64,000 nt of DNA from NCBI GenBank assembly GCA_020846365.1, contig JADLEA010000197.1, positions 9,584-73,583 of the forward strand, written 5' to 3'. Origin of the DNA: Bacteroidota bacterium. GTDB lineage: Bacteria; Bacteroidota; Ignavibacteria; UBA10030; UBA6906. This document shows positions 1 to 64,000 of this stretch, one piece after another (within the stretch, counting starts at the first letter, position 1; the number at the start of each line of letters is the position of its first letter). The notes below the pieces were generated by a model. It searched no databases, was not told the DNA's origin, and saw only the letters and a list, made by a program, of their open reading frames with translations. The position numbers and the translations under genes were made by a program.

Positions 1-2809
1 CAACCAGGATGGCGATCCAGCCGACATGCCGGATGTGGTGAACATGAGCCTGGGCTCGGATCTGGGCACACCGGACGATGCCATCTCGACCGCCGTTGAC
101 AACGCGGTGAAACTGGGAATCACCTTCTGTGTGTCGGCGGGCAATAGCGGAGGATACACCCCCGTGCAGGGGAAGGAGAACAACTACTACTACACGGGGA
201 TGGAGACGATCGGGAGTCCGGCTTCGGCGCAGTTGGCAATCACCGTGGGTGCCGTGGATTCAGTCGATGACAGCCCGCGATTCTCATCGAAGGGACCCGT
301 GCGTGGAACATTCGGCATCAAGCCGGACGTCATGGCTCCAGGCGTCGAGGTGCTGTCGCTCGCACCCGGAGGCGGGCTTGCGTCGAAATCCGGTACATCG
401 ATGGCTTCACCCATGGTCGCGGGAATCGCCGCCCTGCTGAAGAGCAGAAATAACGCCCTCACCCCGGCCGAAATAAAATCAGCAATCACAAACTCATCCC
501 TGGATCTCGGGATCTCTGCGATGCGGCAGGGAGCGGGCCGCGTAGATGCAGTCCGCGCCCTGGGACTCGCATCCAGTGCCACGCCCCAGGAACTCAGCTT
601 CGGGCTCGACGATCCGGCCCTGGGCGTGTGGGCAGAAGTTGACACGATCGTGATTGCCAACCATGACGACGTCGCCCAGACCTATGCGGTGGACTTTTCT
701 CCCGGGGCTGCTGGGATCACCCTTGCCGCTTCGCCCCAGACGTTTTCGATCGTGCCCGGTGGAACTCAACAAGTCCTCGTCACCCTCACAGTCAACAACG
801 CGGCCATCCCCATTGTGGACGAGGACATCCTCATCTTTGACGGGGCCATGCGCGTTAGCGGTGCGTCGGATACTCTCCGTATCCCGTGGGCCTTCGTCCG
901 GACCTCCCGGATGATGCTTTCGTTCAGCCACCCCGAGCCCATACTTCTCGGGGCCAGCAACAGCTACTACATCACTTCGCAGTACGCACGCTTTGCGTCC
1001 AAAGTGCGATGGATCGATACGCGGCATTTGGAAGTTGTGGGAGCATTCAACGGCACGTACGACTTCGCCGTGTATTTCCCCAGCACAGGTGCTCTGGTGA
1101 CCCGGGAACAGCTGGTCTTTCAAGGGAACGATGCGCTGCACTTCGATGCGAGCGAAGCAATCCACACGCTGCAGATAGCAGGAAGCGATGAACACGGTGT
1201 TCCGTTCCCGGCATCGGCCAAGACCAGGCGGACCCTTCGCGTGGAGTTGCCCGTGACCTTTCCCCTGTATGTGGCGCTTCCTGCCGGGGAATCATCGCTC
1301 TCGGTGTCGCCGACGTCGGCGCGATTCGGCTTTCACCCCACCGTGAGTTTTGTGGATATGGAGAGCGAACGGCGGGCAGTGCTCCCCCAGTACGCAGCGT
1401 TCAAAGGTATTTCAGGCAACATGACCGTGACGCCGGCCTCAGCGACCTATCTGACACAGGTCCTGCGATTCAGAGTCCCTCCGGGAACTCCTCAGCTCAA
1501 GCTCTATTCCGAGATCATCGCGGCATTGACGGACAAGGGGCAGGAGTACTACAACACCATTCAGGTAAGTGCCGATACGCTGGACGTGCAGCATGACGAA
1601 ATCTCGATCAGGCTCGCCCTGATGCAACCCGCAAACCTGGCGTACTTCGCATCCATTGCGTTCCACACGATTGCCCGTGACCTTGGCAGTCTTTACCTGG
1701 ACTCGTCAACCCGCTATTTCTCCGCGGTGGGAGACAGCATCATGGTCGGTCTCCCGTCGCAGCGGTCGCTGGTGTCGTACGCATTGCCGAGCGGGGACAC
1801 GTTGACATTCGGTGGCGCGCCGGTACACGTCGTCAACATCGGGTACAACAATTCCTTCGGCACGTCCGTCCATTTCGATTCCAGGTTCCGTGGGAGCATG
1901 TCCGAGGATCGTTTTGCCGACTACGATTCCGCAACCTATGCGATCTATGACGCTGGCGGACAGAAGCTGGCAGGCGGACCGCTCAACGTGTCGCGGTCGC
2001 CGCTGCCGGTGGCGCCGGCCCGCTATGTCATAGACGTGAACTCGGACAACTACTTTATTGCAGGAGGCAAAGGGCGCGTGCGCATCACAAACTGGGTAGA
2101 CCTGACGAAGCAGGTCGCCGACGCACCCTACATCACTGCCTACCGCGTCCTTGATAGAAGGGGGAAAGCGACAGACCAGGTGGCGCAGGGGGACTCTGCC
2201 ACGCTGCTTTTCTCAACGCGCATTCCTGCATTCCCCGGTGAACTGCCGGTGCATGACTCCACGCAGGCCTTCTACCGTGAACACGGGACTTCGAACTGGA
2301 CCCCGCTGCCGCTTCAGCTTCTGCATAGCGACACGGAGGGGATTGGCAGCGTGTTCGCGTCTGACCTGTCAGGTGCGACCCTGCACGATTCCACGGGGAT
2401 CGAGCTTCGTGTCCGGGTGGTGGACATAACGGGCAACGCGACCGACATGATCGTGTCACCCGCGTTTGCCGTGGGTTACTGGATCAACGACGGGCCTCTG
2501 GATGTGGGGGATGGGGATCGGCTCCCTGCGCAGTATGCGCTTCTGCAGAACTATCCGAATCCATTCAATCCTGCCACGAACATTTCTTATGCGCTGCCGG
2601 TTTCCAGTGTCGTGACGGTGGAAATATTCGACATGCTCGGCCGGAGGGTCGTCACCCTGCAGGAGGGAACAAAAGCCGCGGGAGTCCACACGCTGCGGTT
2701 CGATGGATCACCGTATGCCAGCGGCGTGTATTTCTACCGGCTGCACGCCCGGTCGGTTGCGGGTGGGGGAGAATTCATGCAGGCGAAAAAGCTCGTGCTG
2801 TTGCGTTAA
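1..2809 (+). CDS. Subtilisin-like (S8) serine peptidase, 5'-truncated at the window edge, with a C-terminal T9SS sorting domain
   Basis: The frame reads through from the first bases (NQDGDPADMPDVVNMSLGS) and shows the subtilisin Asn motif VVNMSLGS and the Ser motif GTSMASPMVAGIAALL. The C-terminus (NYPNPFNPATNISYALP...VEIFDMLGRRV...GVYFYRL...KKLVLLR) is a typical Por secretion tail. Confidence 0.85.
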   Translation, partial: NQDGDPADMPDVVNMSLGSDLGTPDDAISTAVDNAVKLGITFCVSAGNSGGYTPVQGKENNYYYTGMETIGSPASAQLAITVGAVDSVDDSPRFSSKGPVRGTFGIKPDVMAPGVEVLSLAPGGGLASKSGTSMASPMVAGIAALLKSRNNALTPAEIKSAITNSSLDLGISAMRQGAGRVDAVRALGLASSATPQELSFGLDDPALGVWAEVDTIVIANHDDVAQTYAVDFSPGAAGITLAASPQTFSIVPGGTQQVLVTLTVNNAAIPIVDEDILIFDGAMRVSGASDTLRIPWAFVRTSRMMLSFSHPEPILLGASNSYYITSQYARFASKVRWIDTRHLEVVGAFNGTYDFAVYFPSTGALVTREQLVFQGNDALHFDASEAIHTLQIAGSDEHGVPFPASAKTRRTLRVELPVTFPLYVALPAGESSLSVSPTSARFGFHPTVSFVDMESERRAVLPQYAAFKGISGNMTVTPASATYLTQVLRFRVPPGTPQLKLYSEIIAALTDKGQEYYNTIQVSADTLDVQHDEISIRLALMQPANLAYFASIAFHTIARDLGSLYLDSSTRYFSAVGDSIMVGLPSQRSLVSYALPSGDTLTFGGAPVHVVNIGYNNSFGTSVHFDSRFRGSMSEDRFADYDSATYAIYDAGGQKLAGGPLNVSRSPLPVAPARYVIDVNSDNYFIAGGKGRVRITNWVDLTKQVADAPYITAYRVLDRRGKATDQVAQGDSATLLFSTRIPAFPGELPVHDSTQAFYREHGTSNWTPLPLQLLHSDTEGIGSVFASDLSGATLHDSTGIELRVRVVDITGNATDMIVSPAFAVGYWINDGPLDVGDGDRLPAQYALLQNYPNPFNPATNISYALPVSSVVTVEIFDMLGRRVVTLQEGTKAAGVHTLRFDGSPYASGVYFYRLHARSVAGGGEFMQAKKLVLLR

Positions 2810-2953
2810 CATTGCGTAGCTGTCTCCGCACCTGATGTCCTGTCTGCCGGCGCATGAGCCGTCCACGTGCGCCGGCGGGCCCGGGGACTTCGAGTTGACT
2901 TTCTGCAAGGCCGGCAGTACTTTGGATGAGGATCACTTCCGAAGAGCCCTGCC

Positions 2954-4453
2954 ATGTGGACCTCAACTTCCCGCCTCCGTTTCTTCGTCTTCTGTCTTCT
3001 CTTTCTCGACTCGGCTGCGATTGCCGCGAGTGACCGCGTTCCGGCGGTAGCCGGACAATTCTACCCTGCATCACCGGTCGAATTGCAGGCGACGCTCAAA
3101 GACCTGTTCTCGCGGGCCGAACGAAGGACCGAGAACGCCTCCGTTCGGGCTCTGATACTGCCTCACGCGGGATATGTCTTCTCGGGGCAGGTGGCTGCAT
3201 CAGGCGTCAACCAGATTGATCCCCAACAATCTATAAGGGCAATCTTCCTGATCGGTGTCAGTCACAATGCCGCCTACGATGGGGCAGCTGTGTACACGGA
3301 AGGCGGCTTTCTCACGCCACTCGGCCGGGTTCCCGTGGATGTGGATCTGGGGAAGTCTCTGTTGGGCCACAGCGGACTTTTCCTCCAGCATTCCCGGGCG
3401 CATGCGGTGGAACACTCCCTCGAAGTTCAATTGCCGTTTCTGCAATACCATCTGAAGAAGCCCTTCAAGATCGTGCCGATTCTCCTCGGCACATCGGACC
3501 CCGCAATCTGCGAACGGATTGCGGAAGCGCTGCTTCCGCATTTTTCAAAAGAGAACCTCTTCATCGTCAGTACAGACCTGTCGCACTATCCATCCTACAA
3601 GGATGCAGTGACCACTGACAAGAGGACGATCGATGCCGTGTTGTCCGGTTCTCCGCAAGAGCTTCTGAAGACCGTGCGCCAGAACGAACGGTCGGGAGGT
3701 GGCCAGTTACTGACTTCCATGTGCGGCCTGGGCGGAGTCATGGTGTTGCAGGAGATCCTCGGGGCGGCGGGGAACGGGAAGTTCACGGTGGTGCAATATC
3801 GAAACTCCGGGGATGTTCCGGCAGGGGAGAAGGACCGCGTCGTGGGCTACGCAGCGATCAAAGTCACGCAGGCCGGACGCGAGACCTTCCTCCTCCGGTC
3901 TGAAGACAAGCGTCGCCTCCTGGAGATTGCGCGATCCTCGTTGGCGAAACACCTGGCGACAGGCCACGTCCCTGCTCTGGTTGAGGCCCAGCTCTCGGAA
4001 GCGCTCCGCACGCCGTGTGGCGCGTTCGTCACACTGAAAAAACGAGGCGAGCTTCGCGGTTGCATCGGGAACTTCTCGGGCACGGAGATGCTGGCCCGCA
4101 CAGTGCAGCGGATGGCACTTGCAGCAGCGACGGAAGATCCCCGTTTCGCCCCCGTCTCGGCCGGTGAACTCGCACACCTGGATATCGAAATCTCGGTCCT
4201 CTCGCCGATGCAGAAAGTGACTTCGCCGAAGGAGATTGCATTGGGAAGGCATGGCGTCTACATCCAGAAGGGGAACCGGGCCGGTACGTTCCTGCCTCAA
4301 GTAGCAAAAGAGACGGGATGGTCTCTGGAGGAATTCCTCGGTCATTGCGCACAGGACAAAGCGGGGATTGGGTGGGAGGGGTGGAGGGATGCTGACGTGT
4401 TCGTGTATGAGGCCATCGTGTTTGGCGAAAGTGACGATGGTTCCACGCGCTGA
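2954..4453 (+). CDS. AmmeMemoRadiSam system fusion protein: MEMO1-like (protein B) N-terminal half fused to an AMMECR1 (protein A) C-terminal half, behind an apparent N-terminal signal peptide
   Basis: The AGQFYP motif near the N-terminus and the LILPHAGYVFSG motif are Memo-family hallmarks. The C-terminal half carries AMMECR1 signatures (CGAFVTLKKRGELRGCIGNF). The N-terminus MWTSTSRLRFFVFCLLFLDSAAIAAS looks like a Sec signal peptide. Confidence 0.8.
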   Translation: MWTSTSRLRFFVFCLLFLDSAAIAASDRVPAVAGQFYPASPVELQATLKDLFSRAERRTENASVRALILPHAGYVFSGQVAASGVNQIDPQQSIRAIFLIGVSHNAAYDGAAVYTEGGFLTPLGRVPVDVDLGKSLLGHSGLFLQHSRAHAVEHSLEVQLPFLQYHLKKPFKIVPILLGTSDPAICERIAEALLPHFSKENLFIVSTDLSHYPSYKDAVTTDKRTIDAVLSGSPQELLKTVRQNERSGGGQLLTSMCGLGGVMVLQEILGAAGNGKFTVVQYRNSGDVPAGEKDRVVGYAAIKVTQAGRETFLLRSEDKRRLLEIARSSLAKHLATGHVPALVEAQLSEALRTPCGAFVTLKKRGELRGCIGNFSGTEMLARTVQRMALAAATEDPRFAPVSAGELAHLDIEISVLSPMQKVTSPKEIALGRHGVYIQKGNRAGTFLPQVAKETGWSLEEFLGHCAQDKAGIGWEGWRDADVFVYEAIVFGESDDGSTR

Positions 4454-6572
4454 AGGGTGGCGCAATGCCACCGTGCTAGCAGGCGCCATCACGGCCGGGA
4501 CACAGGTGGTGCTGCTGCGCGAAGTGCTCTCTGCCTTCCTGGGCAACGAGCTGATCATCGGGATCCTCTTCTTTGACTGGCTGCTCCTTACGGGAGTCGG
4601 CGCTGTCCTTGCGCATCGTTGGGTTCCGCGCCTTCCCTCGTCTGCGATGCTACCTGTTGCCCTGGGGTCGCTTCTCATCCTGCCCCCGCTGACCTTCGCC
4701 GGCTTCCGGATGATCCCTCTCCTGGTCAGTCCCCCCGGCAGCATGCTGGACATCTGGATGATCCTGGTTGGCGCCGGTCTCGCGTTGGGTCCGGTATGTC
4801 TGGTTTCCGGAGGGGTATTCTCTCTTCTGGTGCGGGCTGCGGCCTCCAGCGGTACGCCGGGCCCTGTGGGAAAAGTGTACGCCTGGGAAGCTGTGGGGAG
4901 CCTGATCGGCGGAGTGCTCTTCAGCGTACTCCTGTTTGATGTGATCGCGTCGCATGATGTGCTCGTTGCGCTCTGTGCGGCAGGTGGGATCGTCGGGGCG
5001 GTACATGCATACAGGTCTGGCTCCCGCCGTTCCGTCGCCGTCCTTGCCCTGTGTGTGCTTCTCCTCATCGTTGCCCGGCATGCAATGGATGCGGATGCAT
5101 GGACCCACGCACGGCGGTATCCTGGTCAGGACGTTCTGTCCCATCAGGAAACTCCCTTTGGGGTTCTGACTGCCACGCGATCCGGTGGGCAGACGTCGGT
5201 CTACACCAACAATGTTCCCTTGTATGTCAGCGGCGACATCGCAAAAGCAGAACAGATCGTTCATGTTGCCGTGATCCAGCGCCCCCATGCGCCGAGGGTG
5301 CTCGTGGCGGGAGGCAATCCGGCGGAGCTTGTGCCAGAAGTATTGAAGTATGCCGGCAGCACGCTCATCTGCATAGAGGAGAATCCATGGTTGAGGCGGC
5401 TCGAACAAAAGTATTTGCCGGTCCCCCAGGACTCCCGCGTATCCTTCATTACCGGCGATCTCAGGCGATTTCTCGTCGCCTCGGCAGGTGCATTTGACGT
5501 CATCATCGTTGCCGCCCCGGAGCCATCCACGCTGCAATCGAACCGGCTCTTCACTCGAGAGGCGCTGCAGCTCATGCGCAGATCCCTCACACCCTCGGGG
5601 GTGCTCTGTCTCTCGCTTCCCTCATCCGCGGAGTACGTGGGAGATGATGCAAGGAAGGTCCGCGCGATTTTGAAAAACACCCTTGCCGAATCGTTTGCCC
5701 ATACGCTGATCCTTCCCGTCGGAGACGATGTGTTTCTGGCGTCGGATTCCACGCTCAGGCCTGACGTGGGGGCGGGCATTGCGGAAGAAGGCCTGCACAC
5801 GGCATACGTGAATGCGCACTATCTGCAAGACGACCTGATCAGCTCCAGGGCGCAGGCGCTGTCTGCTTCGCTGGACTCCGGAGCCGGAGTGAACACGGAT
5901 GCGCGTCCGATCCTGATGCTTGCGCAGATCGGACACTGGCTTCGTCTCTTCTCCGTCGATATGTGGATTCCGGCGCTCGTCGGGCTCGCCGCCGTGGTCC
6001 TCCTGTTCATCCACAGCGACCGGATGTCGCTGGGCGTCGCGGCCGCGGGTTGTGGAGGCATCGTCCTGGAATTGATGATTCTTATGATTGTGCAGGTGGG
6101 GTTTGGCAACGTGTACCAGATGAGCGGTGGGCTCATCGGACTCTACATGGCCGGGATGGGAGGCGGGGCAATTCTGGCTGGACGGATCACGCATGCCTCA
6201 CGGTGGTATGCCGGAATGCAGAGCGGACTTGTGTTGGCACTGCTTCTGGCTGCTGCGCTCTCGGCCGGCGTGTTTGCGGGTGCTTCCGGCGCCGTGGCAG
6301 GATTGGTCATCTGTTTGATTGCCGGATCGTTCAGCGCCGGTGCCGTGTTTTCGCTGACCTCCCGGATACGATCTGAGAATCCCGTGGCCACGGGCTCGCG
6401 ACTGTATGGCGTGGACTTGATGGGTTCCGCCTTGGGGGCGTTGCTTGTCGGACCGGTGTTGCTGCCCTTGTGGGGTGTGTATGTCGTTGCATCTTCAACT
6501 GCTGCCGTCGTTGCAGCGGGTGCGATCGTGTCGCTCTCATCGCCGCTCTGGAGGACATATGAACAAACGTGA
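4437..6572 (+). CDS. Polytopic membrane protein with a central spermidine-synthase-like (class I methyltransferase fold) domain flanked by multi-TM regions
   Basis: It has about 7 predicted N-terminal and about 6 C-terminal hydrophobic helices. The central region (VLVAGGNPAELVPEVL...ICIEENP...ITGDLRRFL...FDVIIVAAPEPST...LFTREAL) resembles the SpeE fold, but the GGGDGG motif is degenerate. The start was chosen at ATG 4437 and alternatives exist in 4368-4437. The gene overlaps the upstream stop by 17 nt and the downstream start by 14 nt. Confidence 0.6.
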   Translation: MVPRAEGWRNATVLAGAITAGTQVVLLREVLSAFLGNELIIGILFFDWLLLTGVGAVLAHRWVPRLPSSAMLPVALGSLLILPPLTFAGFRMIPLLVSPPGSMLDIWMILVGAGLALGPVCLVSGGVFSLLVRAAASSGTPGPVGKVYAWEAVGSLIGGVLFSVLLFDVIASHDVLVALCAAGGIVGAVHAYRSGSRRSVAVLALCVLLLIVARHAMDADAWTHARRYPGQDVLSHQETPFGVLTATRSGGQTSVYTNNVPLYVSGDIAKAEQIVHVAVIQRPHAPRVLVAGGNPAELVPEVLKYAGSTLICIEENPWLRRLEQKYLPVPQDSRVSFITGDLRRFLVASAGAFDVIIVAAPEPSTLQSNRLFTREALQLMRRSLTPSGVLCLSLPSSAEYVGDDARKVRAILKNTLAESFAHTLILPVGDDVFLASDSTLRPDVGAGIAEEGLHTAYVNAHYLQDDLISSRAQALSASLDSGAGVNTDARPILMLAQIGHWLRLFSVDMWIPALVGLAAVVLLFIHSDRMSLGVAAAGCGGIVLELMILMIVQVGFGNVYQMSGGLIGLYMAGMGGGAILAGRITHASRWYAGMQSGLVLALLLAAALSAGVFAGASGAVAGLVICLIAGSFSAGAVFSLTSRIRSENPVATGSRLYGVDLMGSALGALLVGPVLLPLWGVYVVASSTAAVVAAGAIVSLSSPLWRTYEQT

Positions 6573-7704
6573 GTTTCTCAGGTGCTGTGCGCTCGGCACG
6601 GCGGCTGCCTGTACGTATTTCCCACTTCCTTCACTGCGATGGGCAGAGCGTGGCGGGTACAGCGAGCCGGAGCCGGTTGAGGAGCTCTGGAAATGGAGCA
6701 AGGAGGCTCTCTTCGTAGAGCCGGCGGGTGATGCCATACATTGTCTGAAGTGCCCGAACGGATGCGTCATCCCTGTCGGGGAGACCGGGCGCTGCAGGAA
6801 CCGCGTGAATGTCCGCGGAAAGCTCTACTCCAATGCCTACGGAAATCCCTGCGCGGTGCATATAGATCCGATCGAAAAGAAACCCCTCCTCCACTTCCTT
6901 CCGGGAACGCGTGCCTTTTCCATTGCCACGGCAGGCTGTAATCTCGCGTGCCTGAACTGTCAGAACTGGGAGATCTCGCAGGTCAGCCCCACGGAGACAG
7001 AGAACCAGGATCTCATGCCACGGGCGGTCGTGGATGCCTGCCTCCGGGGGCACTGTGCATCGATCGCATACACGTACTCCGAGCCAACGACTTTTTACGA
7101 ATACGCATTCGACACCGCAGAGATCGCCCATCAAGAAGGGATCCGGAATGTCTGGAAATCCAACGGGTACATAGAGGAGGTCCCGCTGCGGAAACTCTGT
7201 CGCGTCATCGACGCGGCCAATATCGACTTGAAGAGTTTTGATGAAGACGTGTACGCCCGGCTCAATGCCGGCAGTCTTGCTCCCGTCTTGCGTACACTCC
7301 GTGTGTTTCGCGAGATGGGCGTGTGGCTTGAGATCACAAACCTTGTCATTCCCGGTTGGACCGACGACCTGGACATGATCCGGCGGATGTGCAACTGGCT
7401 GTGCAATAACGGACTTTCAGATTCCCCCCTCCACCTGAGCCGCTTTGTCCCCCTGTACAAACTCAACCGCCTGGCACCTACCCCCGTCAAACGACTCGAA
7501 GAAGCCCATGCCGTGGCAGTGGCCGAAGGGATGCACTATGTGTATGTCGGCAACGTTCCAGCCCACCCGACCGAACACACCTACTGCCACAAGTGCAGGA
7601 AACGTGTCATTGAGCGGCGGGGATACGCGATCCTTTCCAATGACCTCGAAAACGGGCGTTGCCGGCATTGCGGAACCTCGATTCCGGGGGTCTGGCATAC
7701 ATAA
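6559..7704 (+). CDS. AmmeMemoRadiSam system radical SAM enzyme
   Basis: CNLACLNCQNWEIS is a CX3CX2C radical SAM cluster motif in the family-typical context (DPIEKKPLLHFLPGTRAFSIATAGCNLAC). A C-terminal Cys cluster is present (HKCRKR...CRHCG). GGAGGA lies 3 nt upstream of ATG 6559. The N-terminal KREFLRCCALGTAAAC is Tat-like. Confidence 0.85.
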   Translation: MNKREFLRCCALGTAAACTYFPLPSLRWAERGGYSEPEPVEELWKWSKEALFVEPAGDAIHCLKCPNGCVIPVGETGRCRNRVNVRGKLYSNAYGNPCAVHIDPIEKKPLLHFLPGTRAFSIATAGCNLACLNCQNWEISQVSPTETENQDLMPRAVVDACLRGHCASIAYTYSEPTTFYEYAFDTAEIAHQEGIRNVWKSNGYIEEVPLRKLCRVIDAANIDLKSFDEDVYARLNAGSLAPVLRTLRVFREMGVWLEITNLVIPGWTDDLDMIRRMCNWLCNNGLSDSPLHLSRFVPLYKLNRLAPTPVKRLEEAHAVAVAEGMHYVYVGNVPAHPTEHTYCHKCRKRVIERRGYAILSNDLENGRCRHCGTSIPGVWHT

Positions 7705-7919
7705 TACCTTCCTTCCATAGGAACATTTCCACCGGTCCATCCGTTAGCAGTATTCTGTAGGGGAAGACTTGGTGTCCCTCCCGCCTTGCGCAGACGACTG
7801 CATTCCCGGCGGCTTTATTGGATCGGCACGAGTTCTTTGCATATCCCTGAGCTACCGAGAGAGCTATCCCGGCTCTTGGCATAATTCGATTTGTTCCAGC
7901 AGAGACGCATACACGACGT

Positions 7920-9497
7920 ATGTCCTTTACCCGAACGCTTTTTTGCCTGACAGGATTGCTTCTCGGCTATGCCTTCAGCAGTCCGGCACAGATTCTCCAG
8001 CCTTTCAATCCGGACAGTGCTCTTCTCGACATCGTAGGTCAACTCGAAGGGACGCCGCTTACCCTGGATCAGGCGCGGCAGTATTCCGCACAAACCTCTC
8101 CCGCCGTGGCGGCAGCGGAAGCGGCCCTCGCGGCGGCGCGCGGTGCCGTAAGGAGGGAAGGAGGGACATTCGACCCGCAGCTTTCGCTCTCATGGCGCTA
8201 CACAGATCAGAAGCAGCCGACAGCGTCGTTCTTTGCGGGAGCATCAGTTCTCCACACACTCCAGGCCGACGGAGGTGCCGGCCTGCAGTGGACTCTCCCA
8301 TCCGGCACCATGCTTGGGGCATCCATCGACGCCTCACGCCTGAATACGAATTCCTCTTTCGCGTTTCTTACACCGCAGTACACCACTTCAGGGCAACTCA
8401 CGCTGCGCCAACCCCTGCTCCGCGGATTCACCGTATCCGCGCGAAAGAACCTTGTCAATGCGGAGCAACAGTTTGCGGCAGCCGAAGCACGGTTAGCCCA
8501 GGAACGCCTGGCTCTCGCCACCCTTGTGGATCTCGTCTACTGGGATCTCTACGCAGGAGAACGCGATTATGCCGTGCAGAAACTCACGCGCGATCGTGCG
8601 GCAGCGTTCTTGCGGGATACCGAGCTGAGGGCTCAGACCGGCCTCATCGGGCCGAGTCAGGTCGCAAACGCCCGCACGTTCCTCGCTGAACAGGAGATCC
8701 TTCTGCTGGACCGGGAGGAACAGCTCGACCGTCTTTCGGATCAGCTTGCGATCGTTGTCGGCGTGAGGCCGGCGGCAGGCCAGAAGCGTTTCAAATCGGC
8801 CGATCAGCCGCCGGATGCGTTTACCGTGGGAGAAGTTGACACGCTGGTCCGGGAGGCGTTAACCCGGAATCTGGACCTGCGTGCGGCGAAGGCGGAGTTG
8901 GATGCGCGCCGCACCATGGCCAGTGCCGCGTCCTGGGAAGCTCTCCCCAGCGTGGACCTCGTCGGATCCATCGGCGGCAGCGGACTTTCCGGAAGCCCGC
9001 ATGATGTGGTCTTCGGCAGCGACACGCTGCGAACGACGGTGAGCGGGGGGCTAAGCGATGCGCTGCGGCAGGCGGTGAATCGCGATTTCCCGAACTGGCA
9101 TGTCGGATTGGAAGTCCTCGTCCCCATCGGCTTCCGGACCGGACTGGGTGAGTCGGATCGCCTCGACGCGGAAGTTGCGATTGCCGAGCAGCGATATGTG
9201 CAGGCAGAACGGATCCTGGAAGCCGAGGTCCGGTCGAGTTGCCGCGAATTGATGCACGGCCAGCAACGGCTGAGTGCTGCGCGGGCCGGGGTCGCGGCGG
9301 CTCAGGAACAGGTGCGCATCGGCCTGATCGAATTTCAGAATGGACGCTCGACAGCTTTCGAACTCGTGCGTTTGGGTGCGGACTTTGCCGTTGCGCAACA
9401 ACGCTATTCACAGGCACTTGTCCGAAGCGCAAAAAGCGCGGCCACGCTGCGCCAATTGACCTCGGGCGCGTACGATCCGGCATTGTCACGGCAGTGA
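7920..9497 (+). CDS. TolC-like outer membrane efflux protein (outer membrane factor)
   Basis: It has a signal peptide (MSFTRTLFCLTGLLLGYAFSSPAQ) and an OEP-family two-repeat alpha/beta architecture. It is the first gene of an OMF-MFP-RND operon. Confidence 0.8.
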   Translation: MSFTRTLFCLTGLLLGYAFSSPAQILQPFNPDSALLDIVGQLEGTPLTLDQARQYSAQTSPAVAAAEAALAAARGAVRREGGTFDPQLSLSWRYTDQKQPTASFFAGASVLHTLQADGGAGLQWTLPSGTMLGASIDASRLNTNSSFAFLTPQYTTSGQLTLRQPLLRGFTVSARKNLVNAEQQFAAAEARLAQERLALATLVDLVYWDLYAGERDYAVQKLTRDRAAAFLRDTELRAQTGLIGPSQVANARTFLAEQEILLLDREEQLDRLSDQLAIVVGVRPAAGQKRFKSADQPPDAFTVGEVDTLVREALTRNLDLRAAKAELDARRTMASAASWEALPSVDLVGSIGGSGLSGSPHDVVFGSDTLRTTVSGGLSDALRQAVNRDFPNWHVGLEVLVPIGFRTGLGESDRLDAEVAIAEQRYVQAERILEAEVRSSCRELMHGQQRLSAARAGVAAAQEQVRIGLIEFQNGRSTAFELVRLGADFAVAQQRYSQALVRSAKSAATLRQLTSGAYDPALSRQ

Positions 9498-9631
9498 CCG
9501 GCCGGAGAACATCACCGGGAGTGGGATACGCCGGTAAGAAATCGCATCCCGACGCGCAATGCGCGACGCAGGGGTTGTCGAACAATACGCGTGGAAGACA
9601 CGCGCGCTAGAGAGAAGAGAGGAGTGCACGT

Positions 9632-10729
9632 ATGTTCAGTAAGAGAATGCCGCTCATAGGATTCGTTTCCGTTGTCGCCGCGGGAGCCGGACTGATGTTC
9701 CTGCAGGGATGCGGAGGATCCGCGGAAGGCCACGGGTTCTCCATGCCACCCATGCCCGTCGAAGTCAGTAACGTCGTCGTGGAAAAGGTGGAGGACAAGT
9801 TCGAGGCCATTGGAACGATCGAGGCGATCGAGGCGATTACCGTCGTGGGAGAAATCGACGCCGCGGTGAAGAGTCTACCCTTCAAAGAAGGGAGCACCAT
9901 TCCCAGGGGCGGCCTCATCGCCCAGCTCGACGATGCGCAGCTCGCCGCCGAGGTCGCGCGGGCTGAGGCACTCCGGGCGCAGAGCCAGGCCACCTACCAG
10001 CGGGTAAAGAGCGTGGTGGATCAGGGTGCCGGAGCGCCGCAGGATCTGGACGACGCGGCGGCCGCGCTGAAGGTGGCAGACGCAAACCTGGACGTAGCCC
10101 GGGCACGGTTTGACAAGACAAGAGTTGTGGCGCCGTTCCAGGGCATCATCGGTGCCCGCCGGGTCAGCGTCGGTACGTTTCTCAGAGCCGGACAGGTGAT
10201 TGCTGACCTCGCGGATATCAGTCAGATTCGCGTGATCTTTTCTGCACCGGAACGATTCCTCTCGAAACTCACCCCGGGAGCCACCGTCACAGTCTCCAGT
10301 CCGGCCTTCCCTGGCTCGCATCTCAACGGACGCATCACCGTGATTGAGCCGATCATAGACCCGACCACCCGGAGCGCACGCATCGTTGCACAAGTGCAGA
10401 ATGTCGGCCTCAAGTACCGTCCGGGCATGTCCGCGAACGTTTCCGCCGTCTTGGGCGCGCGCCCAGACGCCATGACGATCCCCAGCGAAGCGGTGTTCGG
10501 CAGCGGCGATCAGTCCTTTGCCTTCGTGGTGAACCCCGATAGCACCGTCGCCCGCGCCGTGCTGACACTGGGCACCAGGTCCGCGAAATCCGTGGAGGTG
10601 CTGGAAGGGCTCAAGCCCGGTATGGTCGTCGTGCGGGCAGGGCACCAGAAGCTGTTCGAGGGGGGGAAGGTCTTCCCGATGATGAGCGAGCCCCCTGCCG
10701 GGAACGGCACAACACCCAAGGGGAACTAG
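9632..10729 (+). CDS. Efflux RND transporter periplasmic adaptor subunit (membrane fusion protein)
   Basis: A lipoprotein-type signal is present (…LMFLQGCGGS). The protein has HlyD/AcrA-like coiled-coil and beta-barrel regions. A GGAG ribosome-binding site lies upstream. Confidence 0.85.
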   Translation: MFSKRMPLIGFVSVVAAGAGLMFLQGCGGSAEGHGFSMPPMPVEVSNVVVEKVEDKFEAIGTIEAIEAITVVGEIDAAVKSLPFKEGSTIPRGGLIAQLDDAQLAAEVARAEALRAQSQATYQRVKSVVDQGAGAPQDLDDAAAALKVADANLDVARARFDKTRVVAPFQGIIGARRVSVGTFLRAGQVIADLADISQIRVIFSAPERFLSKLTPGATVTVSSPAFPGSHLNGRITVIEPIIDPTTRSARIVAQVQNVGLKYRPGMSANVSAVLGARPDAMTIPSEAVFGSGDQSFAFVVNPDSTVARAVLTLGTRSAKSVEVLEGLKPGMVVVRAGHQKLFEGGKVFPMMSEPPAGNGTTPKGN

Positions 10730-10733
10730 CGTT

Positions 10734-13700
10734 ATGAAGATCAGCACCATATCCATTCAGCGTCCGGTCTTTGCGACCGTGATGAGCTTCGGCATCCTCC
10801 TGTTCGGCATCATCTCGTTCTCCCGGCTCCCCGTGCGCGAGTATCCGGACATCGATCCGCCTATTATCTCTGTCGTCACCTTCTACCGCGGCGCGAGTCC
10901 AAACGTCGTGGAAACCGAAATTACGAACGTCCTGGAAGAGCAGTTTGCGACCCTGGAGGGCGTCAAGACCATGACGTCGTCCAGTCGTGAACAGGGCTCT
11001 GTCATCACCATCGAGTTTGAATTGAACAGGGTGGTGGATGAGGCGGCGAATGACGTGCGGGACCGGGTATCACGTGTGCGCGGCAGCCTCCCGCGCGAGA
11101 TTGAAGATCCGGTGATCTCCAAGGTCGACGTCAATGCCCAGCCCATCGTCTGGCTCGCCCTTTCGAGTCCGGAACACAACGGACTGGAGCTCACCGACAT
11201 TGCGGACCGCGTGTTGAAGGAACGCATCCAGCGCCTCACCGGCGTGGGGTCGGTGTTTATCGGCGGTGAACGGCGCTATGCCATGCGCGTCTGGCTGGAT
11301 CCCTTGCGCATGGCTGCACACGGTCTCACGACGCAGGATATTGAGTCCTCGATCCGGAGAGAGAATGCCGAGATCCCCGGAGGACGCGTGGAAGGGGTGG
11401 AGCGCGAATTCTCCGTCCGCACGCGGGGAGAGCTGACCACACCCGAGGAATTCGGCGCGATCATCATCTCCCGGAACAACGATGATATTGTGCGGTTGCG
11501 CGATGTTGCGGAAGTGCAGGTGGGCGCCGAGGACGAACGGACCGTGGCACGGTACAACGGTCAGACTGCCGTAGGGCTCGGAATCGTGAAACAGTCCAAG
11601 GCAAGCACGGTGGATGTCGCGGCGGAAGTGCGGAAAGCGATGCCCGAGCTGGCGACGCTCCTTCCTGCGGGAATGCGATTGGATCTCGCATACGATTCCT
11701 CCACCTTCATCAACGAATCGATCAACGAAGTAGTCGAATCGCTCATCATCGCCGTCTGTCTCGTGGTCCTCGTCGTGCTGGCATTTCTGAAAAGCCTGCG
11801 GGCAACGGCTATTCCCACGGTGGCCATCCCCATCTCCATCATCGGCGCCCTGACGGTCGTGTACTTTGCAGGATTCACCATCAATATCCTGACGCTCCTG
11901 GCGCTCGTGCTCGCCATCGGTCTCGTCGTGGATGACGCGATTGTCGTGCTCGAGAATATCTACCGTCACATCGAACTGGGCAAGGACAGAAGGCGTGCGG
12001 CATTTGACGGGAGCAAGGAAATCGGCTTTGCCGTCGTCGCTACCACCATCACACTCGTCGCCGTCTTCGTGCCGCTGGCCTTCCTGACCGGCTCCGTGGG
12101 ACGGCTCTTCAACGAGTTCGGGATTACGCTTGCGGTCGCCGTTTTGATCTCGGGCTTCGTTGCGCTTACGCTCTCGCCGATGCTCTCGTCGAAGATCCTC
12201 CGACCGTTGCATGGCACGAGCGCACGATGGTCTTCGCGCTCCTTCGATGAGTTCTTTGACTGGCTCGACGACATCTACGGCAAGGCGTTGCGCTTCAGCC
12301 TGAGACACAAAGCTTTGATGATCACGGGAGGAGTTGCCACCATCGCGTTGAGCGTTTTGCTCTTCCGCATGCTCCCCAGCGAGCTCGTGCCTGTGGAAGA
12401 CCGCGGCGTGGGGTTCGGGATCGTCATCGCCCCTGAGGGCGCGACGCTCGAATACACCGACAAATACATGCGCCAGGTGGAACAGCGCGTGCTCGGACTG
12501 CCGGAACGCCGCGGGCTCTTTTCCGCCATTGGACTTTCGTTTGGCGGCCCGGGGCGCGTCACCAACGGCTTCATGTTTCTGGCGCTTAAACCGATGGGGG
12601 AGCGCGACAAGAGCCAGCAGCAAATCGTGCAGGAGCTGTTTCCTCAACTCCTGGCAATCCCCGGCGTCCTCGCTTTCGTCATCAATCCGCCCAGCCTGGG
12701 AGGATCCGTTAGCTTCAGTCCGGTGCAGTATGTGCTGCAGGCCGAGACATACGAAGAACTGAGCCAGGCAGTGGGAATCATGATGGGTGAGGCGTCCAAA
12801 CTCGGCTATCTGGTCAACATGGATACCGATCTGCGGCTGAACAAACCGCAGTTGGACCTGAACATTGACCGGGAACGTGCGGCCGGGCTCGGCGTTTCGG
12901 TGACCGATATCGGCACGACGCTCGAGACGATGCTGGGTGGCCGGGAAGTGACGACGTTCAAACGCGGGACCAAGCAGTATGACGTTGTCCTCCAGATGAC
13001 CCCATCCGCCCGCGCAACACCCGATGCCATCCGGGAGATCTATGTGCGCGGGACAGCCGGCCTCGTGCAGCTCGCAAATGTCGTCCACGTGGATGAAACG
13101 CTCGGCCCGAAAGAGCTCAATCACTACAACAGAGTGCGGTCGGCCACCCTGACGGCACAGCTTGTCCCGGGCGTGAGTCTGGGTCAGGCCCTCGACGATC
13201 TCGACCGCATCGTGGCGGAAAAGCTGCCCGCGGGCGTGAAGAGGGATTTTGCGGGCCAGTCACTCGAGTACAAGACCTCCAGCACAAGCCTGTACTTCAT
13301 GTTTGTGCTCGCCGTCATTTTCATCTACCTGGTGCTCGCGGCACAGTTCGAGAGCTTTGTCCACCCGTTCACCATCCTCCTGGCAGTCCCGTTGGCCGTG
13401 TTCGGAGCGTTGCTGACACTCTTCATCTTCGGACAGTCGCTCAACATCTACTCGCAGATCGGGCTGATCATGCTCGTGGGGCTCGTCACGAAGAACTCAA
13501 TCCTGATCGTAGAGTTCTCCAACCAGCTCCGAAGGCAGGGGAAGGCTCTCCTTGACGCCGTTATCGAGGCGGCGACAATCCGGCTGCGGCCGATCCTGAT
13601 GACCTCCTTCTCAACCACCTTCGGCGTTCTGCCCATTGCTCTGGGGCTCGGAGCGGGAGGTGAGTCGAGAACCCCCCTGGGCCTGGCCATCGTGGGCGGG

Positions 13701-13871
13701 GTGCTCTTTTCCACATTCCTGACACTTCTGCTCGTCCCCGTGTTGTACACGCTGCTCGCCCGCTTCACTCGGGCGTCGCATGTGGTTGACGAAGGCGCTG
13801 AGGAGGTCGAGAGGGAGGTCGCGGCAGACCGGCTCGTGAGAGTCCCCGTACCAGAGAAGGCCGGGGCGTAG
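10734..13871 (+). CDS. Efflux RND transporter permease subunit (AcrB/CusA superfamily), 1045 aa
   Basis: It shows 12-TM RND topology with the conserved VVDDAIVVLENIYRH motif and large periplasmic loops. It lies 5 nt downstream of the adaptor gene. Confidence 0.9.
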   Translation: MKISTISIQRPVFATVMSFGILLFGIISFSRLPVREYPDIDPPIISVVTFYRGASPNVVETEITNVLEEQFATLEGVKTMTSSSREQGSVITIEFELNRVVDEAANDVRDRVSRVRGSLPREIEDPVISKVDVNAQPIVWLALSSPEHNGLELTDIADRVLKERIQRLTGVGSVFIGGERRYAMRVWLDPLRMAAHGLTTQDIESSIRRENAEIPGGRVEGVEREFSVRTRGELTTPEEFGAIIISRNNDDIVRLRDVAEVQVGAEDERTVARYNGQTAVGLGIVKQSKASTVDVAAEVRKAMPELATLLPAGMRLDLAYDSSTFINESINEVVESLIIAVCLVVLVVLAFLKSLRATAIPTVAIPISIIGALTVVYFAGFTINILTLLALVLAIGLVVDDAIVVLENIYRHIELGKDRRRAAFDGSKEIGFAVVATTITLVAVFVPLAFLTGSVGRLFNEFGITLAVAVLISGFVALTLSPMLSSKILRPLHGTSARWSSRSFDEFFDWLDDIYGKALRFSLRHKALMITGGVATIALSVLLFRMLPSELVPVEDRGVGFGIVIAPEGATLEYTDKYMRQVEQRVLGLPERRGLFSAIGLSFGGPGRVTNGFMFLALKPMGERDKSQQQIVQELFPQLLAIPGVLAFVINPPSLGGSVSFSPVQYVLQAETYEELSQAVGIMMGEASKLGYLVNMDTDLRLNKPQLDLNIDRERAAGLGVSVTDIGTTLETMLGGREVTTFKRGTKQYDVVLQMTPSARATPDAIREIYVRGTAGLVQLANVVHVDETLGPKELNHYNRVRSATLTAQLVPGVSLGQALDDLDRIVAEKLPAGVKRDFAGQSLEYKTSSTSLYFMFVLAVIFIYLVLAAQFESFVHPFTILLAVPLAVFGALLTLFIFGQSLNIYSQIGLIMLVGLVTKNSILIVEFSNQLRRQGKALLDAVIEAATIRLRPILMTSFSTTFGVLPIALGLGAGGESRTPLGLAIVGGVLFSTFLTLLLVPVLYTLLARFTRASHVVDEGAEEVEREVAADRLVRVPVPEKAGA

Positions 13872-14192
13872 GGTAAGAGGAAGACGCATACGCACGCGTG
13901 CTGTGTGGCGAAAGGAAATGAACATGCCGGCTTCGCTGATCAAGTGGCGCGGCCGGCATGAGTGTTTTTGCCCGCCTTCATGCCAAAACGCCTGGCGGAA
14001 CGGTCAGCTGCACGGCCCTCGTGCCCTATACAAACGATGTGAATGCCTCCATGGCAAACCCCTCAGCCCCAGACCTCTCACATGGCGGGGATGTGCGCGC
14101 ACCCTTGCCGCCTGCCCCTGTTGCGCAGAAGAACGGATGTCCGTACCTTTTGAACACACTTCCTATCGCACAACGTTCTCATCCGGCGCAGT

Positions 14193-14855
14193 ATGAAACC
14201 TGAGTCCACGTCATTGCGCACTCGCCCTGATCGCCGACCGCCCCAACCCGCAACAACGACCCTGCTCGTACGGAATATGGTATGCGACCGGTGCATCAAG
14301 GTTGTCCGCGATGAGCTTCAACGTCTGGGTCTGGATGTTCGCAGCATCACTCTCGGGGAAGTCGTTGTGACGGGAACGTTGGATTCCCGCAGAACGGGGG
14401 AGGTGAAAGAAGTGCTGCGGCAGAACGGGTTCGAACTCATCGAGGACAAGAGGACCAAAACAATCGAGCGGATCAGACACGCGGTGCTGAAGCTCGTCAG
14501 GGAAGAGCGGCAGACGAACGACCAACCGGCCAAGACCTCGGCCTTCATCGCCCGTGAACTCGGGCAGGAGTACCAGAGTCTGAGCGCGCTCTTTTCCACG
14601 ATGGAAGGCATGACGATTGAACAGTATGCCATCCTGCAACGCATCGAGCTGGTCAAAGAACTCCTGAAGTACGGAGAGCTTACCCTCAGCGAGATCTCCT
14701 ACAAAGTCGGTTATAGCAGTGTCCAGCACCTTTCGAACCAGTTCAAGAAAGTTACAGGTCTGACTCCCAGCCAGTTCAAACAGCTGGTCAGGAACACGCG
14801 TAAACCGCTGGACAGGGTTTCCTCCTCTTCAGAAACCTCCCGCGACCCGCAGTAG
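14193..14855 (+). CDS. AraC-family transcriptional regulator with an N-terminal HMA-like metal-binding domain
   Basis: The N-terminal TLLVRNMVCDRCIKVVRDELQRLGLDV has an MxCxxC ferredoxin-like HMA signature. The C-terminal half has the two AraC HTH motifs (LSEISYKVGYSSVQHLSNQFKKVTGLTPSQFK). Confidence 0.7.
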   Translation: MKPESTSLRTRPDRRPPQPATTTLLVRNMVCDRCIKVVRDELQRLGLDVRSITLGEVVVTGTLDSRRTGEVKEVLRQNGFELIEDKRTKTIERIRHAVLKLVREERQTNDQPAKTSAFIARELGQEYQSLSALFSTMEGMTIEQYAILQRIELVKELLKYGELTLSEISYKVGYSSVQHLSNQFKKVTGLTPSQFKQLVRNTRKPLDRVSSSSETSRDPQ

Positions 14856-14951
14856 CTCTCCGAACGGGTATTAAAGAATCCTGAAATTGTATAACGCCTT
14901 CGGGGCTTGCCGACCGTATATTGGTGGTGTAACCATCAATGAGGAGAGAGT

Positions 14952-17219
14952 ATGAAGGCGGCGACACAAGAGAAAGCGAAAACCATCAGCCTCCCGGTGG
15001 AAGGGATGACGTGCGCCAGCTGCGTATTGCGCGTGGAAAAAGCCCTGAAAGAGGTGGAGGGGGTCCAGGACGCGGCAGTTAACCTTGCGTCCGAAAAAGC
15101 CAGGATCACCTACGACCCCTCGATTGCGTCGGTTCAGGCCCTCCGGAAGGCGGTTGAGGATAAGGGATACACCCTCGTTGTTCCGGATGAGAGCCCCGGG
15201 GCCGGCAAGGAACGCCCGGGGGGCACTCCCGATACCGTCTCGGCTTCCAAAGGGGAGGCGTTCAAGAAGCTGAGATCCGACACGATCCTGAGCGCAGCCC
15301 TGGCGCTGCCGATCATGGTCCTGAGCATGGTCAGCATGACCGACTGGTACATGCGCCAGGCACCGCTCTCCATGGAGACCACCAACAGGATTCTGTTTCT
15401 GCTCACCTCTGTCGTCATGTTCGTTCCTGGCAGGAGATTCTTCAAGAGTCTCTGGACGAACGTTCGCCATCGCACGGCCGACATGAACACGCTGGTCGCC
15501 GTCGGCACGGGCGCAGCGTACCTGTATAGCACGCTGGTAGTTCTTTTCCCTGAGGTTCTGGGCTCGTTCGGAAATGCGCACGAGGTGTACTTCGACACCG
15601 CGGCAACCATCATCACGCTGATCCTTTTCGGCAAGTTGATGGAGGCATCGGCGAAGCGGCGCGCCTCCGACGCAATCCGGAAACTGCTTGCCCTGCAACC
15701 GAACGTCGCGCGGGTACTCAGGGACGGGATCGAAACGGAGATTCCCATCGCGGATGTCGCTGTTGGCGATGTGATCCTGGTGCGCCCGGGAGAACGTATT
15801 CCTGTGGACGGCGTCATCACCAGGGGATTCTCCGTCATCGACGAATCGATGATGACAGGAGAGAGTCTTCCCGTCGAGAAGAAGGCAGGGGAGCGAGTGG
15901 TGGGCGGGACTGTGAATCTGAACGGCAGCATGGAGTTCAGGACAACCGCAATCGGCAAGGATTCTGTTCTTGCCCGCATCATCAGCCTGGTGGAAGACGC
16001 GCAGGGATCCAAGGCTCCCGTGCAGGGCCTTGCTGACAAAATTGCTTCGGTGTTTGTCCCTGCCGTCATCGCGATTGCGGCAATCACCTTCGTGCTCTGG
16101 TACACCGTGGGCGGGCTTCCGTTCACGCCCGCGCTCATCAACTTCATCGCGGTGCTCATCATTGCGTGTCCCTGTGCACTCGGGCTGGCGACTCCGACGG
16201 CAATCATGGTTGGGACGGGCGTGGGTGCGCGGATGGGAATTCTCATCAGGGATGCGGAAAGCCTCGAACGCACCCGCGAGGTCCGTACCGTGGTGTTCGA
16301 CAAAACCGGAACGCTTACCATGGGCAAACCCGAAGTGACCGGCGTCATCCCGCTGAACGGAACCACAGCGTCGCACCTTCTCACCATGGCCGCGTCAGCG
16401 GAGCGCCTGTCCGAGCATCCGCTCGCCCGTGCGATCGTCCGGTCGGCGGAACGCGATGGGATTCAACTCGAAGAAGCCGGCGCATTTCAGTCCATCACCG
16501 GCCTCGGCGTTGCGGCAGACATTCATGGAACGCCCGTGCTTGTCGGTAATCTCCCCTTCATGAAGGAGTATGCCATTCGGAGCGGTCCCGAAGTGGAAGC
16601 GGAAGTGATGCGCGCCGCGGCCCGAGGGGAAACTTCGGTGGTGGTCGCCATTGATGGCACCGTTGCGGGAGTGATTGCGATGGGAGACACGCTCCGGCCG
16701 ACATCCCCTGAGGCCATTCGCGCGCTTCAGGCTATGGGCCTGGAAACCGTGCTCCTTACCGGCGATAACGAGACGGCGGCGAAGGTCATAGCTGCAGGGG
16801 CCGGGATCGACACGGTGATTGCGGGAGTCCTGCCCGAGCAGAAGGCCGGGCATATCAAGGCACTCCAGAGCCGCGGAAAGATCGTGGCCATGGTGGGAGA
16901 TGGCATCAATGACGCGCCCGCGCTGGCGCAGGCAGACATCGGGATAGCGATCGGAACCGGGACCGACGTGGCCATGGAGACAGCGGGGATTACGCTCATG
17001 AACGGAGATCTCAGCGGGGTCGCCCGCGCATTCCGGCTCTCAGGCCGCACACTGCGGACGATCAAGCAGAATCTCTTCTGGGCCTTTATCTACAACGTCA
17101 TCGGGATTCCTCTTGCGGCCCTGGGAATGCTGAACCCCATGCTCGCTGCGTTCGCCATGGCATTCAGCTCCGTGAGTGTCGTCAGCAACTCGCTCCGCCT
17201 GAAGCGGTTAGGGGGTTGA
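14952..17219 (+). CDS. copA: Copper-translocating P1B-type ATPase
   Basis: The N-terminal HMA domain reads [15 protein letters not shown]. The CPC transmembrane motif is [12 protein letters not shown]. The phosphorylation site is DKTGTLT and the hinge is [21 protein letters not shown] ribosome-binding site is present. Confidence 0.9.
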
Positions 17220-17225
17220 GACCCC

Positions 17226-17264
17226 GGGCCCGCAACGGTGAAGCGTGCTCTCCCGATGCGGGCC
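17226..17264. terminator. GC-rich inverted repeat (GGGCCCGCA ... TGCGGGCC, 22-nt loop) between the convergent copA and GH92 genes; possible bidirectional terminator
   Basis: The stems are perfectly complementary and are visible in the sequence. There is no U-tract, so an intrinsic terminator function is uncertain. Confidence 0.25.
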
Positions 17265-17308
17265 ATGCTTGTGCTTGCAAGATGTGCTCGTGCGGCATGC
17301 TCGTCGCG

Positions 17309-19543
17309 TTACTGCCGGCGGTCACCTGGAATCAGGAACTCGAGTGTTCCACCCTGTACAAGCTGTTCATGCCGGACAGCGGGTACCGGCAGCGGAGTGC
17401 CGTTCCAGATCGCCGCCGCGCCGGTTACGGGTGAATCGGGTCGTATCGCCTTGTGTATTCTCAGCGTATGCTGCCCGCCGTGCTGGTCCATGAGATCGAG
17501 TTCCACGGATTCGAAGAGCGGCACGCCGAGTCTATATTCATTTGAAGCCGGACAAGCGGGGTAGATCCCGAGCGCTGAAAAGACGAACCATGCGGAAATT
17601 GCCCCCGCATCATCATTCCCCGGCAGGCCGTCCGGGCCGATGCCGAAAGCAGTTCTGCAGAGATTGTCGACGATCTCCTGCGTGCGATGCTCCCAGCCCG
17701 GGAAATAGGTGAAGAGGTACGGATATGCGATATCCGGTTCATTGTTGATGGTGAAATGGTTGAGCCGGAAACAGGAATCCAGTTTCGACGCACACCGGTC
17801 TGTGCTGCCGAAGAGGTTGGCGAGGCCGGCAACGTCATGGGGAACAAACCATGTGTATGTCCACGCGTTTCCTTCGACATATCCAGGGCCTCCCGACCCT
17901 TCCCAGCTGCCGGATCCCTCGGTGGCGAGCGGATTAAACGGTACGAGCCAGGAACCGTTGCGAAGGCGTGGACGCAGGAACCCTGTTTCGTGATCGAAGA
18001 GATTCACATACAGGCCCGAACGCCGGTCCAGTGTCCCGGCCTGCTTCTGCTTGCCCATCGCATCTGCGACGCGCGCTGCGCTCCAATCGGCAACGCAGTA
18101 TTCCAGCATCGTTGAAACCGGCCCCCAGGTCCACCACGTCTGTGAAGTATCCTGATCGACGGGAATGAAACCCAATCGGACCATGTCATCGTAGCCCGGG
18201 CGGATGGAATCGGCTCCGGGTGTTGTCCCCTTCCAGAGAGCCGCGAACACGGCGGCTGTGTCGACACTGCGTAATCCCTTCATATAGGAGTCGGCGATCA
18301 CCGGCACGGCCGGATCGCCGACCATCATAGAGGTCTCGTTTCCACCCAGTTCCCATTTGGGCAGCCAGCCGGACTCAGTGTACATGTCCAGCATGGTCTG
18401 CACGATTGCAGTCTGACGCTCTGGATACAGAAGCGTGAGCAGAGGATGAAGGGTCCGATAGGTATCCCACAGGGAGAACACCGTATACCGGTTTCTCTGC
18501 CGGTATGTGCCGATCCCCTGGCGTCTCATCCTGGGGAATTCGCCGTTGACGTCGTCGATGATGTTCGGATGAATGCAGGAATGGTAGAGCGCGGTGAAGA
18601 GCTTGACGCGCGCTTCGCGGGAGCCACCGTGCGGTCTTACACGGTTCAGGACCGTGTTCCACGCCTGGCGGGATTCTGCGCGAACCTCGTCGAACGGTGT
18701 GTCGCCGATTTCTGTTTCCCTGTTCAGGCGGGCGTTTTGGGTGCTGACATAGGAGATGCCTGTGCGGACCTCGACGCTTTCTCCCTGTTTCAAAGAAAGC
18801 CGGAGCCAGGCACCGACCGGGCGTCCGTCGGCTGAAGCGGCGGGGTCGGGGAAAATTGTGGAATCAATCCATGTGCCTCTCGCGAGCGGAGTGGCTGAGA
18901 TGCGTACGGAGAAGAAAATGTCGTGACGGTTTGCTTCACCGCAGAAACCACCTCCGCGGTTCAAGCCCTCGAGGAGGGTCGTGTCCAGCCACGCAACGCT
19001 CCCGCCGCCAAGCAGACTCAGGCTCCGCCCGGCGTCAAGGAGGATGAAGACGTCGCCGTCAGTTTCCGCCTCAAACCGCGTTATCCCCGCTCTTTCGCTT
19101 GCCGTTGCAGAAACCCTGAGGTGCAGTCCGGGGAGACGCGCGGCATAGAACCCCGGCTCTGCGTGTTCATCCTCCATGGGTGTACGGTACATCTCGGGCG
19201 ACGTGCGAACCTGCCCCCGGGCGGCAGTGACGAGGACGCTGCCGAGATCTGCGCATCCGGTGCCGCTGAGGTGGACATGCCCCATGCCGTAGAACCAGGA
19301 CTCCCCATAGGTGTACCCCGAAGGGGTGAAGAGGTCGGTGTGCGGACTCACGGACACCATCCCCCATGGCCGCACCGCGCCGGGAAACGTGTTGCCGCCG
19401 CTCGTTGTCCCGACAAAAGGATTCACGTACTGGGACGGGTCTGCGGGATCGTGGGCCGAAGCGGGAAACAGGATGAAGAGGAGGACGATGCCGACCAGCA
19501 CAAGCGGGCCGGCGAACACAAAGGAAATGCCGCGTTGTTTCAT
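17309..19543 (-). CDS. Glycoside hydrolase family 92 (alpha-1,2-mannosidase-like), secreted
   Basis: The N-terminal VNPFVGTTSGGNTFPGAVRPWGMVSVSP matches the GH92 signature. A signal peptide follows the start MKQRGISFVFAGPLVLVGIVLLFILFPASA at 19543. An alternative start at 19558 is possible. Confidence 0.85.
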   Translation of the reverse strand: MKQRGISFVFAGPLVLVGIVLLFILFPASAHDPADPSQYVNPFVGTTSGGNTFPGAVRPWGMVSVSPHTDLFTPSGYTYGESWFYGMGHVHLSGTGCADLGSVLVTAARGQVRTSPEMYRTPMEDEHAEPGFYAARLPGLHLRVSATASERAGITRFEAETDGDVFILLDAGRSLSLLGGGSVAWLDTTLLEGLNRGGGFCGEANRHDIFFSVRISATPLARGTWIDSTIFPDPAASADGRPVGAWLRLSLKQGESVEVRTGISYVSTQNARLNRETEIGDTPFDEVRAESRQAWNTVLNRVRPHGGSREARVKLFTALYHSCIHPNIIDDVNGEFPRMRRQGIGTYRQRNRYTVFSLWDTYRTLHPLLTLLYPERQTAIVQTMLDMYTESGWLPKWELGGNETSMMVGDPAVPVIADSYMKGLRSVDTAAVFAALWKGTTPGADSIRPGYDDMVRLGFIPVDQDTSQTWWTWGPVSTMLEYCVADWSAARVADAMGKQKQAGTLDRRSGLYVNLFDHETGFLRPRLRNGSWLVPFNPLATEGSGSWEGSGGPGYVEGNAWTYTWFVPHDVAGLANLFGSTDRCASKLDSCFRLNHFTINNEPDIAYPYLFTYFPGWEHRTQEIVDNLCRTAFGIGPDGLPGNDDAGAISAWFVFSALGIYPACPASNEYRLGVPLFESVELDLMDQHGGQHTLRIHKAIRPDSPVTGAAAIWNGTPLPVPAVRHEQLVQGGTLEFLIPGDRRQ

Positions 19544-19775
19544 CAGGGGGTGCTCCATGCGGATGTGCGCGAGCTCCGGGAACCGTGCAACATCAGGGCG
19601 GTTTGCACGATCGCGACGGCCAGCGAATGGTCTTCCGGTCGCCGGCACCGGTTCCCGGCGCAAAGCCCGTTGTGTGTCCGAGTGTAGAAGAAAGAAAACA
19701 GAAAGTCAAACGAACGGTTGCTTGTGACGTGATTGCGTGATACCATACGGGCGTTTCTACGGACAGGAGGTATGC

Positions 19776-20936
19776 ATGCAACGAGCAACGGATGCATCAC
19801 GTCAACGGGTGGATTCGCTGGATGTTTTCCGAGGGGTGACAATCGCCGCCATGATCCTGGTGAACAACCCGGGATCGTTCGAAGACTCCTTCACCCAGCT
19901 GCGCCATGCGGCATGGCACGGTTGCACGCTGACCGATTGGATATTTCCGTTCTTCCTCTGGATCGTCGGTGTCTCAATGGTGTTCTCTTTTGCGAGGCGC
20001 TTGGAGCGGGGGGAAGACCGGACTGCGCTCTTCTTCCACGTCGTGCGGCGATCCGCAATTCTGATCATGCTGGGCCTGGTGGTGAACGGATTTCCTTTCG
20101 GGCTCTTCGGTGACGCTCCCTTCTCCTGGTCCACAATCCGGCTCCCCGGTGTGTTGCAGCGCATCGCGGTCTGCTACGCTGTTGCCGGCGCAATGCTCAT
20201 TCTGAGAGCAGGCAGGGGCGCGCGAATATGGACCATCGCTGCGTTACTGATCGGATACTGGCTCGCTATGATCCTGATACCGGTTCCCGGCCACGGGAGT
20301 GGACTCCTGGAGCCGGCGGGCAATCTTTGCTGGTACATTGATTCCTCGTTATTGGGTTCGCACACCTGGACTTATGCTCCCGCCGAGGGTTTCGATCCGG
20401 AAGGGATCCTGAGTACGCTTCCGGCGATTGCCACGACGCTGCTTGGAACTCTCGGAGGAGACTGGCTCCGCACGGAGCGCGAAGGCGTGGAGAAGACACG
20501 CCGGTTTCTGGTCACGGGAGCGGTGCTGATCGCCGGAGGATTACTGGCCAACACATGGTTTCCGATCAACAAGAACCTCTGGACCAGTTCGTACGTCCTC
20601 TACACGGGAGGGTGGGCCTTCGGTTGTTTCGGTGTTCTGTACTGGCTCGTGGACATCCGGAGGTGGAAAGCGCCGGTGACTCCCTTCCGCGTGTACGGCA
20701 GCAACGCGATCACGGTGTTCGTCGTCTCCGAGCTTCTCGCGACGGTGCTGTGGATACTCCCTGCTAGTCTGAGGGAAGGACAACAGCTGTCGCTTCACGA
20801 TGAGATCTACGAGAGAGCATTTCTTCCGCTGACTTCTCCCCCGGTTGCCTCGTTGTTGTTCGCGCTGGCTTTCGTTCTTGCCCTGTACATCCTTGCGTTG
20901 GTCATGTGGCGCAACAAGTGGTTTGTCAAAATCTAG
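19776..20936 (+). CDS. Polytopic membrane acyltransferase-like protein (HGSNAT / DUF1624-DUF5009 family)
   Basis: SLDVFRGVTIAAMILVNNPG and the multi-TM body resemble heparan-alpha-glucosaminide N-acetyltransferase-like proteins. AGGAGG lies 6 nt upstream of ATG 19776. Confidence 0.6.
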   Translation: MQRATDASRQRVDSLDVFRGVTIAAMILVNNPGSFEDSFTQLRHAAWHGCTLTDWIFPFFLWIVGVSMVFSFARRLERGEDRTALFFHVVRRSAILIMLGLVVNGFPFGLFGDAPFSWSTIRLPGVLQRIAVCYAVAGAMLILRAGRGARIWTIAALLIGYWLAMILIPVPGHGSGLLEPAGNLCWYIDSSLLGSHTWTYAPAEGFDPEGILSTLPAIATTLLGTLGGDWLRTEREGVEKTRRFLVTGAVLIAGGLLANTWFPINKNLWTSSYVLYTGGWAFGCFGVLYWLVDIRRWKAPVTPFRVYGSNAITVFVVSELLATVLWILPASLREGQQLSLHDEIYERAFLPLTSPPVASLLFALAFVLALYILALVMWRNKWFVKI

Positions 20937-21020
20937 TCTGGAGGTGCATCCGTAATGCCTTATTATTCATCATGTTACGGAGCGTTTTGACACCGTTGTC
21001 ACGATTTTGTGCGAAATGTC

Positions 21021-21049
21021 TTGACAACGGGAGATAGATGTCGTATAAT
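21021..21049 (+). promoter_or_regulatory. Consensus sigma70-type promoter: TTGACA, 17-nt spacer, TATAAT, upstream of the LacI-family regulator gene
   Basis: The sequence ttgacaacgggagatagatgtcgtataat is an exact match to both consensus hexamers with a 17-nt spacer. Confidence 0.5.
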
Positions 21050-21050
21050 A

Positions 21051-21070
21051 GCGCAAACGTTTGTGCGCAT
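21051..21070 (+). promoter_or_regulatory. LacI-family operator-like palindrome (TGCGCAAACGTTTGTGCGCA; core CAAACGTTTG) at the predicted transcription start of the LacI gene
   Basis: It has a perfect 10-bp palindrome core with extended, imperfect GCG/CGC arms. It resembles the PurR-type box ACGCAAACGTTTGCGT. It lies immediately downstream of the -10 hexamer. Confidence 0.4.
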
Positions 21071-21093
21071 TTGCCTGTAATCGGCTTGGAGGG

Positions 21094-22146
21094 ATGTTGC
21101 CGGCGACCTTGCACGACATAGCCAGGAAATCAGGGCTGTCAGTTTCCACCGTCTCGCGGATCCTGAATAAGAAATCTGCGAAGTACAGGATCAGCGAGGC
21201 GACGGAGAAGCTTGTGCAGAAGACTGCGAGGGAACTGAACTACAGACCAAACCAGCTGGCGAGGGGGTTGCGGCTGAAGCGAACGCACACGATCGGGCTG
21301 GTCGCGCCCGATCTGTCAAATCCGTTCTTCGCCTCAATCATGAAGAGCGCACAAGTGGTTGCGCACGGACTCGGGTACAGTCTGATCGTGTGCGACACCG
21401 ATGAAAATGTGCAGATGGAGGTCGAGCATGTCAACCTCCTGTACAGCAAAGGCGTGGACGGCATGATTGTCCTGCCTGTCGGACAGAAGAACAGTCACCT
21501 TGGTTTTTTTGTAGAACATGCCGTTCCCCTTGTGCTCGTCGATCGTGTATTCAATGACCTCACCGCCAACACGGTTCTCATCGACAACTATGGCGGCGCT
21601 CGGGAAGCCGTGGAGTTTCTGATCTCGCGGGGGCACAGCCGTATCGCCATAATTCAAGGTCTACCAAGCACTTACACGAGCAACGAGCGCTTGCGCGGTT
21701 ACACCGACGCGCTCTCGCACCACAATATCCCTGTTGACGAATCGCTGATACTCGGGAAGGATTTCCGGAAACAGAATGGTTACATCGAGACAAAGTTCCT
21801 GCTCCGTCGAAGTGAACGGCCGACCGCAATCTTCACCACAAGCGATCTGATCACGCTCGGCGCGCTGGAAGCTATATTCGAGGAAGGCCTCGAAGTCCCC
21901 ACAGATATCTCCGTCATTGCCTTCGATGAAGTCGAATCGGCGGACTTTTTCCGATGCCCCATAACCGTCATCGCCCAACCCAAGGAGACCATCGGCGAAA
22001 TAGCCGTGAAGCTTCTCATTGAGCAGATCCGGAGTCCGAAAAAGCTAGACCCCCGGCAGATTGTCCTCAAGCCACACCTGATCGTTCGTGAGTCTGTGGC
22101 CCGGGTAGATGTTCACTCCGCTGCTGATCTTGCAGCTGTTCCGTAA
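21094..22146 (+). CDS. LacI-family transcriptional regulator
   Basis: The N-terminal HTH is ATLHDIARKSGLSVSTVSRILN. A periplasmic-binding-protein-like effector domain follows (THTIGLVAPDLSNPFF...). GGAGGG lies upstream of ATG 21094. Confidence 0.9.
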   Translation: MLPATLHDIARKSGLSVSTVSRILNKKSAKYRISEATEKLVQKTARELNYRPNQLARGLRLKRTHTIGLVAPDLSNPFFASIMKSAQVVAHGLGYSLIVCDTDENVQMEVEHVNLLYSKGVDGMIVLPVGQKNSHLGFFVEHAVPLVLVDRVFNDLTANTVLIDNYGGAREAVEFLISRGHSRIAIIQGLPSTYTSNERLRGYTDALSHHNIPVDESLILGKDFRKQNGYIETKFLLRRSERPTAIFTTSDLITLGALEAIFEEGLEVPTDISVIAFDEVESADFFRCPITVIAQPKETIGEIAVKLLIEQIRSPKKLDPRQIVLKPHLIVRESVARVDVHSAADLAAVP

Positions 22147-22253
22147 CTCAAGACATATCCAGGACTAGTACCACCACGCATGTTTCTGAACGAATGCCCT
22201 TCGTCTCCAAAAATGTCCCTTTCATGCACAAACGATTGTGCAAAGGCACTTTG

Positions 22254-23624
22254 ATGAACATCCCCCCGCTCTCAGCGCATACCTGCTCGCTGCGCATCGC
22301 GCGCAACCTGCATCTTCTGCTCATCACGACCCTCATCACGGGAATGAGCATTCTCCTGCCCGCATGCGGAGGAAAGGAAGAAGACCGGTCGGGAAAGGTG
22401 GAGATCACCTTCTGGCACAGCCTGGTGTCTTCGACCGTGCCGGCGCTGCAGGACCTGATCAAGAAATTCGAGGAGGAGCATCCCGGTATCACCGTCAAAG
22501 CGCAATACGTGCCCACAGGGGATGCCCTGATCCAGAAGCTTGTCACCGCCGTGCACAGCAACACAGCTCCCGACGTCTCGTGGATCCACGCCAACTTTAT
22601 GCAGGATCTCATTGAAGCCGATGCGATCTATACCATGGAAGAGTTCATCCGCGGTCCGGACAGTCTCCCGCAGGCCGACCTCCAGGATATATACCCCGCC
22701 CTCATGGAGCAGGCGAAATGGCGCGGGGTGCTCTACAGCATGCCGATGGAGGCCACTGCGCTGGGACTTCTGTGCAATCGTGAGCTCTTCAGAAACGCAG
22801 GTTTGGATCCGGATCAGCCGCCCCGGGACTGGAACGAGCTTCGCGCGATGGCGCGCAAGCTCACGCTGGACAAGAACGGCGACGGAAAGTTCGAGCAGAT
22901 GGGCCTCTTCATCCCCATTTTCCCGTACTCCGGTCCGTACGGCGATTGGATGGTGTGGCAGTGGTATCCGTTCCTGTTCCAGGCGGGTGGAAATGTCATC
23001 ACCCTCGACCAGTCTCGCGTGTTGTTCGACAGTCCTGAGGCAATCACGGCGCTCACGCTCTGGAAAGAGATCTACAATGATCTCAACCTCTCCTCCTTTA
23101 CAATCGATTACGAGGTGGCCTTCGCTTCCAAAACGCTGGCGATGGCGATCGATGGCCCCTGGAATATTCCCCGGTGGAGGAAGATGAAGAATCTCGATTG
23201 GACGGTTGCCCCGCTGCCTGCGGGTCCTGCGCGCAACGCCACGGTTGCCGGCGGTGAGTATCTTTCCATCTTCAAGCAGAGCCGCCACCCGAAGGAGACC
23301 TGGATGTTTGTCAAATGGATGCTCCGGCCGGACGTGCAGGCGTTCTGGTCGATGCGATCGGGATATCTGCCGGTCCGCCATGCGGTCCGCTCGGTCAAGG
23401 AGTACAACGACTACCTGGAGACGGATCCCCCTTTGCGGGCCTATGTGGAATCAATGGAGTTCGCCGTTGCCCCGCGCCCGATCGACTACCACAGCCTGAG
23501 GATCAGCAGACACCTTGCCGAGGCGTTGGAGCAGGCAACGCTGGGGCGGAAGGACCCGGCGACGGTCCTGCGTCGCGCAGCGGCGGAATCCAATCGCCTG
23601 TTGGAATCAGTCGTCCGAAAGTAA
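22254..23624 (+). CDS. ABC transporter substrate-binding protein (carbohydrate, family 1), lipoprotein or secreted
   Basis: The signal or lipobox region is LLITTLITGMSILLPACGG. Family-1 solute-binding protein features follow (VEITFWHS..., KW...YSMPME...). The start is uncertain; 22194 and 22224 are also in frame. Confidence 0.75.
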   Translation: MNIPPLSAHTCSLRIARNLHLLLITTLITGMSILLPACGGKEEDRSGKVEITFWHSLVSSTVPALQDLIKKFEEEHPGITVKAQYVPTGDALIQKLVTAVHSNTAPDVSWIHANFMQDLIEADAIYTMEEFIRGPDSLPQADLQDIYPALMEQAKWRGVLYSMPMEATALGLLCNRELFRNAGLDPDQPPRDWNELRAMARKLTLDKNGDGKFEQMGLFIPIFPYSGPYGDWMVWQWYPFLFQAGGNVITLDQSRVLFDSPEAITALTLWKEIYNDLNLSSFTIDYEVAFASKTLAMAIDGPWNIPRWRKMKNLDWTVAPLPAGPARNATVAGGEYLSIFKQSRHPKETWMFVKWMLRPDVQAFWSMRSGYLPVRHAVRSVKEYNDYLETDPPLRAYVESMEFAVAPRPIDYHSLRISRHLAEALEQATLGRKDPATVLRRAAAESNRLLESVVRK

Positions 23625-23663
23625 GCATTTACACCAGGGAGAACGCGCATCACCGGTCACCAT

Positions 23664-24587
23664 ATGGTCAAAGCAACTCCACACGCCGATCAGCACCAGC
23701 AGTCCCGCCGCGCCCGGGAGCGAAAAGACATCATTGCGGGAGTGTTGTTTCTCTCCCCGACGCTACTGGTCTTCTCCCTGTTTGTCGTGTTCCCCGTCGT
23801 GTTCTCGTTCTTTCTGAGCTTCCACAAATGGAATATGTTCAGCGCGGAGCAGGCTTTTGTCGGGTTTGACAACTATGCGGCAATCCTTGTGAACCCGGAG
23901 TTCTGGTCCGTCCTTTCCAATACGGCTCTGTACACTCTGGGCACCGTCCCGCTCAATATGGTTATCGCTCTTGCCGCGGCTTACGTGTTGAACAAGAAGA
24001 TCATCGGCCGGCGGATTCTGCGCACCGCCTTTTTCCTTCCCGTCGTAATGTCTCCGGTCGCGGCTGCCGTCATCTGGCGGTGGGTGTACGAGCCGAACTT
24101 CGGCCTGCTCAATTACGGGTTGAGTGTGTTCGGTATCCCGTCTGTCAACTGGCTCAACGACCCGACGGCCGCGATGTTTGCGCTGATCCTGATGGGAGTT
24201 TGGAAATCCTTCGGTGTCAACCTGGTCCTGTTCTCCGCCGGCCTGCAGGGCATTCCGGAGCAGTACTACGAGGCGGCACAGATCGACGGCGCGGGGAAGG
24301 TGCGGCAGTTCTGGAACATCACGCTGCCGTTGCTCAGCCCGACGACATTCTTCATTCTTGTCATGTCGATCATCAGTTCGTTCCAGGTCTTCGACACAGT
24401 GTACGTGCTCACGTCCGGCGGACCGCTGGGTTCGACGAAGGTTCTGGTCTTCTACCTGTACGAAAACGCATTCAAGTACTTTGAAATGGGATACGCCTCC
24501 GCGGTGGCGTACCTGCTGTTTGCGATTGTCTTTGTCTTGACCCTCGTGCAGGTGAAGTACCTGCGCGGAAGCGTACACTACGGATAG
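23664..24587 (+). CDS. Carbohydrate ABC transporter permease (MalF/UgpA-like)
   Basis: It has 6-TM topology and the EAA-type loop region GIPEQYYEAAQIDGAG. Confidence 0.85.
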   Translation: MVKATPHADQHQQSRRARERKDIIAGVLFLSPTLLVFSLFVVFPVVFSFFLSFHKWNMFSAEQAFVGFDNYAAILVNPEFWSVLSNTALYTLGTVPLNMVIALAAAYVLNKKIIGRRILRTAFFLPVVMSPVAAAVIWRWVYEPNFGLLNYGLSVFGIPSVNWLNDPTAAMFALILMGVWKSFGVNLVLFSAGLQGIPEQYYEAAQIDGAGKVRQFWNITLPLLSPTTFFILVMSIISSFQVFDTVYVLTSGGPLGSTKVLVFYLYENAFKYFEMGYASAVAYLLFAIVFVLTLVQVKYLRGSVHYG

Positions 24588-24593
24588 GCGTAC

Positions 24594-25439
24594 ATGCCAG
24601 CAGCGAAAAAACGGACCGTGTTGACCCTCAGCGGAAGCGTGCTGCTGCACGTGGTGGTGTACGGGCTTGCGCTCGCGACCATTGCGCCGTTTCTCTGGAT
24701 GGTGCTGACATCGGTCAAGGATCTGCCGGAGATTCTGACCTATCCTCCCCGATGGATTCCCGAGCGGGCGACGCTGGACAATTTCGTGAATGCCTTCGAG
24801 GCCGCGCCGTTCGGACGGTACTACTTCAACAGCCTGTTTGTAGCATTCAGCGTGACCGCGGGCCAGCTAATCACCTGTTCGATGGCGGCGTATGCTTTCG
24901 CAAGGCTGCAGTTCCGGGGGAGGGATGTGCTGTTCTACCTCTTCCTCGGGACGATGATGATCCCCGGACAGGTCACGATGATTCCCAGCTTCATGGTGCT
25001 GCATTGGCTCGGGTGGGTTGACAGCTACTATGCGCTGATCGTTCCAGGGCTCGCGTCGGCGTTCGGGACCTTTCTGCTGCGCCAGTTCTTCCTTACGATT
25101 CCCCGTGATCTGGAGGATGCGGCGAGTCTGGACGGGTGCAGCAGATTCGGCGTGCTGTGGCGGATCATCCTTCCGCTCTCGCGGCCCGCCCTCGCCACCC
25201 TCGCGATCTTCACGTTCATGGGCGTGTTCAATGATTTTCTCTGGGCGTTGATTGTCGTCAGCTCTGACGAGATGAAAACGGTCCAGCTTGGACTCGCCAT
25301 TTTCCGGGACCGCTACCAGACGGATTGGGGGCAGCTTATGGCGGCGTCTGTGACAGCGACCCTGCCGATTATCATCGTGTTCTTTGCCGCCCAGAAGTAC
25401 TTCATCAGGGGGATCACGCTGAGCGGGATGAAAGACTAA
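24594..25439 (+). CDS. Carbohydrate ABC transporter permease (MalG/UgpE-like)
   Basis: It has the permease EAA motif region (PRDLEDAASLDGCSRFGVLWRIILP). It lies 7 nt after the preceding permease gene. Confidence 0.85.
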   Translation: MPAAKKRTVLTLSGSVLLHVVVYGLALATIAPFLWMVLTSVKDLPEILTYPPRWIPERATLDNFVNAFEAAPFGRYYFNSLFVAFSVTAGQLITCSMAAYAFARLQFRGRDVLFYLFLGTMMIPGQVTMIPSFMVLHWLGWVDSYYALIVPGLASAFGTFLLRQFFLTIPRDLEDAASLDGCSRFGVLWRIILPLSRPALATLAIFTFMGVFNDFLWALIVVSSDEMKTVQLGLAIFRDRYQTDWGQLMAASVTATLPIIIVFFAAQKYFIRGITLSGMKD

Positions 25440-25465
25440 TGTTCCATTCTCAGGAAGAGAGAGCC

Positions 25466-26434
25466 ATGAAGCGCAAGAATCTGGAATCGACGGCGTCGCT
25501 GACGCTGTTCCTCCTGGCGTTCCTCCTGATGGGGGGATGTGCCTCTGACGAGGACACGGCCCTCGCGCCGTACACCGAACGTCCCACACGGCTGTCGAAG
25601 GTGGCAATACAGGACAGCACGTTCACGCCGAAGGTCACCTGGGTAGGCGGGTACGTGGCGGCATTCGGCGTCAACACCGGTTCCCGAGCGGCGCTGGATG
25701 CCTCGCTTGCCTGGCTGGTTGCGCAGAGCGGCAACACGCTCCGCTATCCCATCACCATCGGACAGCTCCCGTCAGGTGCGCAGGATCTGACGGCACAGTT
25801 CGGAGGCACGCCCCGGTCCCAGTTGACGGAAGACTCCACGTACACGTACTGGGTGATGACCGCCGATGCGTGGGATCTGGTGCGCCAGCTGCCGGAGGCC
25901 TCGCGGAGGACGCTTACAGTGGACACCTCCGCCACCGCCATCGTCCAGTCGCGCAACGACACCGCCTTTGTCCGGGCTGCAAGCTGCGCGATCATGACCC
26001 GCCGGACCGACGTGTTTATCAACATCGACGACTTCCGCCCTTATGGGAGGCTGGCGACGCTGGGACTGATACACACCGGCACGTCGAACAACCCGACGAT
26101 CACATGGCAGATCCGGGATGCGGGAGTCGACACGGCGATCTCCGCCATCGGCATTGTGCGGGGCCAGACGTATGAAGTCGCCAATGTGGTCTGGGAAATG
26201 ATCTCCGCCATCGAGCTTCCCGATACGACGATCTACTGGGTGAACAATGTCATCAGGGGCCCGATCGTGGCCGGGACGCAACTCCCGAACACCCAGACCT
26301 TCACGGAATACCCGGCGGGCGGGCTCGAACGCGGGTACAGCTACATGCTCTGGATCGCCAATAAGGATTGGGACCGCGAAGGGAGGCTTCGCTCCACGCC
26401 GAACTATGCGTACGCGCTTTTCACTGTCTGGTGA
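25466..26434 (+). CDS. Hypothetical lipoprotein with an internal two-fold repeat; last gene of the ABC transporter cassette
   Basis: The lipobox is LLAFLLMGGCASDED. An AGGAAGAGAGAG ribosome-binding site is present. Two homologous halves end in ...YTYWVMTADAWD and ...YSYMLWIANKDWD. No recognisable catalytic motif was found. Confidence 0.55.
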   Translation: MKRKNLESTASLTLFLLAFLLMGGCASDEDTALAPYTERPTRLSKVAIQDSTFTPKVTWVGGYVAAFGVNTGSRAALDASLAWLVAQSGNTLRYPITIGQLPSGAQDLTAQFGGTPRSQLTEDSTYTYWVMTADAWDLVRQLPEASRRTLTVDTSATAIVQSRNDTAFVRAASCAIMTRRTDVFINIDDFRPYGRLATLGLIHTGTSNNPTITWQIRDAGVDTAISAIGIVRGQTYEVANVVWEMISAIELPDTTIYWVNNVIRGPIVAGTQLPNTQTFTEYPAGGLERGYSYMLWIANKDWDREGRLRSTPNYAYALFTVW

Positions 26435-26479
26435 CGTCAAAAGCACTCAACGAAGGGAGGTGAACGTCTTCTAGAAGAG

Positions 26480-26498
26480 GTACACAGTCTGTACACAG
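26480..26498 (+). promoter_or_regulatory. Direct repeat GTACACAG (TCT) GTACACAG (two TGTACA palindromes 11 bp apart) 55-70 nt upstream of the CBM9-like T9SS gene; candidate regulator binding site
   Basis: It is exactly repeated in the sequence. No function can be assigned. Confidence 0.2.
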
Positions 26499-26552
26499 CT
26501 GCAAACCACGTTTCATCAGTATGCTCCGTACACAATCCCAAGGAGGATTGAG

Positions 26553-28532
26553 ATGAAAAGACAACTTCTGCTTCTGCTGGTGGCCCTCACGGTTGTGGCG
26601 ATGGGAGCGTTTGCGCAGGACTACCAGCGCAAGGTGGTGGATGTACCGAAAGTGGACCCTACCGCAATCACGATCGACGGGGTGATGGACGAAGCGGCCT
26701 GGAACACCGCAGCGAGGGCGAACCTTGTGACCTCGACGGGTTTTGACATGTTTGCGTACTACTACGGGCGCGAGCTGGCCGAGCCGGATTTTGATGAGTA
26801 TGTCGGTCGCATGCTGTGGGCACAGGACACGTTGTTCGTCTTCATACACATCGACGAAATGGTCAATGATTCCACGGACCTCTACTGGCGCGGCAAATGG
26901 TCTGCCGATCAGCTGTTCGTGAGCATCTCCAGCCGGTTGGGCATTGACATGAAAGGATGGTATGACGGGAACGTGTACGCTGCGCCGGACGGACCCTACC
27001 ATTTCCTGATCCTTGCCGATAGCGTCACGCTGAACAACACGGAAGTCACGGGGATACCGGATGAATTCATGCGCTTCCCCGAGGACACGCAGCGCGTATT
27101 CCAGGCGTCGGACGTGGCGCGCTGGGGCATCGCCATCAATCCGACCACCGGCGTGTGGGATGTCGAAATGGCTATCTACAACCCCCATATCGCGGCCGGC
27201 AGCTCGATCGGCTTCAACATCGGGGGGAGCGTGGGTTCGACGAAGGGATTCGAGGCTGACTCCGATGCCTACGCGTACTACACCTGGCAGCCAAGCGTCA
27301 TCGATTCCCCCTACGCCCAGCCGCCGAACGTGCCCATTCCCTCGTGGGGCACGGATCCCGGCTCGTACAACCTCGCCACGTCAGTCACCTGGGCAATACT
27401 GCAGTTCACTCCGGGCATGGATGATCTCTACCTCCGGAGGCAGGTGGACGTGCCGCGGGTTGCGCCCGAGGCAATCACCAGCGATGGTCAGATGACGGAA
27501 CCGGAATGGACGGACGCGGCTACAGCGGAGATGGCTTCGCCGACCGGCTTCGATATGTTCGCGTATTACTATGGGCGCGAACTGGCCGAACCGGATTTCG
27601 ACGAACTCACCGGCCGGTTGCTGTGGTCGAAGGAAACCCTGTATGTCTTCATGCACATCGATGAGATCGTCAACGACTCGACCGACCTCTACTGGCGCGG
27701 GAAATGGTCCGCAGACCAGCTGTTCATCAGCCTGTCGAACCGGCTGGGCATCGATATGAAGGGCTGGTACGACGGCAACGTCTACGCGGCGCCGGACGGA
27801 CCGTATCACTTCCTCGTGCTGGCTGACAGCGTCACGCTGAACAATACCGAAGTCACCGGGATTCCGGATGAGTTCATGCTGACGGAGACCGATACCCAGC
27901 GGGTCTTCTATGCATCGGATGTGGCGCGTTCGGCGATCACGATCAATCCAACGACGGGCGTGTGGGATGTCGAAATGGCCATCTACAATCCCAACGTGAA
28001 CCTGGGCACCAGAATAGGGTTCAACGTGGGCGGCAGCGTCGGTTCGACGTATGCATTCGATGCCGATAGTGACGCATATGCCTACTGGACATGGCAGCCG
28101 AGTGTGCTCGACTCTCCGTACGCGCAGCCCCCGAATGTTCCCGTACCGTCGTGGGGAACGGATCCCGGCTCCTACAACCTTGCGACATCCGTCACGTGGG
28201 CCGTTCTCAACTTCAAGGCGACAACCGGCCCGTCCGACGTTTCCGACATGGGAACCGGAATTCCGGCGGCCTACGCGTTGAGCCAGAACTACCCCAATCC
28301 GTTCAACCCATCCACCCGGATCCGGTTTGCTCTTCCCCAATCCGGCCTGGTCACCCTCACCGTGCATAATCTGCTCGGACAGGAGGTCGCCCGGCTTGCG
28401 AATGAAGTCCGTGCGGCGGGTTCGCATGAGGTATCGTGGAATGCCAAAAACCTGGCAACCGGCCTGTATTTCTACCGGCTGAAGGTGGATAACCGCGTAA
28501 TCGAAACGAAGAAGATGGTTCTCCTTAAGTAG
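26553..28532 (+). CDS. Secreted T9SS cargo protein with two tandem CBM9-like carbohydrate-binding modules
   Basis: It has a signal peptide and an AGGAGG ribosome-binding site. Two ~265-aa modules, each beginning VDVP(K/R)V.P.AIT.DG.M.E..W (a CBM9-type opening), are about 80 % identical. The C-terminal tail is ...LSQNYPNPFNPSTRIRFALP...LTVHNLLGQEV...GLYFYRL...KKMVLLK. Confidence 0.7.
   Translation: MKRQLLLLLVALTVVAMGAFAQDYQRKVVDVPKVDPTAITIDGVMDEAAWNTAARANLVTSTGFDMFAYYYGRELAEPDFDEYVGRMLWAQDTLFVFIHIDEMVNDSTDLYWRGKWSADQLFVSISSRLGIDMKGWYDGNVYAAPDGPYHFLILADSVTLNNTEVTGIPDEFMRFPEDTQRVFQASDVARWGIAINPTTGVWDVEMAIYNPHIAAGSSIGFNIGGSVGSTKGFEADSDAYAYYTWQPSVIDSPYAQPPNVPIPSWGTDPGSYNLATSVTWAILQFTPGMDDLYLRRQVDVPRVAPEAITSDGQMTEPEWTDAATAEMASPTGFDMFAYYYGRELAEPDFDELTGRLLWSKETLYVFMHIDEIVNDSTDLYWRGKWSADQLFISLSNRLGIDMKGWYDGNVYAAPDGPYHFLVLADSVTLNNTEVTGIPDEFMLTETDTQRVFYASDVARSAITINPTTGVWDVEMAIYNPNVNLGTRIGFNVGGSVGSTYAFDADSDAYAYWTWQPSVLDSPYAQPPNVPVPSWGTDPGSYNLATSVTWAVLNFKATTGPSDVSDMGTGIPAAYALSQNYPNPFNPSTRIRFALPQSGLVTLTVHNLLGQEVARLANEVRAAGSHEVSWNAKNLATGLYFYRLKVDNRVIETKKMVLLK
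26630..28230 (+). repeat. Tandem in-frame duplication of about 800 bp (two copies, about 26630-27420 and about 27440-28230) encoding the CBM9-like modules
   Basis: The protein-level repeat is obvious (FDMFAYYYGRELAEPDFDE...DSTDLYWRGKWSADQLF... occurs twice). The boundaries are approximate. Confidence 0.8.
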
Positions 28533-28728
28533 GTACCGCGGTATCCGGAAAGGCGTCGCCCAACCGTACCGACGCTTCAGCCGGATGCTCCGGGATAGAG
28601 ACGGCGACCGGAGGTGGTCAGCAGTCAAGTCCTCCTCCGGCGCCGCTTCCGGGATCCGCAGCAGGGAACAGCGGGTCTCAGCAGCGGCGAGTGGGCAGGG
28701 GTGATGCACATGAGAATCAGGACACCAA

Positions 28729-29691
28729 ATGACAAAGATGATGACAGTAGCTCTTCTCCAGGGGCCCCACCGCTTCTCGCTGGAAGAGCGTCCCATTCCC
28801 GTCCCCGGTCCGGATGAGATCCTTGTCCGGACGACATCCTGCGGGATTTGCACGTCAGAGATAGAAATCTGGAAGGGAAAGCTTCCCGATCTGGAATACC
28901 CCCGGTTCATCGGTCATGAACCATCCGGAATCGTGGAACATGCAGGCGCTGAGGTCAGCGGATTCGCTCCCGGTGATCATGTGGCCGTCTGGTCGGAAGG
29001 GAAAGCGTACGCTGAATACTTTGTATCGAAGGCCGACTACGCCTTCAGGCTCCGTCACGAGACAAACCTGGAGGAGGCGCTCGGAGAGCCCATCGCGTGC
29101 TCGGTAAATGGCGTGCGCAAGCTAGATCCCCAGCTCAATGATAGCGTGTGCATCGTAGGGTGCGGGTTCATGGGGCTCATCATGGTTCAGATCTTCCGGG
29201 CGCGGGGAGCGGGCACCGTCATCGCCGTCGACACCCGGAAGAGCATCCGGGATCTCTCGCTGCGGCTGGGTGCGACTCACGCGATGGACCCGGCAGAGAC
29301 GGACGTAGCCGCTGCGGTGAAGGACCTCACAGGCGGGCGCGGCGTGGATATTGGTGTGGAGGCGGCCGGCCTTCAGGCGACGCTCGACCTCACGGGGCAG
29401 GTCGTCCGCATGGAAGGGAAACTGGAGGTCTTCGGTTTTCACGTCGGCGAACCCCGCGCGGTACCATGGGGATTCTGGAACTGGATGGCATTCACCATCG
29501 TGAACGGCCCTGTGCGCAGTCCGCGCATGTACGTCGAGGGCATGACCACCGGGTTGACGATGCTCGAAGCGGGAACGTTGAAGATGGGGCCGCTGGTCAC
29601 ACACCGGTTCCCCCTTCGAGAGATCGATCGCGCATTCCAGGTCGCGGCTGCGAAAGACGAAGGTTTTGTCAAAGGCATCATCACGGAGTGA
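28729..29691 (+). CDS. Zinc-dependent alcohol dehydrogenase family (MDR) oxidoreductase
   Basis: The catalytic-zinc region is CGICTSE...GHEPSGIVEHAG. The Rossmann motif is VGCGFMGL. Confidence 0.8.
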   Translation: MTKMMTVALLQGPHRFSLEERPIPVPGPDEILVRTTSCGICTSEIEIWKGKLPDLEYPRFIGHEPSGIVEHAGAEVSGFAPGDHVAVWSEGKAYAEYFVSKADYAFRLRHETNLEEALGEPIACSVNGVRKLDPQLNDSVCIVGCGFMGLIMVQIFRARGAGTVIAVDTRKSIRDLSLRLGATHAMDPAETDVAAAVKDLTGGRGVDIGVEAAGLQATLDLTGQVVRMEGKLEVFGFHVGEPRAVPWGFWNWMAFTIVNGPVRSPRMYVEGMTTGLTMLEAGTLKMGPLVTHRFPLREIDRAFQVAAAKDEGFVKGIITE

Positions 29692-29753
29692 GAGTTCACC
29701 GTCAACGATACTCAGCTGTGTTTGCGAAGCTCAACTTGAGACGGAGGTGCACC

Positions 29754-32624
29754 ATGGATCGATCGCCGAGAATTGTGGCTCTCACCGTTCTCGTGCTGGC
29801 GTTCTCCGCGCTGGTCTTTCTCCCGGGTACTCCCGCGGCCAGGGCACAGGGCAACACCGGGAAGATTTCGGGAAGGGTCAGCGACGCGAAGACCAGAGAG
29901 CCCCTGGTCGGAGTGAACGTCCTCGTCCAGGGCACCAGCCGCGGAGGGGCGACGGATGTGCAGGGCGACTTCTTCATCGCCAACCTCCCGCCGGGCGTGT
30001 ACGTGTTAAAAGCCCGGCAGGTGGGGTACAGGGACGTCACGGTGACCGACGTCCGCGTGCGCGTGGATGCGACCACGGAGGTGAATTTCGCAATGGAGGA
30101 GACGGTCCTGGATATCGGCCAGGAGGTGGTCATCACGGCACAACGGCCGCCGGTGCAAAAGGATAATACTGCCACCCGCGTGTTTATCGAATCCAGCGAC
30201 ATCATCAACCGCCCCGCCACCGGCGTCTCGGAAGTGGTGACGACGCTGCCGAGCATCAACTTCGAAGGGGGCGGCGTCAGAGTGCGCGGAGGAGCCCTGA
30301 ATGAAGTGTCATTCCTGGTGGACGGCGCGCGGGCAAGGAATCCGATGAACCAGGAGGCGTACACCAACATCAACCTGAGCTCCATTCAGGAATTGGAGGT
30401 CATCACGGGCTCGTTCAATGCCGAGTACGGCGAAGCCCGTTCGGGGGTTTTCAACGTCATTACGAAAGAGGGAGGCGATCAATACCAGTTCTACCTCGAT
30501 GCACGCTACACTCCTCCGGGAGTGAAACACTGGGGACCTTCCCTCTATGACACCGAAACCCCCGTCTACTGGGAAAACTCGCACGCCCGGCATCTCCAGT
30601 GGTGGATCGACAACCCGGATCAATGGGTGGATGCGGCAGGCAGATACGGCAACGACCCCAACTGCGCGCTGTCGCCCGAACAGGCCCACCAGGAATACCT
30701 CTCAACCCATCAGCCGCTCACAGAGTACGACAAGATTCCCAGCTACCTCGCAGAGGCCAGCTTCGGAGGTCCCGTGCCGGGCGTCGATGCCATGCGCTTC
30801 TTTGTGTCCGGAAAGTACCGGAGCGAAGCGCCGTTGATGGGGAACGCCTATCGCGACAGGGGGACCTTCTTTGACGGCACCGCCAAGCTCTCGTACAATC
30901 TCGACGCCGGCACCAAGATCCTGCTCTCGGGATTCCTCGGTACGGAACGGACATCCTGGGGCGTGGACTGGTACAACATCGATGACTGGGCACGGAACAT
31001 GGCCCTCGATTCACGGTATGCGTACATGGATTACTATGGCCTTCCCACGTCGCAAACCGACGGGCAGAGCCTCAAGCTCACCCACGTCGTCGATGAGGCC
31101 ACCATGTGGGAGGTGAAAGTCTCCCGCGTGTTTGCTCTCCGGCGCGTGGAGCCGTTCCCGGACGACCCGATCGGATGGGAAGCCACGGAAGCGACACGGG
31201 ACAATCTGCGGGGGTACGAAACATACGTCGACGCTTCCGGGCAGTCGTATGTCCGTGATGCCATCGGCGGCAATCAGAACAGGGTGGGCTTCCATACGCT
31301 CGGCTACTACTACAGGTTCGACAGTAAGAACACCGACTGGACGCTCTCCGGTTTTTATTCGAGCCAGATCAACAAGAACTGGCAGCTGAAATCCGGCGCA
31401 GAGTTCACCTACTACGTGCTGGATCAGTACAATGAGTCCAAACTGCCTCCCCGGACCGACGACAATACGTACAATCCGTTCCAGGGCGCAGTGTACGTAC
31501 AGAACAAACTGGAATTCGGCGGGTTCGTCATGAATGCCGGCATCCGCCTGGATTTCTACAATCCCAATGATGTCACGTATCTCGACCTCTTCGATCCACT
31601 CGGCGGCGCGACCGGCACAACCAAGATGTTTGCGCAGGTCAGCCCCCGTCTGGGCATCTCCCATCCCATCGACGAAAACACCGTCCTTCATTTTTCCTAC
31701 GGCCACTTTTTCGAGCGGGGTCCGTTCGGTGACTACGGGGAAGGCACGGATGATTCTGAGGCGCTGGGGAGCCTCACGTCCTTCATCGTCACAGGCACGG
31801 CCAGCCCATGGGTGCTCGGGAACCGGAACACAAAGCCCGAGAAGACCGTCTCCTACGAGCTCGGCATTGAGCGGAACTTCTTTGATGAGTTCATTCTCGG
31901 CGTGACCGCATACTACAAAGACATCCGGAACACCCTCCGCGTCGTGACAATTGAGAGCCCCATCGGGATCTACCGGACCAACGGCAACGGGAACTACGGA
32001 GATGTGCGGGGGATCGAGCTCTCCCTCCGGAAGCAACCGACCAGGCACAGCTGGGGGACCATGTGGGGGTATGTCAATTTCACCACCCAGATCGGCATCT
32101 ATGGCCGTGGCGGCGATCCGCTCTCCATCTCCCCAACGCGCGTCACCTATGGCACCAGCGGGGATGACATCGCCTACAACAACCCGCGTCTGAAGGCCGG
32201 TCTCTACTACGAAACGCCCGAGTCGCAGTTCCTGGGAGGCGCCTTTGACAACCTCAGCGTGTCCTTTGACTACATCGCGGTGTTTCCGAATGAGAAACTC
32301 CTCGGGGACGCCTTCGAGAACGGCGGGAACCGGTATCTGCGCCCCGTTGACCAGAACACCAACATGAAAGTCCGCAAGGATTTTGTGATCGCAGGTGCCT
32401 CGATGCGGGTGGGGGTCTACATGGAGGTGCGGAATCTCTTCAACGCCAGAATGCTGAACTTCCCGACGTTCACCGGCGCATCCACGGAAGACCAGGCACG
32501 CTTCGCGACGAGCGGATTCAGCTACATCCCATCCGTGACAGCCACGGGTGCTCCGATACTGGAATTCGCGAAGTACAGAAATCTCCCCCGCCTGATTGTG
32601 TTCGGCGCAACGCTCGAATTGTGA
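29754..32624 (+). CDS. TonB-dependent outer membrane receptor with an N-terminal carboxypeptidase-regulatory-like domain
   Basis: A signal peptide is present (MDRSPRIVALTVLVLAFSALVFLPGTPAARAQG). A CarbopepD_reg-like beta-sandwich (GKISGRVSDAKTREPLVGVNVLV...) precedes a plug region (VRVRGGALNEVSFLVDG) and a large beta-barrel with a C-terminal Phe region. The upstream part of the ORF-finder frame (29148-29753) overlaps the ADH gene in another frame and is not coding. Confidence 0.75.
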   Translation: MDRSPRIVALTVLVLAFSALVFLPGTPAARAQGNTGKISGRVSDAKTREPLVGVNVLVQGTSRGGATDVQGDFFIANLPPGVYVLKARQVGYRDVTVTDVRVRVDATTEVNFAMEETVLDIGQEVVITAQRPPVQKDNTATRVFIESSDIINRPATGVSEVVTTLPSINFEGGGVRVRGGALNEVSFLVDGARARNPMNQEAYTNINLSSIQELEVITGSFNAEYGEARSGVFNVITKEGGDQYQFYLDARYTPPGVKHWGPSLYDTETPVYWENSHARHLQWWIDNPDQWVDAAGRYGNDPNCALSPEQAHQEYLSTHQPLTEYDKIPSYLAEASFGGPVPGVDAMRFFVSGKYRSEAPLMGNAYRDRGTFFDGTAKLSYNLDAGTKILLSGFLGTERTSWGVDWYNIDDWARNMALDSRYAYMDYYGLPTSQTDGQSLKLTHVVDEATMWEVKVSRVFALRRVEPFPDDPIGWEATEATRDNLRGYETYVDASGQSYVRDAIGGNQNRVGFHTLGYYYRFDSKNTDWTLSGFYSSQINKNWQLKSGAEFTYYVLDQYNESKLPPRTDDNTYNPFQGAVYVQNKLEFGGFVMNAGIRLDFYNPNDVTYLDLFDPLGGATGTTKMFAQVSPRLGISHPIDENTVLHFSYGHFFERGPFGDYGEGTDDSEALGSLTSFIVTGTASPWVLGNRNTKPEKTVSYELGIERNFFDEFILGVTAYYKDIRNTLRVVTIESPIGIYRTNGNGNYGDVRGIELSLRKQPTRHSWGTMWGYVNFTTQIGIYGRGGDPLSISPTRVTYGTSGDDIAYNNPRLKAGLYYETPESQFLGGAFDNLSVSFDYIAVFPNEKLLGDAFENGGNRYLRPVDQNTNMKVRKDFVIAGASMRVGVYMEVRNLFNARMLNFPTFTGASTEDQARFATSGFSYIPSVTATGAPILEFAKYRNLPRLIVFGATLEL

Positions 32625-32643
32625 GACCATGGAGAATAGAACC

Positions 32644-34854
32644 ATGAGAGTAGACCGGATTACCCCTGCATGGATCCTCCTTGCATTGCTCGCAATCTTC
32701 CCCGGCATCGCGATGAGCCAGCCGGGCGCCGAACTGCAGCATACGAGGGGACGGCTATGGGAGAATCTTGTGAACGACGGGATGATCGGAAGTCTTGCAG
32801 CGTGGGATTTCGAGGTGTATGCCCCGCTCGGGTTCTTCCCGGGATTTGCAGGATGGACCCATCCGATCGGCAACGAGAACAAGGCCGTCAACACTTTCTC
32901 CAATGCGAACTTCCACAATTTCCGTTCGGGGTGCTGGATCGTGGCGAAAGATGTGATCACGGTTGGCCAGCCGCCCACCTACCTGCAGGCGCCGCACGCG
33001 TTCGAGAGTTCGACGACCGGTTTGCAGGATGGTTCGTACGGGCTGGAGAACGCGCTTCAACCTCTGGTGAGAGTGGAGAATTTCAGCGATCGACCCGGTT
33101 TCGATCCGCTCCTGCCGGAAGAGTTGATTACGGCGCAGTGGAACACCAATCTGGGCATTACGGTGACCCGGCGCTCCTACACATGGAGTTTCCCCGGATA
33201 CAGGGACTTCATCATCTACGACTACGTCTTCAGGAACACCGGTCTCATCGTCTGCACATACACGAGCGCTCTTCCGCCTGATTCTCTGCTCCCCCGGTTC
33301 CGCCAGACCATCAAGGACGCGTATTTCGTCTTCCACTCGGGCATCTCCGTCTCCACCAAGAGCCAGATCAACTTCTATGACGACGTCTATGCGATCATGG
33401 CGGGCGGATTCGGATGGGATCAGAAAGCGTATCACGACTACTACCATATTCATGACGATGGGGAGCTGGTCTTCTCGACGAACTTCGACGGCGGCAAGTA
33501 TCCGCCTCACTTCAATACCTATGCCGAGAAGACCCCCTCGGAATGGCAGACGCGATTCGGTTCGGAGCTTATGAGCCCGTCCGCCTTCGGATGGGTTGCA
33601 TTGTATGCAAGCCCCAGGACTGGCGGCGGACCCCGGCTCACGCCAAAGCCGGATGTGTTGCGCGTGGATTCCCATAAAGGGGGAAAGCTGAACAACCAGT
33701 CCTTGGACCTCGAGAAGTTTGTCCATTTGATGCGCGGCCACCGAGATTTCTACACATTCGCGACGACCGCCGACACGCAGGCGGCGCTTGGTAACTCCGG
33801 TAACAGGGAGAATTTCTACACCTTCTCCTACGGACCGTACACGATTGCGCCGGGGGATTCTGTCCGGGTGATTGTGGGGGAGATCGCCGGCGTCATGGAC
33901 ATGCACGAAGCTATCAACGGGGATCCCCAGGGGCACTTCCCGGACAGCTCGATTGCCGCAATCCGGAGAAACGCGGCTTTTGCGCGTCAGGCGGTGGCTT
34001 GGGGAGTGGGCGGCACAGCCGGCGGCATGCCGATTGCCGCGGACGTCCCCGAACCTCCGCCTCCGCCCACGTGTGACGCGGTGAATGCATCCTTCGGCAC
34101 CGACGTCCCCATCATCTCGGTCGTGTGGGAGAAACAGGCCGAAACGGCGCAGATCCTTGATGCGTCGGGGCAAACCTTCTACTCCGGTGCAACGGACCTT
34201 GCAGGGTACCGGATTTACCGTTCCACGGATTTCCAGTACTCCAGCGAAAGTGAACTCCCCGCTTTTCGCGGGGAGGCATGGGAACTCGTCGGAGACATCC
34301 CCATTGGCACTGCCCCCCAGTACTTTGACACTCAGGAAGGGCGATACCGCTACAACGACAGCACCGTGACCTTCGGATTCCGGTATGGCTACTACGTCTC
34401 GGCATATCGGAGCGCAAATCCGGCCAAGACTTGGACGTCGGCGAACGGCACGGTTATTACCGGCATCCCCGAGCTCGAGAGCGGAAGCGTGAACAAGACG
34501 CTCCCGACGAGTGCGGCACCCGGGCCTGTCCCCACGATGGACATTTTCGTTGCTCCGAATCCCTACGTGTACGGCGACCCGGAACGGAGCTTCGGACGTG
34601 CCAACCCCTTCGGTCTGGAGTTCCGGAACCTGCCCGAAGCGTGCACGATCAAGATCTACACGCTCGTCGGTGACCTGGTCCGGACTCTGGAACACAAGCC
34701 CGACGCCCGGGGCGGTGTGTACGGCAGCGAAGGGTGGGATAAAAAAAGCGACTCCGGTCTGCTTGTGGCTCCCGGACTGTACGTGTACCACGTCATTTCC
34801 ACGACGCCGGGACTGGACCGCACGCTGACCGGCAAACTCGTGATCATCCGCTGA
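32644..34854 (+). CDS. Hypothetical secreted protein (736 aa) with a C-terminal divergent T9SS-like / FlgD-Ig-like sorting domain
   Basis: A signal peptide is present (MRVDRITPAWILLALLAIFPGIAMSQ). The last ~110 aa (FVAPNPYVYGDP...CTIKIYTLVGDLVRTLEH...GLYVYHVIS...GKLVIIR) follow the beta-sandwich pattern of T9SS C-terminal domains. No catalytic motif was recognised in the N-terminal 600 aa. Confidence 0.55.
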   Translation: MRVDRITPAWILLALLAIFPGIAMSQPGAELQHTRGRLWENLVNDGMIGSLAAWDFEVYAPLGFFPGFAGWTHPIGNENKAVNTFSNANFHNFRSGCWIVAKDVITVGQPPTYLQAPHAFESSTTGLQDGSYGLENALQPLVRVENFSDRPGFDPLLPEELITAQWNTNLGITVTRRSYTWSFPGYRDFIIYDYVFRNTGLIVCTYTSALPPDSLLPRFRQTIKDAYFVFHSGISVSTKSQINFYDDVYAIMAGGFGWDQKAYHDYYHIHDDGELVFSTNFDGGKYPPHFNTYAEKTPSEWQTRFGSELMSPSAFGWVALYASPRTGGGPRLTPKPDVLRVDSHKGGKLNNQSLDLEKFVHLMRGHRDFYTFATTADTQAALGNSGNRENFYTFSYGPYTIAPGDSVRVIVGEIAGVMDMHEAINGDPQGHFPDSSIAAIRRNAAFARQAVAWGVGGTAGGMPIAADVPEPPPPPTCDAVNASFGTDVPIISVVWEKQAETAQILDASGQTFYSGATDLAGYRIYRSTDFQYSSESELPAFRGEAWELVGDIPIGTAPQYFDTQEGRYRYNDSTVTFGFRYGYYVSAYRSANPAKTWTSANGTVITGIPELESGSVNKTLPTSAAPGPVPTMDIFVAPNPYVYGDPERSFGRANPFGLEFRNLPEACTIKIYTLVGDLVRTLEHKPDARGGVYGSEGWDKKSDSGLLVAPGLYVYHVISTTPGLDRTLTGKLVIIR

Positions 34855-34865
34855 GGAGAGTACCC

Positions 34866-35849
34866 ATGAAACGACATCTGGCACTATGCGCATGTGTCCT
34901 TGCCCTGGGTACGAGTGGTGCTCTCGGCGAGGATTTCAACAAAGCTGGCCGGACTGTGATGCAGTTTTTGAAGATCGGCATCGGCGGGCATCAATCCGCG
35001 CTCGGAGAGTGCGGCGTGGTGGCGGTCCGCGACGTGAACTCCATGTTCTGGAACCCCGCAGGCATATCGGGCATCCAAAACGTTGAGGCCTCGTTCTCCT
35101 ATAACAACTGGTTTGTCGACTTGAAGTATTTAGCCGGCGCGGCCGGCGTCCGGATTCCCGACGTCGGCATTGTCAGCGTTGGGTTCGCCTCCCTGGACTA
35201 CGGCAACATCCAGGAAGCGCTTGTCCGCGGCCAGGGAACTTCCAGCGACACGCGCACGGGCGGAACGTTCGGCGGGGGAGACATGATGGTGAGTCTCAGC
35301 TTCGCACGAGAGTTCAGCGATCAGCTGGCCATCGGTCTCACCGGCAAATATGTTCGCGAAAAGCTCTTCAACTATTCGGCCGGTGCATTCGCCTTCGATG
35401 TGGGAACGTACTACAACACGGGTTTCAAGGGGATCCGGTTCGGCATGAGCTTCCAGAATTTCAGCGAATCGGTCAAGTTCCTCGATCAGGGCGCGAGAGA
35501 GGAAGGGTACGACCTCCCGCTGGTCTTCCGGCTGGGGGCATCCTTTGATCTCGTGGAAGAGAAAGACGGCTTCATCCCTCTGGGAGATGATCATCGGGTA
35601 GTCATGTCCTTTGAAGCGCTGAATACGAACGACTTCGGCGAACGCTATCACGTGGGCGCGGAATACTCCTTCATGGACTTCATCCATCTCAGAGGGGGAT
35701 ATCGCTTCAACTACGCCGAAGGGAACCTTTCGTTCGGCGTCGGCCTGCAGAAACAACTTTCGTCCATCTTCGTTTCGGTCGACTATTCGTTCGTCAGTTA
35801 CGAGTTTCTCGAATCTCCTCACCGTGTCACGCTGACCGTCGCCTTCTGA
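34866..35849 (+). CDS. Outer membrane beta-barrel protein of the PorV/PorQ/FadL-like family
   Basis: A signal peptide is present (MKRHLALCACVLALGTSGALG). The N-terminal FLKIGIGGHQSALGECGVVAVRDVNSMFWNPAGIS matches the FL.IG.GARA.GMGGA..A..DDA.A..WNPAG motif of PorV/PorQ/FadL-like barrels. Alternating beta-strand patterns run to a C-terminal aromatic residue. Confidence 0.5.
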   Translation: MKRHLALCACVLALGTSGALGEDFNKAGRTVMQFLKIGIGGHQSALGECGVVAVRDVNSMFWNPAGISGIQNVEASFSYNNWFVDLKYLAGAAGVRIPDVGIVSVGFASLDYGNIQEALVRGQGTSSDTRTGGTFGGGDMMVSLSFAREFSDQLAIGLTGKYVREKLFNYSAGAFAFDVGTYYNTGFKGIRFGMSFQNFSESVKFLDQGAREEGYDLPLVFRLGASFDLVEEKDGFIPLGDDHRVVMSFEALNTNDFGERYHVGAEYSFMDFIHLRGGYRFNYAEGNLSFGVGLQKQLSSIFVSVDYSFVSYEFLESPHRVTLTVAF

Positions 35850-35904
35850 CGCCGGGTGACCTGGAGAACGCCATCACGACCATAAGCATGAGAGGTTGAT
35901 TCCC

Positions 35905-38900
35905 ATGGCATTTGCCGAACACGTCCGCAACGGTGTTCCCCTGACCCGCGAGAATTTTGCCGAGCCCCCGGGCTCGATGGGCATTATCCCCTTCTGGTTC
36001 TGGAACGGGGACATGGATGAGCAGGAGATGATGTGGCAGCTGAAGGAGTACAAGGCGAAGGGAATCGACGCAATCTTCATCCACGGACGTTTCGGGCTCA
36101 CTGTGCCGTATGTCTCCGATGCGTGGTTTGAGAAGGTGAAGGCTGCCGTGAACATGGCAAAATCCATCGGGATTGACGCCTGGGTGTACGATGAAATGAA
36201 CTGGCCCAGCGGCACAGCCCAAAGGAAAGTTCCGACCCGGTATCCGCATCTCAGGCAGAAATACCTCGAACTGGTGGCACTGAACGTCGACGGCCCTCTT
36301 TTCACCTTCCTCGAAGCGACGGACAACCGCTACGTCAATACGGGGGATTCATGGCCGGTGGCAGCATTCGGGTGTACGGAGGAGGAATTTCAGACCGCCA
36401 TCACCCATCCCATCGATCTCACGCAGAACCTCTCGTTCGAAAAGGTCCTCCCCTGGGAAGCCCCGGCGGGCAAATGGCGGCTCCTGTATTTTCTCCAGAA
36501 GGAAATCCCCTATTACATCGACACGCTGAACCCCGAATCCACACAGAGGTTCATCGAACTGACGCACGAGCGCTACCGGCAGGCGGTCGGCGGGCACTTC
36601 GGAGGGACTGTCCCTGGATTCTACACCGATGAGCCGGCCATGCACTACTATCACGTCGGCATCGACAACTACGTCATTCCCTGGACGAGCCAGATGTTCA
36701 AGATCTTCCGTGAACGTCGCGGGTATGATCTGCGTCCCTGGCTCCCGGCGCTGTATCTGGACATGGGCCCCCGCACGGCCTCCGTCCGCTATGATTTCTG
36801 GCGCACGCTCACCGAGCAGTATGCGGAGACCTACTACGGACAGATCCGGGAATGGTGCGACAGAAACAACGTGCTCTTCACCGGGCATCTTCTTTTTGAG
36901 GAGTGGATGCGCATGCATGCGCGCTGCGAAGGAAACATCTTCCGCTACCTCGAAAAGATGCACATCGTCGGCGTGGACCATCTCTATCCCAAGATCGGCA
37001 CGGAACAGGAGCCGGATCAGCACGTCGCCCTCAAGCTCGCCAGCTCCGCGGCGCACCACTTCGGCAGCGCGCGGCTGTTGTGTGAATCCATGGGGGGGTC
37101 GTACTGGGATTGCACGCTCCAGCGGATGAAATGGATGGCGAACTGGGAATACGTGCTCGGGGTGAACCTGTTCAACAACCACGGCTATCACTACTCCATC
37201 GAAGGCGAGCGCAAACGGGATTGGCCGCCTTCGCAGTTCTACCATCACACATGGTGGAAGCACTATCCCGCCTTCACGTCGTACATGGCGCGCATCAGCC
37301 ACCTGTTGTCCGGAGGGAGACACGTCGCCAAGGTTCTGGTCCTGTATCCCCTGAACAGCATCTGGGCCAATTATGTGCCTCAGAAACGAACCGAAGTCGG
37401 CAATCTTACGGAATTCGATTTCAACTACCTGACCGATACGTTGCTGCGCCTCCACTACGATTTTGATTTCGTGGACGAAGATGTCCTGGCCGAAGCGACA
37501 ATAGGGAAGGGAGGCATCGGCATCCGGGATGAGAAATTCGAAGTCCTGATCCTGCCCCCGGTGACGCATATGAAAGGGTCCACGCTGAAGGTCATCAGGA
37601 AGTTCATCCGGGCCGGAGGTACCGTGATCGCCGACACCCTTCTTCCCGTCGAACTCCTGGAAACTCCGCGTCCGGATGCAACGCGAGAAGTGCAGGAGAT
37701 CTTCGGCGTTGATCCCCGCAAACTCCTCGCGGAGTTTTCCGCAAAAGGCCCTGTGCGTGTTGCAGTGCAGAGCAAGAACAGCACCGGCCACGTGCATCTG
37801 TTGCGGGGGAAGGGTCTGCATCACGGAACCGGACGTAAACAACTCGAACAGGTGTTGAGAAAGTCCTGCGTTCCGGACGTGACCATCAGCGAAGGGGATG
37901 TGTTCTACCTTCACCGCGTGAAGGATGGCTTTGATATCTACTTCCTGGCCAACACCAGTCAGGAAGAGAAACGGAACGTCCGGGTAACCTTCGAGAAAAT
38001 CGGGACGCCGGAGCTCTGGGATCCCAACACCGGAGCCATTCATCCTCTCCACCAGTTCGAAATCGCGCAGGGACGGCCCGCCCTGGTGCTGGATTTTGCG
38101 CCTGCCGACGCTCGTGTCATCGTACTCCGGAAAAAAATCGACGCCCCGTATGTTTCCGATGCTAACATCACAGTGACCGGCGTTTCCGCAACCGCGGTTC
38201 AAGGGTACGGAAATCCCGCCGGAAAGACGGCCCGCGCAGTGCTGGTGAACGGAAGGCAGCGCATACGATTGACTTCGCCGGCCAGAAAACCACTGCCCCC
38301 TGTTCTTCTTCCGCAGAAATGGGAGTTCAGATGTGACGGCGACAACGCGCTCCTGCTGTCACAGTGGCGCATGAGCATGGTCGGCGGTTTCGGTATGGAG
38401 TGCGCAGAGGCCGCCCCTGACATTGATGACACTTCCTGGCTGAGCGTGACTCAGGGGGCGTGGGAGATGCAGTTGCCTCAGGAGCGCGATGAAATGACAT
38501 ATCCGGTCTCGCTCTGGTACCGTACCTCGTTCGAGGCGGAATACATACCCTCCGATCTCCGCGTGATGATCGACGGGTTCAGCGGCAGCGCATACCGTCT
38601 GTTCGTCAACGGAACGGAAATTGTCGACAAGGGAAAACGCAGCACGTTGGATGCCGAGATCAAAGAAGTCCCTATCGCGCGGCATGTTCGCCAGGGCCGG
38701 AATGTCATTGCCGTTGCGCTTACCGCGCGCAAACGCACCGATGGCATGCTGGACCCGCTGAAGCTCGTGGGCGCATTCTCCCTGAAACCGGTGCAACACG
38801 GTCTTTCGATCTCCCGGCCCGCGGAATCGATGCGCGTAGGCGACTGGTGCATGCAAGGATATCCGTTCTTCTCGGGGACCGGGAGGTACATCGCCGATGT

Positions 38901-39198
38901 GCAGGTGCCCGAGCGATATTGTAACGGACGGCTCCAGCTGGAGGTACCATGCGGCCAGGATGTGCTCGAAGTTCTTGTCAACGACGCGCCCGCACCTCTG
39001 GTTCCATGGAGCCCGTACGCGGTAGACCTCACAGGTCTCGTGCGGCCGGGGATCAATCGGCTGGAGTTGCGCGTCACCAACACGCTGATCAATCTTCTGG
39101 AGGGTGTCAGAAAGGAATCGGGTGTTCTTGCCCGTCCCTCTCTCCGCCATTTCCACAACTACGAACTCCCGGTACATAGGACGAAGGGCGACGCATGA
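35905..39198 (+). CDS. Large glycoside hydrolase (about 1100 aa): N-terminal TIM-barrel of GH106-like type with C-terminal galactose-binding-like beta-sandwich domains
   Basis: The N-terminal pattern IIPFWFWNGDMDEQEMMWQLKEYKAKGIDAIFIH resembles rhamnosidase-type (GH106-like) barrels. The C-terminus has a jelly-roll like GH2 sugar-binding domains (SLWYRTSF...RLFVNGTEIV...GRNVIAVAL). An AGAGG ribosome-binding site lies 9 nt before ATG 35905; the ORF-finder start at 35896 is TTG. No signal peptide is evident. Confidence 0.6.
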   Translation: MAFAEHVRNGVPLTRENFAEPPGSMGIIPFWFWNGDMDEQEMMWQLKEYKAKGIDAIFIHGRFGLTVPYVSDAWFEKVKAAVNMAKSIGIDAWVYDEMNWPSGTAQRKVPTRYPHLRQKYLELVALNVDGPLFTFLEATDNRYVNTGDSWPVAAFGCTEEEFQTAITHPIDLTQNLSFEKVLPWEAPAGKWRLLYFLQKEIPYYIDTLNPESTQRFIELTHERYRQAVGGHFGGTVPGFYTDEPAMHYYHVGIDNYVIPWTSQMFKIFRERRGYDLRPWLPALYLDMGPRTASVRYDFWRTLTEQYAETYYGQIREWCDRNNVLFTGHLLFEEWMRMHARCEGNIFRYLEKMHIVGVDHLYPKIGTEQEPDQHVALKLASSAAHHFGSARLLCESMGGSYWDCTLQRMKWMANWEYVLGVNLFNNHGYHYSIEGERKRDWPPSQFYHHTWWKHYPAFTSYMARISHLLSGGRHVAKVLVLYPLNSIWANYVPQKRTEVGNLTEFDFNYLTDTLLRLHYDFDFVDEDVLAEATIGKGGIGIRDEKFEVLILPPVTHMKGSTLKVIRKFIRAGGTVIADTLLPVELLETPRPDATREVQEIFGVDPRKLLAEFSAKGPVRVAVQSKNSTGHVHLLRGKGLHHGTGRKQLEQVLRKSCVPDVTISEGDVFYLHRVKDGFDIYFLANTSQEEKRNVRVTFEKIGTPELWDPNTGAIHPLHQFEIAQGRPALVLDFAPADARVIVLRKKIDAPYVSDANITVTGVSATAVQGYGNPAGKTARAVLVNGRQRIRLTSPARKPLPPVLLPQKWEFRCDGDNALLLSQWRMSMVGGFGMECAEAAPDIDDTSWLSVTQGAWEMQLPQERDEMTYPVSLWYRTSFEAEYIPSDLRVMIDGFSGSAYRLFVNGTEIVDKGKRSTLDAEIKEVPIARHVRQGRNVIAVALTARKRTDGMLDPLKLVGAFSLKPVQHGLSISRPAESMRVGDWCMQGYPFFSGTGRYIADVQVPERYCNGRLQLEVPCGQDVLEVLVNDAPAPLVPWSPYAVDLTGLVRPGINRLELRVTNTLINLLEGVRKESGVLARPSLRHFHNYELPVHRTKGDA

Positions 39199-40115
39199 AG
39201 CGCCAGGCATGCATTGTCGTAGGCAGTGCCAACATGGACCTTGTGGTGACCACGGACCGGTTTCCGTTCCCTGGGGAGACCATCATGGGACACACGTTCA
39301 CCGCCATTCCGGGGGGCAAAGGAGCGAACCAGGCGGTGTGTTGCGGCAAACTCGGTGGCAGGGTGGAATTCATGGGGAAGATGGGGAACGACCGGTTCTG
39401 CGACCAGCTCCGGAAGAGCATGAAGCACGATGGGGTAAAGCTCGGGCACGCGCTGACTGACCCCCGGCACTCCACAGGGATCGCCATGATTACCGTGGAC
39501 GCGTCAGGCCAGAATGAGATCGTGGTGATTCCCGGGAGCAACATGGCATTGACTCCGGGCGACATTGACGCGCACCGGTGCGTGTTCGAGCGCGGCGGGG
39601 TCCTCCTGCTCCAGCTTGAAATCCCACTGCGGACCGTCAGCCGGGCCGCGACGCTGGCGAAGCACGAAGGGCTCCGTGTCATCCTGAACCCGGCGCCGGC
39701 GCGGGTTCTTCCGGATTCGCTGTTGCGCTGCGTGGATATCCTCACCCCGAATGAAATTGAGGCGGAGATTCTGACGGGAGTGAAGGTGAACTCGCTTCGG
39801 GCCGCAGAAAAGGTCGCGCGCCTTCTTCTGGGACGCGGTGTTGGCAGCGTGGTGGTCACGCTGGGTGCGAAGGGAAGTCTTCATGTGCAGCACAAGGGCG
39901 CGCGCCTCTATCCGGCAAAACGGGTGCATGCCGTTGACACGACGGCCGCCGGCGACGCATTTAACGGCGCACTCGCCTTTGCGCTCTCGGCAGGTCGGGA
40001 GGTGGAAGAGGCGATACCGTTTGCCAATGACGTCGCCTCGCTCTCCGTCACGCGGTTCGGCGCCCAGTGCTCCATGCCTACGCTTGCGGAAGTCGAGCGT
40101 TTTCGCCGGAAATGA
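39195..40115 (+). CDS. rbsK: Ribokinase (PfkB family)
   Basis: The N-terminal VVGSANMDLV...GGKGANQA is typical. The C-terminal DTTAAGDAFNGALA carries the anion-hole/GAGD motif. The start overlaps the upstream stop (ATGA). Confidence 0.85.
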   Translation: MKRQACIVVGSANMDLVVTTDRFPFPGETIMGHTFTAIPGGKGANQAVCCGKLGGRVEFMGKMGNDRFCDQLRKSMKHDGVKLGHALTDPRHSTGIAMITVDASGQNEIVVIPGSNMALTPGDIDAHRCVFERGGVLLLQLEIPLRTVSRAATLAKHEGLRVILNPAPARVLPDSLLRCVDILTPNEIEAEILTGVKVNSLRAAEKVARLLLGRGVGSVVVTLGAKGSLHVQHKGARLYPAKRVHAVDTTAAGDAFNGALAFALSAGREVEEAIPFANDVASLSVTRFGAQCSMPTLAEVERFRRK

Positions 40116-40196
40116 CATACGGGAAAAGGGGCACGATGGTTGTGCCAGGAGGTGTCCGGGCCTCCGCAGTTTTCAACTTTGTGCAGAGAGGGGCAT

Positions 40197-40604
40197 ATGA
40201 AAAGAACTGGTATCTTGAACGCGGGGCTGTCACGACTGGTTGCGGCAATGGGACACACCGATCGGCTCGTCGTCTGCGACAGTGGCCTACCCATTCCACG
40301 ATCCGCTGAGACGATCGATATTGCGCTCACGCGGAACGTCCCGCGTTTTGTCGAAACGCTTTCGGTCATCCTCAGCGAGGCAGTCGTCGAAAGCGTCATC
40401 ATCGCGGACGAAATGAAAGCCGCCAATCACGGGTTGTTTGATGAGCTCTCCGTCATGCTGAAGGGTATCCCGATCCGCAGCGTGCCCCATGAGGAGTTCA
40501 AGCGCATAACAAGAGAAGGCGAAGGGAACACGGCATTTGTGCGCACCGGAGAATCGACCCCTTATGCCAATGTCATCCTGATTGCCGGAGTGGCATTTGA
40601 TTGA
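40197..40604 (+). CDS. rbsD: D-ribose pyranase / RbsD-FucU family sugar mutarotase
   Basis: The sequence LSRLVAAMGHTDRLVVCDSGLPIP is the RbsD/FucU signature. The protein is about 135 aa. Confidence 0.8.
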   Translation: MKRTGILNAGLSRLVAAMGHTDRLVVCDSGLPIPRSAETIDIALTRNVPRFVETLSVILSEAVVESVIIADEMKAANHGLFDELSVMLKGIPIRSVPHEEFKRITREGEGNTAFVRTGESTPYANVILIAGVAFD

Positions 40605-40699
40605 GCGGCCTGCCGGCGAGGGAGAAACGGGTTGTCCTCCGGTCCCCCTTCCAGAGGGCTTCGCAATTGCTCCTGACGACGAACCAAAGGAATAACGCA

Positions 40700-42145
40700 A
40701 TGACCAGAATGGTGCACACCCTTTCCATCCTCACCCTGCTGGCAGCCAGCATGATGGCCCAAACGCAACCCGGCAAGGGAATGTACGATCAGCTCTTCCG
40801 CCCGCATGATGCTCCTTTGTACAGGGTCCCGATCGGCCTGTGCGAGGATTATCCCGAAGAGACCACCACGATGGCGATAGTCAGGGCCGACATGGAGCTT
40901 CTGAAGAGATCCGGTATCTCTTTGTTGCGCATTTCGTTCGGCTGGGACGGCATCGAGACCGCGCCGGGAGTCTACAACTGGCTCTTCTGGGACGACTATG
41001 TAAAAACCGCTGTGGAGGAGTACGGGATCACCCTGATTCCGTATGTGTGTTACACACCGGCATGGAACTCCACTGGTGACACCTCAAATTTCTGGAACCA
41101 CACCCCCAGGGATTATGAGGCCTTCGGGCGGTTCATGGAGGCGATCGTCACGCGGTACAAGCCATGGATCAAAACATGGGAGTTGTGGAACGAACCAGAC
41201 ATCGACGCGTACTGGTCGGGCACCGCCGGCCATCTGGCACGGCTCACGAAAATCGGTTCTGTCGCCGTGCGCAAAGCAGATCCGACGGCCAAAGTCGTTC
41301 TGGCCGGACTGGCACACCGGACGGAATTCCTGCGAGAGCTCTTTCGCGACCACGGCATCAGTCCCTACGTCGATGTGGTGAACTGCCACTCCTATTTCGA
41401 GACCTGGAGCGGAGACCCCCTGGAAAGAATCCCCGAGTACGTGAATACCATCGCCGGAATCATTGCACAGTACGGCAACCACCAATCGCTCTGGATGGCT
41501 GAGGTCGGGTACAGCACTTTCCGCAGGCCTGACGGTTTTATCTCGGATTCGTATCATGCCACATACGACTACGAACACACGCCCGGGTATCAGGCGGTCG
41601 CCCTCTGGCGAACCGTGTCCCTCCTCCTCGCCACAGAGAAGATTGCCGCCATTGCCTGGTACGAGATCAAAGACCTTCCGCCGGCTGAAAACGTCATCGG
41701 CGACGTCAACAACCGCAATCTGGGAGTCGCAGGCATCAACCACACGGCCAAGCCGGCGGAGAAGGCCCTGACAGCCGTCGACCGGTTCTTCCGGCCTGAG
41801 TACCGATCGCTGGACAAGGAAACGCTTGTGCGGAAGTCCGCGGCTTCCGAAAGCGTTGTTCATGCGTTTTCCTTCAGCGATGGGAGCGTTGCTCTTGTTG
41901 CCTGGTTGAAAACACACATCAAGGGTAAAATGGTGCAGGGAGTCCGGGGGAATCTCAAGGACCTGCGCGAGGAAAAGCTGACGATCGCTTTGCCCTGCCC
42001 CGCTCCGGCTTCCATTACGCGGTACAACGAGCTCGGGCAGAGCATCGGAGCCGTCGAGGGAACGTTCGACCGGGGAACTCTGACGCTCCCGGAGGTCGTC
42101 CTGAAAGGCGGCGAAATCACGATCATACGCACGTCTCCGAAATGA
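40700..42145 (+). CDS. Secreted clan GH-A glycoside hydrolase (GH5/GH39-like)
   Basis: A signal peptide is present (MTRMVHTLSILTLLAASMMAQTQ). WELWNEPD is the NEP acid/base motif, and ISFGWDGIE...YNW is the (beta/alpha)8 N-terminal pattern. The ORF-finder start at 40601 is TTG and overlaps rbsD. Confidence 0.65.
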   Translation: MTRMVHTLSILTLLAASMMAQTQPGKGMYDQLFRPHDAPLYRVPIGLCEDYPEETTTMAIVRADMELLKRSGISLLRISFGWDGIETAPGVYNWLFWDDYVKTAVEEYGITLIPYVCYTPAWNSTGDTSNFWNHTPRDYEAFGRFMEAIVTRYKPWIKTWELWNEPDIDAYWSGTAGHLARLTKIGSVAVRKADPTAKVVLAGLAHRTEFLRELFRDHGISPYVDVVNCHSYFETWSGDPLERIPEYVNTIAGIIAQYGNHQSLWMAEVGYSTFRRPDGFISDSYHATYDYEHTPGYQAVALWRTVSLLLATEKIAAIAWYEIKDLPPAENVIGDVNNRNLGVAGINHTAKPAEKALTAVDRFFRPEYRSLDKETLVRKSAASESVVHAFSFSDGSVALVAWLKTHIKGKMVQGVRGNLKDLREEKLTIALPCPAPASITRYNELGQSIGAVEGTFDRGTLTLPEVVLKGGEITIIRTSPK

Positions 42146-42627
42146 CAATTCCTATGACTCTTCGACCGATACGCGCAACACCGGATTCCGTCTCCCGCTT
42201 CGGAATGCTGGCGGGGGCCCCGGCAGGTGCGCCGACATCGGAGGGGCCGGACTACCGATTCTGGTCCGACATGGCTCACTACGCCATTGAGGGTGAAACG
42301 GAAATTGGCGTGTGCACCGTCTTCCGGCAGCCGGGAAATTCCGTCGGGACGGTAGAACGACATCGTGCGACACCGGAAATCCTCATTCCCATCGACGCCC
42401 CGTTCCTGGTCCCGCTCCTGCTCGAAGGCGAACACCCATCTGCCATGCAGGTCTTCCAGGTGAACCTCGGCGAGGCGATCGTCATCAATCCCGGCGTCTG
42501 GCACGGGGCATGCCTCCCCGCGGAGGGAGACACATCATCGTACTTCGTCATCTTCCGCCGGGGCACGCCACGGATGGATGTGGAGAAGACACAGTTTGAT
42601 CCGGTCGGGATCGCGATTGACCGGTAG
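42142..42627 (+). CDS. Cupin-fold protein of the ureidoglycolate-lyase (AllA-like) family
   Basis: VERHRATPEIL ... AIVINPGVWHGA matches the ERH...G.WH pattern of PF04115-type proteins. The start overlaps the upstream stop (ATGA). Confidence 0.45.
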   Translation: MTIPMTLRPIRATPDSVSRFGMLAGAPAGAPTSEGPDYRFWSDMAHYAIEGETEIGVCTVFRQPGNSVGTVERHRATPEILIPIDAPFLVPLLLEGEHPSAMQVFQVNLGEAIVINPGVWHGACLPAEGDTSSYFVIFRRGTPRMDVEKTQFDPVGIAIDR

Positions 42628-42637
42628 CCAACGATCC

Positions 42638-44302
42638 ATGAAGACGCGCCAACTCCGAACCGAACGCATTGCCGTCACGTACGGTAACAACCCGTTGTCG
42701 ATCGGAGAGATCCGCCTCCGGGAAACCGGCCAGAGTATCGCCAGGAACGCGAGGCAGTCGTTTCTGATCCGTACTCCCGAACGGATTTCCGATCCGACGT
42801 TTCTCACCGAAGTGGTGGCCTTCGAAATTGCGGATGGCTCGATGCGCGCGCGCCTGGAAGACCCGACCGGAGCGTATAGCATTGAACTGGTTTGCGCTCC
42901 CGGGGTGTGCGGCATGGTGTTCACGATGACGGCCAGGGCCCCGGTTCCGATATGGATGGTGGAGTGGAAACTCACGGGTCTGGACTTCGAAGAAGTCATC
43001 CTTCCGGCCCTGGGCGGACAGGCGCTTAAACGGACCATGCCTCCGGAGACGACGCTCAGTTACAAATACCCCTTCTGGTGGAACGCCCAATTCCTGATCG
43101 GTGTGGGAAGCGGAGGCGGGGTGTTGATCTCCACGCGGGATGCAGAGCCGAAGTTCAAGCTCGTGCGCGTACGCAGGGAACAGGACCGCTTCGGCCTGTC
43201 GCTCGGGTTCGAAGCGGACGGTCCTCTTGGCGCGAAGGATCTGACAGCGGAATGGTCTCTGGACGGATATGCGGGTTCATGGAAGGCGGCGGCTGAGCGG
43301 CACAGGGAGTGGATGGAGAAGGCATTTGCACTGACACCGCTTCCATCCCATCCGTCGAATCCTCCGTGGGCTGGAGAGATCAACTTCGTCCTGGAGCTAT
43401 GGGGGATGGCGAAGGATAGGCCCACGCCGCTCCATACGTTCAAGCAGATGGAGGGCCGGATCAAGGCATTCTCGCGGATGCACGACCCGCATGCGACACT
43501 GCTCTATCTTCCTGGCTACGCGGAGCACGGGATAGACTCCCGGGCTCCATCGTACGCCCCCAGCCCCCACCTCGGCGGCGAGAGCGGTTTCGCTTCCCTG
43601 GTAGCTCTTGCTCATGGGCTGGGCTACCGCGTTATGATCCACACGAATGTTCTCTGCATGACGTTTGATCATCCGCTCTTTTCGCAGTTCAGAGAACATC
43701 AGGTGGTGGACGTCTTCGGGAGAGCGCAGGGATGGGGACTGGATATTGACGGAGACTGGTTGCCGGAGCCGTACTTCGCGTACATCAATCCGGGCGTCAA
43801 GGCATGGGGAGATGTTATCGAAGGGGTGCTCGCCGATCTCATCAGGAAGTTTGGCATCGACGGCGTATTTCTTGATCAGACGCTCCTGGCATTTAATCTG
43901 CAGCGGGGACCCAATTTCCAAACGGGCATGCGGGAACACATTCTTCGTCTCCAGCGGGCATTTCCCGGGATTCTCTTTGCAGGTGAGGGATTCCACGAAC
44001 TTGTGGCGGCGGCTCTCCCCATGGCCCAGATCCATGGCATCGACAGCATTGCAGAAGTCCATGGGATGGAAGGGCGGGCAAAGTGGAGAGTCCCGCACCC
44101 GGTGTCCGCGCATGTGTTCGGAAGATACACGAGGTTCACCGCGCACCTTCTCACCCGGCATCCCTCGCATCCGCTCTTCGCCATGCAAGAAGGGGCATAC
44201 GCACGGCTGGGTGTGATACCTGCCTTGTGTCTCTATAATAACACCCAACCGCTTGACACGCCGGCCACCCGCCGGATGATCCGACGTGCTACAACTCTGT
44301 GA
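42638..44302 (+). CDS. Hypothetical protein (554 aa), probably a TIM-barrel glycosidase-like enzyme of unknown family
   Basis: The ORF is long and conserved-looking, with alternating beta/alpha character (VMIHTNVLCMTF, GVFLDQTLLAF). No signal peptide is present. No diagnostic motif was recognised. Confidence 0.5.
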   Translation: MKTRQLRTERIAVTYGNNPLSIGEIRLRETGQSIARNARQSFLIRTPERISDPTFLTEVVAFEIADGSMRARLEDPTGAYSIELVCAPGVCGMVFTMTARAPVPIWMVEWKLTGLDFEEVILPALGGQALKRTMPPETTLSYKYPFWWNAQFLIGVGSGGGVLISTRDAEPKFKLVRVRREQDRFGLSLGFEADGPLGAKDLTAEWSLDGYAGSWKAAAERHREWMEKAFALTPLPSHPSNPPWAGEINFVLELWGMAKDRPTPLHTFKQMEGRIKAFSRMHDPHATLLYLPGYAEHGIDSRAPSYAPSPHLGGESGFASLVALAHGLGYRVMIHTNVLCMTFDHPLFSQFREHQVVDVFGRAQGWGLDIDGDWLPEPYFAYINPGVKAWGDVIEGVLADLIRKFGIDGVFLDQTLLAFNLQRGPNFQTGMREHILRLQRAFPGILFAGEGFHELVAAALPMAQIHGIDSIAEVHGMEGRAKWRVPHPVSAHVFGRYTRFTAHLLTRHPSHPLFAMQEGAYARLGVIPALCLYNNTQPLDTPATRRMIRRATTL

Positions 44303-44310
44303 GGACAGGT

Positions 44311-45471
44311 ATGGAACGAATCGGGGCAGCCGTCATCGGGACAGGGTTCATCGGGCCGGCCCATCTTGAAGCGCTTCGCCGGATTCCCTGGGTCGACATC
44401 CGCGCCATTGCGTCCAATGAACCGGCGCGGGCACGAGAACTCGCCGATCGGTTGGCCGTGCCAACGGTGTACGACGACTGGCGCGACGTTCTCCGGGACG
44501 CATCCGTGCAGGTCATTCACAACTGCACGCCCAACAATCTCCACTTCGCCATCAACAAGACGGCGATTGCTGCCGGAAAGCATGTGCTCTCCGAGAAGCC
44601 GCTCACGCTGACGTCACGTGAATCGGCGGAGCTCATCGCGCTGGCGAAGCGCGCGGGTATCGTGCATGCGGTGAACTACAACTACCGGTTCTATCCGTTG
44701 ATACAGCACGCGCGCCAGATGGTTCTTGCCGGAGAAACCGGCGATATCAGACTGGTGCACGGGCACTATCTGCAGGACTGGCTCTTCTTTGATACCGACT
44801 ACAACTGGCGGCTGGACCCCGGGATCAGCGGCGCCTCGCGCGCCGTCGCGGACATCGGCTCGCACTGGTGCGATCTCGTGCAATTCATCACCGGCCTACG
44901 CATCACGGCGGTGTGCGCGAACCTCCGCACGGTGTACCCCAAACGCAAGAAGCCCCGCGAGACCAGGGTGACATTTTCCGGGAAAGCTGGCGGCAAGGAC
45001 AGTTCCGTTTCCGTGAGCGTCGAGACTGAAGACACCGGAACGATCATGTTTGAGTTGAGCAATGGCGCCGCCGGCTCCTGTGTTGTATCGCAGGTGAGTG
45101 CCGGCCGGAAAAACCGGGAGTGGTTCGAAATCGACGGCTCCAGGTGCGCGCTTTCCTGGGACCAGGAAGAGCCAAACCAGCTCTGGATCGGAAGAAGGGA
45201 CGGTCCCAACGAAGTGTTGATCAAAGATCCATCGTTGCTTCAGCCCGACGCACGGCGCTACGCGCACTATCCCGGCGGACACCCCGAAGGGTACCCCGAC
45301 GGGTTGAAAAACCTGTTCTTGGACTTCTACACCTATCTTGGAAATCTGGAAGCATCGCGCAAAGAGCCGCCGCCGTTTCCCACCTTCGAGGACGGGCACT
45401 GGGAAAACCTCGTCGTGGAAGCCGTGCTGCGCAGCAACAAGAAACGCGGATGGGTTCGCGTGCAACCCTGA
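44311..45471 (+). CDS. Gfo/Idh/MocA family NAD(P)-dependent oxidoreductase
   Basis: The N-terminal Rossmann region is IGAAVIGTGFIGPAHLEAL. The family-typical EKPL is present. A GAGGACAGG ribosome-binding site is present. Confidence 0.85.
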   Translation: MERIGAAVIGTGFIGPAHLEALRRIPWVDIRAIASNEPARARELADRLAVPTVYDDWRDVLRDASVQVIHNCTPNNLHFAINKTAIAAGKHVLSEKPLTLTSRESAELIALAKRAGIVHAVNYNYRFYPLIQHARQMVLAGETGDIRLVHGHYLQDWLFFDTDYNWRLDPGISGASRAVADIGSHWCDLVQFITGLRITAVCANLRTVYPKRKKPRETRVTFSGKAGGKDSSVSVSVETEDTGTIMFELSNGAAGSCVVSQVSAGRKNREWFEIDGSRCALSWDQEEPNQLWIGRRDGPNEVLIKDPSLLQPDARRYAHYPGGHPEGYPDGLKNLFLDFYTYLGNLEASRKEPPPFPTFEDGHWENLVVEAVLRSNKKRGWVRVQP

Positions 45472-45537
45472 GCGCGTACCGCGTGCTCCTGAAAGCTCGT
45501 ACATCTGATACTGACATTTCGCAGAAGGACTAAGGAC

Positions 45538-46464
45538 ATGAAACTCGGATTTCTCACGGCCTGTGTTCCTCAACTCGGCCTGGCGGACGTCGTGACGTGG
45601 GCATCAGAGCAGAAGTTTCAGGCGATAGAGCTTGCGGCATGGCCGGTCAAGTCCAACCGGGATTTTCAGGCCCGCCAGATCAATGCTGCCCGGTTTTCGC
45701 GCGACGACGCTGCAAGGGCGAAGGAATTGCTGCAACGTCACGGCATAGTCATCTCGGCGATGGCATACTATGACAACAACCTTGATCCGGATCTCAAGAA
45801 GCGCAAGTACTATTTGGAGCACGTGCGTGCCGTGGTCAGAGCCGCGGAGCTCCTCGGCGTCCCGCTCGTCGGCACCTTCGTCGGCGGGCGTCCCGACAAG
45901 TCTCCCGGAGAGAACATGAAGGAAATCGGAAAACTCTTCCGCGAACTGGCGTCATTCGCGGCAGACCACGGTGTCCGGCTCATGATTGAAAACTGTCCCA
46001 TGGACGGCTGGCAGCGATTCGGACTCCCGGGGAACTTCGCTTACAGCCCGGAGCTCTGGGATGCGCTGTTCAGTGAAGTTCCCGCCAAGAATTTCGGACT
46101 CAATTTCGACCCCTCCCATCTCACGTGGCTTGGTATAGACTATATCAGGGCGGCGAGGGAATATGCCTCGAAGATATTCCATATGCACGCAAAGGACACC
46201 GAGTTTTTGCCGGATGGACAATACCGGTACGGCGTGTTCGGGCGGCAGATTGAACCCATCCCATGGCAGTCAGGGATCTGGCGCTACAGGATTCCCGGCA
46301 TGGGCGTCATCGACTGGGGACGTCTGATTGCCACGGTGCAGGAGGGTGGATATGACGGCGTGCTCTCCATTGAGCATGAGGATCCGGTGTGGTCGGGGAG
46401 CGAGGAAAAAGTCAAGAACGGCCTCCTCCTCGGCCGCAAGCACCTGGCGCAATTCATTCTCTGA
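45538..46464 (+). CDS. Sugar phosphate isomerase/epimerase (xylose isomerase-like TIM-barrel)
   Basis: The MHAKD and IEHED motifs of the AP-endonuclease-2 / xylose-isomerase-like barrel are present. Confidence 0.8.
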   Translation: MKLGFLTACVPQLGLADVVTWASEQKFQAIELAAWPVKSNRDFQARQINAARFSRDDAARAKELLQRHGIVISAMAYYDNNLDPDLKKRKYYLEHVRAVVRAAELLGVPLVGTFVGGRPDKSPGENMKEIGKLFRELASFAADHGVRLMIENCPMDGWQRFGLPGNFAYSPELWDALFSEVPAKNFGLNFDPSHLTWLGIDYIRAAREYASKIFHMHAKDTEFLPDGQYRYGVFGRQIEPIPWQSGIWRYRIPGMGVIDWGRLIATVQEGGYDGVLSIEHEDPVWSGSEEKVKNGLLLGRKHLAQFIL

Positions 46465-46473
46465 GGCAGCGGC

Positions 46474-48612
46474 ATGCGCTCCCTTCTCGGCGGTGAATAC
46501 ATACCTTTCGGGACCCAATACTACCGGGCACCATCTCCGGCGCCGAGCGAGTGGGAACGCGACCTCGCCACGATTGCCCGGCTGGGTCTGAATACCGTGA
46601 AGTTCTGGATTCAATGGCGATGGAATACCCCCGGTGAGGACGAGTACGAATTCTCCGATATCGACCGGCTCATGGGTATCGCGGATCGCAACGGCCTCCG
46701 GGTGATGCTGAACACCATCGTGGACGTGGCCCCCGTCTGGATCTACCGGAAGTACCCGGATGCATCGATGGTGACGCTGGATGGCCGCAGGATCGGGCCG
46801 CAGGTGCAGCCGCACCGGCAGATCGGAGGGCTCGGACTCTGCTTTAACCATGAGCCGGCCGTAGGCCACATGATGGATTTCCTCCGCACGTCCTTTCGGC
46901 GCTACGCAGATCATCCTGCCCTTGCCATGTGGAATGTGGGGAGTGAGCCCGAGCTGACGAGCAGCATGGCTGAGCTGCGCCTCTACGCCGAAAACGCGGA
47001 ACGGATGGGAGACATGCTCTGCTATTGTCACCGGTGCGCAGCCGCATTCAAGGTCTGGCTTTCGAAGAAATATGCCACCGTCGACGCTCTGAACCGGTCC
47101 TGGAACCGCCGGTACAAGGATTTCGATGAAGTGGAACTCCCCCTGACCCGGAACAGCTTCAACGATATGATCGACTGGCGGATGTTCTTCGTCCACACGT
47201 TGGGGGAGAACGTCCGGCAACGCTTCGCTGCCGCTCAGGAAATCGACAAGGGGAAGCATCCCTTGCTCTGCCATCATGTGTTTGTTCAGGGTTTTCCTGT
47301 CACCTCTACCGCGAGTGATCCCTGGAATGTCGGCCGGTTCGGCGATCTTCATGGCATCACGCAGATGGACGATCCCATGATGTGCGACGTCGTGCGTTCC
47401 TGCGCACAGGGACGGCCCGTCATTTCCGCAGAAATGCTCATGCAGTACGGCTACACGCTGGATCTTCCCCATGCTGCCACATTCGACGATGTAAAACGCT
47501 TTGTCTTCACAGGAGTCGGAGCGAATCTAAAGGGGTTCATCTTCTGGCAATACCGTCCCGAAACTCTTGCGCGGGAAGCCCCGGCATGGGGATTGACCCA
47601 TCTGGACGGTTCCGAGACGCCGATGTTGAAGGGGTTTTGCGAGGTCAACAAGGTGTTGCAGCGAAATGCCGGGTTCCTCCTGGATGCATCACCGCGGCCG
47701 GCCGAAGTCGCGCTCCTCTACCATCCGGAGAACCAGATCTTCGGGTGGATCGCCACGGGAAACGAGAAATTCGTCACAGACTCTCTCATGGGGGCACACA
47801 GCGCCTGGTACACGGACAATTTCGGGGTGGATTTTCTCCATCCCGGCGAGATCTCCGCGGGCCTCCTGAAACGGTACAAGGTGATCGCCCTTCCCTTCCC
47901 CTACGTCCTTGGCGCGTCTCTCTGTGTGACGCTCTCCGACTGGGTGGCGGAGGGCGGGGTGTTGATCGCCGAGGCATACTGTGGCGGATGGGATATGGAG
48001 AATGGAAGGCATCACATCACGATACCGGGGTACGGACTGCACAGCGTGTTCAAGGTCCGGCAGCATACGGCTCTTCCGCCCGATCATCATGGCCGGGTGG
48101 AGATTGCTCTGACGTCGGATCTCCCGGGTCTCCCGCGCGGAACAACCCTGACCGGGTCACTCGTGCGCGAGAGCTACATTCTGGAAGGTGCGGAGGCCAT
48201 CGCCGCATATCCCGATGGAGCACCGGCGATCACCCACGCAGAACATGGAAAGGGGCATGCTTTCGCGATTGGTTCCTACATCGCACGCCCCGTCTTCCGC
48301 GACAAACACACCGCCAATGCAGCGCTGCTGGCCGCGCTTGCCGGCTGGAAGACCTCCATATCCCGGCCCCGGGTCACCGGCGATGGAAAGGTGCGAGTCG
48401 ACATATTGACCGATGCCCGGGGCGCCGCGATGATCATCATCAGAAATCTGGAGGTGGCTGCCGTTCGGGCACAGACTACTTTGCCGGGTCTGCGTCCGGG
48501 AAGAATGACCGAGCAGTTTTCCGGTGCCACCGTCGAAGCGACACACGCCGGCGGCGAGACCGTAATGCCGCTGAACCTGGCCCCGGGAGAGGTGCAGGTG
48601 TTCTGTGGCTGA
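46474..48612 (+). CDS. Beta-galactosidase, glycoside hydrolase family 42
   Basis: The N-terminal GTQYYRAPSPAPSEWERDL...GLNTVKFWIQWRWNTPGEDEYEF is the GH42 signature. The 712-aa length is typical for the family. Confidence 0.8.
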   Translation: MRSLLGGEYIPFGTQYYRAPSPAPSEWERDLATIARLGLNTVKFWIQWRWNTPGEDEYEFSDIDRLMGIADRNGLRVMLNTIVDVAPVWIYRKYPDASMVTLDGRRIGPQVQPHRQIGGLGLCFNHEPAVGHMMDFLRTSFRRYADHPALAMWNVGSEPELTSSMAELRLYAENAERMGDMLCYCHRCAAAFKVWLSKKYATVDALNRSWNRRYKDFDEVELPLTRNSFNDMIDWRMFFVHTLGENVRQRFAAAQEIDKGKHPLLCHHVFVQGFPVTSTASDPWNVGRFGDLHGITQMDDPMMCDVVRSCAQGRPVISAEMLMQYGYTLDLPHAATFDDVKRFVFTGVGANLKGFIFWQYRPETLAREAPAWGLTHLDGSETPMLKGFCEVNKVLQRNAGFLLDASPRPAEVALLYHPENQIFGWIATGNEKFVTDSLMGAHSAWYTDNFGVDFLHPGEISAGLLKRYKVIALPFPYVLGASLCVTLSDWVAEGGVLIAEAYCGGWDMENGRHHITIPGYGLHSVFKVRQHTALPPDHHGRVEIALTSDLPGLPRGTTLTGSLVRESYILEGAEAIAAYPDGAPAITHAEHGKGHAFAIGSYIARPVFRDKHTANAALLAALAGWKTSISRPRVTGDGKVRVDILTDARGAAMIIIRNLEVAAVRAQTTLPGLRPGRMTEQFSGATVEATHAGGETVMPLNLAPGEVQVFCG

Positions 48613-49867
48613 GTGGAAGCGGAGAGAAGGAACGGGTGAAGGCGATGTCAACCGGCGGAACTTCATCGCAAATATCCTGGATGGCGCGCTGTTTGCCTTT
48701 GCCATGAGTTTCGTGTCGGTCCACACGATCCTTCCGATCCTCGTGAAGAACATCGGCGGCGACAATATCGCCGTGGGGCTCGTTCCGGTGGTGTGGGTCG
48801 TCGGGTTCAATGTTCCCCAGGTGTTCGTGGCAGAGCTGACGCAGCGTCAGGCCTTCAAGAAACGCCTTGTGCTGCAGACTGCCATGTGGCAGCGTCTACC
48901 CTGGCTGCTGCTTGCCGGGATCGCGCTCTGGGCGCTGAATTACCTGAGCGCGGGCGTGTCTCTGACGTTGTTCTTCGTCGTTTTCGCTCTGGCAGCCGTT
49001 GGAGGGAGCGTGAATCTTCCGGGTTGGTTTGATCTTGTCGCCAAGCTCACGCCGGTGACGAGGCGGGGGAGGCTCTTCGGGATACGAATGCTGCTGGGCT
49101 CGGTTCTGGGCGTTGTGGGGGGAGGCCTCTCTGCTTTCATCCTCTCTTCGATCGCTTACCCGGAGAACTACGCGGTTCTCTTTCTCGCTGCATTCGCTGC
49201 AATGTTGGCCTCCTACGTTTGCCTCCTCAGCTTGCGTGAGGAGACGCCAAGCAAGCCGTCAGACCGGCAGACTCTTTCGTTCGCAGCGGTGTCCGAAGTT
49301 CTCAGGACTCAAAAGACCTTCCGGACATTTCTCATCGGTGACAGCCTGTTGATCATCTCGACGATGGGAGCGGCGTTTTATGCCGTCGTCGCGTTTCAGC
49401 GGTTTACGCTCTCGGATGCTTATGCGGGGACGTTCACGATGGTGATGATGGCTGCGACGATCGCGGCGAGCGTGGTTCTCGGCATCGCGGCAGACAGGTT
49501 CGGTCACAAGGTCAATCTGCTGGTGTCCTCCGCAGCGGTGCTCATCGGTAGCATAGGAGCGCTCATCTTTGCGACCGTGGAGCTCTATATGTTCGTATTT
49601 GTTTGTGCGGCGATCGCCGTTACGACCTCACAGATCTCCCGCCTGCCATTCCTGGCCGAGATTGCACCGGAGGCCGAGCGGCCCAAGCTCATCGCCATTG
49701 CGAACCTGGTGACGGCCCCGTGGGCGCTCTCATGGATCGGGGCCGGCTGGCTGGCGGATGTTGCAGGATACACGCCGGTCTACGTCCTGGCCGCCCTCTT
49801 TGCCGCCTCGGCATTTGCCTGGATTCACCAGATGGTACACGAGCCGCGCAGGCGTCTCGCGGCATGA
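48605..49867 (+). CDS. MFS transporter
   Basis: The ~12 hydrophobic segments suggest an MFS fold. The only in-frame start near the 5' end is GTG 48605, which overlaps the upstream stop, so the start is uncertain. Confidence 0.65.
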   Translation: MAEWKRREGTGEGDVNRRNFIANILDGALFAFAMSFVSVHTILPILVKNIGGDNIAVGLVPVVWVVGFNVPQVFVAELTQRQAFKKRLVLQTAMWQRLPWLLLAGIALWALNYLSAGVSLTLFFVVFALAAVGGSVNLPGWFDLVAKLTPVTRRGRLFGIRMLLGSVLGVVGGGLSAFILSSIAYPENYAVLFLAAFAAMLASYVCLLSLREETPSKPSDRQTLSFAAVSEVLRTQKTFRTFLIGDSLLIISTMGAAFYAVVAFQRFTLSDAYAGTFTMVMMAATIAASVVLGIAADRFGHKVNLLVSSAAVLIGSIGALIFATVELYMFVFVCAAIAVTTSQISRLPFLAEIAPEAERPKLIAIANLVTAPWALSWIGAGWLADVAGYTPVYVLAALFAASAFAWIHQMVHEPRRRLAA

Positions 49868-49884
49868 CCCGAAAGGACTCTCTT

Positions 49885-51246
49885 ATGATGCGTCTGTTCG
49901 CATTCTTCTTCATCCTTGGCCTTGCGGTCCCGGCCATTGCCCAACCGGAAGCAGGCCAGTGGCACGGTCCGGAGGAGCGATGGAAAACAGATATCCTCCT
50001 CGTGGTCGCACATCCCGACGACGAAACTGCGGTGGGTGCGTACCTTGCCCGGGCGGTCTTTGATGAAGGCAAAAGCGCGGCGATCGTCTACTGCAACAAA
50101 GGAACCGGAGGCGGAAACTCGCGCGGGGTCGAACAGGCCTCTGCCATGGGCCTGATCAGGGAGATCGAAGCCCGCCGCGCAACGGCGTTCCTGGGGATCG
50201 ACAGGGTCTGGTTTTTGAACGGCCGGGATACGCCCGGTCAGGACGTGATGCGCTCTCTGCAGGAATGGCGGCACGGGGCCTTGCTCGAAGAACTTGTCCG
50301 CATCATCCGGCTCACGCGCCCGGAAGTGATCTTCACCTGGCTCCCGCATTTCGTTGCCGGGGAAAACCATGGGGACCACCAGGCGGCTGGGGTCATCGCC
50401 ACAGAAGCGTTCGACCTGGCGGGAAACCCGACGGCGTTTCCCGCACAGATCACGCCGCCTCGAGAACCACTGGACATCGGCAACGCCACCGAGGGTTTGC
50501 GTCCCTGGCAACCCAAGAAGCTCTACTTCTTCTCCGATGCTTCACATCCTGTCGAAGGGGACGGACCTGCGTTTGATCTGGCGGCGGAGTCTCCGTCGAA
50601 GAATGTGTCGTACCTGGAACTCGGACTGCGCCTCGGGCTGCCCCACGAAACGCAAAGCGACGTGTCGGAGGTGTCGGAGGACGCACTCCGCCAGGAAGAT
50701 CCGAGATCGGTTCCCGGATATCAGCAGCGCTTCCGGCTGCTGTTTGGCAAGTCGGTGATGCGGTGCTCTCCCCGCGGGGATGTGTTCGAAGGCATTCGCT
50801 CCGGTCCCGCGGCATTTGTGCCTCCTCCGGGCTATCAGCTCCCGGATGAGATTCCGGCCCCGCTCACGCTCGGCGGTCCCTTTGCTTTCTACAGGGATTT
50901 CTGGCCTGCCCATGGAATCGAAAGGGTTGCCGATCTGGTGTCTCCCGAAATCGAGGTGAGCGCCGGAAGTTACCTGCACATTCCGCTCCTCCTCTACAAT
51001 CCATCATCGGACACCGCAACCTACAACCTGAAAGGCCGCGTTCCCGAGGGGTGGAGCATCGCAGCCGGGGAGGGGGTTGTCCGCGTACCGCCGCGGGAAC
51101 TCATGCCCGTGCAGGCATTTGTCGATTGCCCCGGCGAGCCCACGCCTGCTCCATCACTCCTCCGATGGGAGGTCCGAAAGGGAAAGGAATCGCTGGGATC
51201 GGTGAGGTTAAACGTCTCTCTTGTTGAATGGGCTTTGCCGCAATGA
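49885..51246 (+). CDS. PIG-L / LmbE family (carbohydrate esterase family 14) N-acetylglucosaminyl deacetylase, secreted, with an extra C-terminal domain
   Basis: A signal peptide is present (MMRLFAFFFILGLAVPAIAQ). VVAHPDDE is the PIG-L metal-binding motif. An AAAGGA ribosome-binding site is present. Confidence 0.75.
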   Translation: MMRLFAFFFILGLAVPAIAQPEAGQWHGPEERWKTDILLVVAHPDDETAVGAYLARAVFDEGKSAAIVYCNKGTGGGNSRGVEQASAMGLIREIEARRATAFLGIDRVWFLNGRDTPGQDVMRSLQEWRHGALLEELVRIIRLTRPEVIFTWLPHFVAGENHGDHQAAGVIATEAFDLAGNPTAFPAQITPPREPLDIGNATEGLRPWQPKKLYFFSDASHPVEGDGPAFDLAAESPSKNVSYLELGLRLGLPHETQSDVSEVSEDALRQEDPRSVPGYQQRFRLLFGKSVMRCSPRGDVFEGIRSGPAAFVPPPGYQLPDEIPAPLTLGGPFAFYRDFWPAHGIERVADLVSPEIEVSAGSYLHIPLLLYNPSSDTATYNLKGRVPEGWSIAAGEGVVRVPPRELMPVQAFVDCPGEPTPAPSLLRWEVRKGKESLGSVRLNVSLVEWALPQ

Positions 51247-53606
51247 GATCGCATTCGAGATCTTTCGGCGTGCTTGCCTTGCTCCTTCTCTCCGCATGTG
51301 GAGCCGGCACCCTCATCGGTCAGATGATCGATCCTGCCATCGACCGCGCCGACGAGCCGTTCTCGTACTTTAGTCATCCGACGGATGTGATCGGCGTGAT
51401 GGACGGGCAGGAGGCGACGCTGGTAACACCCGAGGGGTATCTCTATACGGGCTTTGGTGAGCTGATGTTCTTCGCGGGAAATCCCTTGGCCCCCATTGCC
51501 CAGAGAGTGAAGACTCTCGAGAAAGGATACCTGCCCATCCTCCGCTATGCGTACGCGTGCGACGGGATTCGATACGAAGCCTGCATGTTTGCAGCGACGC
51601 TGGATGGCAGGCCCGAGAGCCCATTGATGAACTTCATACGGTTTACGGTGATCAACCAGACTCCTCATCGCCGGCGGGCGTTCTTTGCAGCCGCGGTACG
51701 GCATCAGAACGAGGAAAACACGGACTGGGGGTTTGGCGACCACCGCTTCGCCCGCCCCGTGAAAACCGGCGTGCTCGGCGGACACGAACAGGCCGGCGTG
51801 GCGTTCAGCCCTGAGTGGGTCTATACGTTTCAGAACGATGCGTTCATCAGGGACGGCAAAGTGATGTACCTTTTCCCCCGGAACCCGTCTCCCTCCAGGA
51901 TGATGACGCTCAGGAACGGCGGGAACGAAATTCCTCCGACAGGCCCGCAGCAGATACCGTGTCTACCTTCAACTCCAGTGGGTGTCGTGGCATACGATCC
52001 GGTGCTCTCGCCCGGAGAGCACGTGGAGTTCATCTTCAAGATGCCGTATGCGCCTATTGATTCTTCCGACCGCCTCGCCGGAGAACTCCGGTATGCGACG
52101 TTCGGCGAGTACCATAAGCGCACGGTGGAATTCTGGGAAGACCTTCTCGCGCCCGGATTGGAGATCACGCTTCCTGAACCAAAGGTGATAGAGACGTTCA
52201 AGGCGAATCTGGTGTATTCTCTAATTGCCAGAAACAAGCAGGAGGGACACTTGATCCAGAAGGTCAATGAGTTTCAATACGATGCCTTTTGGATCCGGGA
52301 CGCGTCATACTTCATCCGCATGTACGATCTCTCCGGCTATCACACGATTGCGGGGGAGTGCCTGGCGTTCCTGTTGCGGTGGCAGAAGGAGGATGGGAAC
52401 TTCCTCTCACAGGGGGGGCAATTTGACGGTTGGGGACAGGCGCTTTGGGCGTACGGACAGCATGTTCGCATCACGCGCGACACCGCGTTTGCGGCCGCGG
52501 TGTATCCGGCGATGCGCCGCGCGTTTCAATGGCTTCAGACTGCCCGGCAGGGGGATCCCTACCGGCTCATCCCCACTACGACGCCTGGCGATAATGAAGA
52601 CATCACCGGGCATGTCACCGGCCACAATTTCTGGGCATTAGCCGGACTCAGGAACCTGATTTCCGTGGCGCGGGACCTCGGGAAACAGGAGGATGTGATC
52701 GAATTTTCCTCCGAATACCAGGACCTTCGTTCAGCCCTGCTCGAACGCTTGAAACTCCTGGCGCCTCTCACCGGTGGGGCCATCCCTCCGGGGCTCGATT
52801 CCCCCGGAGGACAGGACTGGGGGAACATGATGTCGGTCTACCCCGAGCAGATTCTGGATCCATTCGATTCGCTCGTCACTGCTACGCTTGAGGCGACGCG
52901 GAAGAAGTATCAGGAAGGCATTATGACGTATGGCTCCGGGAGATATCTTCATCATTATCTTACCATGAAGAACACCGAAACGGAGGTCATACGGGGAGAT
53001 CAAGAAACCGCCCTGGAGGAGTTCTACGCGGTCCTGCTTCACACGAGTTCGACACACACCGGGTTCGAGTTCTATGTCCTGCCGTGGGGCACGAGGGATT
53101 TCGGGATGAATCTCGCCCCCCACGGGTGGTTCTCGGCGAAGTTCAGGGCGTTGATGCGCAACATGCTCATTCGCGAAGAGGAGAACACGCTCCACCTGTT
53201 TTCCGTGCTTTCGCCGGCATGGATTGAGCCGGGGAAGGTCGTCGCGGTGCGGAAGGCGCCTACCACGTTTGGGACCGTGCATGCCGAACTGGCGTGCGGT
53301 CCGGGAAATGCAACGTTAACCTTGGAACCCTCCTGGCAACACGAGCCAGACGCGATCGTCATCCATGTGCCGTGGTTCATGCAGGTGGATGGCGTGAGCG
53401 CGCCGGTGGCTGACGGCGGAACCGCTGTGCTCCGTGGCGACCGGATCATTTGCGGTCCGGGAGTCAGCCGGATCGATATCGCGTGGTCCCCTTTGCCACA
53501 GCCCGCGCAGCATAGCTTTACCGCGACAGTGGAGAAGTACAAGGCAGAGTACCGCGAACGTTACGATGCATGGATGTCGGGAAGCGAACGGGGGAGTGAA
53601 CAATGA
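51243..53606 (+). CDS. Six-hairpin (alpha/alpha)6-barrel glycoside hydrolase-like lipoprotein
   Basis: The lipobox is LLLLSACGAG. The central region DAFWIRDASYFIRMYDLSGYH...EDGNF...DGWGQALWAYGQH is typical of six-hairpin glycosidases (GH15/GH63/GH78-like). The start overlaps the upstream stop (ATGA). Confidence 0.6.
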   Translation: MRSHSRSFGVLALLLLSACGAGTLIGQMIDPAIDRADEPFSYFSHPTDVIGVMDGQEATLVTPEGYLYTGFGELMFFAGNPLAPIAQRVKTLEKGYLPILRYAYACDGIRYEACMFAATLDGRPESPLMNFIRFTVINQTPHRRRAFFAAAVRHQNEENTDWGFGDHRFARPVKTGVLGGHEQAGVAFSPEWVYTFQNDAFIRDGKVMYLFPRNPSPSRMMTLRNGGNEIPPTGPQQIPCLPSTPVGVVAYDPVLSPGEHVEFIFKMPYAPIDSSDRLAGELRYATFGEYHKRTVEFWEDLLAPGLEITLPEPKVIETFKANLVYSLIARNKQEGHLIQKVNEFQYDAFWIRDASYFIRMYDLSGYHTIAGECLAFLLRWQKEDGNFLSQGGQFDGWGQALWAYGQHVRITRDTAFAAAVYPAMRRAFQWLQTARQGDPYRLIPTTTPGDNEDITGHVTGHNFWALAGLRNLISVARDLGKQEDVIEFSSEYQDLRSALLERLKLLAPLTGGAIPPGLDSPGGQDWGNMMSVYPEQILDPFDSLVTATLEATRKKYQEGIMTYGSGRYLHHYLTMKNTETEVIRGDQETALEEFYAVLLHTSSTHTGFEFYVLPWGTRDFGMNLAPHGWFSAKFRALMRNMLIREEENTLHLFSVLSPAWIEPGKVVAVRKAPTTFGTVHAELACGPGNATLTLEPSWQHEPDAIVIHVPWFMQVDGVSAPVADGGTAVLRGDRIICGPGVSRIDIAWSPLPQPAQHSFTATVEKYKAEYRERYDAWMSGSERGSEQ

Positions 53607-53652
53607 TCAATGGGCAATGGATAATGGAAAACATGAAGGACAAACAGACCCT

Positions 53653-55332
53653 ATGACCCGGATTACGAGACGGCGGTTTCTCACATCGGCGGCTTTCGCG
53701 GGTCTTGGTGCCGCGGTCGGCTCCGCGTCGGCCTTCCCCTCTCCCTCGATTCTGACACGCCCACGGACTATCCGCTCGACCGCTGCGGGGAATCTCGAGT
53801 TTCGTCCGTATCCGGTTCAAAGGGCCCGCGGACCTCACCTGCTCGATTGGGCATATGCGAGTGATGTGCGAGGTGACGCCTTTCACTCCAACATCACCGC
53901 ATCGGCGGCAGGCGTGACAATTTCCGATACAGAAGGGAAAGACGAGTTTGCGGTCGAGGTGCGGTGGAATGTGGAAGGGTTTGGCTATCTGTTCCTCACG
54001 GCGGACAATGGCGGGGAGTTCTACCGGCTTCCGCATGCGGGAAGAACCACGACGCTGCACCTTGGATTTGAACTGGCACGTAGCAGGGTCTCGCGCAATC
54101 AGCGCCGTTTGCGTCACCACACGGCCCACGGCTACCAGCCGTCGCGTGAGACCCGTGCCCTCTTGGACCTGTCCGAAGGCCTGCTGGAGGAGGCAACGAA
54201 GAGCCGGGGAGATGCCGAACGATGCGCAGCGATCTCCCAAAGGGCGCTGTTGCATGCCCTTCATGCCAGCGAACTGCTGGAACTGGAGAAATGTCGCCAC
54301 GATATCGGAATGCAAAATCCGCGAAAGGAATTCCTCTTCGGTTGCGATGCCCGGGCGTTCTACGAAATGGACAAGGATCACTTCCTCGAGCTCTTCAGCC
54401 GCGCGTTCAACTACGCGACCATCACGCACGTATGGACAGACTCGGACAACCTTGAGGACTTTGAGCCGGCAGAAGGCCAGTTCCAGTTTGGTATGCGCGA
54501 TCTGATGCTGGGCGAGCTCCGCCGCAAAGGGATCACGGTGGAAGGAAGGCCGCTCTTCTGGTTTCACACGTGGGTGACCCCCGGGTGGCTCAAGACCAAA
54601 TCCTATGACCAGCTGCTCTCCTATGTAGAGCGGACGACCCGGCAGGTGGTGCAGCACTACGGCGACTCGATGTATGCCTGGGAGATCGTGAATGAACTCC
54701 ACGATTGGGCCAACGAGTGCGGCCTCAGGCCCGAACAGACCGTCGAGCTCACCCGGTTGGCATGCGACGTTGCCAAAGCTGTCGCGCCGAACGTGCACCG
54801 GCTAGTGAACAATTGTTGTCCGTTCGCCGAATACGTCCAGCTCGGCAAATGGTCCGGACAACCGGCCCTCTATCCACAACGAACCCCCTGGCAGTTTACG
54901 CGGGATCTGGTGGATGCGGGCGTGGACTTTACCTTGCTGGGCCAGCAGATGTACTTCCCTTATCGGGATATTCAGGATATCGCTCTCTCCCTTGAACGTC
55001 TGGAACAGTTCAAGAGGCCGGTGCAGATCTCCGAAATAGGCGCGCCTGGAGGGCCGACAGAGTACTCGATCAAGCTCGGGAAGTACTCCTGGCCGAAAGA
55101 ACCTTATGCGTGGCGCAGACACTGGGATGAGGAACTGCAGGCCGATTGGCTGGAGGGAGTGTTTACCGTCGCCTACAGCAAATCGTGGATCGAGGCGGCC
55201 AACTGGTTCGACTTTGTTGATCCCTACCACTACATCGAAAACGGGGGGCTTCTGCGGTCGCCAAAGGGAGAGACCAAGGCCGCCTACGACCGCCTCCTGG
55301 CGCTCAGGGAAAAATGGAACCGCCGGGTGTGA
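53653..55332 (+). CDS. GH10-like (clan GH-A) glycoside hydrolase with a Tat signal and an N-terminal domain of unknown function; paralog 1 of 3
   Basis: The Tat motif is MTRITRRRFLTSAAFAGLGAAVGSASA. The catalytic-region motifs are HTWVTPGWL, YAWEIVNELHDWAN, LVNNCCPFAEY and VQISEIGAPG. Confidence 0.65.
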   Translation: MTRITRRRFLTSAAFAGLGAAVGSASAFPSPSILTRPRTIRSTAAGNLEFRPYPVQRARGPHLLDWAYASDVRGDAFHSNITASAAGVTISDTEGKDEFAVEVRWNVEGFGYLFLTADNGGEFYRLPHAGRTTTLHLGFELARSRVSRNQRRLRHHTAHGYQPSRETRALLDLSEGLLEEATKSRGDAERCAAISQRALLHALHASELLELEKCRHDIGMQNPRKEFLFGCDARAFYEMDKDHFLELFSRAFNYATITHVWTDSDNLEDFEPAEGQFQFGMRDLMLGELRRKGITVEGRPLFWFHTWVTPGWLKTKSYDQLLSYVERTTRQVVQHYGDSMYAWEIVNELHDWANECGLRPEQTVELTRLACDVAKAVAPNVHRLVNNCCPFAEYVQLGKWSGQPALYPQRTPWQFTRDLVDAGVDFTLLGQQMYFPYRDIQDIALSLERLEQFKRPVQISEIGAPGGPTEYSIKLGKYSWPKEPYAWRRHWDEELQADWLEGVFTVAYSKSWIEAANWFDFVDPYHYIENGGLLRSPKGETKAAYDRLLALREKWNRRV

Positions 55333-55359
55333 TTTGAAAAACGATCGGAGACTCAAGAT

Positions 55360-56949
55360 ATGACGTCAACGCAACGCGGTGAACTTGTTTTTGTCCCCAC
55401 CTTCGTTCAGAGCGGACGAGGACCACACCTTCTTGATTGGGCGTATGCCTCGGACACGCACTGGGACGCTTTCCATTCGAACATTGCCGTTACGAAGGAA
55501 GGGGTGGCCATTTCGGACACGGAAGGGAGGGAGAAGTTCGGCATTGACGTCCGCTGGAATGTCGAGGGCTTCGGATATCTCTATATTACCGCGGACAACG
55601 CGGGTGAATACTACACGCTTCCTCCGCCGGGCGAGACACGGAAGCTCAGTCTGAATGTTGAGCTTGCCCGGAGCCGGGTGACGCGCAACAAACGGCGCCT
55701 CGCGCTCCATCAAACGGACGGTTGGCTGCCGTCGCGCGAAACACGAACATTTGTAGATCTCTCCGAAGGATTGTTGCAGGGCGGCATGAACATTCGCGGA
55801 GACGAAACGAGACGCGCGGATCTCGCCCAACAGGCGCTCCGGTATGCGATGTGGGCAGGCGAGATGATTGAGCTGGAGAAGGCACGCGCGACCATCCTTC
55901 GCCAGGGACGCCGCGATCGGTTCTTCACGGGATGTGACGCCCGGGGGTACTATCAAATGGACGTGGAATTGTTCCTTAAGAACTTCACAGAGCTCTTCGA
56001 CTACGCCACCATCACGCACTACCTCATCGCCGGGGTGTTCGAGGATTTCGAGCCGGAAGAGGGGAATAAGCAGTACGGCCTCCGAGATGTCCTGTTCAAG
56101 GAACTCCGGAAACGAAACATCGTCGTGGAAGGAAGGCCGCTCTGGTGGTCGTACCGCACGACAACGCCCGACTGGCTCCGGCGGAAATCCTATGACGAGG
56201 TGCGGAAGTACGTCGAGCAGCATGTCCGGGAGGTGGTGGGCCACTATGGCGACGGCATGTATGCTTGGGAAGTGGTCAACGAATTCCATGACTGGGCGAA
56301 CGAATGCCAGTTGACGCCCGACCAGATCATCGAAGTCACGCGGCTGGCCTGTGACGTCGCCCGGGATACCAATCCCAAAGTCCACCGGCTCATAAACAAC
56401 TGCTGCCCCTTTGCGGAATATGTGCAGCTCAAGAAGTGGACGGAACTGGATGCAAAGTACCCGCAACGAACCCCATGGCAGTTCATGAAGGCCCTGACTG
56501 ACGCGGGGGTGGACTACACGATTGCCGGACAGCAAATGTACTTTCCGTACCGGGATATGGCAGACACGATCATTCTGGTCGACCGGCTGGAGCAGTTCGG
56601 GCGACCGGTGCAACTCACGGAGGTGGGGGCTTCGGCGGGACCTTCTCCGGAATCGCTGCAGTCGGGAAAACTTCCGCTGTCCTTCGAGCCGTATCAGTGG
56701 CACCGCCCCTGGGACGAAGAGCTTCAGGCCGACTGGATGGAGCAGCTCTACACGCTTGCGTATGCGCGCCCGTTCATTGAGGCAGTGAACTGGTATGACT
56801 TCGTCGACCCGTTCTCCTGGATCCCGAATGGCGGCTTCCTCCGTTCGCCCAAAGGGGAACCGAGGGCTATCGTGGACCGCCTGCTCAAACTCCAGGCCGA
56901 ATGGAAGGCCCTGCCTCCGGCAGGTCAGACGCAGGGAAAACGGAAATGA
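55360..56949 (+). CDS. GH10-like glycoside hydrolase paralog 2 of 3, with no signal peptide
   Basis: It has the same domain order as paralog 1: the N-terminal GPHLLDWAYASD domain, then YAWEVVNEFHDWAN ... VQLTEVGASAGP. It starts directly at the mature-like sequence MTSTQRGELVF. Confidence 0.65.
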   Translation: MTSTQRGELVFVPTFVQSGRGPHLLDWAYASDTHWDAFHSNIAVTKEGVAISDTEGREKFGIDVRWNVEGFGYLYITADNAGEYYTLPPPGETRKLSLNVELARSRVTRNKRRLALHQTDGWLPSRETRTFVDLSEGLLQGGMNIRGDETRRADLAQQALRYAMWAGEMIELEKARATILRQGRRDRFFTGCDARGYYQMDVELFLKNFTELFDYATITHYLIAGVFEDFEPEEGNKQYGLRDVLFKELRKRNIVVEGRPLWWSYRTTTPDWLRRKSYDEVRKYVEQHVREVVGHYGDGMYAWEVVNEFHDWANECQLTPDQIIEVTRLACDVARDTNPKVHRLINNCCPFAEYVQLKKWTELDAKYPQRTPWQFMKALTDAGVDYTIAGQQMYFPYRDMADTIILVDRLEQFGRPVQLTEVGASAGPSPESLQSGKLPLSFEPYQWHRPWDEELQADWMEQLYTLAYARPFIEAVNWYDFVDPFSWIPNGGFLRSPKGEPRAIVDRLLKLQAEWKALPPAGQTQGKRK

Positions 56950-56956
56950 GGACCCC

Positions 56957-58606
56957 ATGAGCAGATTGACCCGCCGAACATTTCTGCAATCGGGCGCAAC
57001 AGTTGCCGCAGCCGCTGTCGGGGCGCCCCTGTTCACCCCGTTGCGGCCTTTGTTTGCAGGGACGTCGGAGGATATGCTCTTCCGCGTGCACACCGATTCG
57101 ACCGCCCCGGCACCCGACTTCGTCTATGCGACGGACGATCTCGAGGATCCGTTCCGCTCGGCGATCCGGCTCACCAGAGATGGCGTTGTCGTTCCGCAGG
57201 AATTCGGCGACCGGCGCTTTTCGGTGCATACCCGCTGGTACGTGAAGGATTTTGGTTGGGTATGGCTTGCGGCGGACAACGCCGGCGAGCTTTACAGCCG
57301 TTCGGATCTTCCTTCAGGACGGACGCTTGACCTGAATGTGGAGTTTGCCCGCAGTCGTGTGTCACGGAACCGGGACGTGCGCAAGCGGTACGAACAGGAC
57401 GGGACAGTCTTCTCTCCCGAGGTGATCAACCTGACGGAGGCCTCGGAGGAGCTTCTTGCGTCCTGCCTGAAGGCAGAGGGGAGAGGAGACAAGGCGTTGC
57501 GGTCCGCCGACCGGGCTCTGGCGAACGCCATGTGGGCAGGGGAAAAGATTGAACTGGAACGCGCTCAGGATATCATCGCGAGACGTAAGCGGGCAGACAG
57601 AGTCTGGTTCGGCTGCGAAACCCGCCAGTTCATCTGGGGGAAATCGGAAGACACCATCAACAGGTTCATGGAGCTGTTCAATTTCGCCACCGTCACACAC
57701 TACGTTTGGGACACCTGGTACGAGCTGTTCGAGCCGAAGGAGGGATACTACAACTGGGGGATCAAAGACAATATCGTACACTGGCTCTCTCAACACGGCA
57801 TTACCCTTGAAGGCCGGCCGCTGTACTGGCCACACCCCAGCGTAACACCCGATTGGCTGACGCAGAAAGACTTCGACGGCGTCAGGAAGTACCTTGACCG
57901 CCATGTGCGTGACCTGGTGCTGCACTATGGGGACAAGGTCTTGCAGTGGGAAGTTGTAAATGAAATGCACGACTGGGCGAATGTGCATCATTTTTCGCCC
58001 GACCAGATCACGCAACTGGTCCGGCTCGCATGTGACACGACGCGTGCAACACATCCCGGTGTCGTACGGATCATCAACAACTGCTGCCCCTTCGCGGAAT
58101 ATGTTGCCCGCGGGCGTCAGTCGAGGGCTGATGCAAAACGCCCGTTGCGGTCCCCACGGAGGTTCGTGCAGGACCTTCTGGATGCAGGCGTGGAGTTCGA
58201 CGTTCTCGGGATCCAGATCTACTTTCCTCAGCGCGACCTGTCGGATATCGTCCGCCTGCTCGAGCGGTTCGAGAAGTTCAAGAAGCCCTTGTACATTACG
58301 GAGATCGGAGCGAGTTCGAACCTCCACGCTCCTTCCGCCACCGGCGCCGTGACGGGAAACCCCGCGGACCCGTATGGCTGGCACCGACATTGGGATGAGG
58401 GTCTTCAGGCGGACTGGCTGGAGCAAGTGTACACGCTGTACTATAGCCGTCCTTCGGTGAAGGCGATTAACTGGTATGACTTCTCTGATTTTCGACCCTT
58501 TATCATCAATGGGGGGTTGGTCCGTGAGGATGCGACCACCAAGCAGTCGTATCACCGGCTGAAGCAGCTCCTCGCATCATGGGGTGCACTTCCGCCTCAA
58601 CTTTGA
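56957..58606 (+). CDS. GH10-like glycoside hydrolase paralog 3 of 3, with a Tat signal
   Basis: The Tat motif is MSRLTRRTFLQSGATVAAAAVGAPL. The catalytic motifs are LQWEVVNEMHDWAN ... LYITEIGASSN. The start at 56957 is placed 8 nt after the upstream stop. Confidence 0.65.
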   Translation: MSRLTRRTFLQSGATVAAAAVGAPLFTPLRPLFAGTSEDMLFRVHTDSTAPAPDFVYATDDLEDPFRSAIRLTRDGVVVPQEFGDRRFSVHTRWYVKDFGWVWLAADNAGELYSRSDLPSGRTLDLNVEFARSRVSRNRDVRKRYEQDGTVFSPEVINLTEASEELLASCLKAEGRGDKALRSADRALANAMWAGEKIELERAQDIIARRKRADRVWFGCETRQFIWGKSEDTINRFMELFNFATVTHYVWDTWYELFEPKEGYYNWGIKDNIVHWLSQHGITLEGRPLYWPHPSVTPDWLTQKDFDGVRKYLDRHVRDLVLHYGDKVLQWEVVNEMHDWANVHHFSPDQITQLVRLACDTTRATHPGVVRIINNCCPFAEYVARGRQSRADAKRPLRSPRRFVQDLLDAGVEFDVLGIQIYFPQRDLSDIVRLLERFEKFKKPLYITEIGASSNLHAPSATGAVTGNPADPYGWHRHWDEGLQADWLEQVYTLYYSRPSVKAINWYDFSDFRPFIINGGLVREDATTKQSYHRLKQLLASWGALPPQL

Positions 58607-58616
58607 AAGGGTGTGC

Positions 58617-60068
58617 ATGACCGGCAAAGAACGTCTGATGGTGACATTCCGGGGGGGCAAGGCGGATCATGTCCCGGCATGTCCGGATATCTCCGTTATG
58701 GTTCCTGCGAAGCTCACCGGAAGACCGTTCCATGAATTGTTCCTCGATGGCCGCGAGCATTCCGGCTGGACCTCTGCGACGTATGCGGAAGCTTACGTGA
58801 AGGCAGTGGAGTACTTCGGGATCGATGGCTGGTACATCTATGGAGGCCTCAAAGAACTCCGGCCTGAGGGCTCGCCGCAGTGGAAAGACCTGGTCACCGA
58901 ACGGGGAGACGCGAAGTTGGTGACACGATCCTGCGAGACGCCTCTCGGCCCTCTCGCGGAGTCCGAAATCTATTTTGCCGATGAACCTCCCTGGCGGGAA
59001 TCCAAGCCGGTGAAAGATCTGCGCGTCGACTTCCCCAGATTGACACAGCTGATGGGATTGGGGCCCTGGGAATGGTCGAAGTCATACACCGATCGTCATC
59101 TGATAGGTGACCGCGGCGTCTATGTGGGGATGGTACCCGTGTTTCAGGATTGGTGGTTCAACTACAGGAACGGGGGATTCGATCAGGTCCTTCAGGACTT
59201 TGTCGACGAGCCGGAGTACATGGACGAAGTCCACGAGTTCTGGATGGAGTGGGCTCTGACGTATACAAAGGCCATGATCGCTGCGCGGCCGGACGAGATC
59301 ATGCTGGGAGGTTCGAGCGCCAGCTTGAGTATCAGCTCGCCCGGACTCTTCCGCAAGTATGAGCTGCCCTTTCTCCAGCGAGCGTCCCGTCTCTGCAAAG
59401 AAGCAGGCATCATCTCGCACTTGCATATCTGCGGAAAGTCATGGAGGCTGGTGGAGATCGTCGCCGAACAGACGGATGTGGATGTCATGGAACCGATGGA
59501 AGAGCCACCCGGAGGGGACGTGGACCTGGCGGAAGCCAAACGGCGGGTGGGAAACAAGCTCTGTATCAAAGGAAACATCAACACGTTTGATTTCATGTTG
59601 AACGCAACTCCGGACCAGGTAAAGGAGAAGTGCAAGAGGGCCATTGATGCGGCAGGGGCAGACGGCGGCTTCGTGCTGTCCACGGGCGACCAGTGCGGAA
59701 GGGATACTCCCCACGCAAACCTCTTTGCGATGGTCGAAGTAGCACACACATACGGGAACTACGGATGCGCATTGTGTCCGTTGGTGCCACGCTCCTTGTT
59801 TCAACGCTCATGGCGGCTGCACAGTCCGTCACGCTTCTCCACGATGATGCGGTGGTCTGGTCCCGCGCCCAGACCATTCGCGGTGTTGCCTCGTTCGTGC
59901 CCACGCAGGATGGCATACTGTATGTCAACGGCACCGGCATACCACTCCAATTTGCCAGTGCGGTGGACACATTCAGCATCTCCGTTACACTCTCGGACGG
60001 CGTCAACACGGTGTGGGCAGTTCTGGACAGCGCGGGAACCACGGTATCGTCGGATACCCTCTTTCTGA
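58617..60068 (+). CDS. Uroporphyrinogen decarboxylase (URO-D) / MtaA-CmuA family protein; the 3' end is uncertain because there is no stop until 60068 and the tail overlaps the next gene
   Basis: Family-like sequence runs from MTGKERLMVTFRGG through ...DGGFVLSTGDQCGRDTPHANLFAMVEVAHTYGNY (about 380 aa, ending near 59760). The following ~100 aa are Arg/Ser/Pro-rich and overlap the amylase gene's signal peptide and N-terminus in another frame. Confidence 0.55.
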   Translation: MTGKERLMVTFRGGKADHVPACPDISVMVPAKLTGRPFHELFLDGREHSGWTSATYAEAYVKAVEYFGIDGWYIYGGLKELRPEGSPQWKDLVTERGDAKLVTRSCETPLGPLAESEIYFADEPPWRESKPVKDLRVDFPRLTQLMGLGPWEWSKSYTDRHLIGDRGVYVGMVPVFQDWWFNYRNGGFDQVLQDFVDEPEYMDEVHEFWMEWALTYTKAMIAARPDEIMLGGSSASLSISSPGLFRKYELPFLQRASRLCKEAGIISHLHICGKSWRLVEIVAEQTDVDVMEPMEEPPGGDVDLAEAKRRVGNKLCIKGNINTFDFMLNATPDQVKEKCKRAIDAAGADGGFVLSTGDQCGRDTPHANLFAMVEVAHTYGNYGCALCPLVPRSLFQRSWRLHSPSRFSTMMRWSGPAPRPFAVLPRSCPRRMAYCMSTAPAYHSNLPVRWTHSASPLHSRTASTRCGQFWTAREPRYRRIPSF

Positions 60069-62152
60069 CGATGGGGTATCGCATCCGCCCGGACATCGAA
60101 GCGGTCGCCGCGGTCAACGGGCGCAATGTGCTGCTGACTGCCTCCGTGCTCGAAAACCCCGACAGCGTCCAGATGTCCATGCACTGGACGCAGCACCCGG
60201 GCAATCCCATGCCCCTTGCGCTGTCCGGTCAGGATGCCTCGGAATGCACGGCGGTCTTTCCCCCTGAAGCTCCTTCGGGCGACTACAGCTTTTCCGTAAC
60301 GACGGCGTGTTCAGATGGCGACACTGTTTTGGCGGGGGCCCTCGTGAGGGTGGATGGGGATTCCGTTCGCGCGTTCGTTCCACAGACGGATCATGCCCGC
60401 TGGATTGACAGTGCCATTGTGTACGGCGTCACGCCGTACATTTTCGTGGAGGACGGGAGATTCCCGCACATCACGGCAAAGATCCCCGAGCTTGCACAAC
60501 TCGGCATCACGGCGCTCTGGCTCCAGCCTGTGTACATGACTCATGGGGGAGGGCAGGGGTACGATGTCACTGACTATTTCCGGATCCGCCCTGACCTCGG
60601 CACGGAGGCGGAGCTTCGGGAGCTTGTTCAGACCGCCCATGCACACGGCCTGCGCGTCCTGTTGGACTTCATACCCAATCACAGCTCCATCTACCATCCC
60701 TATGCGGTTCATGCTGCGGAATACGGCACGGCGTCACACTACTATCATTTCTATCAACGCACGCCTGACAGCGCGCCGTACTCACAGCACTATCATACCT
60801 ATCAGGGATTCATCAACTACTTCTGGAACGAACTTCCCAATTTCAACTATGACCACCCGGAACTCCAACGAATGGTGCTGGAGGCCGGAAAGCACTGGAT
60901 TGAGAAACTCGATATCGACGGATACCGCATAGACGCTGCCTGGGGAGTCAACGCGCGCAAACCGGAATTCATGAAGTCGTGGCGGCTGGCATTGAAACGG
61001 GTCAAGCCATCGGTGTTTCTGCTCGGGGAGGACAAGGCCTCATGGGCTTCCGTCTTTGACGAACGCGTTGACGCCGCGTATGACTGGGCTCCGGATATCA
61101 GCTGGGTTTCGGAGTGGGTCTGGCAGACCGATTACAGCACATCCAGTAACCCCACGATCTTCAATTCCGTATCTCAGGGCTCCCGTGTTGGCGCATTGCG
61201 GTCGGCGATGACAAACCGCGGCACGGGATACGCCCCGACGGCGAAGATTCTCCGGTTCATGGAGAACAACGACACGTTCAGGTTCCTCGCGACGCACGAT
61301 CTGGCCCGCACGAAAATGGTTGCGGCGATGATGTTTTCGATTGCCGGAGTTCCGCTGCTCTTCAACGGACAGGAAACAGGAGTCTCGGCACACCCATACG
61401 ACGCGTTTCAAATCTTTGTGCCGCATCGGACGATTGCCTCCCTCGACCAATTCGGACTTTTCCCGTACTACCGGCTTCTCTGCACCATGCGCAAGCGCCT
61501 CCCTGCGCTGTGGGGCCGGAACTTTGAAGAAGTTCCGGTCGGATCGGGACCCAATGTCTATGCATACCGGCGGTGGGAAGGGAGAGAAAATATTCTGGGA
61601 GTGGTGAACCTCGGGTCTTCCCCGGCCTCCATCAAGACGCTCCTGCCGGTCTCCCGTATGGACCTGGATTCGCTGAAGGCGTATTTCCTCACCGATCAGA
61701 TCACGAACGAGGTGGTGCAGACGACAGCGGGGCAAATGGATTCGCTCGCGCTCCAGATTCCGGGTTACACCACCAGGGTGTACGTGATCGATACCACGAC
61801 GGTTACCGGGATCTTCGAAACGCCCGCAATGGCAGAAATCCCCGGAAAATTTGCGCTGGAACAGAACTTCCCCAATCCATTCAATCCCGTCACCGGCATC
61901 ACGTATCAGGTGCCGGGCTATGCGGGCAGGGCCGAAGGGGGAAGCGCTGTGCGGCTTGTCGTGTACGATCTGCTCGGGAGGGAGATTGCCGTGCTGGTCG
62001 ACGAGTATAAACCGCCCGGGGTTTACATTGCACAGTTCGATGGGCGGGGCCTGGCGAGCGGCGTCTACTTCTACCGGCTCTCCGCCGGCAACGAAACGGC
62101 TCCATCGACCCGGAATCTGATACAGATACGCAAGATGGTCCTGCTCAAGTGA
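59765..62152 (+). CDS. Alpha-amylase family (GH13) enzyme with N-terminal accessory domains and a C-terminal T9SS sorting domain
   Basis: A signal peptide is present (MRIVSVGATLLVSTLMAAAQS). The GH13 regions are GLRVLLDFIPNHSS, DGYRIDAAWGV, FLLGED and FMENNDTFR. The T9SS tail is LEQNFPNPFNPVTGITYQVP...LVVYDLLGREI...GVYFYRL...KMVLLK. Confidence 0.8.
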   Translation: MRIVSVGATLLVSTLMAAAQSVTLLHDDAVVWSRAQTIRGVASFVPTQDGILYVNGTGIPLQFASAVDTFSISVTLSDGVNTVWAVLDSAGTTVSSDTLFLTMGYRIRPDIEAVAAVNGRNVLLTASVLENPDSVQMSMHWTQHPGNPMPLALSGQDASECTAVFPPEAPSGDYSFSVTTACSDGDTVLAGALVRVDGDSVRAFVPQTDHARWIDSAIVYGVTPYIFVEDGRFPHITAKIPELAQLGITALWLQPVYMTHGGGQGYDVTDYFRIRPDLGTEAELRELVQTAHAHGLRVLLDFIPNHSSIYHPYAVHAAEYGTASHYYHFYQRTPDSAPYSQHYHTYQGFINYFWNELPNFNYDHPELQRMVLEAGKHWIEKLDIDGYRIDAAWGVNARKPEFMKSWRLALKRVKPSVFLLGEDKASWASVFDERVDAAYDWAPDISWVSEWVWQTDYSTSSNPTIFNSVSQGSRVGALRSAMTNRGTGYAPTAKILRFMENNDTFRFLATHDLARTKMVAAMMFSIAGVPLLFNGQETGVSAHPYDAFQIFVPHRTIASLDQFGLFPYYRLLCTMRKRLPALWGRNFEEVPVGSGPNVYAYRRWEGRENILGVVNLGSSPASIKTLLPVSRMDLDSLKAYFLTDQITNEVVQTTAGQMDSLALQIPGYTTRVYVIDTTTVTGIFETPAMAEIPGKFALEQNFPNPFNPVTGITYQVPGYAGRAEGGSAVRLVVYDLLGREIAVLVDEYKPPGVYIAQFDGRGLASGVYFYRLSAGNETAPSTRNLIQIRKMVLLK

Positions 62153-63165
62153 AAACGCTCGTTCTTGGCGGAACCGGATTTCTCAGCGGCGCGCTTGTGC
62201 GTCATTTGCTGAGGGAAGGGCATGCCGTCACTATCGTCACGCGGGGAACGATTCCTCCCGACCCCGCCTGCGAGTCGATAGCCGCTGATCGCAGTGATGC
62301 CACGGTCCTGGCAGCCGCGGTGGCGGGGAGAAGGTTCGATGCCGTCTACGACATGATCGCCTACGAGCCCGAGGCCAGCAAAGCTGCGGCCAGAATCTTC
62401 AGAGGTTCAATAGGGAGGTTTATTCACTGCAGCACAATCTCCGTCTATATGGTCTCCCGGGACGTGCAGTGTCCCATCACGGAAGACCAGGCACATGCAC
62501 CGCTCATGGAGCACTGGCCACGGAATCCGTTCGGGATGGACTATGGCATCAAGAAGCGGCAGTGCGAAGAAACACTCTGGAACCATCATGACTCGCGGCT
62601 CTTTCCGGTTAGCATCCTGAGACCGACGTTTATTAGCGGTCCGGCCGATCCCGCAAAACGGGACTGGTTCTGGATCAAGCGGCTGTTGGACGGGCGCCCG
62701 CTTCTTATTCCGGGTTCAGGGGACTATGCATTCCAGCAGGCGTACGTCGATGATGTTGCGCGCATGTTTGTCCGGTTGCTCACCTGTCCGGAAAGCATCG
62801 GGAAGGCCTACAACGTCGCGGCGGAGGAAGTGTTTTCGTTCAGGGAGTATCTGGATATGCTTTCCGCGCTCCTGGGAAGGAAGCCGGCGTGTGCCCATCT
62901 CCGCCAGGAGGAGTTTGACCGTCTCCCGATAAGTTCGTCCCACGAAGGGGACGTCTTTCCCTTCAACGTGCGGCGGACTGCGGTGTTCAGTCTGGACCAG
63001 ATCAAGCAGGATCTTGGCTATCGTTCAACTCCTTGGAAGGTCTGGATGCAAGAGACCATTCGCTGGTGGTCCGCCCCGGGTCGGGGTGACGGCTACGGCT
63101 GGTCGAATCGTGAGGAAGAGGTCCGGATCGCGACCCAACTACTTGACACAAAGGTGACCGGATGA
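62149..63165 (+). CDS. NAD-dependent epimerase/dehydratase family (extended SDR) protein
   Basis: The N-terminal motif is LVLGGTGFLSGALVRHLL. The start is GTG and overlaps the amylase stop (GTGA). Confidence 0.75.
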   Translation: MKTLVLGGTGFLSGALVRHLLREGHAVTIVTRGTIPPDPACESIAADRSDATVLAAAVAGRRFDAVYDMIAYEPEASKAAARIFRGSIGRFIHCSTISVYMVSRDVQCPITEDQAHAPLMEHWPRNPFGMDYGIKKRQCEETLWNHHDSRLFPVSILRPTFISGPADPAKRDWFWIKRLLDGRPLLIPGSGDYAFQQAYVDDVARMFVRLLTCPESIGKAYNVAAEEVFSFREYLDMLSALLGRKPACAHLRQEEFDRLPISSSHEGDVFPFNVRRTAVFSLDQIKQDLGYRSTPWKVWMQETIRWWSAPGRGDGYGWSNREEEVRIATQLLDTKVTG

Positions 63166-64000
63166 AAAGACGCTTTCTCGGCAACAGCGGCCTTGAGGTA
63201 TCCTCTCTGTGCTTCGGGGCAATGATGTTTGTCGGCGATTCGGGGTGGCGGCATCTCAGTGCGCTCGGTCCCGCCGACGCGAAAGGCATGGTGAACATCG
63301 CGCTGGACAGCGGGGTGAATTTCTTCGACACCGCCGACATCTATTCCGGCGGAGCATCCGAATCGCTCCTCGGGGATGCGCTCGGTTCCCGGCGGAAGGA
63401 AGCGATCATCGCGACCAAGGTCGGGTTCCGCACGGGCGAGGGGACACATGACGTCGGTCTCTCCCGCCAGCATGTACTCGAAGCGTGCCATGCGAGCCTG
63501 AGACGTCTTCATACGGACTACATCGATCTCTACCTGCTGCACACGTACGACCCGATGGTTCCGCTTGAGGAAACACTTCGCGCCCTTGAGGATCTGGTCC
63601 ATGAGGGCAAGATCCGCTATCTCGGATGCTCGAACTTCATGGCGTGGTATCTCATGAAGGCGTTGGCGGTTGCAGATTCTCGCGGATGGAGCCGCTTCGT
63701 GGCTCTTCAATCGCTGTACGCGCTGACCAACCGCGATATCGAAACTGAAATCATCCCGGCCTGCATTGATCAGGGAGTGGGCATCATGGTCTGGGGTCCG
63801 CTTGCCGGCGGCTTCCTTACCGGCAAGTACCGGAAGAACCAACCGTGGCCGGGTGGCACCCGGATTGCTTCGCCATCGGATCATCTTCCGTTTGACGAAG
63901 ACCGTGCCTATCGCACGCTGGAGGTGCTGGATGGCATCGCGTGTGAACACCGGGCAACCATCGCACAGATCGCCCTGCGCTGGGTTCTCGACCAGCGCGG
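63162..64000 (+). CDS. Aldo/keto reductase, 3'-truncated at the window edge
   Basis: The start MKRRFLGNSGLEVSSLCFGAMMF, the YIDLYLLHTYDP motif and the IRYLGCSNF motif are aldo-keto reductase hallmarks. The ATG overlaps the upstream stop (ATGA). The gene is absent from the ORF track because it has no stop within the window. Confidence 0.8.
   Translation, partial: MKRRFLGNSGLEVSSLCFGAMMFVGDSGWRHLSALGPADAKGMVNIALDSGVNFFDTADIYSGGASESLLGDALGSRRKEAIIATKVGFRTGEGTHDVGLSRQHVLEACHASLRRLHTDYIDLYLLHTYDPMVPLEETLRALEDLVHEGKIRYLGCSNFMAWYLMKALAVADSRGWSRFVALQSLYALTNRDIETEIIPACIDQGVGIMVWGPLAGGFLTGKYRKNQPWPGGTRIASPSDHLPFDEDRAYRTLEVLDGIACEHRATIAQIALRWVLDQR

Follow-up and report, generated by a model that had tools for sequence, protein, structure and literature searches.

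Three tandem GH10-like paralogs, two with Tat-type signals and one without a signal, share an N-terminal module within a conserved sugar-utilisation operon

Canonical GH10 enzymes such as Thermotoga Xyn10B (3NIY, 1VBR), Streptomyces lividans Xyn10A and Cellulomonas fimi Cex combine a (beta/alpha)8 fold with an Asn-Glu on strand 4, a Glu nucleophile on strand 7, a Gln on strand 6 and a Trp after strand 3, and all of these are shared by the three paralogs described here. In the numbering of Cex, the canonical -1/-2 subsite comprises Glu43, Asn44, Lys47, His80, Trp84, Gln203, His205, Trp273 and Trp281. Signal-less members of the family are also known, as IXT6 from Geobacillus stearothermophilus and XynB from Paenibacillus barcinonensis are cytoplasmic and act on imported oligosaccharides, beside exported GH10 enzymes. 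IXT6 and XynB are encoded in xylan-utilisation clusters, they lack an N-terminal module and they are not known to be arrayed with Tat-exported paralogs. Closer to the present locus are AcXyn10A from Acetivibrio clariflavus (PDB 8B73), which has been reported as a xylanase, and Fsa02490Xyn from Fervidibacter sacchari, an experimentally characterised endo-xylanase reported to be 41% identical to AcXyn10A. When the literature was searched for a characterised member of the array, only the distant AcXyn10A and Fsa02490Xyn and canonical xylanases of Melioribacter roseus were found.

The window analysed here, a stretch of 64,000 nucleotides from a Bacteroidota bacterium of the class Ignavibacteria, contains three consecutive genes whose products are called paralogs 1 to 3 (P1, P2 and P3) in the following. 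The initial annotation had described them as three tandem paralogs, and the open reading frames were confirmed at these positions (Table). NCBI gene calls give identical proteins with the same three lengths, and all three are named "endo-1,4-beta-xylanase" there. Pairwise BLASTP aligned the proteins over their full length, with identities of 59% for P1/P2 (E = 0), 41% for P1/P3 (E = 3e-139) and 45% for P2/P3 (E = 1e-155); judged by these alignments, the likeness is true paralogy and chance is ruled out. The motifs quoted in the initial annotation were all found, namely the acid/base motif W[EQ]VVNE..HDWAN, the nucleophile motif [IL][ST]E[IV]GA (ISEIGA in P1) and, in the N-terminal part, GPHLLDWAYASD and VRWNVEGFGY, which are present in P1 and P2 and have a diverged form in P3.

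Table. Positions in the window of the array, its N-terminal module as modelled in P2, and the neighbouring operon genes
Feature	Position	Strand	Remarks
GFO/IDH/MocA oxidoreductase	44299-45471	+	conserved upstream partner
Xylose-isomerase-like TIM barrel	45538-46464	+	conserved upstream partner
GH42	46474-48612	+	conserved upstream partner
MFS transporter	48605-49867	+	conserved upstream partner
PIG-L deacetylase	ORF 49603-51246, likely true start 49888	+	conserved upstream partner
792-aa protein	51228-53606	+	immediately precedes the array; weak (alpha/alpha)6 glucoamylase-like matches
P1	53653-55332	+	559 aa; MCC6396940.1; Tat-type signal ~1-27, N-terminal module ~40-225, then GH10-like (beta/alpha)8 domain
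P2	55360-56949	+	529 aa; MCC6396941.1; N-terminal module 1-186, GH10-like barrel 189-516
N-terminal module as modelled in P2	55360-55917	+	~186 aa; beta-sandwich and three long helices
P3	56957-58606	+	549 aa; MCC6396942.1; Tat-type signal, N-terminal module ~32-214, then GH10-like domain
URO-D / MtaA-like	58617 to ~59764, here reading on to 60068	+	conserved downstream partner
GH13 amylase-family protein	59765-62152	+	type IX secretion tail; conserved downstream partner
NAD-dependent epimerase	62149-63165	+	conserved downstream partner

Against the Pfam profile for GH10 (PF00331, gathering score 22.1) the three paralogs scored 49.8, 54.3 and 67.5 bits, with alignments that span positions ~45-305 of the 311 in the profile (~84%), and by sequence similarity the catalytic domains belong to this family. 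A profile of the family matched 134 PDB sequences at E <= 0.001; the 60 of these that were listed comprised 57 GH10-type xylanases, two computationally designed proteins and one enzyme that carries the depositor's 'family 48' name. The best match was AcXyn10A (8b73, E 1.2e-24), which was also best by E-value when an AlphaFold2 model of P2, containing module and barrel together (pLDDT 92.2, pTM 0.93), was compared with the PDB using Foldseek (1.3e-17, 21% identity). The best 50 Foldseek matches of this model were GH10 xylanases, two of the 50 being engineered enzymes with a GH10 scaffold as their basis, with target-normalised TM-scores of 0.64-0.78, and within clan GH-A the barrel is closest to GH10. 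Identity to any solved xylanase among the structural matches is only 14-21%. Pfam, the profile search and the fold search place the paralogs in GH10 and not outside it or clan GH-A, and the GH10-like (beta/alpha)8 core proposed by the initial annotation is borne out. We read P1, P2 and P3 as divergent members of a GH10 subfamily and as predicted retaining beta-glycanases of clan GH-A.

In P2 the acid/base pair N307-E308 (WEVVNE) aligns to WDVVNE of Thermotoga Xyn10B and the nucleophile E421 (TE421VGA) to its ITEMD, which gives the Asn-Glu on strand 4 and the Glu on strand 7 that are characteristic for GH10. All three are invariant across 82 sequences; in a set of 241 they and the strand-6 Gln show conservation of at least 90%. 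Trp84 and Gln203 of the canonical subsites are also kept. The remainder of the canonical xylanase -1/-2 set is not reproduced: relative to canonical GH10 enzymes (14-20% identity), His80 is replaced by Arg259, His205 by Tyr394 and Asp235, after the nucleophile, by Gly423, the Glu43/Asn44/Lys47 motif by T219-H220 (TPENxMKW becoming ATITHY), and the second strand-8 Trp is W, Y or F across the three paralogs. Both R259 and Y394 of P2 are invariant; the former is invariant in the array family, and the latter is common to the array family and its module-bearing relatives. Canonical GH10 enzymes also lack the invariant segment NNCCPFAEY, which follows strand 5, and the added N-terminal module. The canonical subsite residues typify xylanases, the CAZy criterion for the family being another one, and their replacement could mean altered or weakened activity. 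With the subclade of AcXyn10A and Fsa02490Xyn the paralogs share a GC motif on strand 1, the acid/base motif W[DE]V[IV]NE, a long insertion after strand 7 with an EE.QA motif and a C-terminal W[WY]DF.D; 8B73, however, has 413 aa without the 186-aa module and keeps the canonical His (GHPLCWH) where the array family has an invariant Arg (GRPLxW).

In related loci with complete arrays, the gene order is GFO, AP_endonuc_2, GH42, MFS, (PIG-L), two to five GH10-like copies, (URO-D), GH13 and epimerase, whereas the gene for the 792-aa glucoamylase-like protein is a variable insert, present in 15 of 86 related loci. Annotation of ~35 genes of the window with Pfam and NCBIfam gave GH92, GH106, GH42, GH13, PIG-L and URO-D / MtaA-like neighbours; the GFO neighbour is levoglucosan-dehydrogenase-like. 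An attempt to read the substrate from these genes failed, as the families are mixed and indicate no clear target glycan. The Pfam families of xylose isomerase, xylulokinase, GH43, GH67/115 and acetyl-xylan esterase were found neither in the window nor in six annotated related loci.

The array proteins may be ordinary endo-1,4-beta-xylanases, as annotated, that hydrolyse xylo-oligosaccharides in periplasm and cytoplasm in the manner of IXT6 and XynB. Every database name says so, the best neighbours in sequence and structure are xylanases, the nearest characterised ones (AcXyn10A and Fsa02490Xyn) being endo-xylanases, the Foldseek matches include intracellular GH10 xylanases (3emc, 2q8x and 3ms8), with IXT6 and XynB among them, and a GH39-like gene lies nearby. 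Against it stand the low identity to solved xylanases, the changed TPENxMKW motif, the xylan-specific families not found in the window or the six annotated loci and the invariant Arg259 at the position of the canonical His, whereas 8b73 and the module-bearing relatives of ~500-550 aa keep GHPLxW (the latter together with WDVINE). Moreover, in M. roseus, a species that carries an array (locus L049), the canonical xylan genes form a cluster of their own, Mros2087-2093, and the genome paper of 2013 lists only Mros2091 and Mros2495 as GH10, neither being discussed within such an array, which is a weak and indirect hint as to the classification of the array proteins. The xylan or xylo-oligosaccharide substrate implied by the initial annotation finds no support in subsite residues or gene context, and we regard the ordinary-xylanase explanation as possible but rather doubtful.

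The N-terminus of P1, MTRITRRRFLTSAAFAGLGAAVGSASA, contains the Tat motif TRRRFLT with SAAFAGLGAAVGSASA, and that of P3, MSRLTRRTFLQSGATVAAAAVGAP, contains TRRTFLQ with SGATVAAAAVGAP. In both cases a motif of the [ST]-R-R-x-F-L-K type, a moderately hydrophobic stretch and a cleavage site with small residues can be recognised. However, the scores with curated Tat HMMs were near misses, as TIGR01409 (cut-off 16.7) gave 15.9 for P1 and 14.9 for P3 and Pfam TAT_signal (PF10518, cut-off 22.7) gave 15.5 for P3, so the "clear" twin-arginine signals claimed previously hold for the motifs but not for the HMM thresholds; some homologues pass PF10518 or bear names of Tat-signal proteins. Neither a type IX secretion tail nor a lipoprotein signal was found in P1 or P3. 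Because the lineage uses type IX secretion and hence has an outer membrane, Tat export would place P1 and P3 in the periplasm, and the "extracellular" step of the initial annotation retains its export motif but should be moved from outside the cell to the periplasm. In the case of P2, the in-frame TGA at 55330, which is P1's own stop, precedes the start by 27 nt, and the first start codon after it is P2's ATG at 55360; P2 therefore cannot carry a signal and starts directly at the conserved domain, as had been proposed. A hidden signal peptide of P2 is excluded by this stop, by the conserved short form and by the C-terminus of P1, whose alignment with the other two paralogs runs through to their ends.

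The 86 related loci, from Ignavibacteriota, KSB1, Marinimicrobia, Rhodothermales and others, contain arrays of 1-5 copies in one syntenic sugar operon. When the N-termini of the 272 copies were classed by a coordinate-based method, 176 were Tat-type (RR motif) and 74 had no room for a signal, and both types were present together in 58 of the 86 loci. Tat / none / Tat is the commonest order and is kept in orthologous arrays. The tree has two deep clades, with P3 in the second, and the signal-less copies mostly group together. Fifteen fixed substitutions separate the P3 clade from the P1/P2 clade, and within the latter the mature proteins of signal-less and Tat-type members are set apart by a single fixed site. 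Orthologues reach identities of 86% for P2 and, when its own NCBI record is excluded, 82% for P3, and as they are far closer than the paralogs are to each other (41-59%), the paralogy appears ancient and maintained; the comparison of these sequences places the duplication before several phyla diverged. The earlier proposal of one chemistry in separate compartments gains strong comparative support from the conserved order and from the single fixed difference within the P1/P2 clade, with periplasmic taking the place of extracellular.

Redundant tandem duplicates without division of labour, P2 having lost its signal incidentally or through an assembly artefact, would be compatible with the tandem arrangement and with the single fixed difference in the mature proteins of the P1/P2 clade. 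An explanation of this kind is quite improbable, given the age of the duplication, the closeness of orthologues relative to paralogs, the retention of the signal-less form in copies that mostly group together, the recurrent order, the independent NCBI gene call of the same 529-aa product and the distance of the P3 clade.

The N-terminal module gave no match to Pfam, even at E <= 10, and none to the PDB, where the best E was 0.13 in a sequence-profile search and 0.12 (TM <= 0.36) with Foldseek; by comparison with Pfam and solved structures it resembles no carbohydrate-binding module or known accessory domain. In the P2 model its strands lie within residues 8-97 and its helices at 98-119, 126-143 and 149-182. 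A search with a profile of the module gave 266 cluster representatives, and the module also occurs in a wider GH10 subclade. Much more diverged carriers are multi-domain GH10 proteins (P0284, P0321, P0364 and others, 600-1450 aa), in which the same helical module, represented by its last strands and three helices (profile positions ~55-182), lies upstream of GH10 and CarboxypepD_reg, CARDB and PEGA domains are added. Of 10 distant carriers examined, 8 gave a GH10 match downstream of the module, and therefore the module belongs to the enzyme; joining to other catalytic domains was not seen, the other two carriers having CarboxypepD_reg matches only. Public databases already contain hundreds of module-bearing homologues under the automatic name endo-1,4-beta-xylanase. 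The shared domain of the initial annotation is present in all three proteins and has no Pfam or PDB counterpart, but because these proteins and their module-bearing homologues were already public it is "novel" only in a relative sense. Our guess is that the module is a structural extension with a part in shaping the substrate cleft or in oligomerisation. Its size and conservation, its many polar invariant residues, the replacement of several canonical subsite residues and the association of the array with an unusual URO-D / MtaA-like gene might suggest non-hydrolytic proteins (binding, transglycosylase or other chemistry) for which the GH10 fold was recruited, but conservation of both catalytic Glu, the preceding Asn and the strand-6 Gln is the pattern of an active retaining glycosidase and transglycosylation would remain GH10 chemistry, which leaves this idea hardly credible.

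The reading that we favour, with some reserve, is that P1, P2 and P3 are predicted GH10-family beta-glycanases forming a periplasm-then-cytoplasm relay on imported oligosaccharides, whose substrate may not be xylan. The three ancient paralogs would be co-transcribed in a long sugar-utilisation operon conserved in Fibrobacteres-Chlorobi-Bacteroidetes (FCB) bacteria. P1 and P3 would fold first, be exported by Tat to the periplasm and cut beta-linked oligosaccharides there, the fragments would be imported, probably via the adjacent MFS transporter, and P2 would carry this type of cleavage to completion in the cytoplasm. The split between the P1/P2 and P3 clades may reflect a different preference for linkage or length. 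The substrate would be a beta-glycan within reach of GH10 chemistry, with xylo-oligosaccharide as the default guess; since the -1/-2 residues are replaced and the annotated flanks contain no xylan genes, some other glycan, perhaps one that is charged or decorated, is at least as likely.

Tentatively, the family with Arg259, Tyr394 and the module might go further and constitute a GH10 subfamily of non-xylan specificity, in which the module takes part in the cleft and the operon encodes an undescribed polysaccharide-utilisation pathway. The substrate might then be a beta-glycan that bears charges or decorations, for instance a bacterial or algal polysaccharide with uronic acids. The parts of such a pathway would be the GH10-like array, the URO-D-like protein, the secreted GH13, GH42 and a glycoside-3-dehydrogenase-like pair, and it would have a wide distribution among Ignavibacteriota, KSB1, Marinimicrobia and Rhodothermales.

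As cultured carriers exist (Rosettibacter primus and, via the MAG locus L049, the species M. roseus), the question of specificity is directly testable. Metagenomic surveys routinely count array proteins from Ignavibacteriota, KSB1, Marinimicrobia and Rhodothermales as xylanases, and if their specificity differs, the xylan-degrading potential of sediments, groundwater and hot springs would be overestimated and a widespread operon for glycan utilisation would carry the wrong label. With its conserved combination of Tat-exported and cytoplasmic isoenzymes, the array would offer a clean natural case of one chemistry carried out across two compartments.

The tandem genes P1, P2 and P3 (paralogs 1 to 3) lie in a window of about 60% G+C, nearly all genes of which are on the + strand, and are separated by 27 nt (P1–P2) and 7 nt (P2–P3). 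Their products match exactly, and at equal lengths, the NCBI records MCC6396940.1, MCC6396941.1 and MCC6396942.1 from a 78-kb contig of a Bacteroidota MAG, all three named endo-1,4-beta-xylanase. Full-length comparison gave identities of 59% for P1/P2 (E-value 0), 45% for P2/P3 (E-value 1e-155) and 41% for P1/P3 (E-value 3e-139), confirming the three tandem paralogs of the initial annotation. Pfam GH10 (PF00331, gathering score 22.1) matched P1, P2 and P3 with 49.8, 54.3 and 67.5 bits, respectively, from about residue 230 to the C-terminus; beyond GH10, domain scans of the three proteins gave no significant match, Tat-signal matches being near threshold only. When an AlphaFold2 model of P2, obtained from an alignment of 82 sequences (pLDDT 92.2, pTM 0.93), was compared with the PDB by Foldseek, the best 50 matches were GH10 xylanases and two engineered enzymes on a GH10 scaffold, headed by 8B73 (E 1.3e-17, 21% identity), which is AcXyn10A from Acetivibrio clariflavus, reported as an endo-beta-1,4-xylanase. 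The GH10-like core proposed earlier is thus upheld.

Coordinates of the GH10-like genes, the domains of P2 and neighbouring features (nt of the window unless marked as residues)
Feature	Position	Strand	Remark
P1	53653-55332	+	559 aa ORF
P2	55360-56949	+	529 aa ORF
P3	56957-58606	+	549 aa ORF
P2 beta-sandwich	residues 8-97		AlphaFold2 model
P2 three long helices	residues 98-182		AlphaFold2 model
P2 (beta/alpha)8 barrel	residues 189-516		AlphaFold2 model
Type IX secretion cargo / PorV-like genes	26-2809, 26553-28532, 34866-35849, 59765-62152
GFO/IDH/MocA oxidoreductase and xylose-isomerase-like TIM barrel	44299-46464		directly upstream of GH42-MFS
PIG-L deacetylase	49603-51246		mechanical ORF
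792-aa protein	51228-53606		signal-like N-terminus
URO-D-family protein	58617-59764		MtaA/CmuA methyltransferase-like
Stretch around the lost stop codon of the URO-D/MtaA-like gene	59700-60068

For active-site comparison, the family profile was aligned to Thermotoga Xyn10B and 8B73. In the P1–P3 family, the acid/base motif (canonical WDVVNE) is kept as WEVVNE (N307 and E308, P2 numbering), and in the nucleophile motif (canonical ITEMD, here TE421VGA) the Glu is kept and the following Asp is replaced by Gly423. The His of canonical GHTLVW or GHPLCW is an invariant Arg259 in GRPLxW, the His of GxQxH is an invariant Tyr394 in GQQMY, TPENxMKW is replaced by ATITHY, and the segment NNCCPFAEY after strand 5 is invariant. 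In the 241 homologues compared, conservation reaches at least 90% at 125 positions whose residue is the same in both deep clades (P1/P2-type and P3-type); every active-site residue listed here is among them. In sequence, the retaining-glycosidase machinery of the family is thus intact, but its -1/-2 sugar-binding subsites differ from what a typical xylanase has. Module-bearing relatives outside the family, about 500–550 aa long, retain GHPLxW and WDVINE, so that Arg259 is specific to the narrower P1–P3 family. Action on xylan, as annotated, would be a purely homology-based assignment. In its favour, xylanases are the closest characterised enzymes, but one of them, the Fervidibacter enzyme Fsa02490Xyn, 41% identical to AcXyn10A, extends its activity to beta-glucan and gellan gum. 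Three observations speak against xylan: the subsite residues are altered, scans of the window and of six annotated related loci gave no xylose- or xylan-specific Pfam family, and a separate canonical xylan cluster is present in Melioribacter roseus.

P1 and P3 start with MTRITRRRFLTSAAFAGLGAAVGSASA and MSRLTRRTFLQSGATVAAAAVGAP and score 15.9 and 14.9, respectively, against TIGR01409 (Tat signal), both below the cut-off of 16.7. Residue 1 of P2 aligns to residue 40 of P1, and the TGA of P1 lies 27 nt upstream of the P2 ATG in the same frame with no start codon found in between, so that an unrecognised upstream start of P2 is excluded. No type IX secretion tail was found in P1, P2 or P3, whereas such tails occur in the neighbouring GH13 and other window proteins. 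Together with the N-termini, this leads to P1 and P3 being predicted as periplasmic and P2 as cytoplasmic; the cytoplasmic P2 of the initial annotation stands, but its extracellular placement of P1 and P3 does not. The type IX cargo with a Por_Secre_tail in the window comprises a subtilase, a 659-aa protein and the GH13, and a PorV-like gene is also present, confirming that this lineage has an outer membrane and type IX secretion and fitting a Bacteroidota/Ignavibacteriota-like origin of the window.

The N-terminal module of about 186 aa, modelled alone, reached a confidence on par with the full P2 model (pLDDT 92.8). Pfam gave no match to it even with the limit relaxed to E <= 10, its best match to PDB sequences had an E of 0.13, and Foldseek against the PDB returned nothing beyond generic Ig-like domains and bundles of helices (best E 0.12, TM <= 0.36). 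A search of 1.84 billion representative proteins with the module profile gave 266 matches at E <= 0.001, the distant ones being 600–1450 aa long and aligned mainly over the last strands and the helices. As a GH10 domain was detected downstream in 8 of 10 distant carriers scanned, the module is an extension particular to one GH10 subclade rather than a mobile domain that accompanies other enzymes. Six large proteins of 780–1450 aa (P0280, P0284, P0286, P0287, P0321 and P0364) combine its helical part with GH10 (none by Pfam in P0286 and P0287) and CarboxypepD_reg, CARDB and PEGA repeats, suggesting surface-anchored versions of the subclade in other organisms.

Among the candidates scored, 821 homologue clusters were obtained for P2 and 547 for P3. 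When each species was represented by a single genome, 268 relatives were obtained, most of them in Ignavibacteriales and Melioribacteraceae (among these a Melioribacter roseus MAG and the cultured species Rosettibacter primus) and the remainder in KSB1, Calditrichaceae, Neomarinimicrobiota, Rhodothermales, Kryptoniota and a few Acidobacteriota. The genes form same-strand arrays (86 loci), with two to five copies when complete; single copies are mostly on short or truncated contigs. The recurring order is GFO/IDH/MocA, AP_endonuc_2, GH42, MFS, (PIG-L), (792-aa protein), GH10-like array, (URO-D-like), GH13 and epimerase. An RR motif is present in 176 of the 272 copies, a further 74 lack the space for a signal, and 20 are ambiguous; Tat/none/Tat is the commonest pattern, and both types occur at 58 of the 86 loci. 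The best orthologues elsewhere are 86% (P2) and 82% (P3, leaving aside its own 100%-identical NCBI record) identical, far more than the 41–59% between paralogs, which points to an ancient duplication. A neighbour-joining tree shows the two deep clades, separated by 15 fixed substitutions, and signal-less forms mostly group together, differing from Tat-type forms within the P1/P2-type clade at one fixed site only of the mature protein. A 542-aa Ignavibacteria subgroup, with one array member in each of eight loci (L012, L015–L018, L021, L024 and L025), has a conserved 24-residue N-terminal extension without RR motif, M[AST]KKILKESSIAGINAEIITEKRT, which sets it apart from both Tat signals and the short form.

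Among the operon neighbours, the GFO/IDH/MocA protein, whose best NCBIfam match is levoglucosan dehydrogenase at a sub-threshold 181.8 bits, invariably occurs together with the xylose-isomerase-like TIM-barrel protein, also at loci L002, L005, L012 and others, and the pair resembles oxidative 3-keto-glycoside cleavage systems of Bacteroides and levoglucosan degraders. The PIG-L ORF starts at TTG 49603, overlapping the MFS gene; its true start is likely ATG 49888 (MRLFAFFFILGLAVPAIA, signal-like), giving about 452 aa (relatives 453–456 aa). The 792-aa protein, with only weak (alpha/alpha)6 'oligosaccharide amylase' or MGH1-like matches, directly precedes the array at 15 of 86 loci; the nearest syntenic relatives, L001 and L002, lack it. 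The URO-D-like gene between array and GH13, well below family cut-offs, is kept in 36 of 86 loci and is retained also by the complete genome CP070762.1 (L004), whose module is a minimal one; one idea is O-demethylation of methylated sugars. Relatives end in TYG[RK]Y and a stop, whereas the window reads TYGNYGCALC and continues for about 100 extra codons, running across the GH13 start (ATG 59765) in a different frame, through either a stop-loss mutation (GGA in place of the stop) or a sequencing error.

Fold, family and gene calls were already known, and the proteins are deposited; new, in that Pfam and the literature searched hold no description of them, are the N-terminal module, the Arg-for-His active-site variant and the conserved mixed-localisation array in a widespread operon. 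On the best reading of the sequences, P1–P3 would be catalytically active GH10-family beta-glycanases of the retaining type, sharing out a single chemistry over periplasm and cytoplasm, with the neighbouring MFS transporter as the connection between the two cleavage steps; the P3 clade may differ in specificity from the P1/P2 clade.
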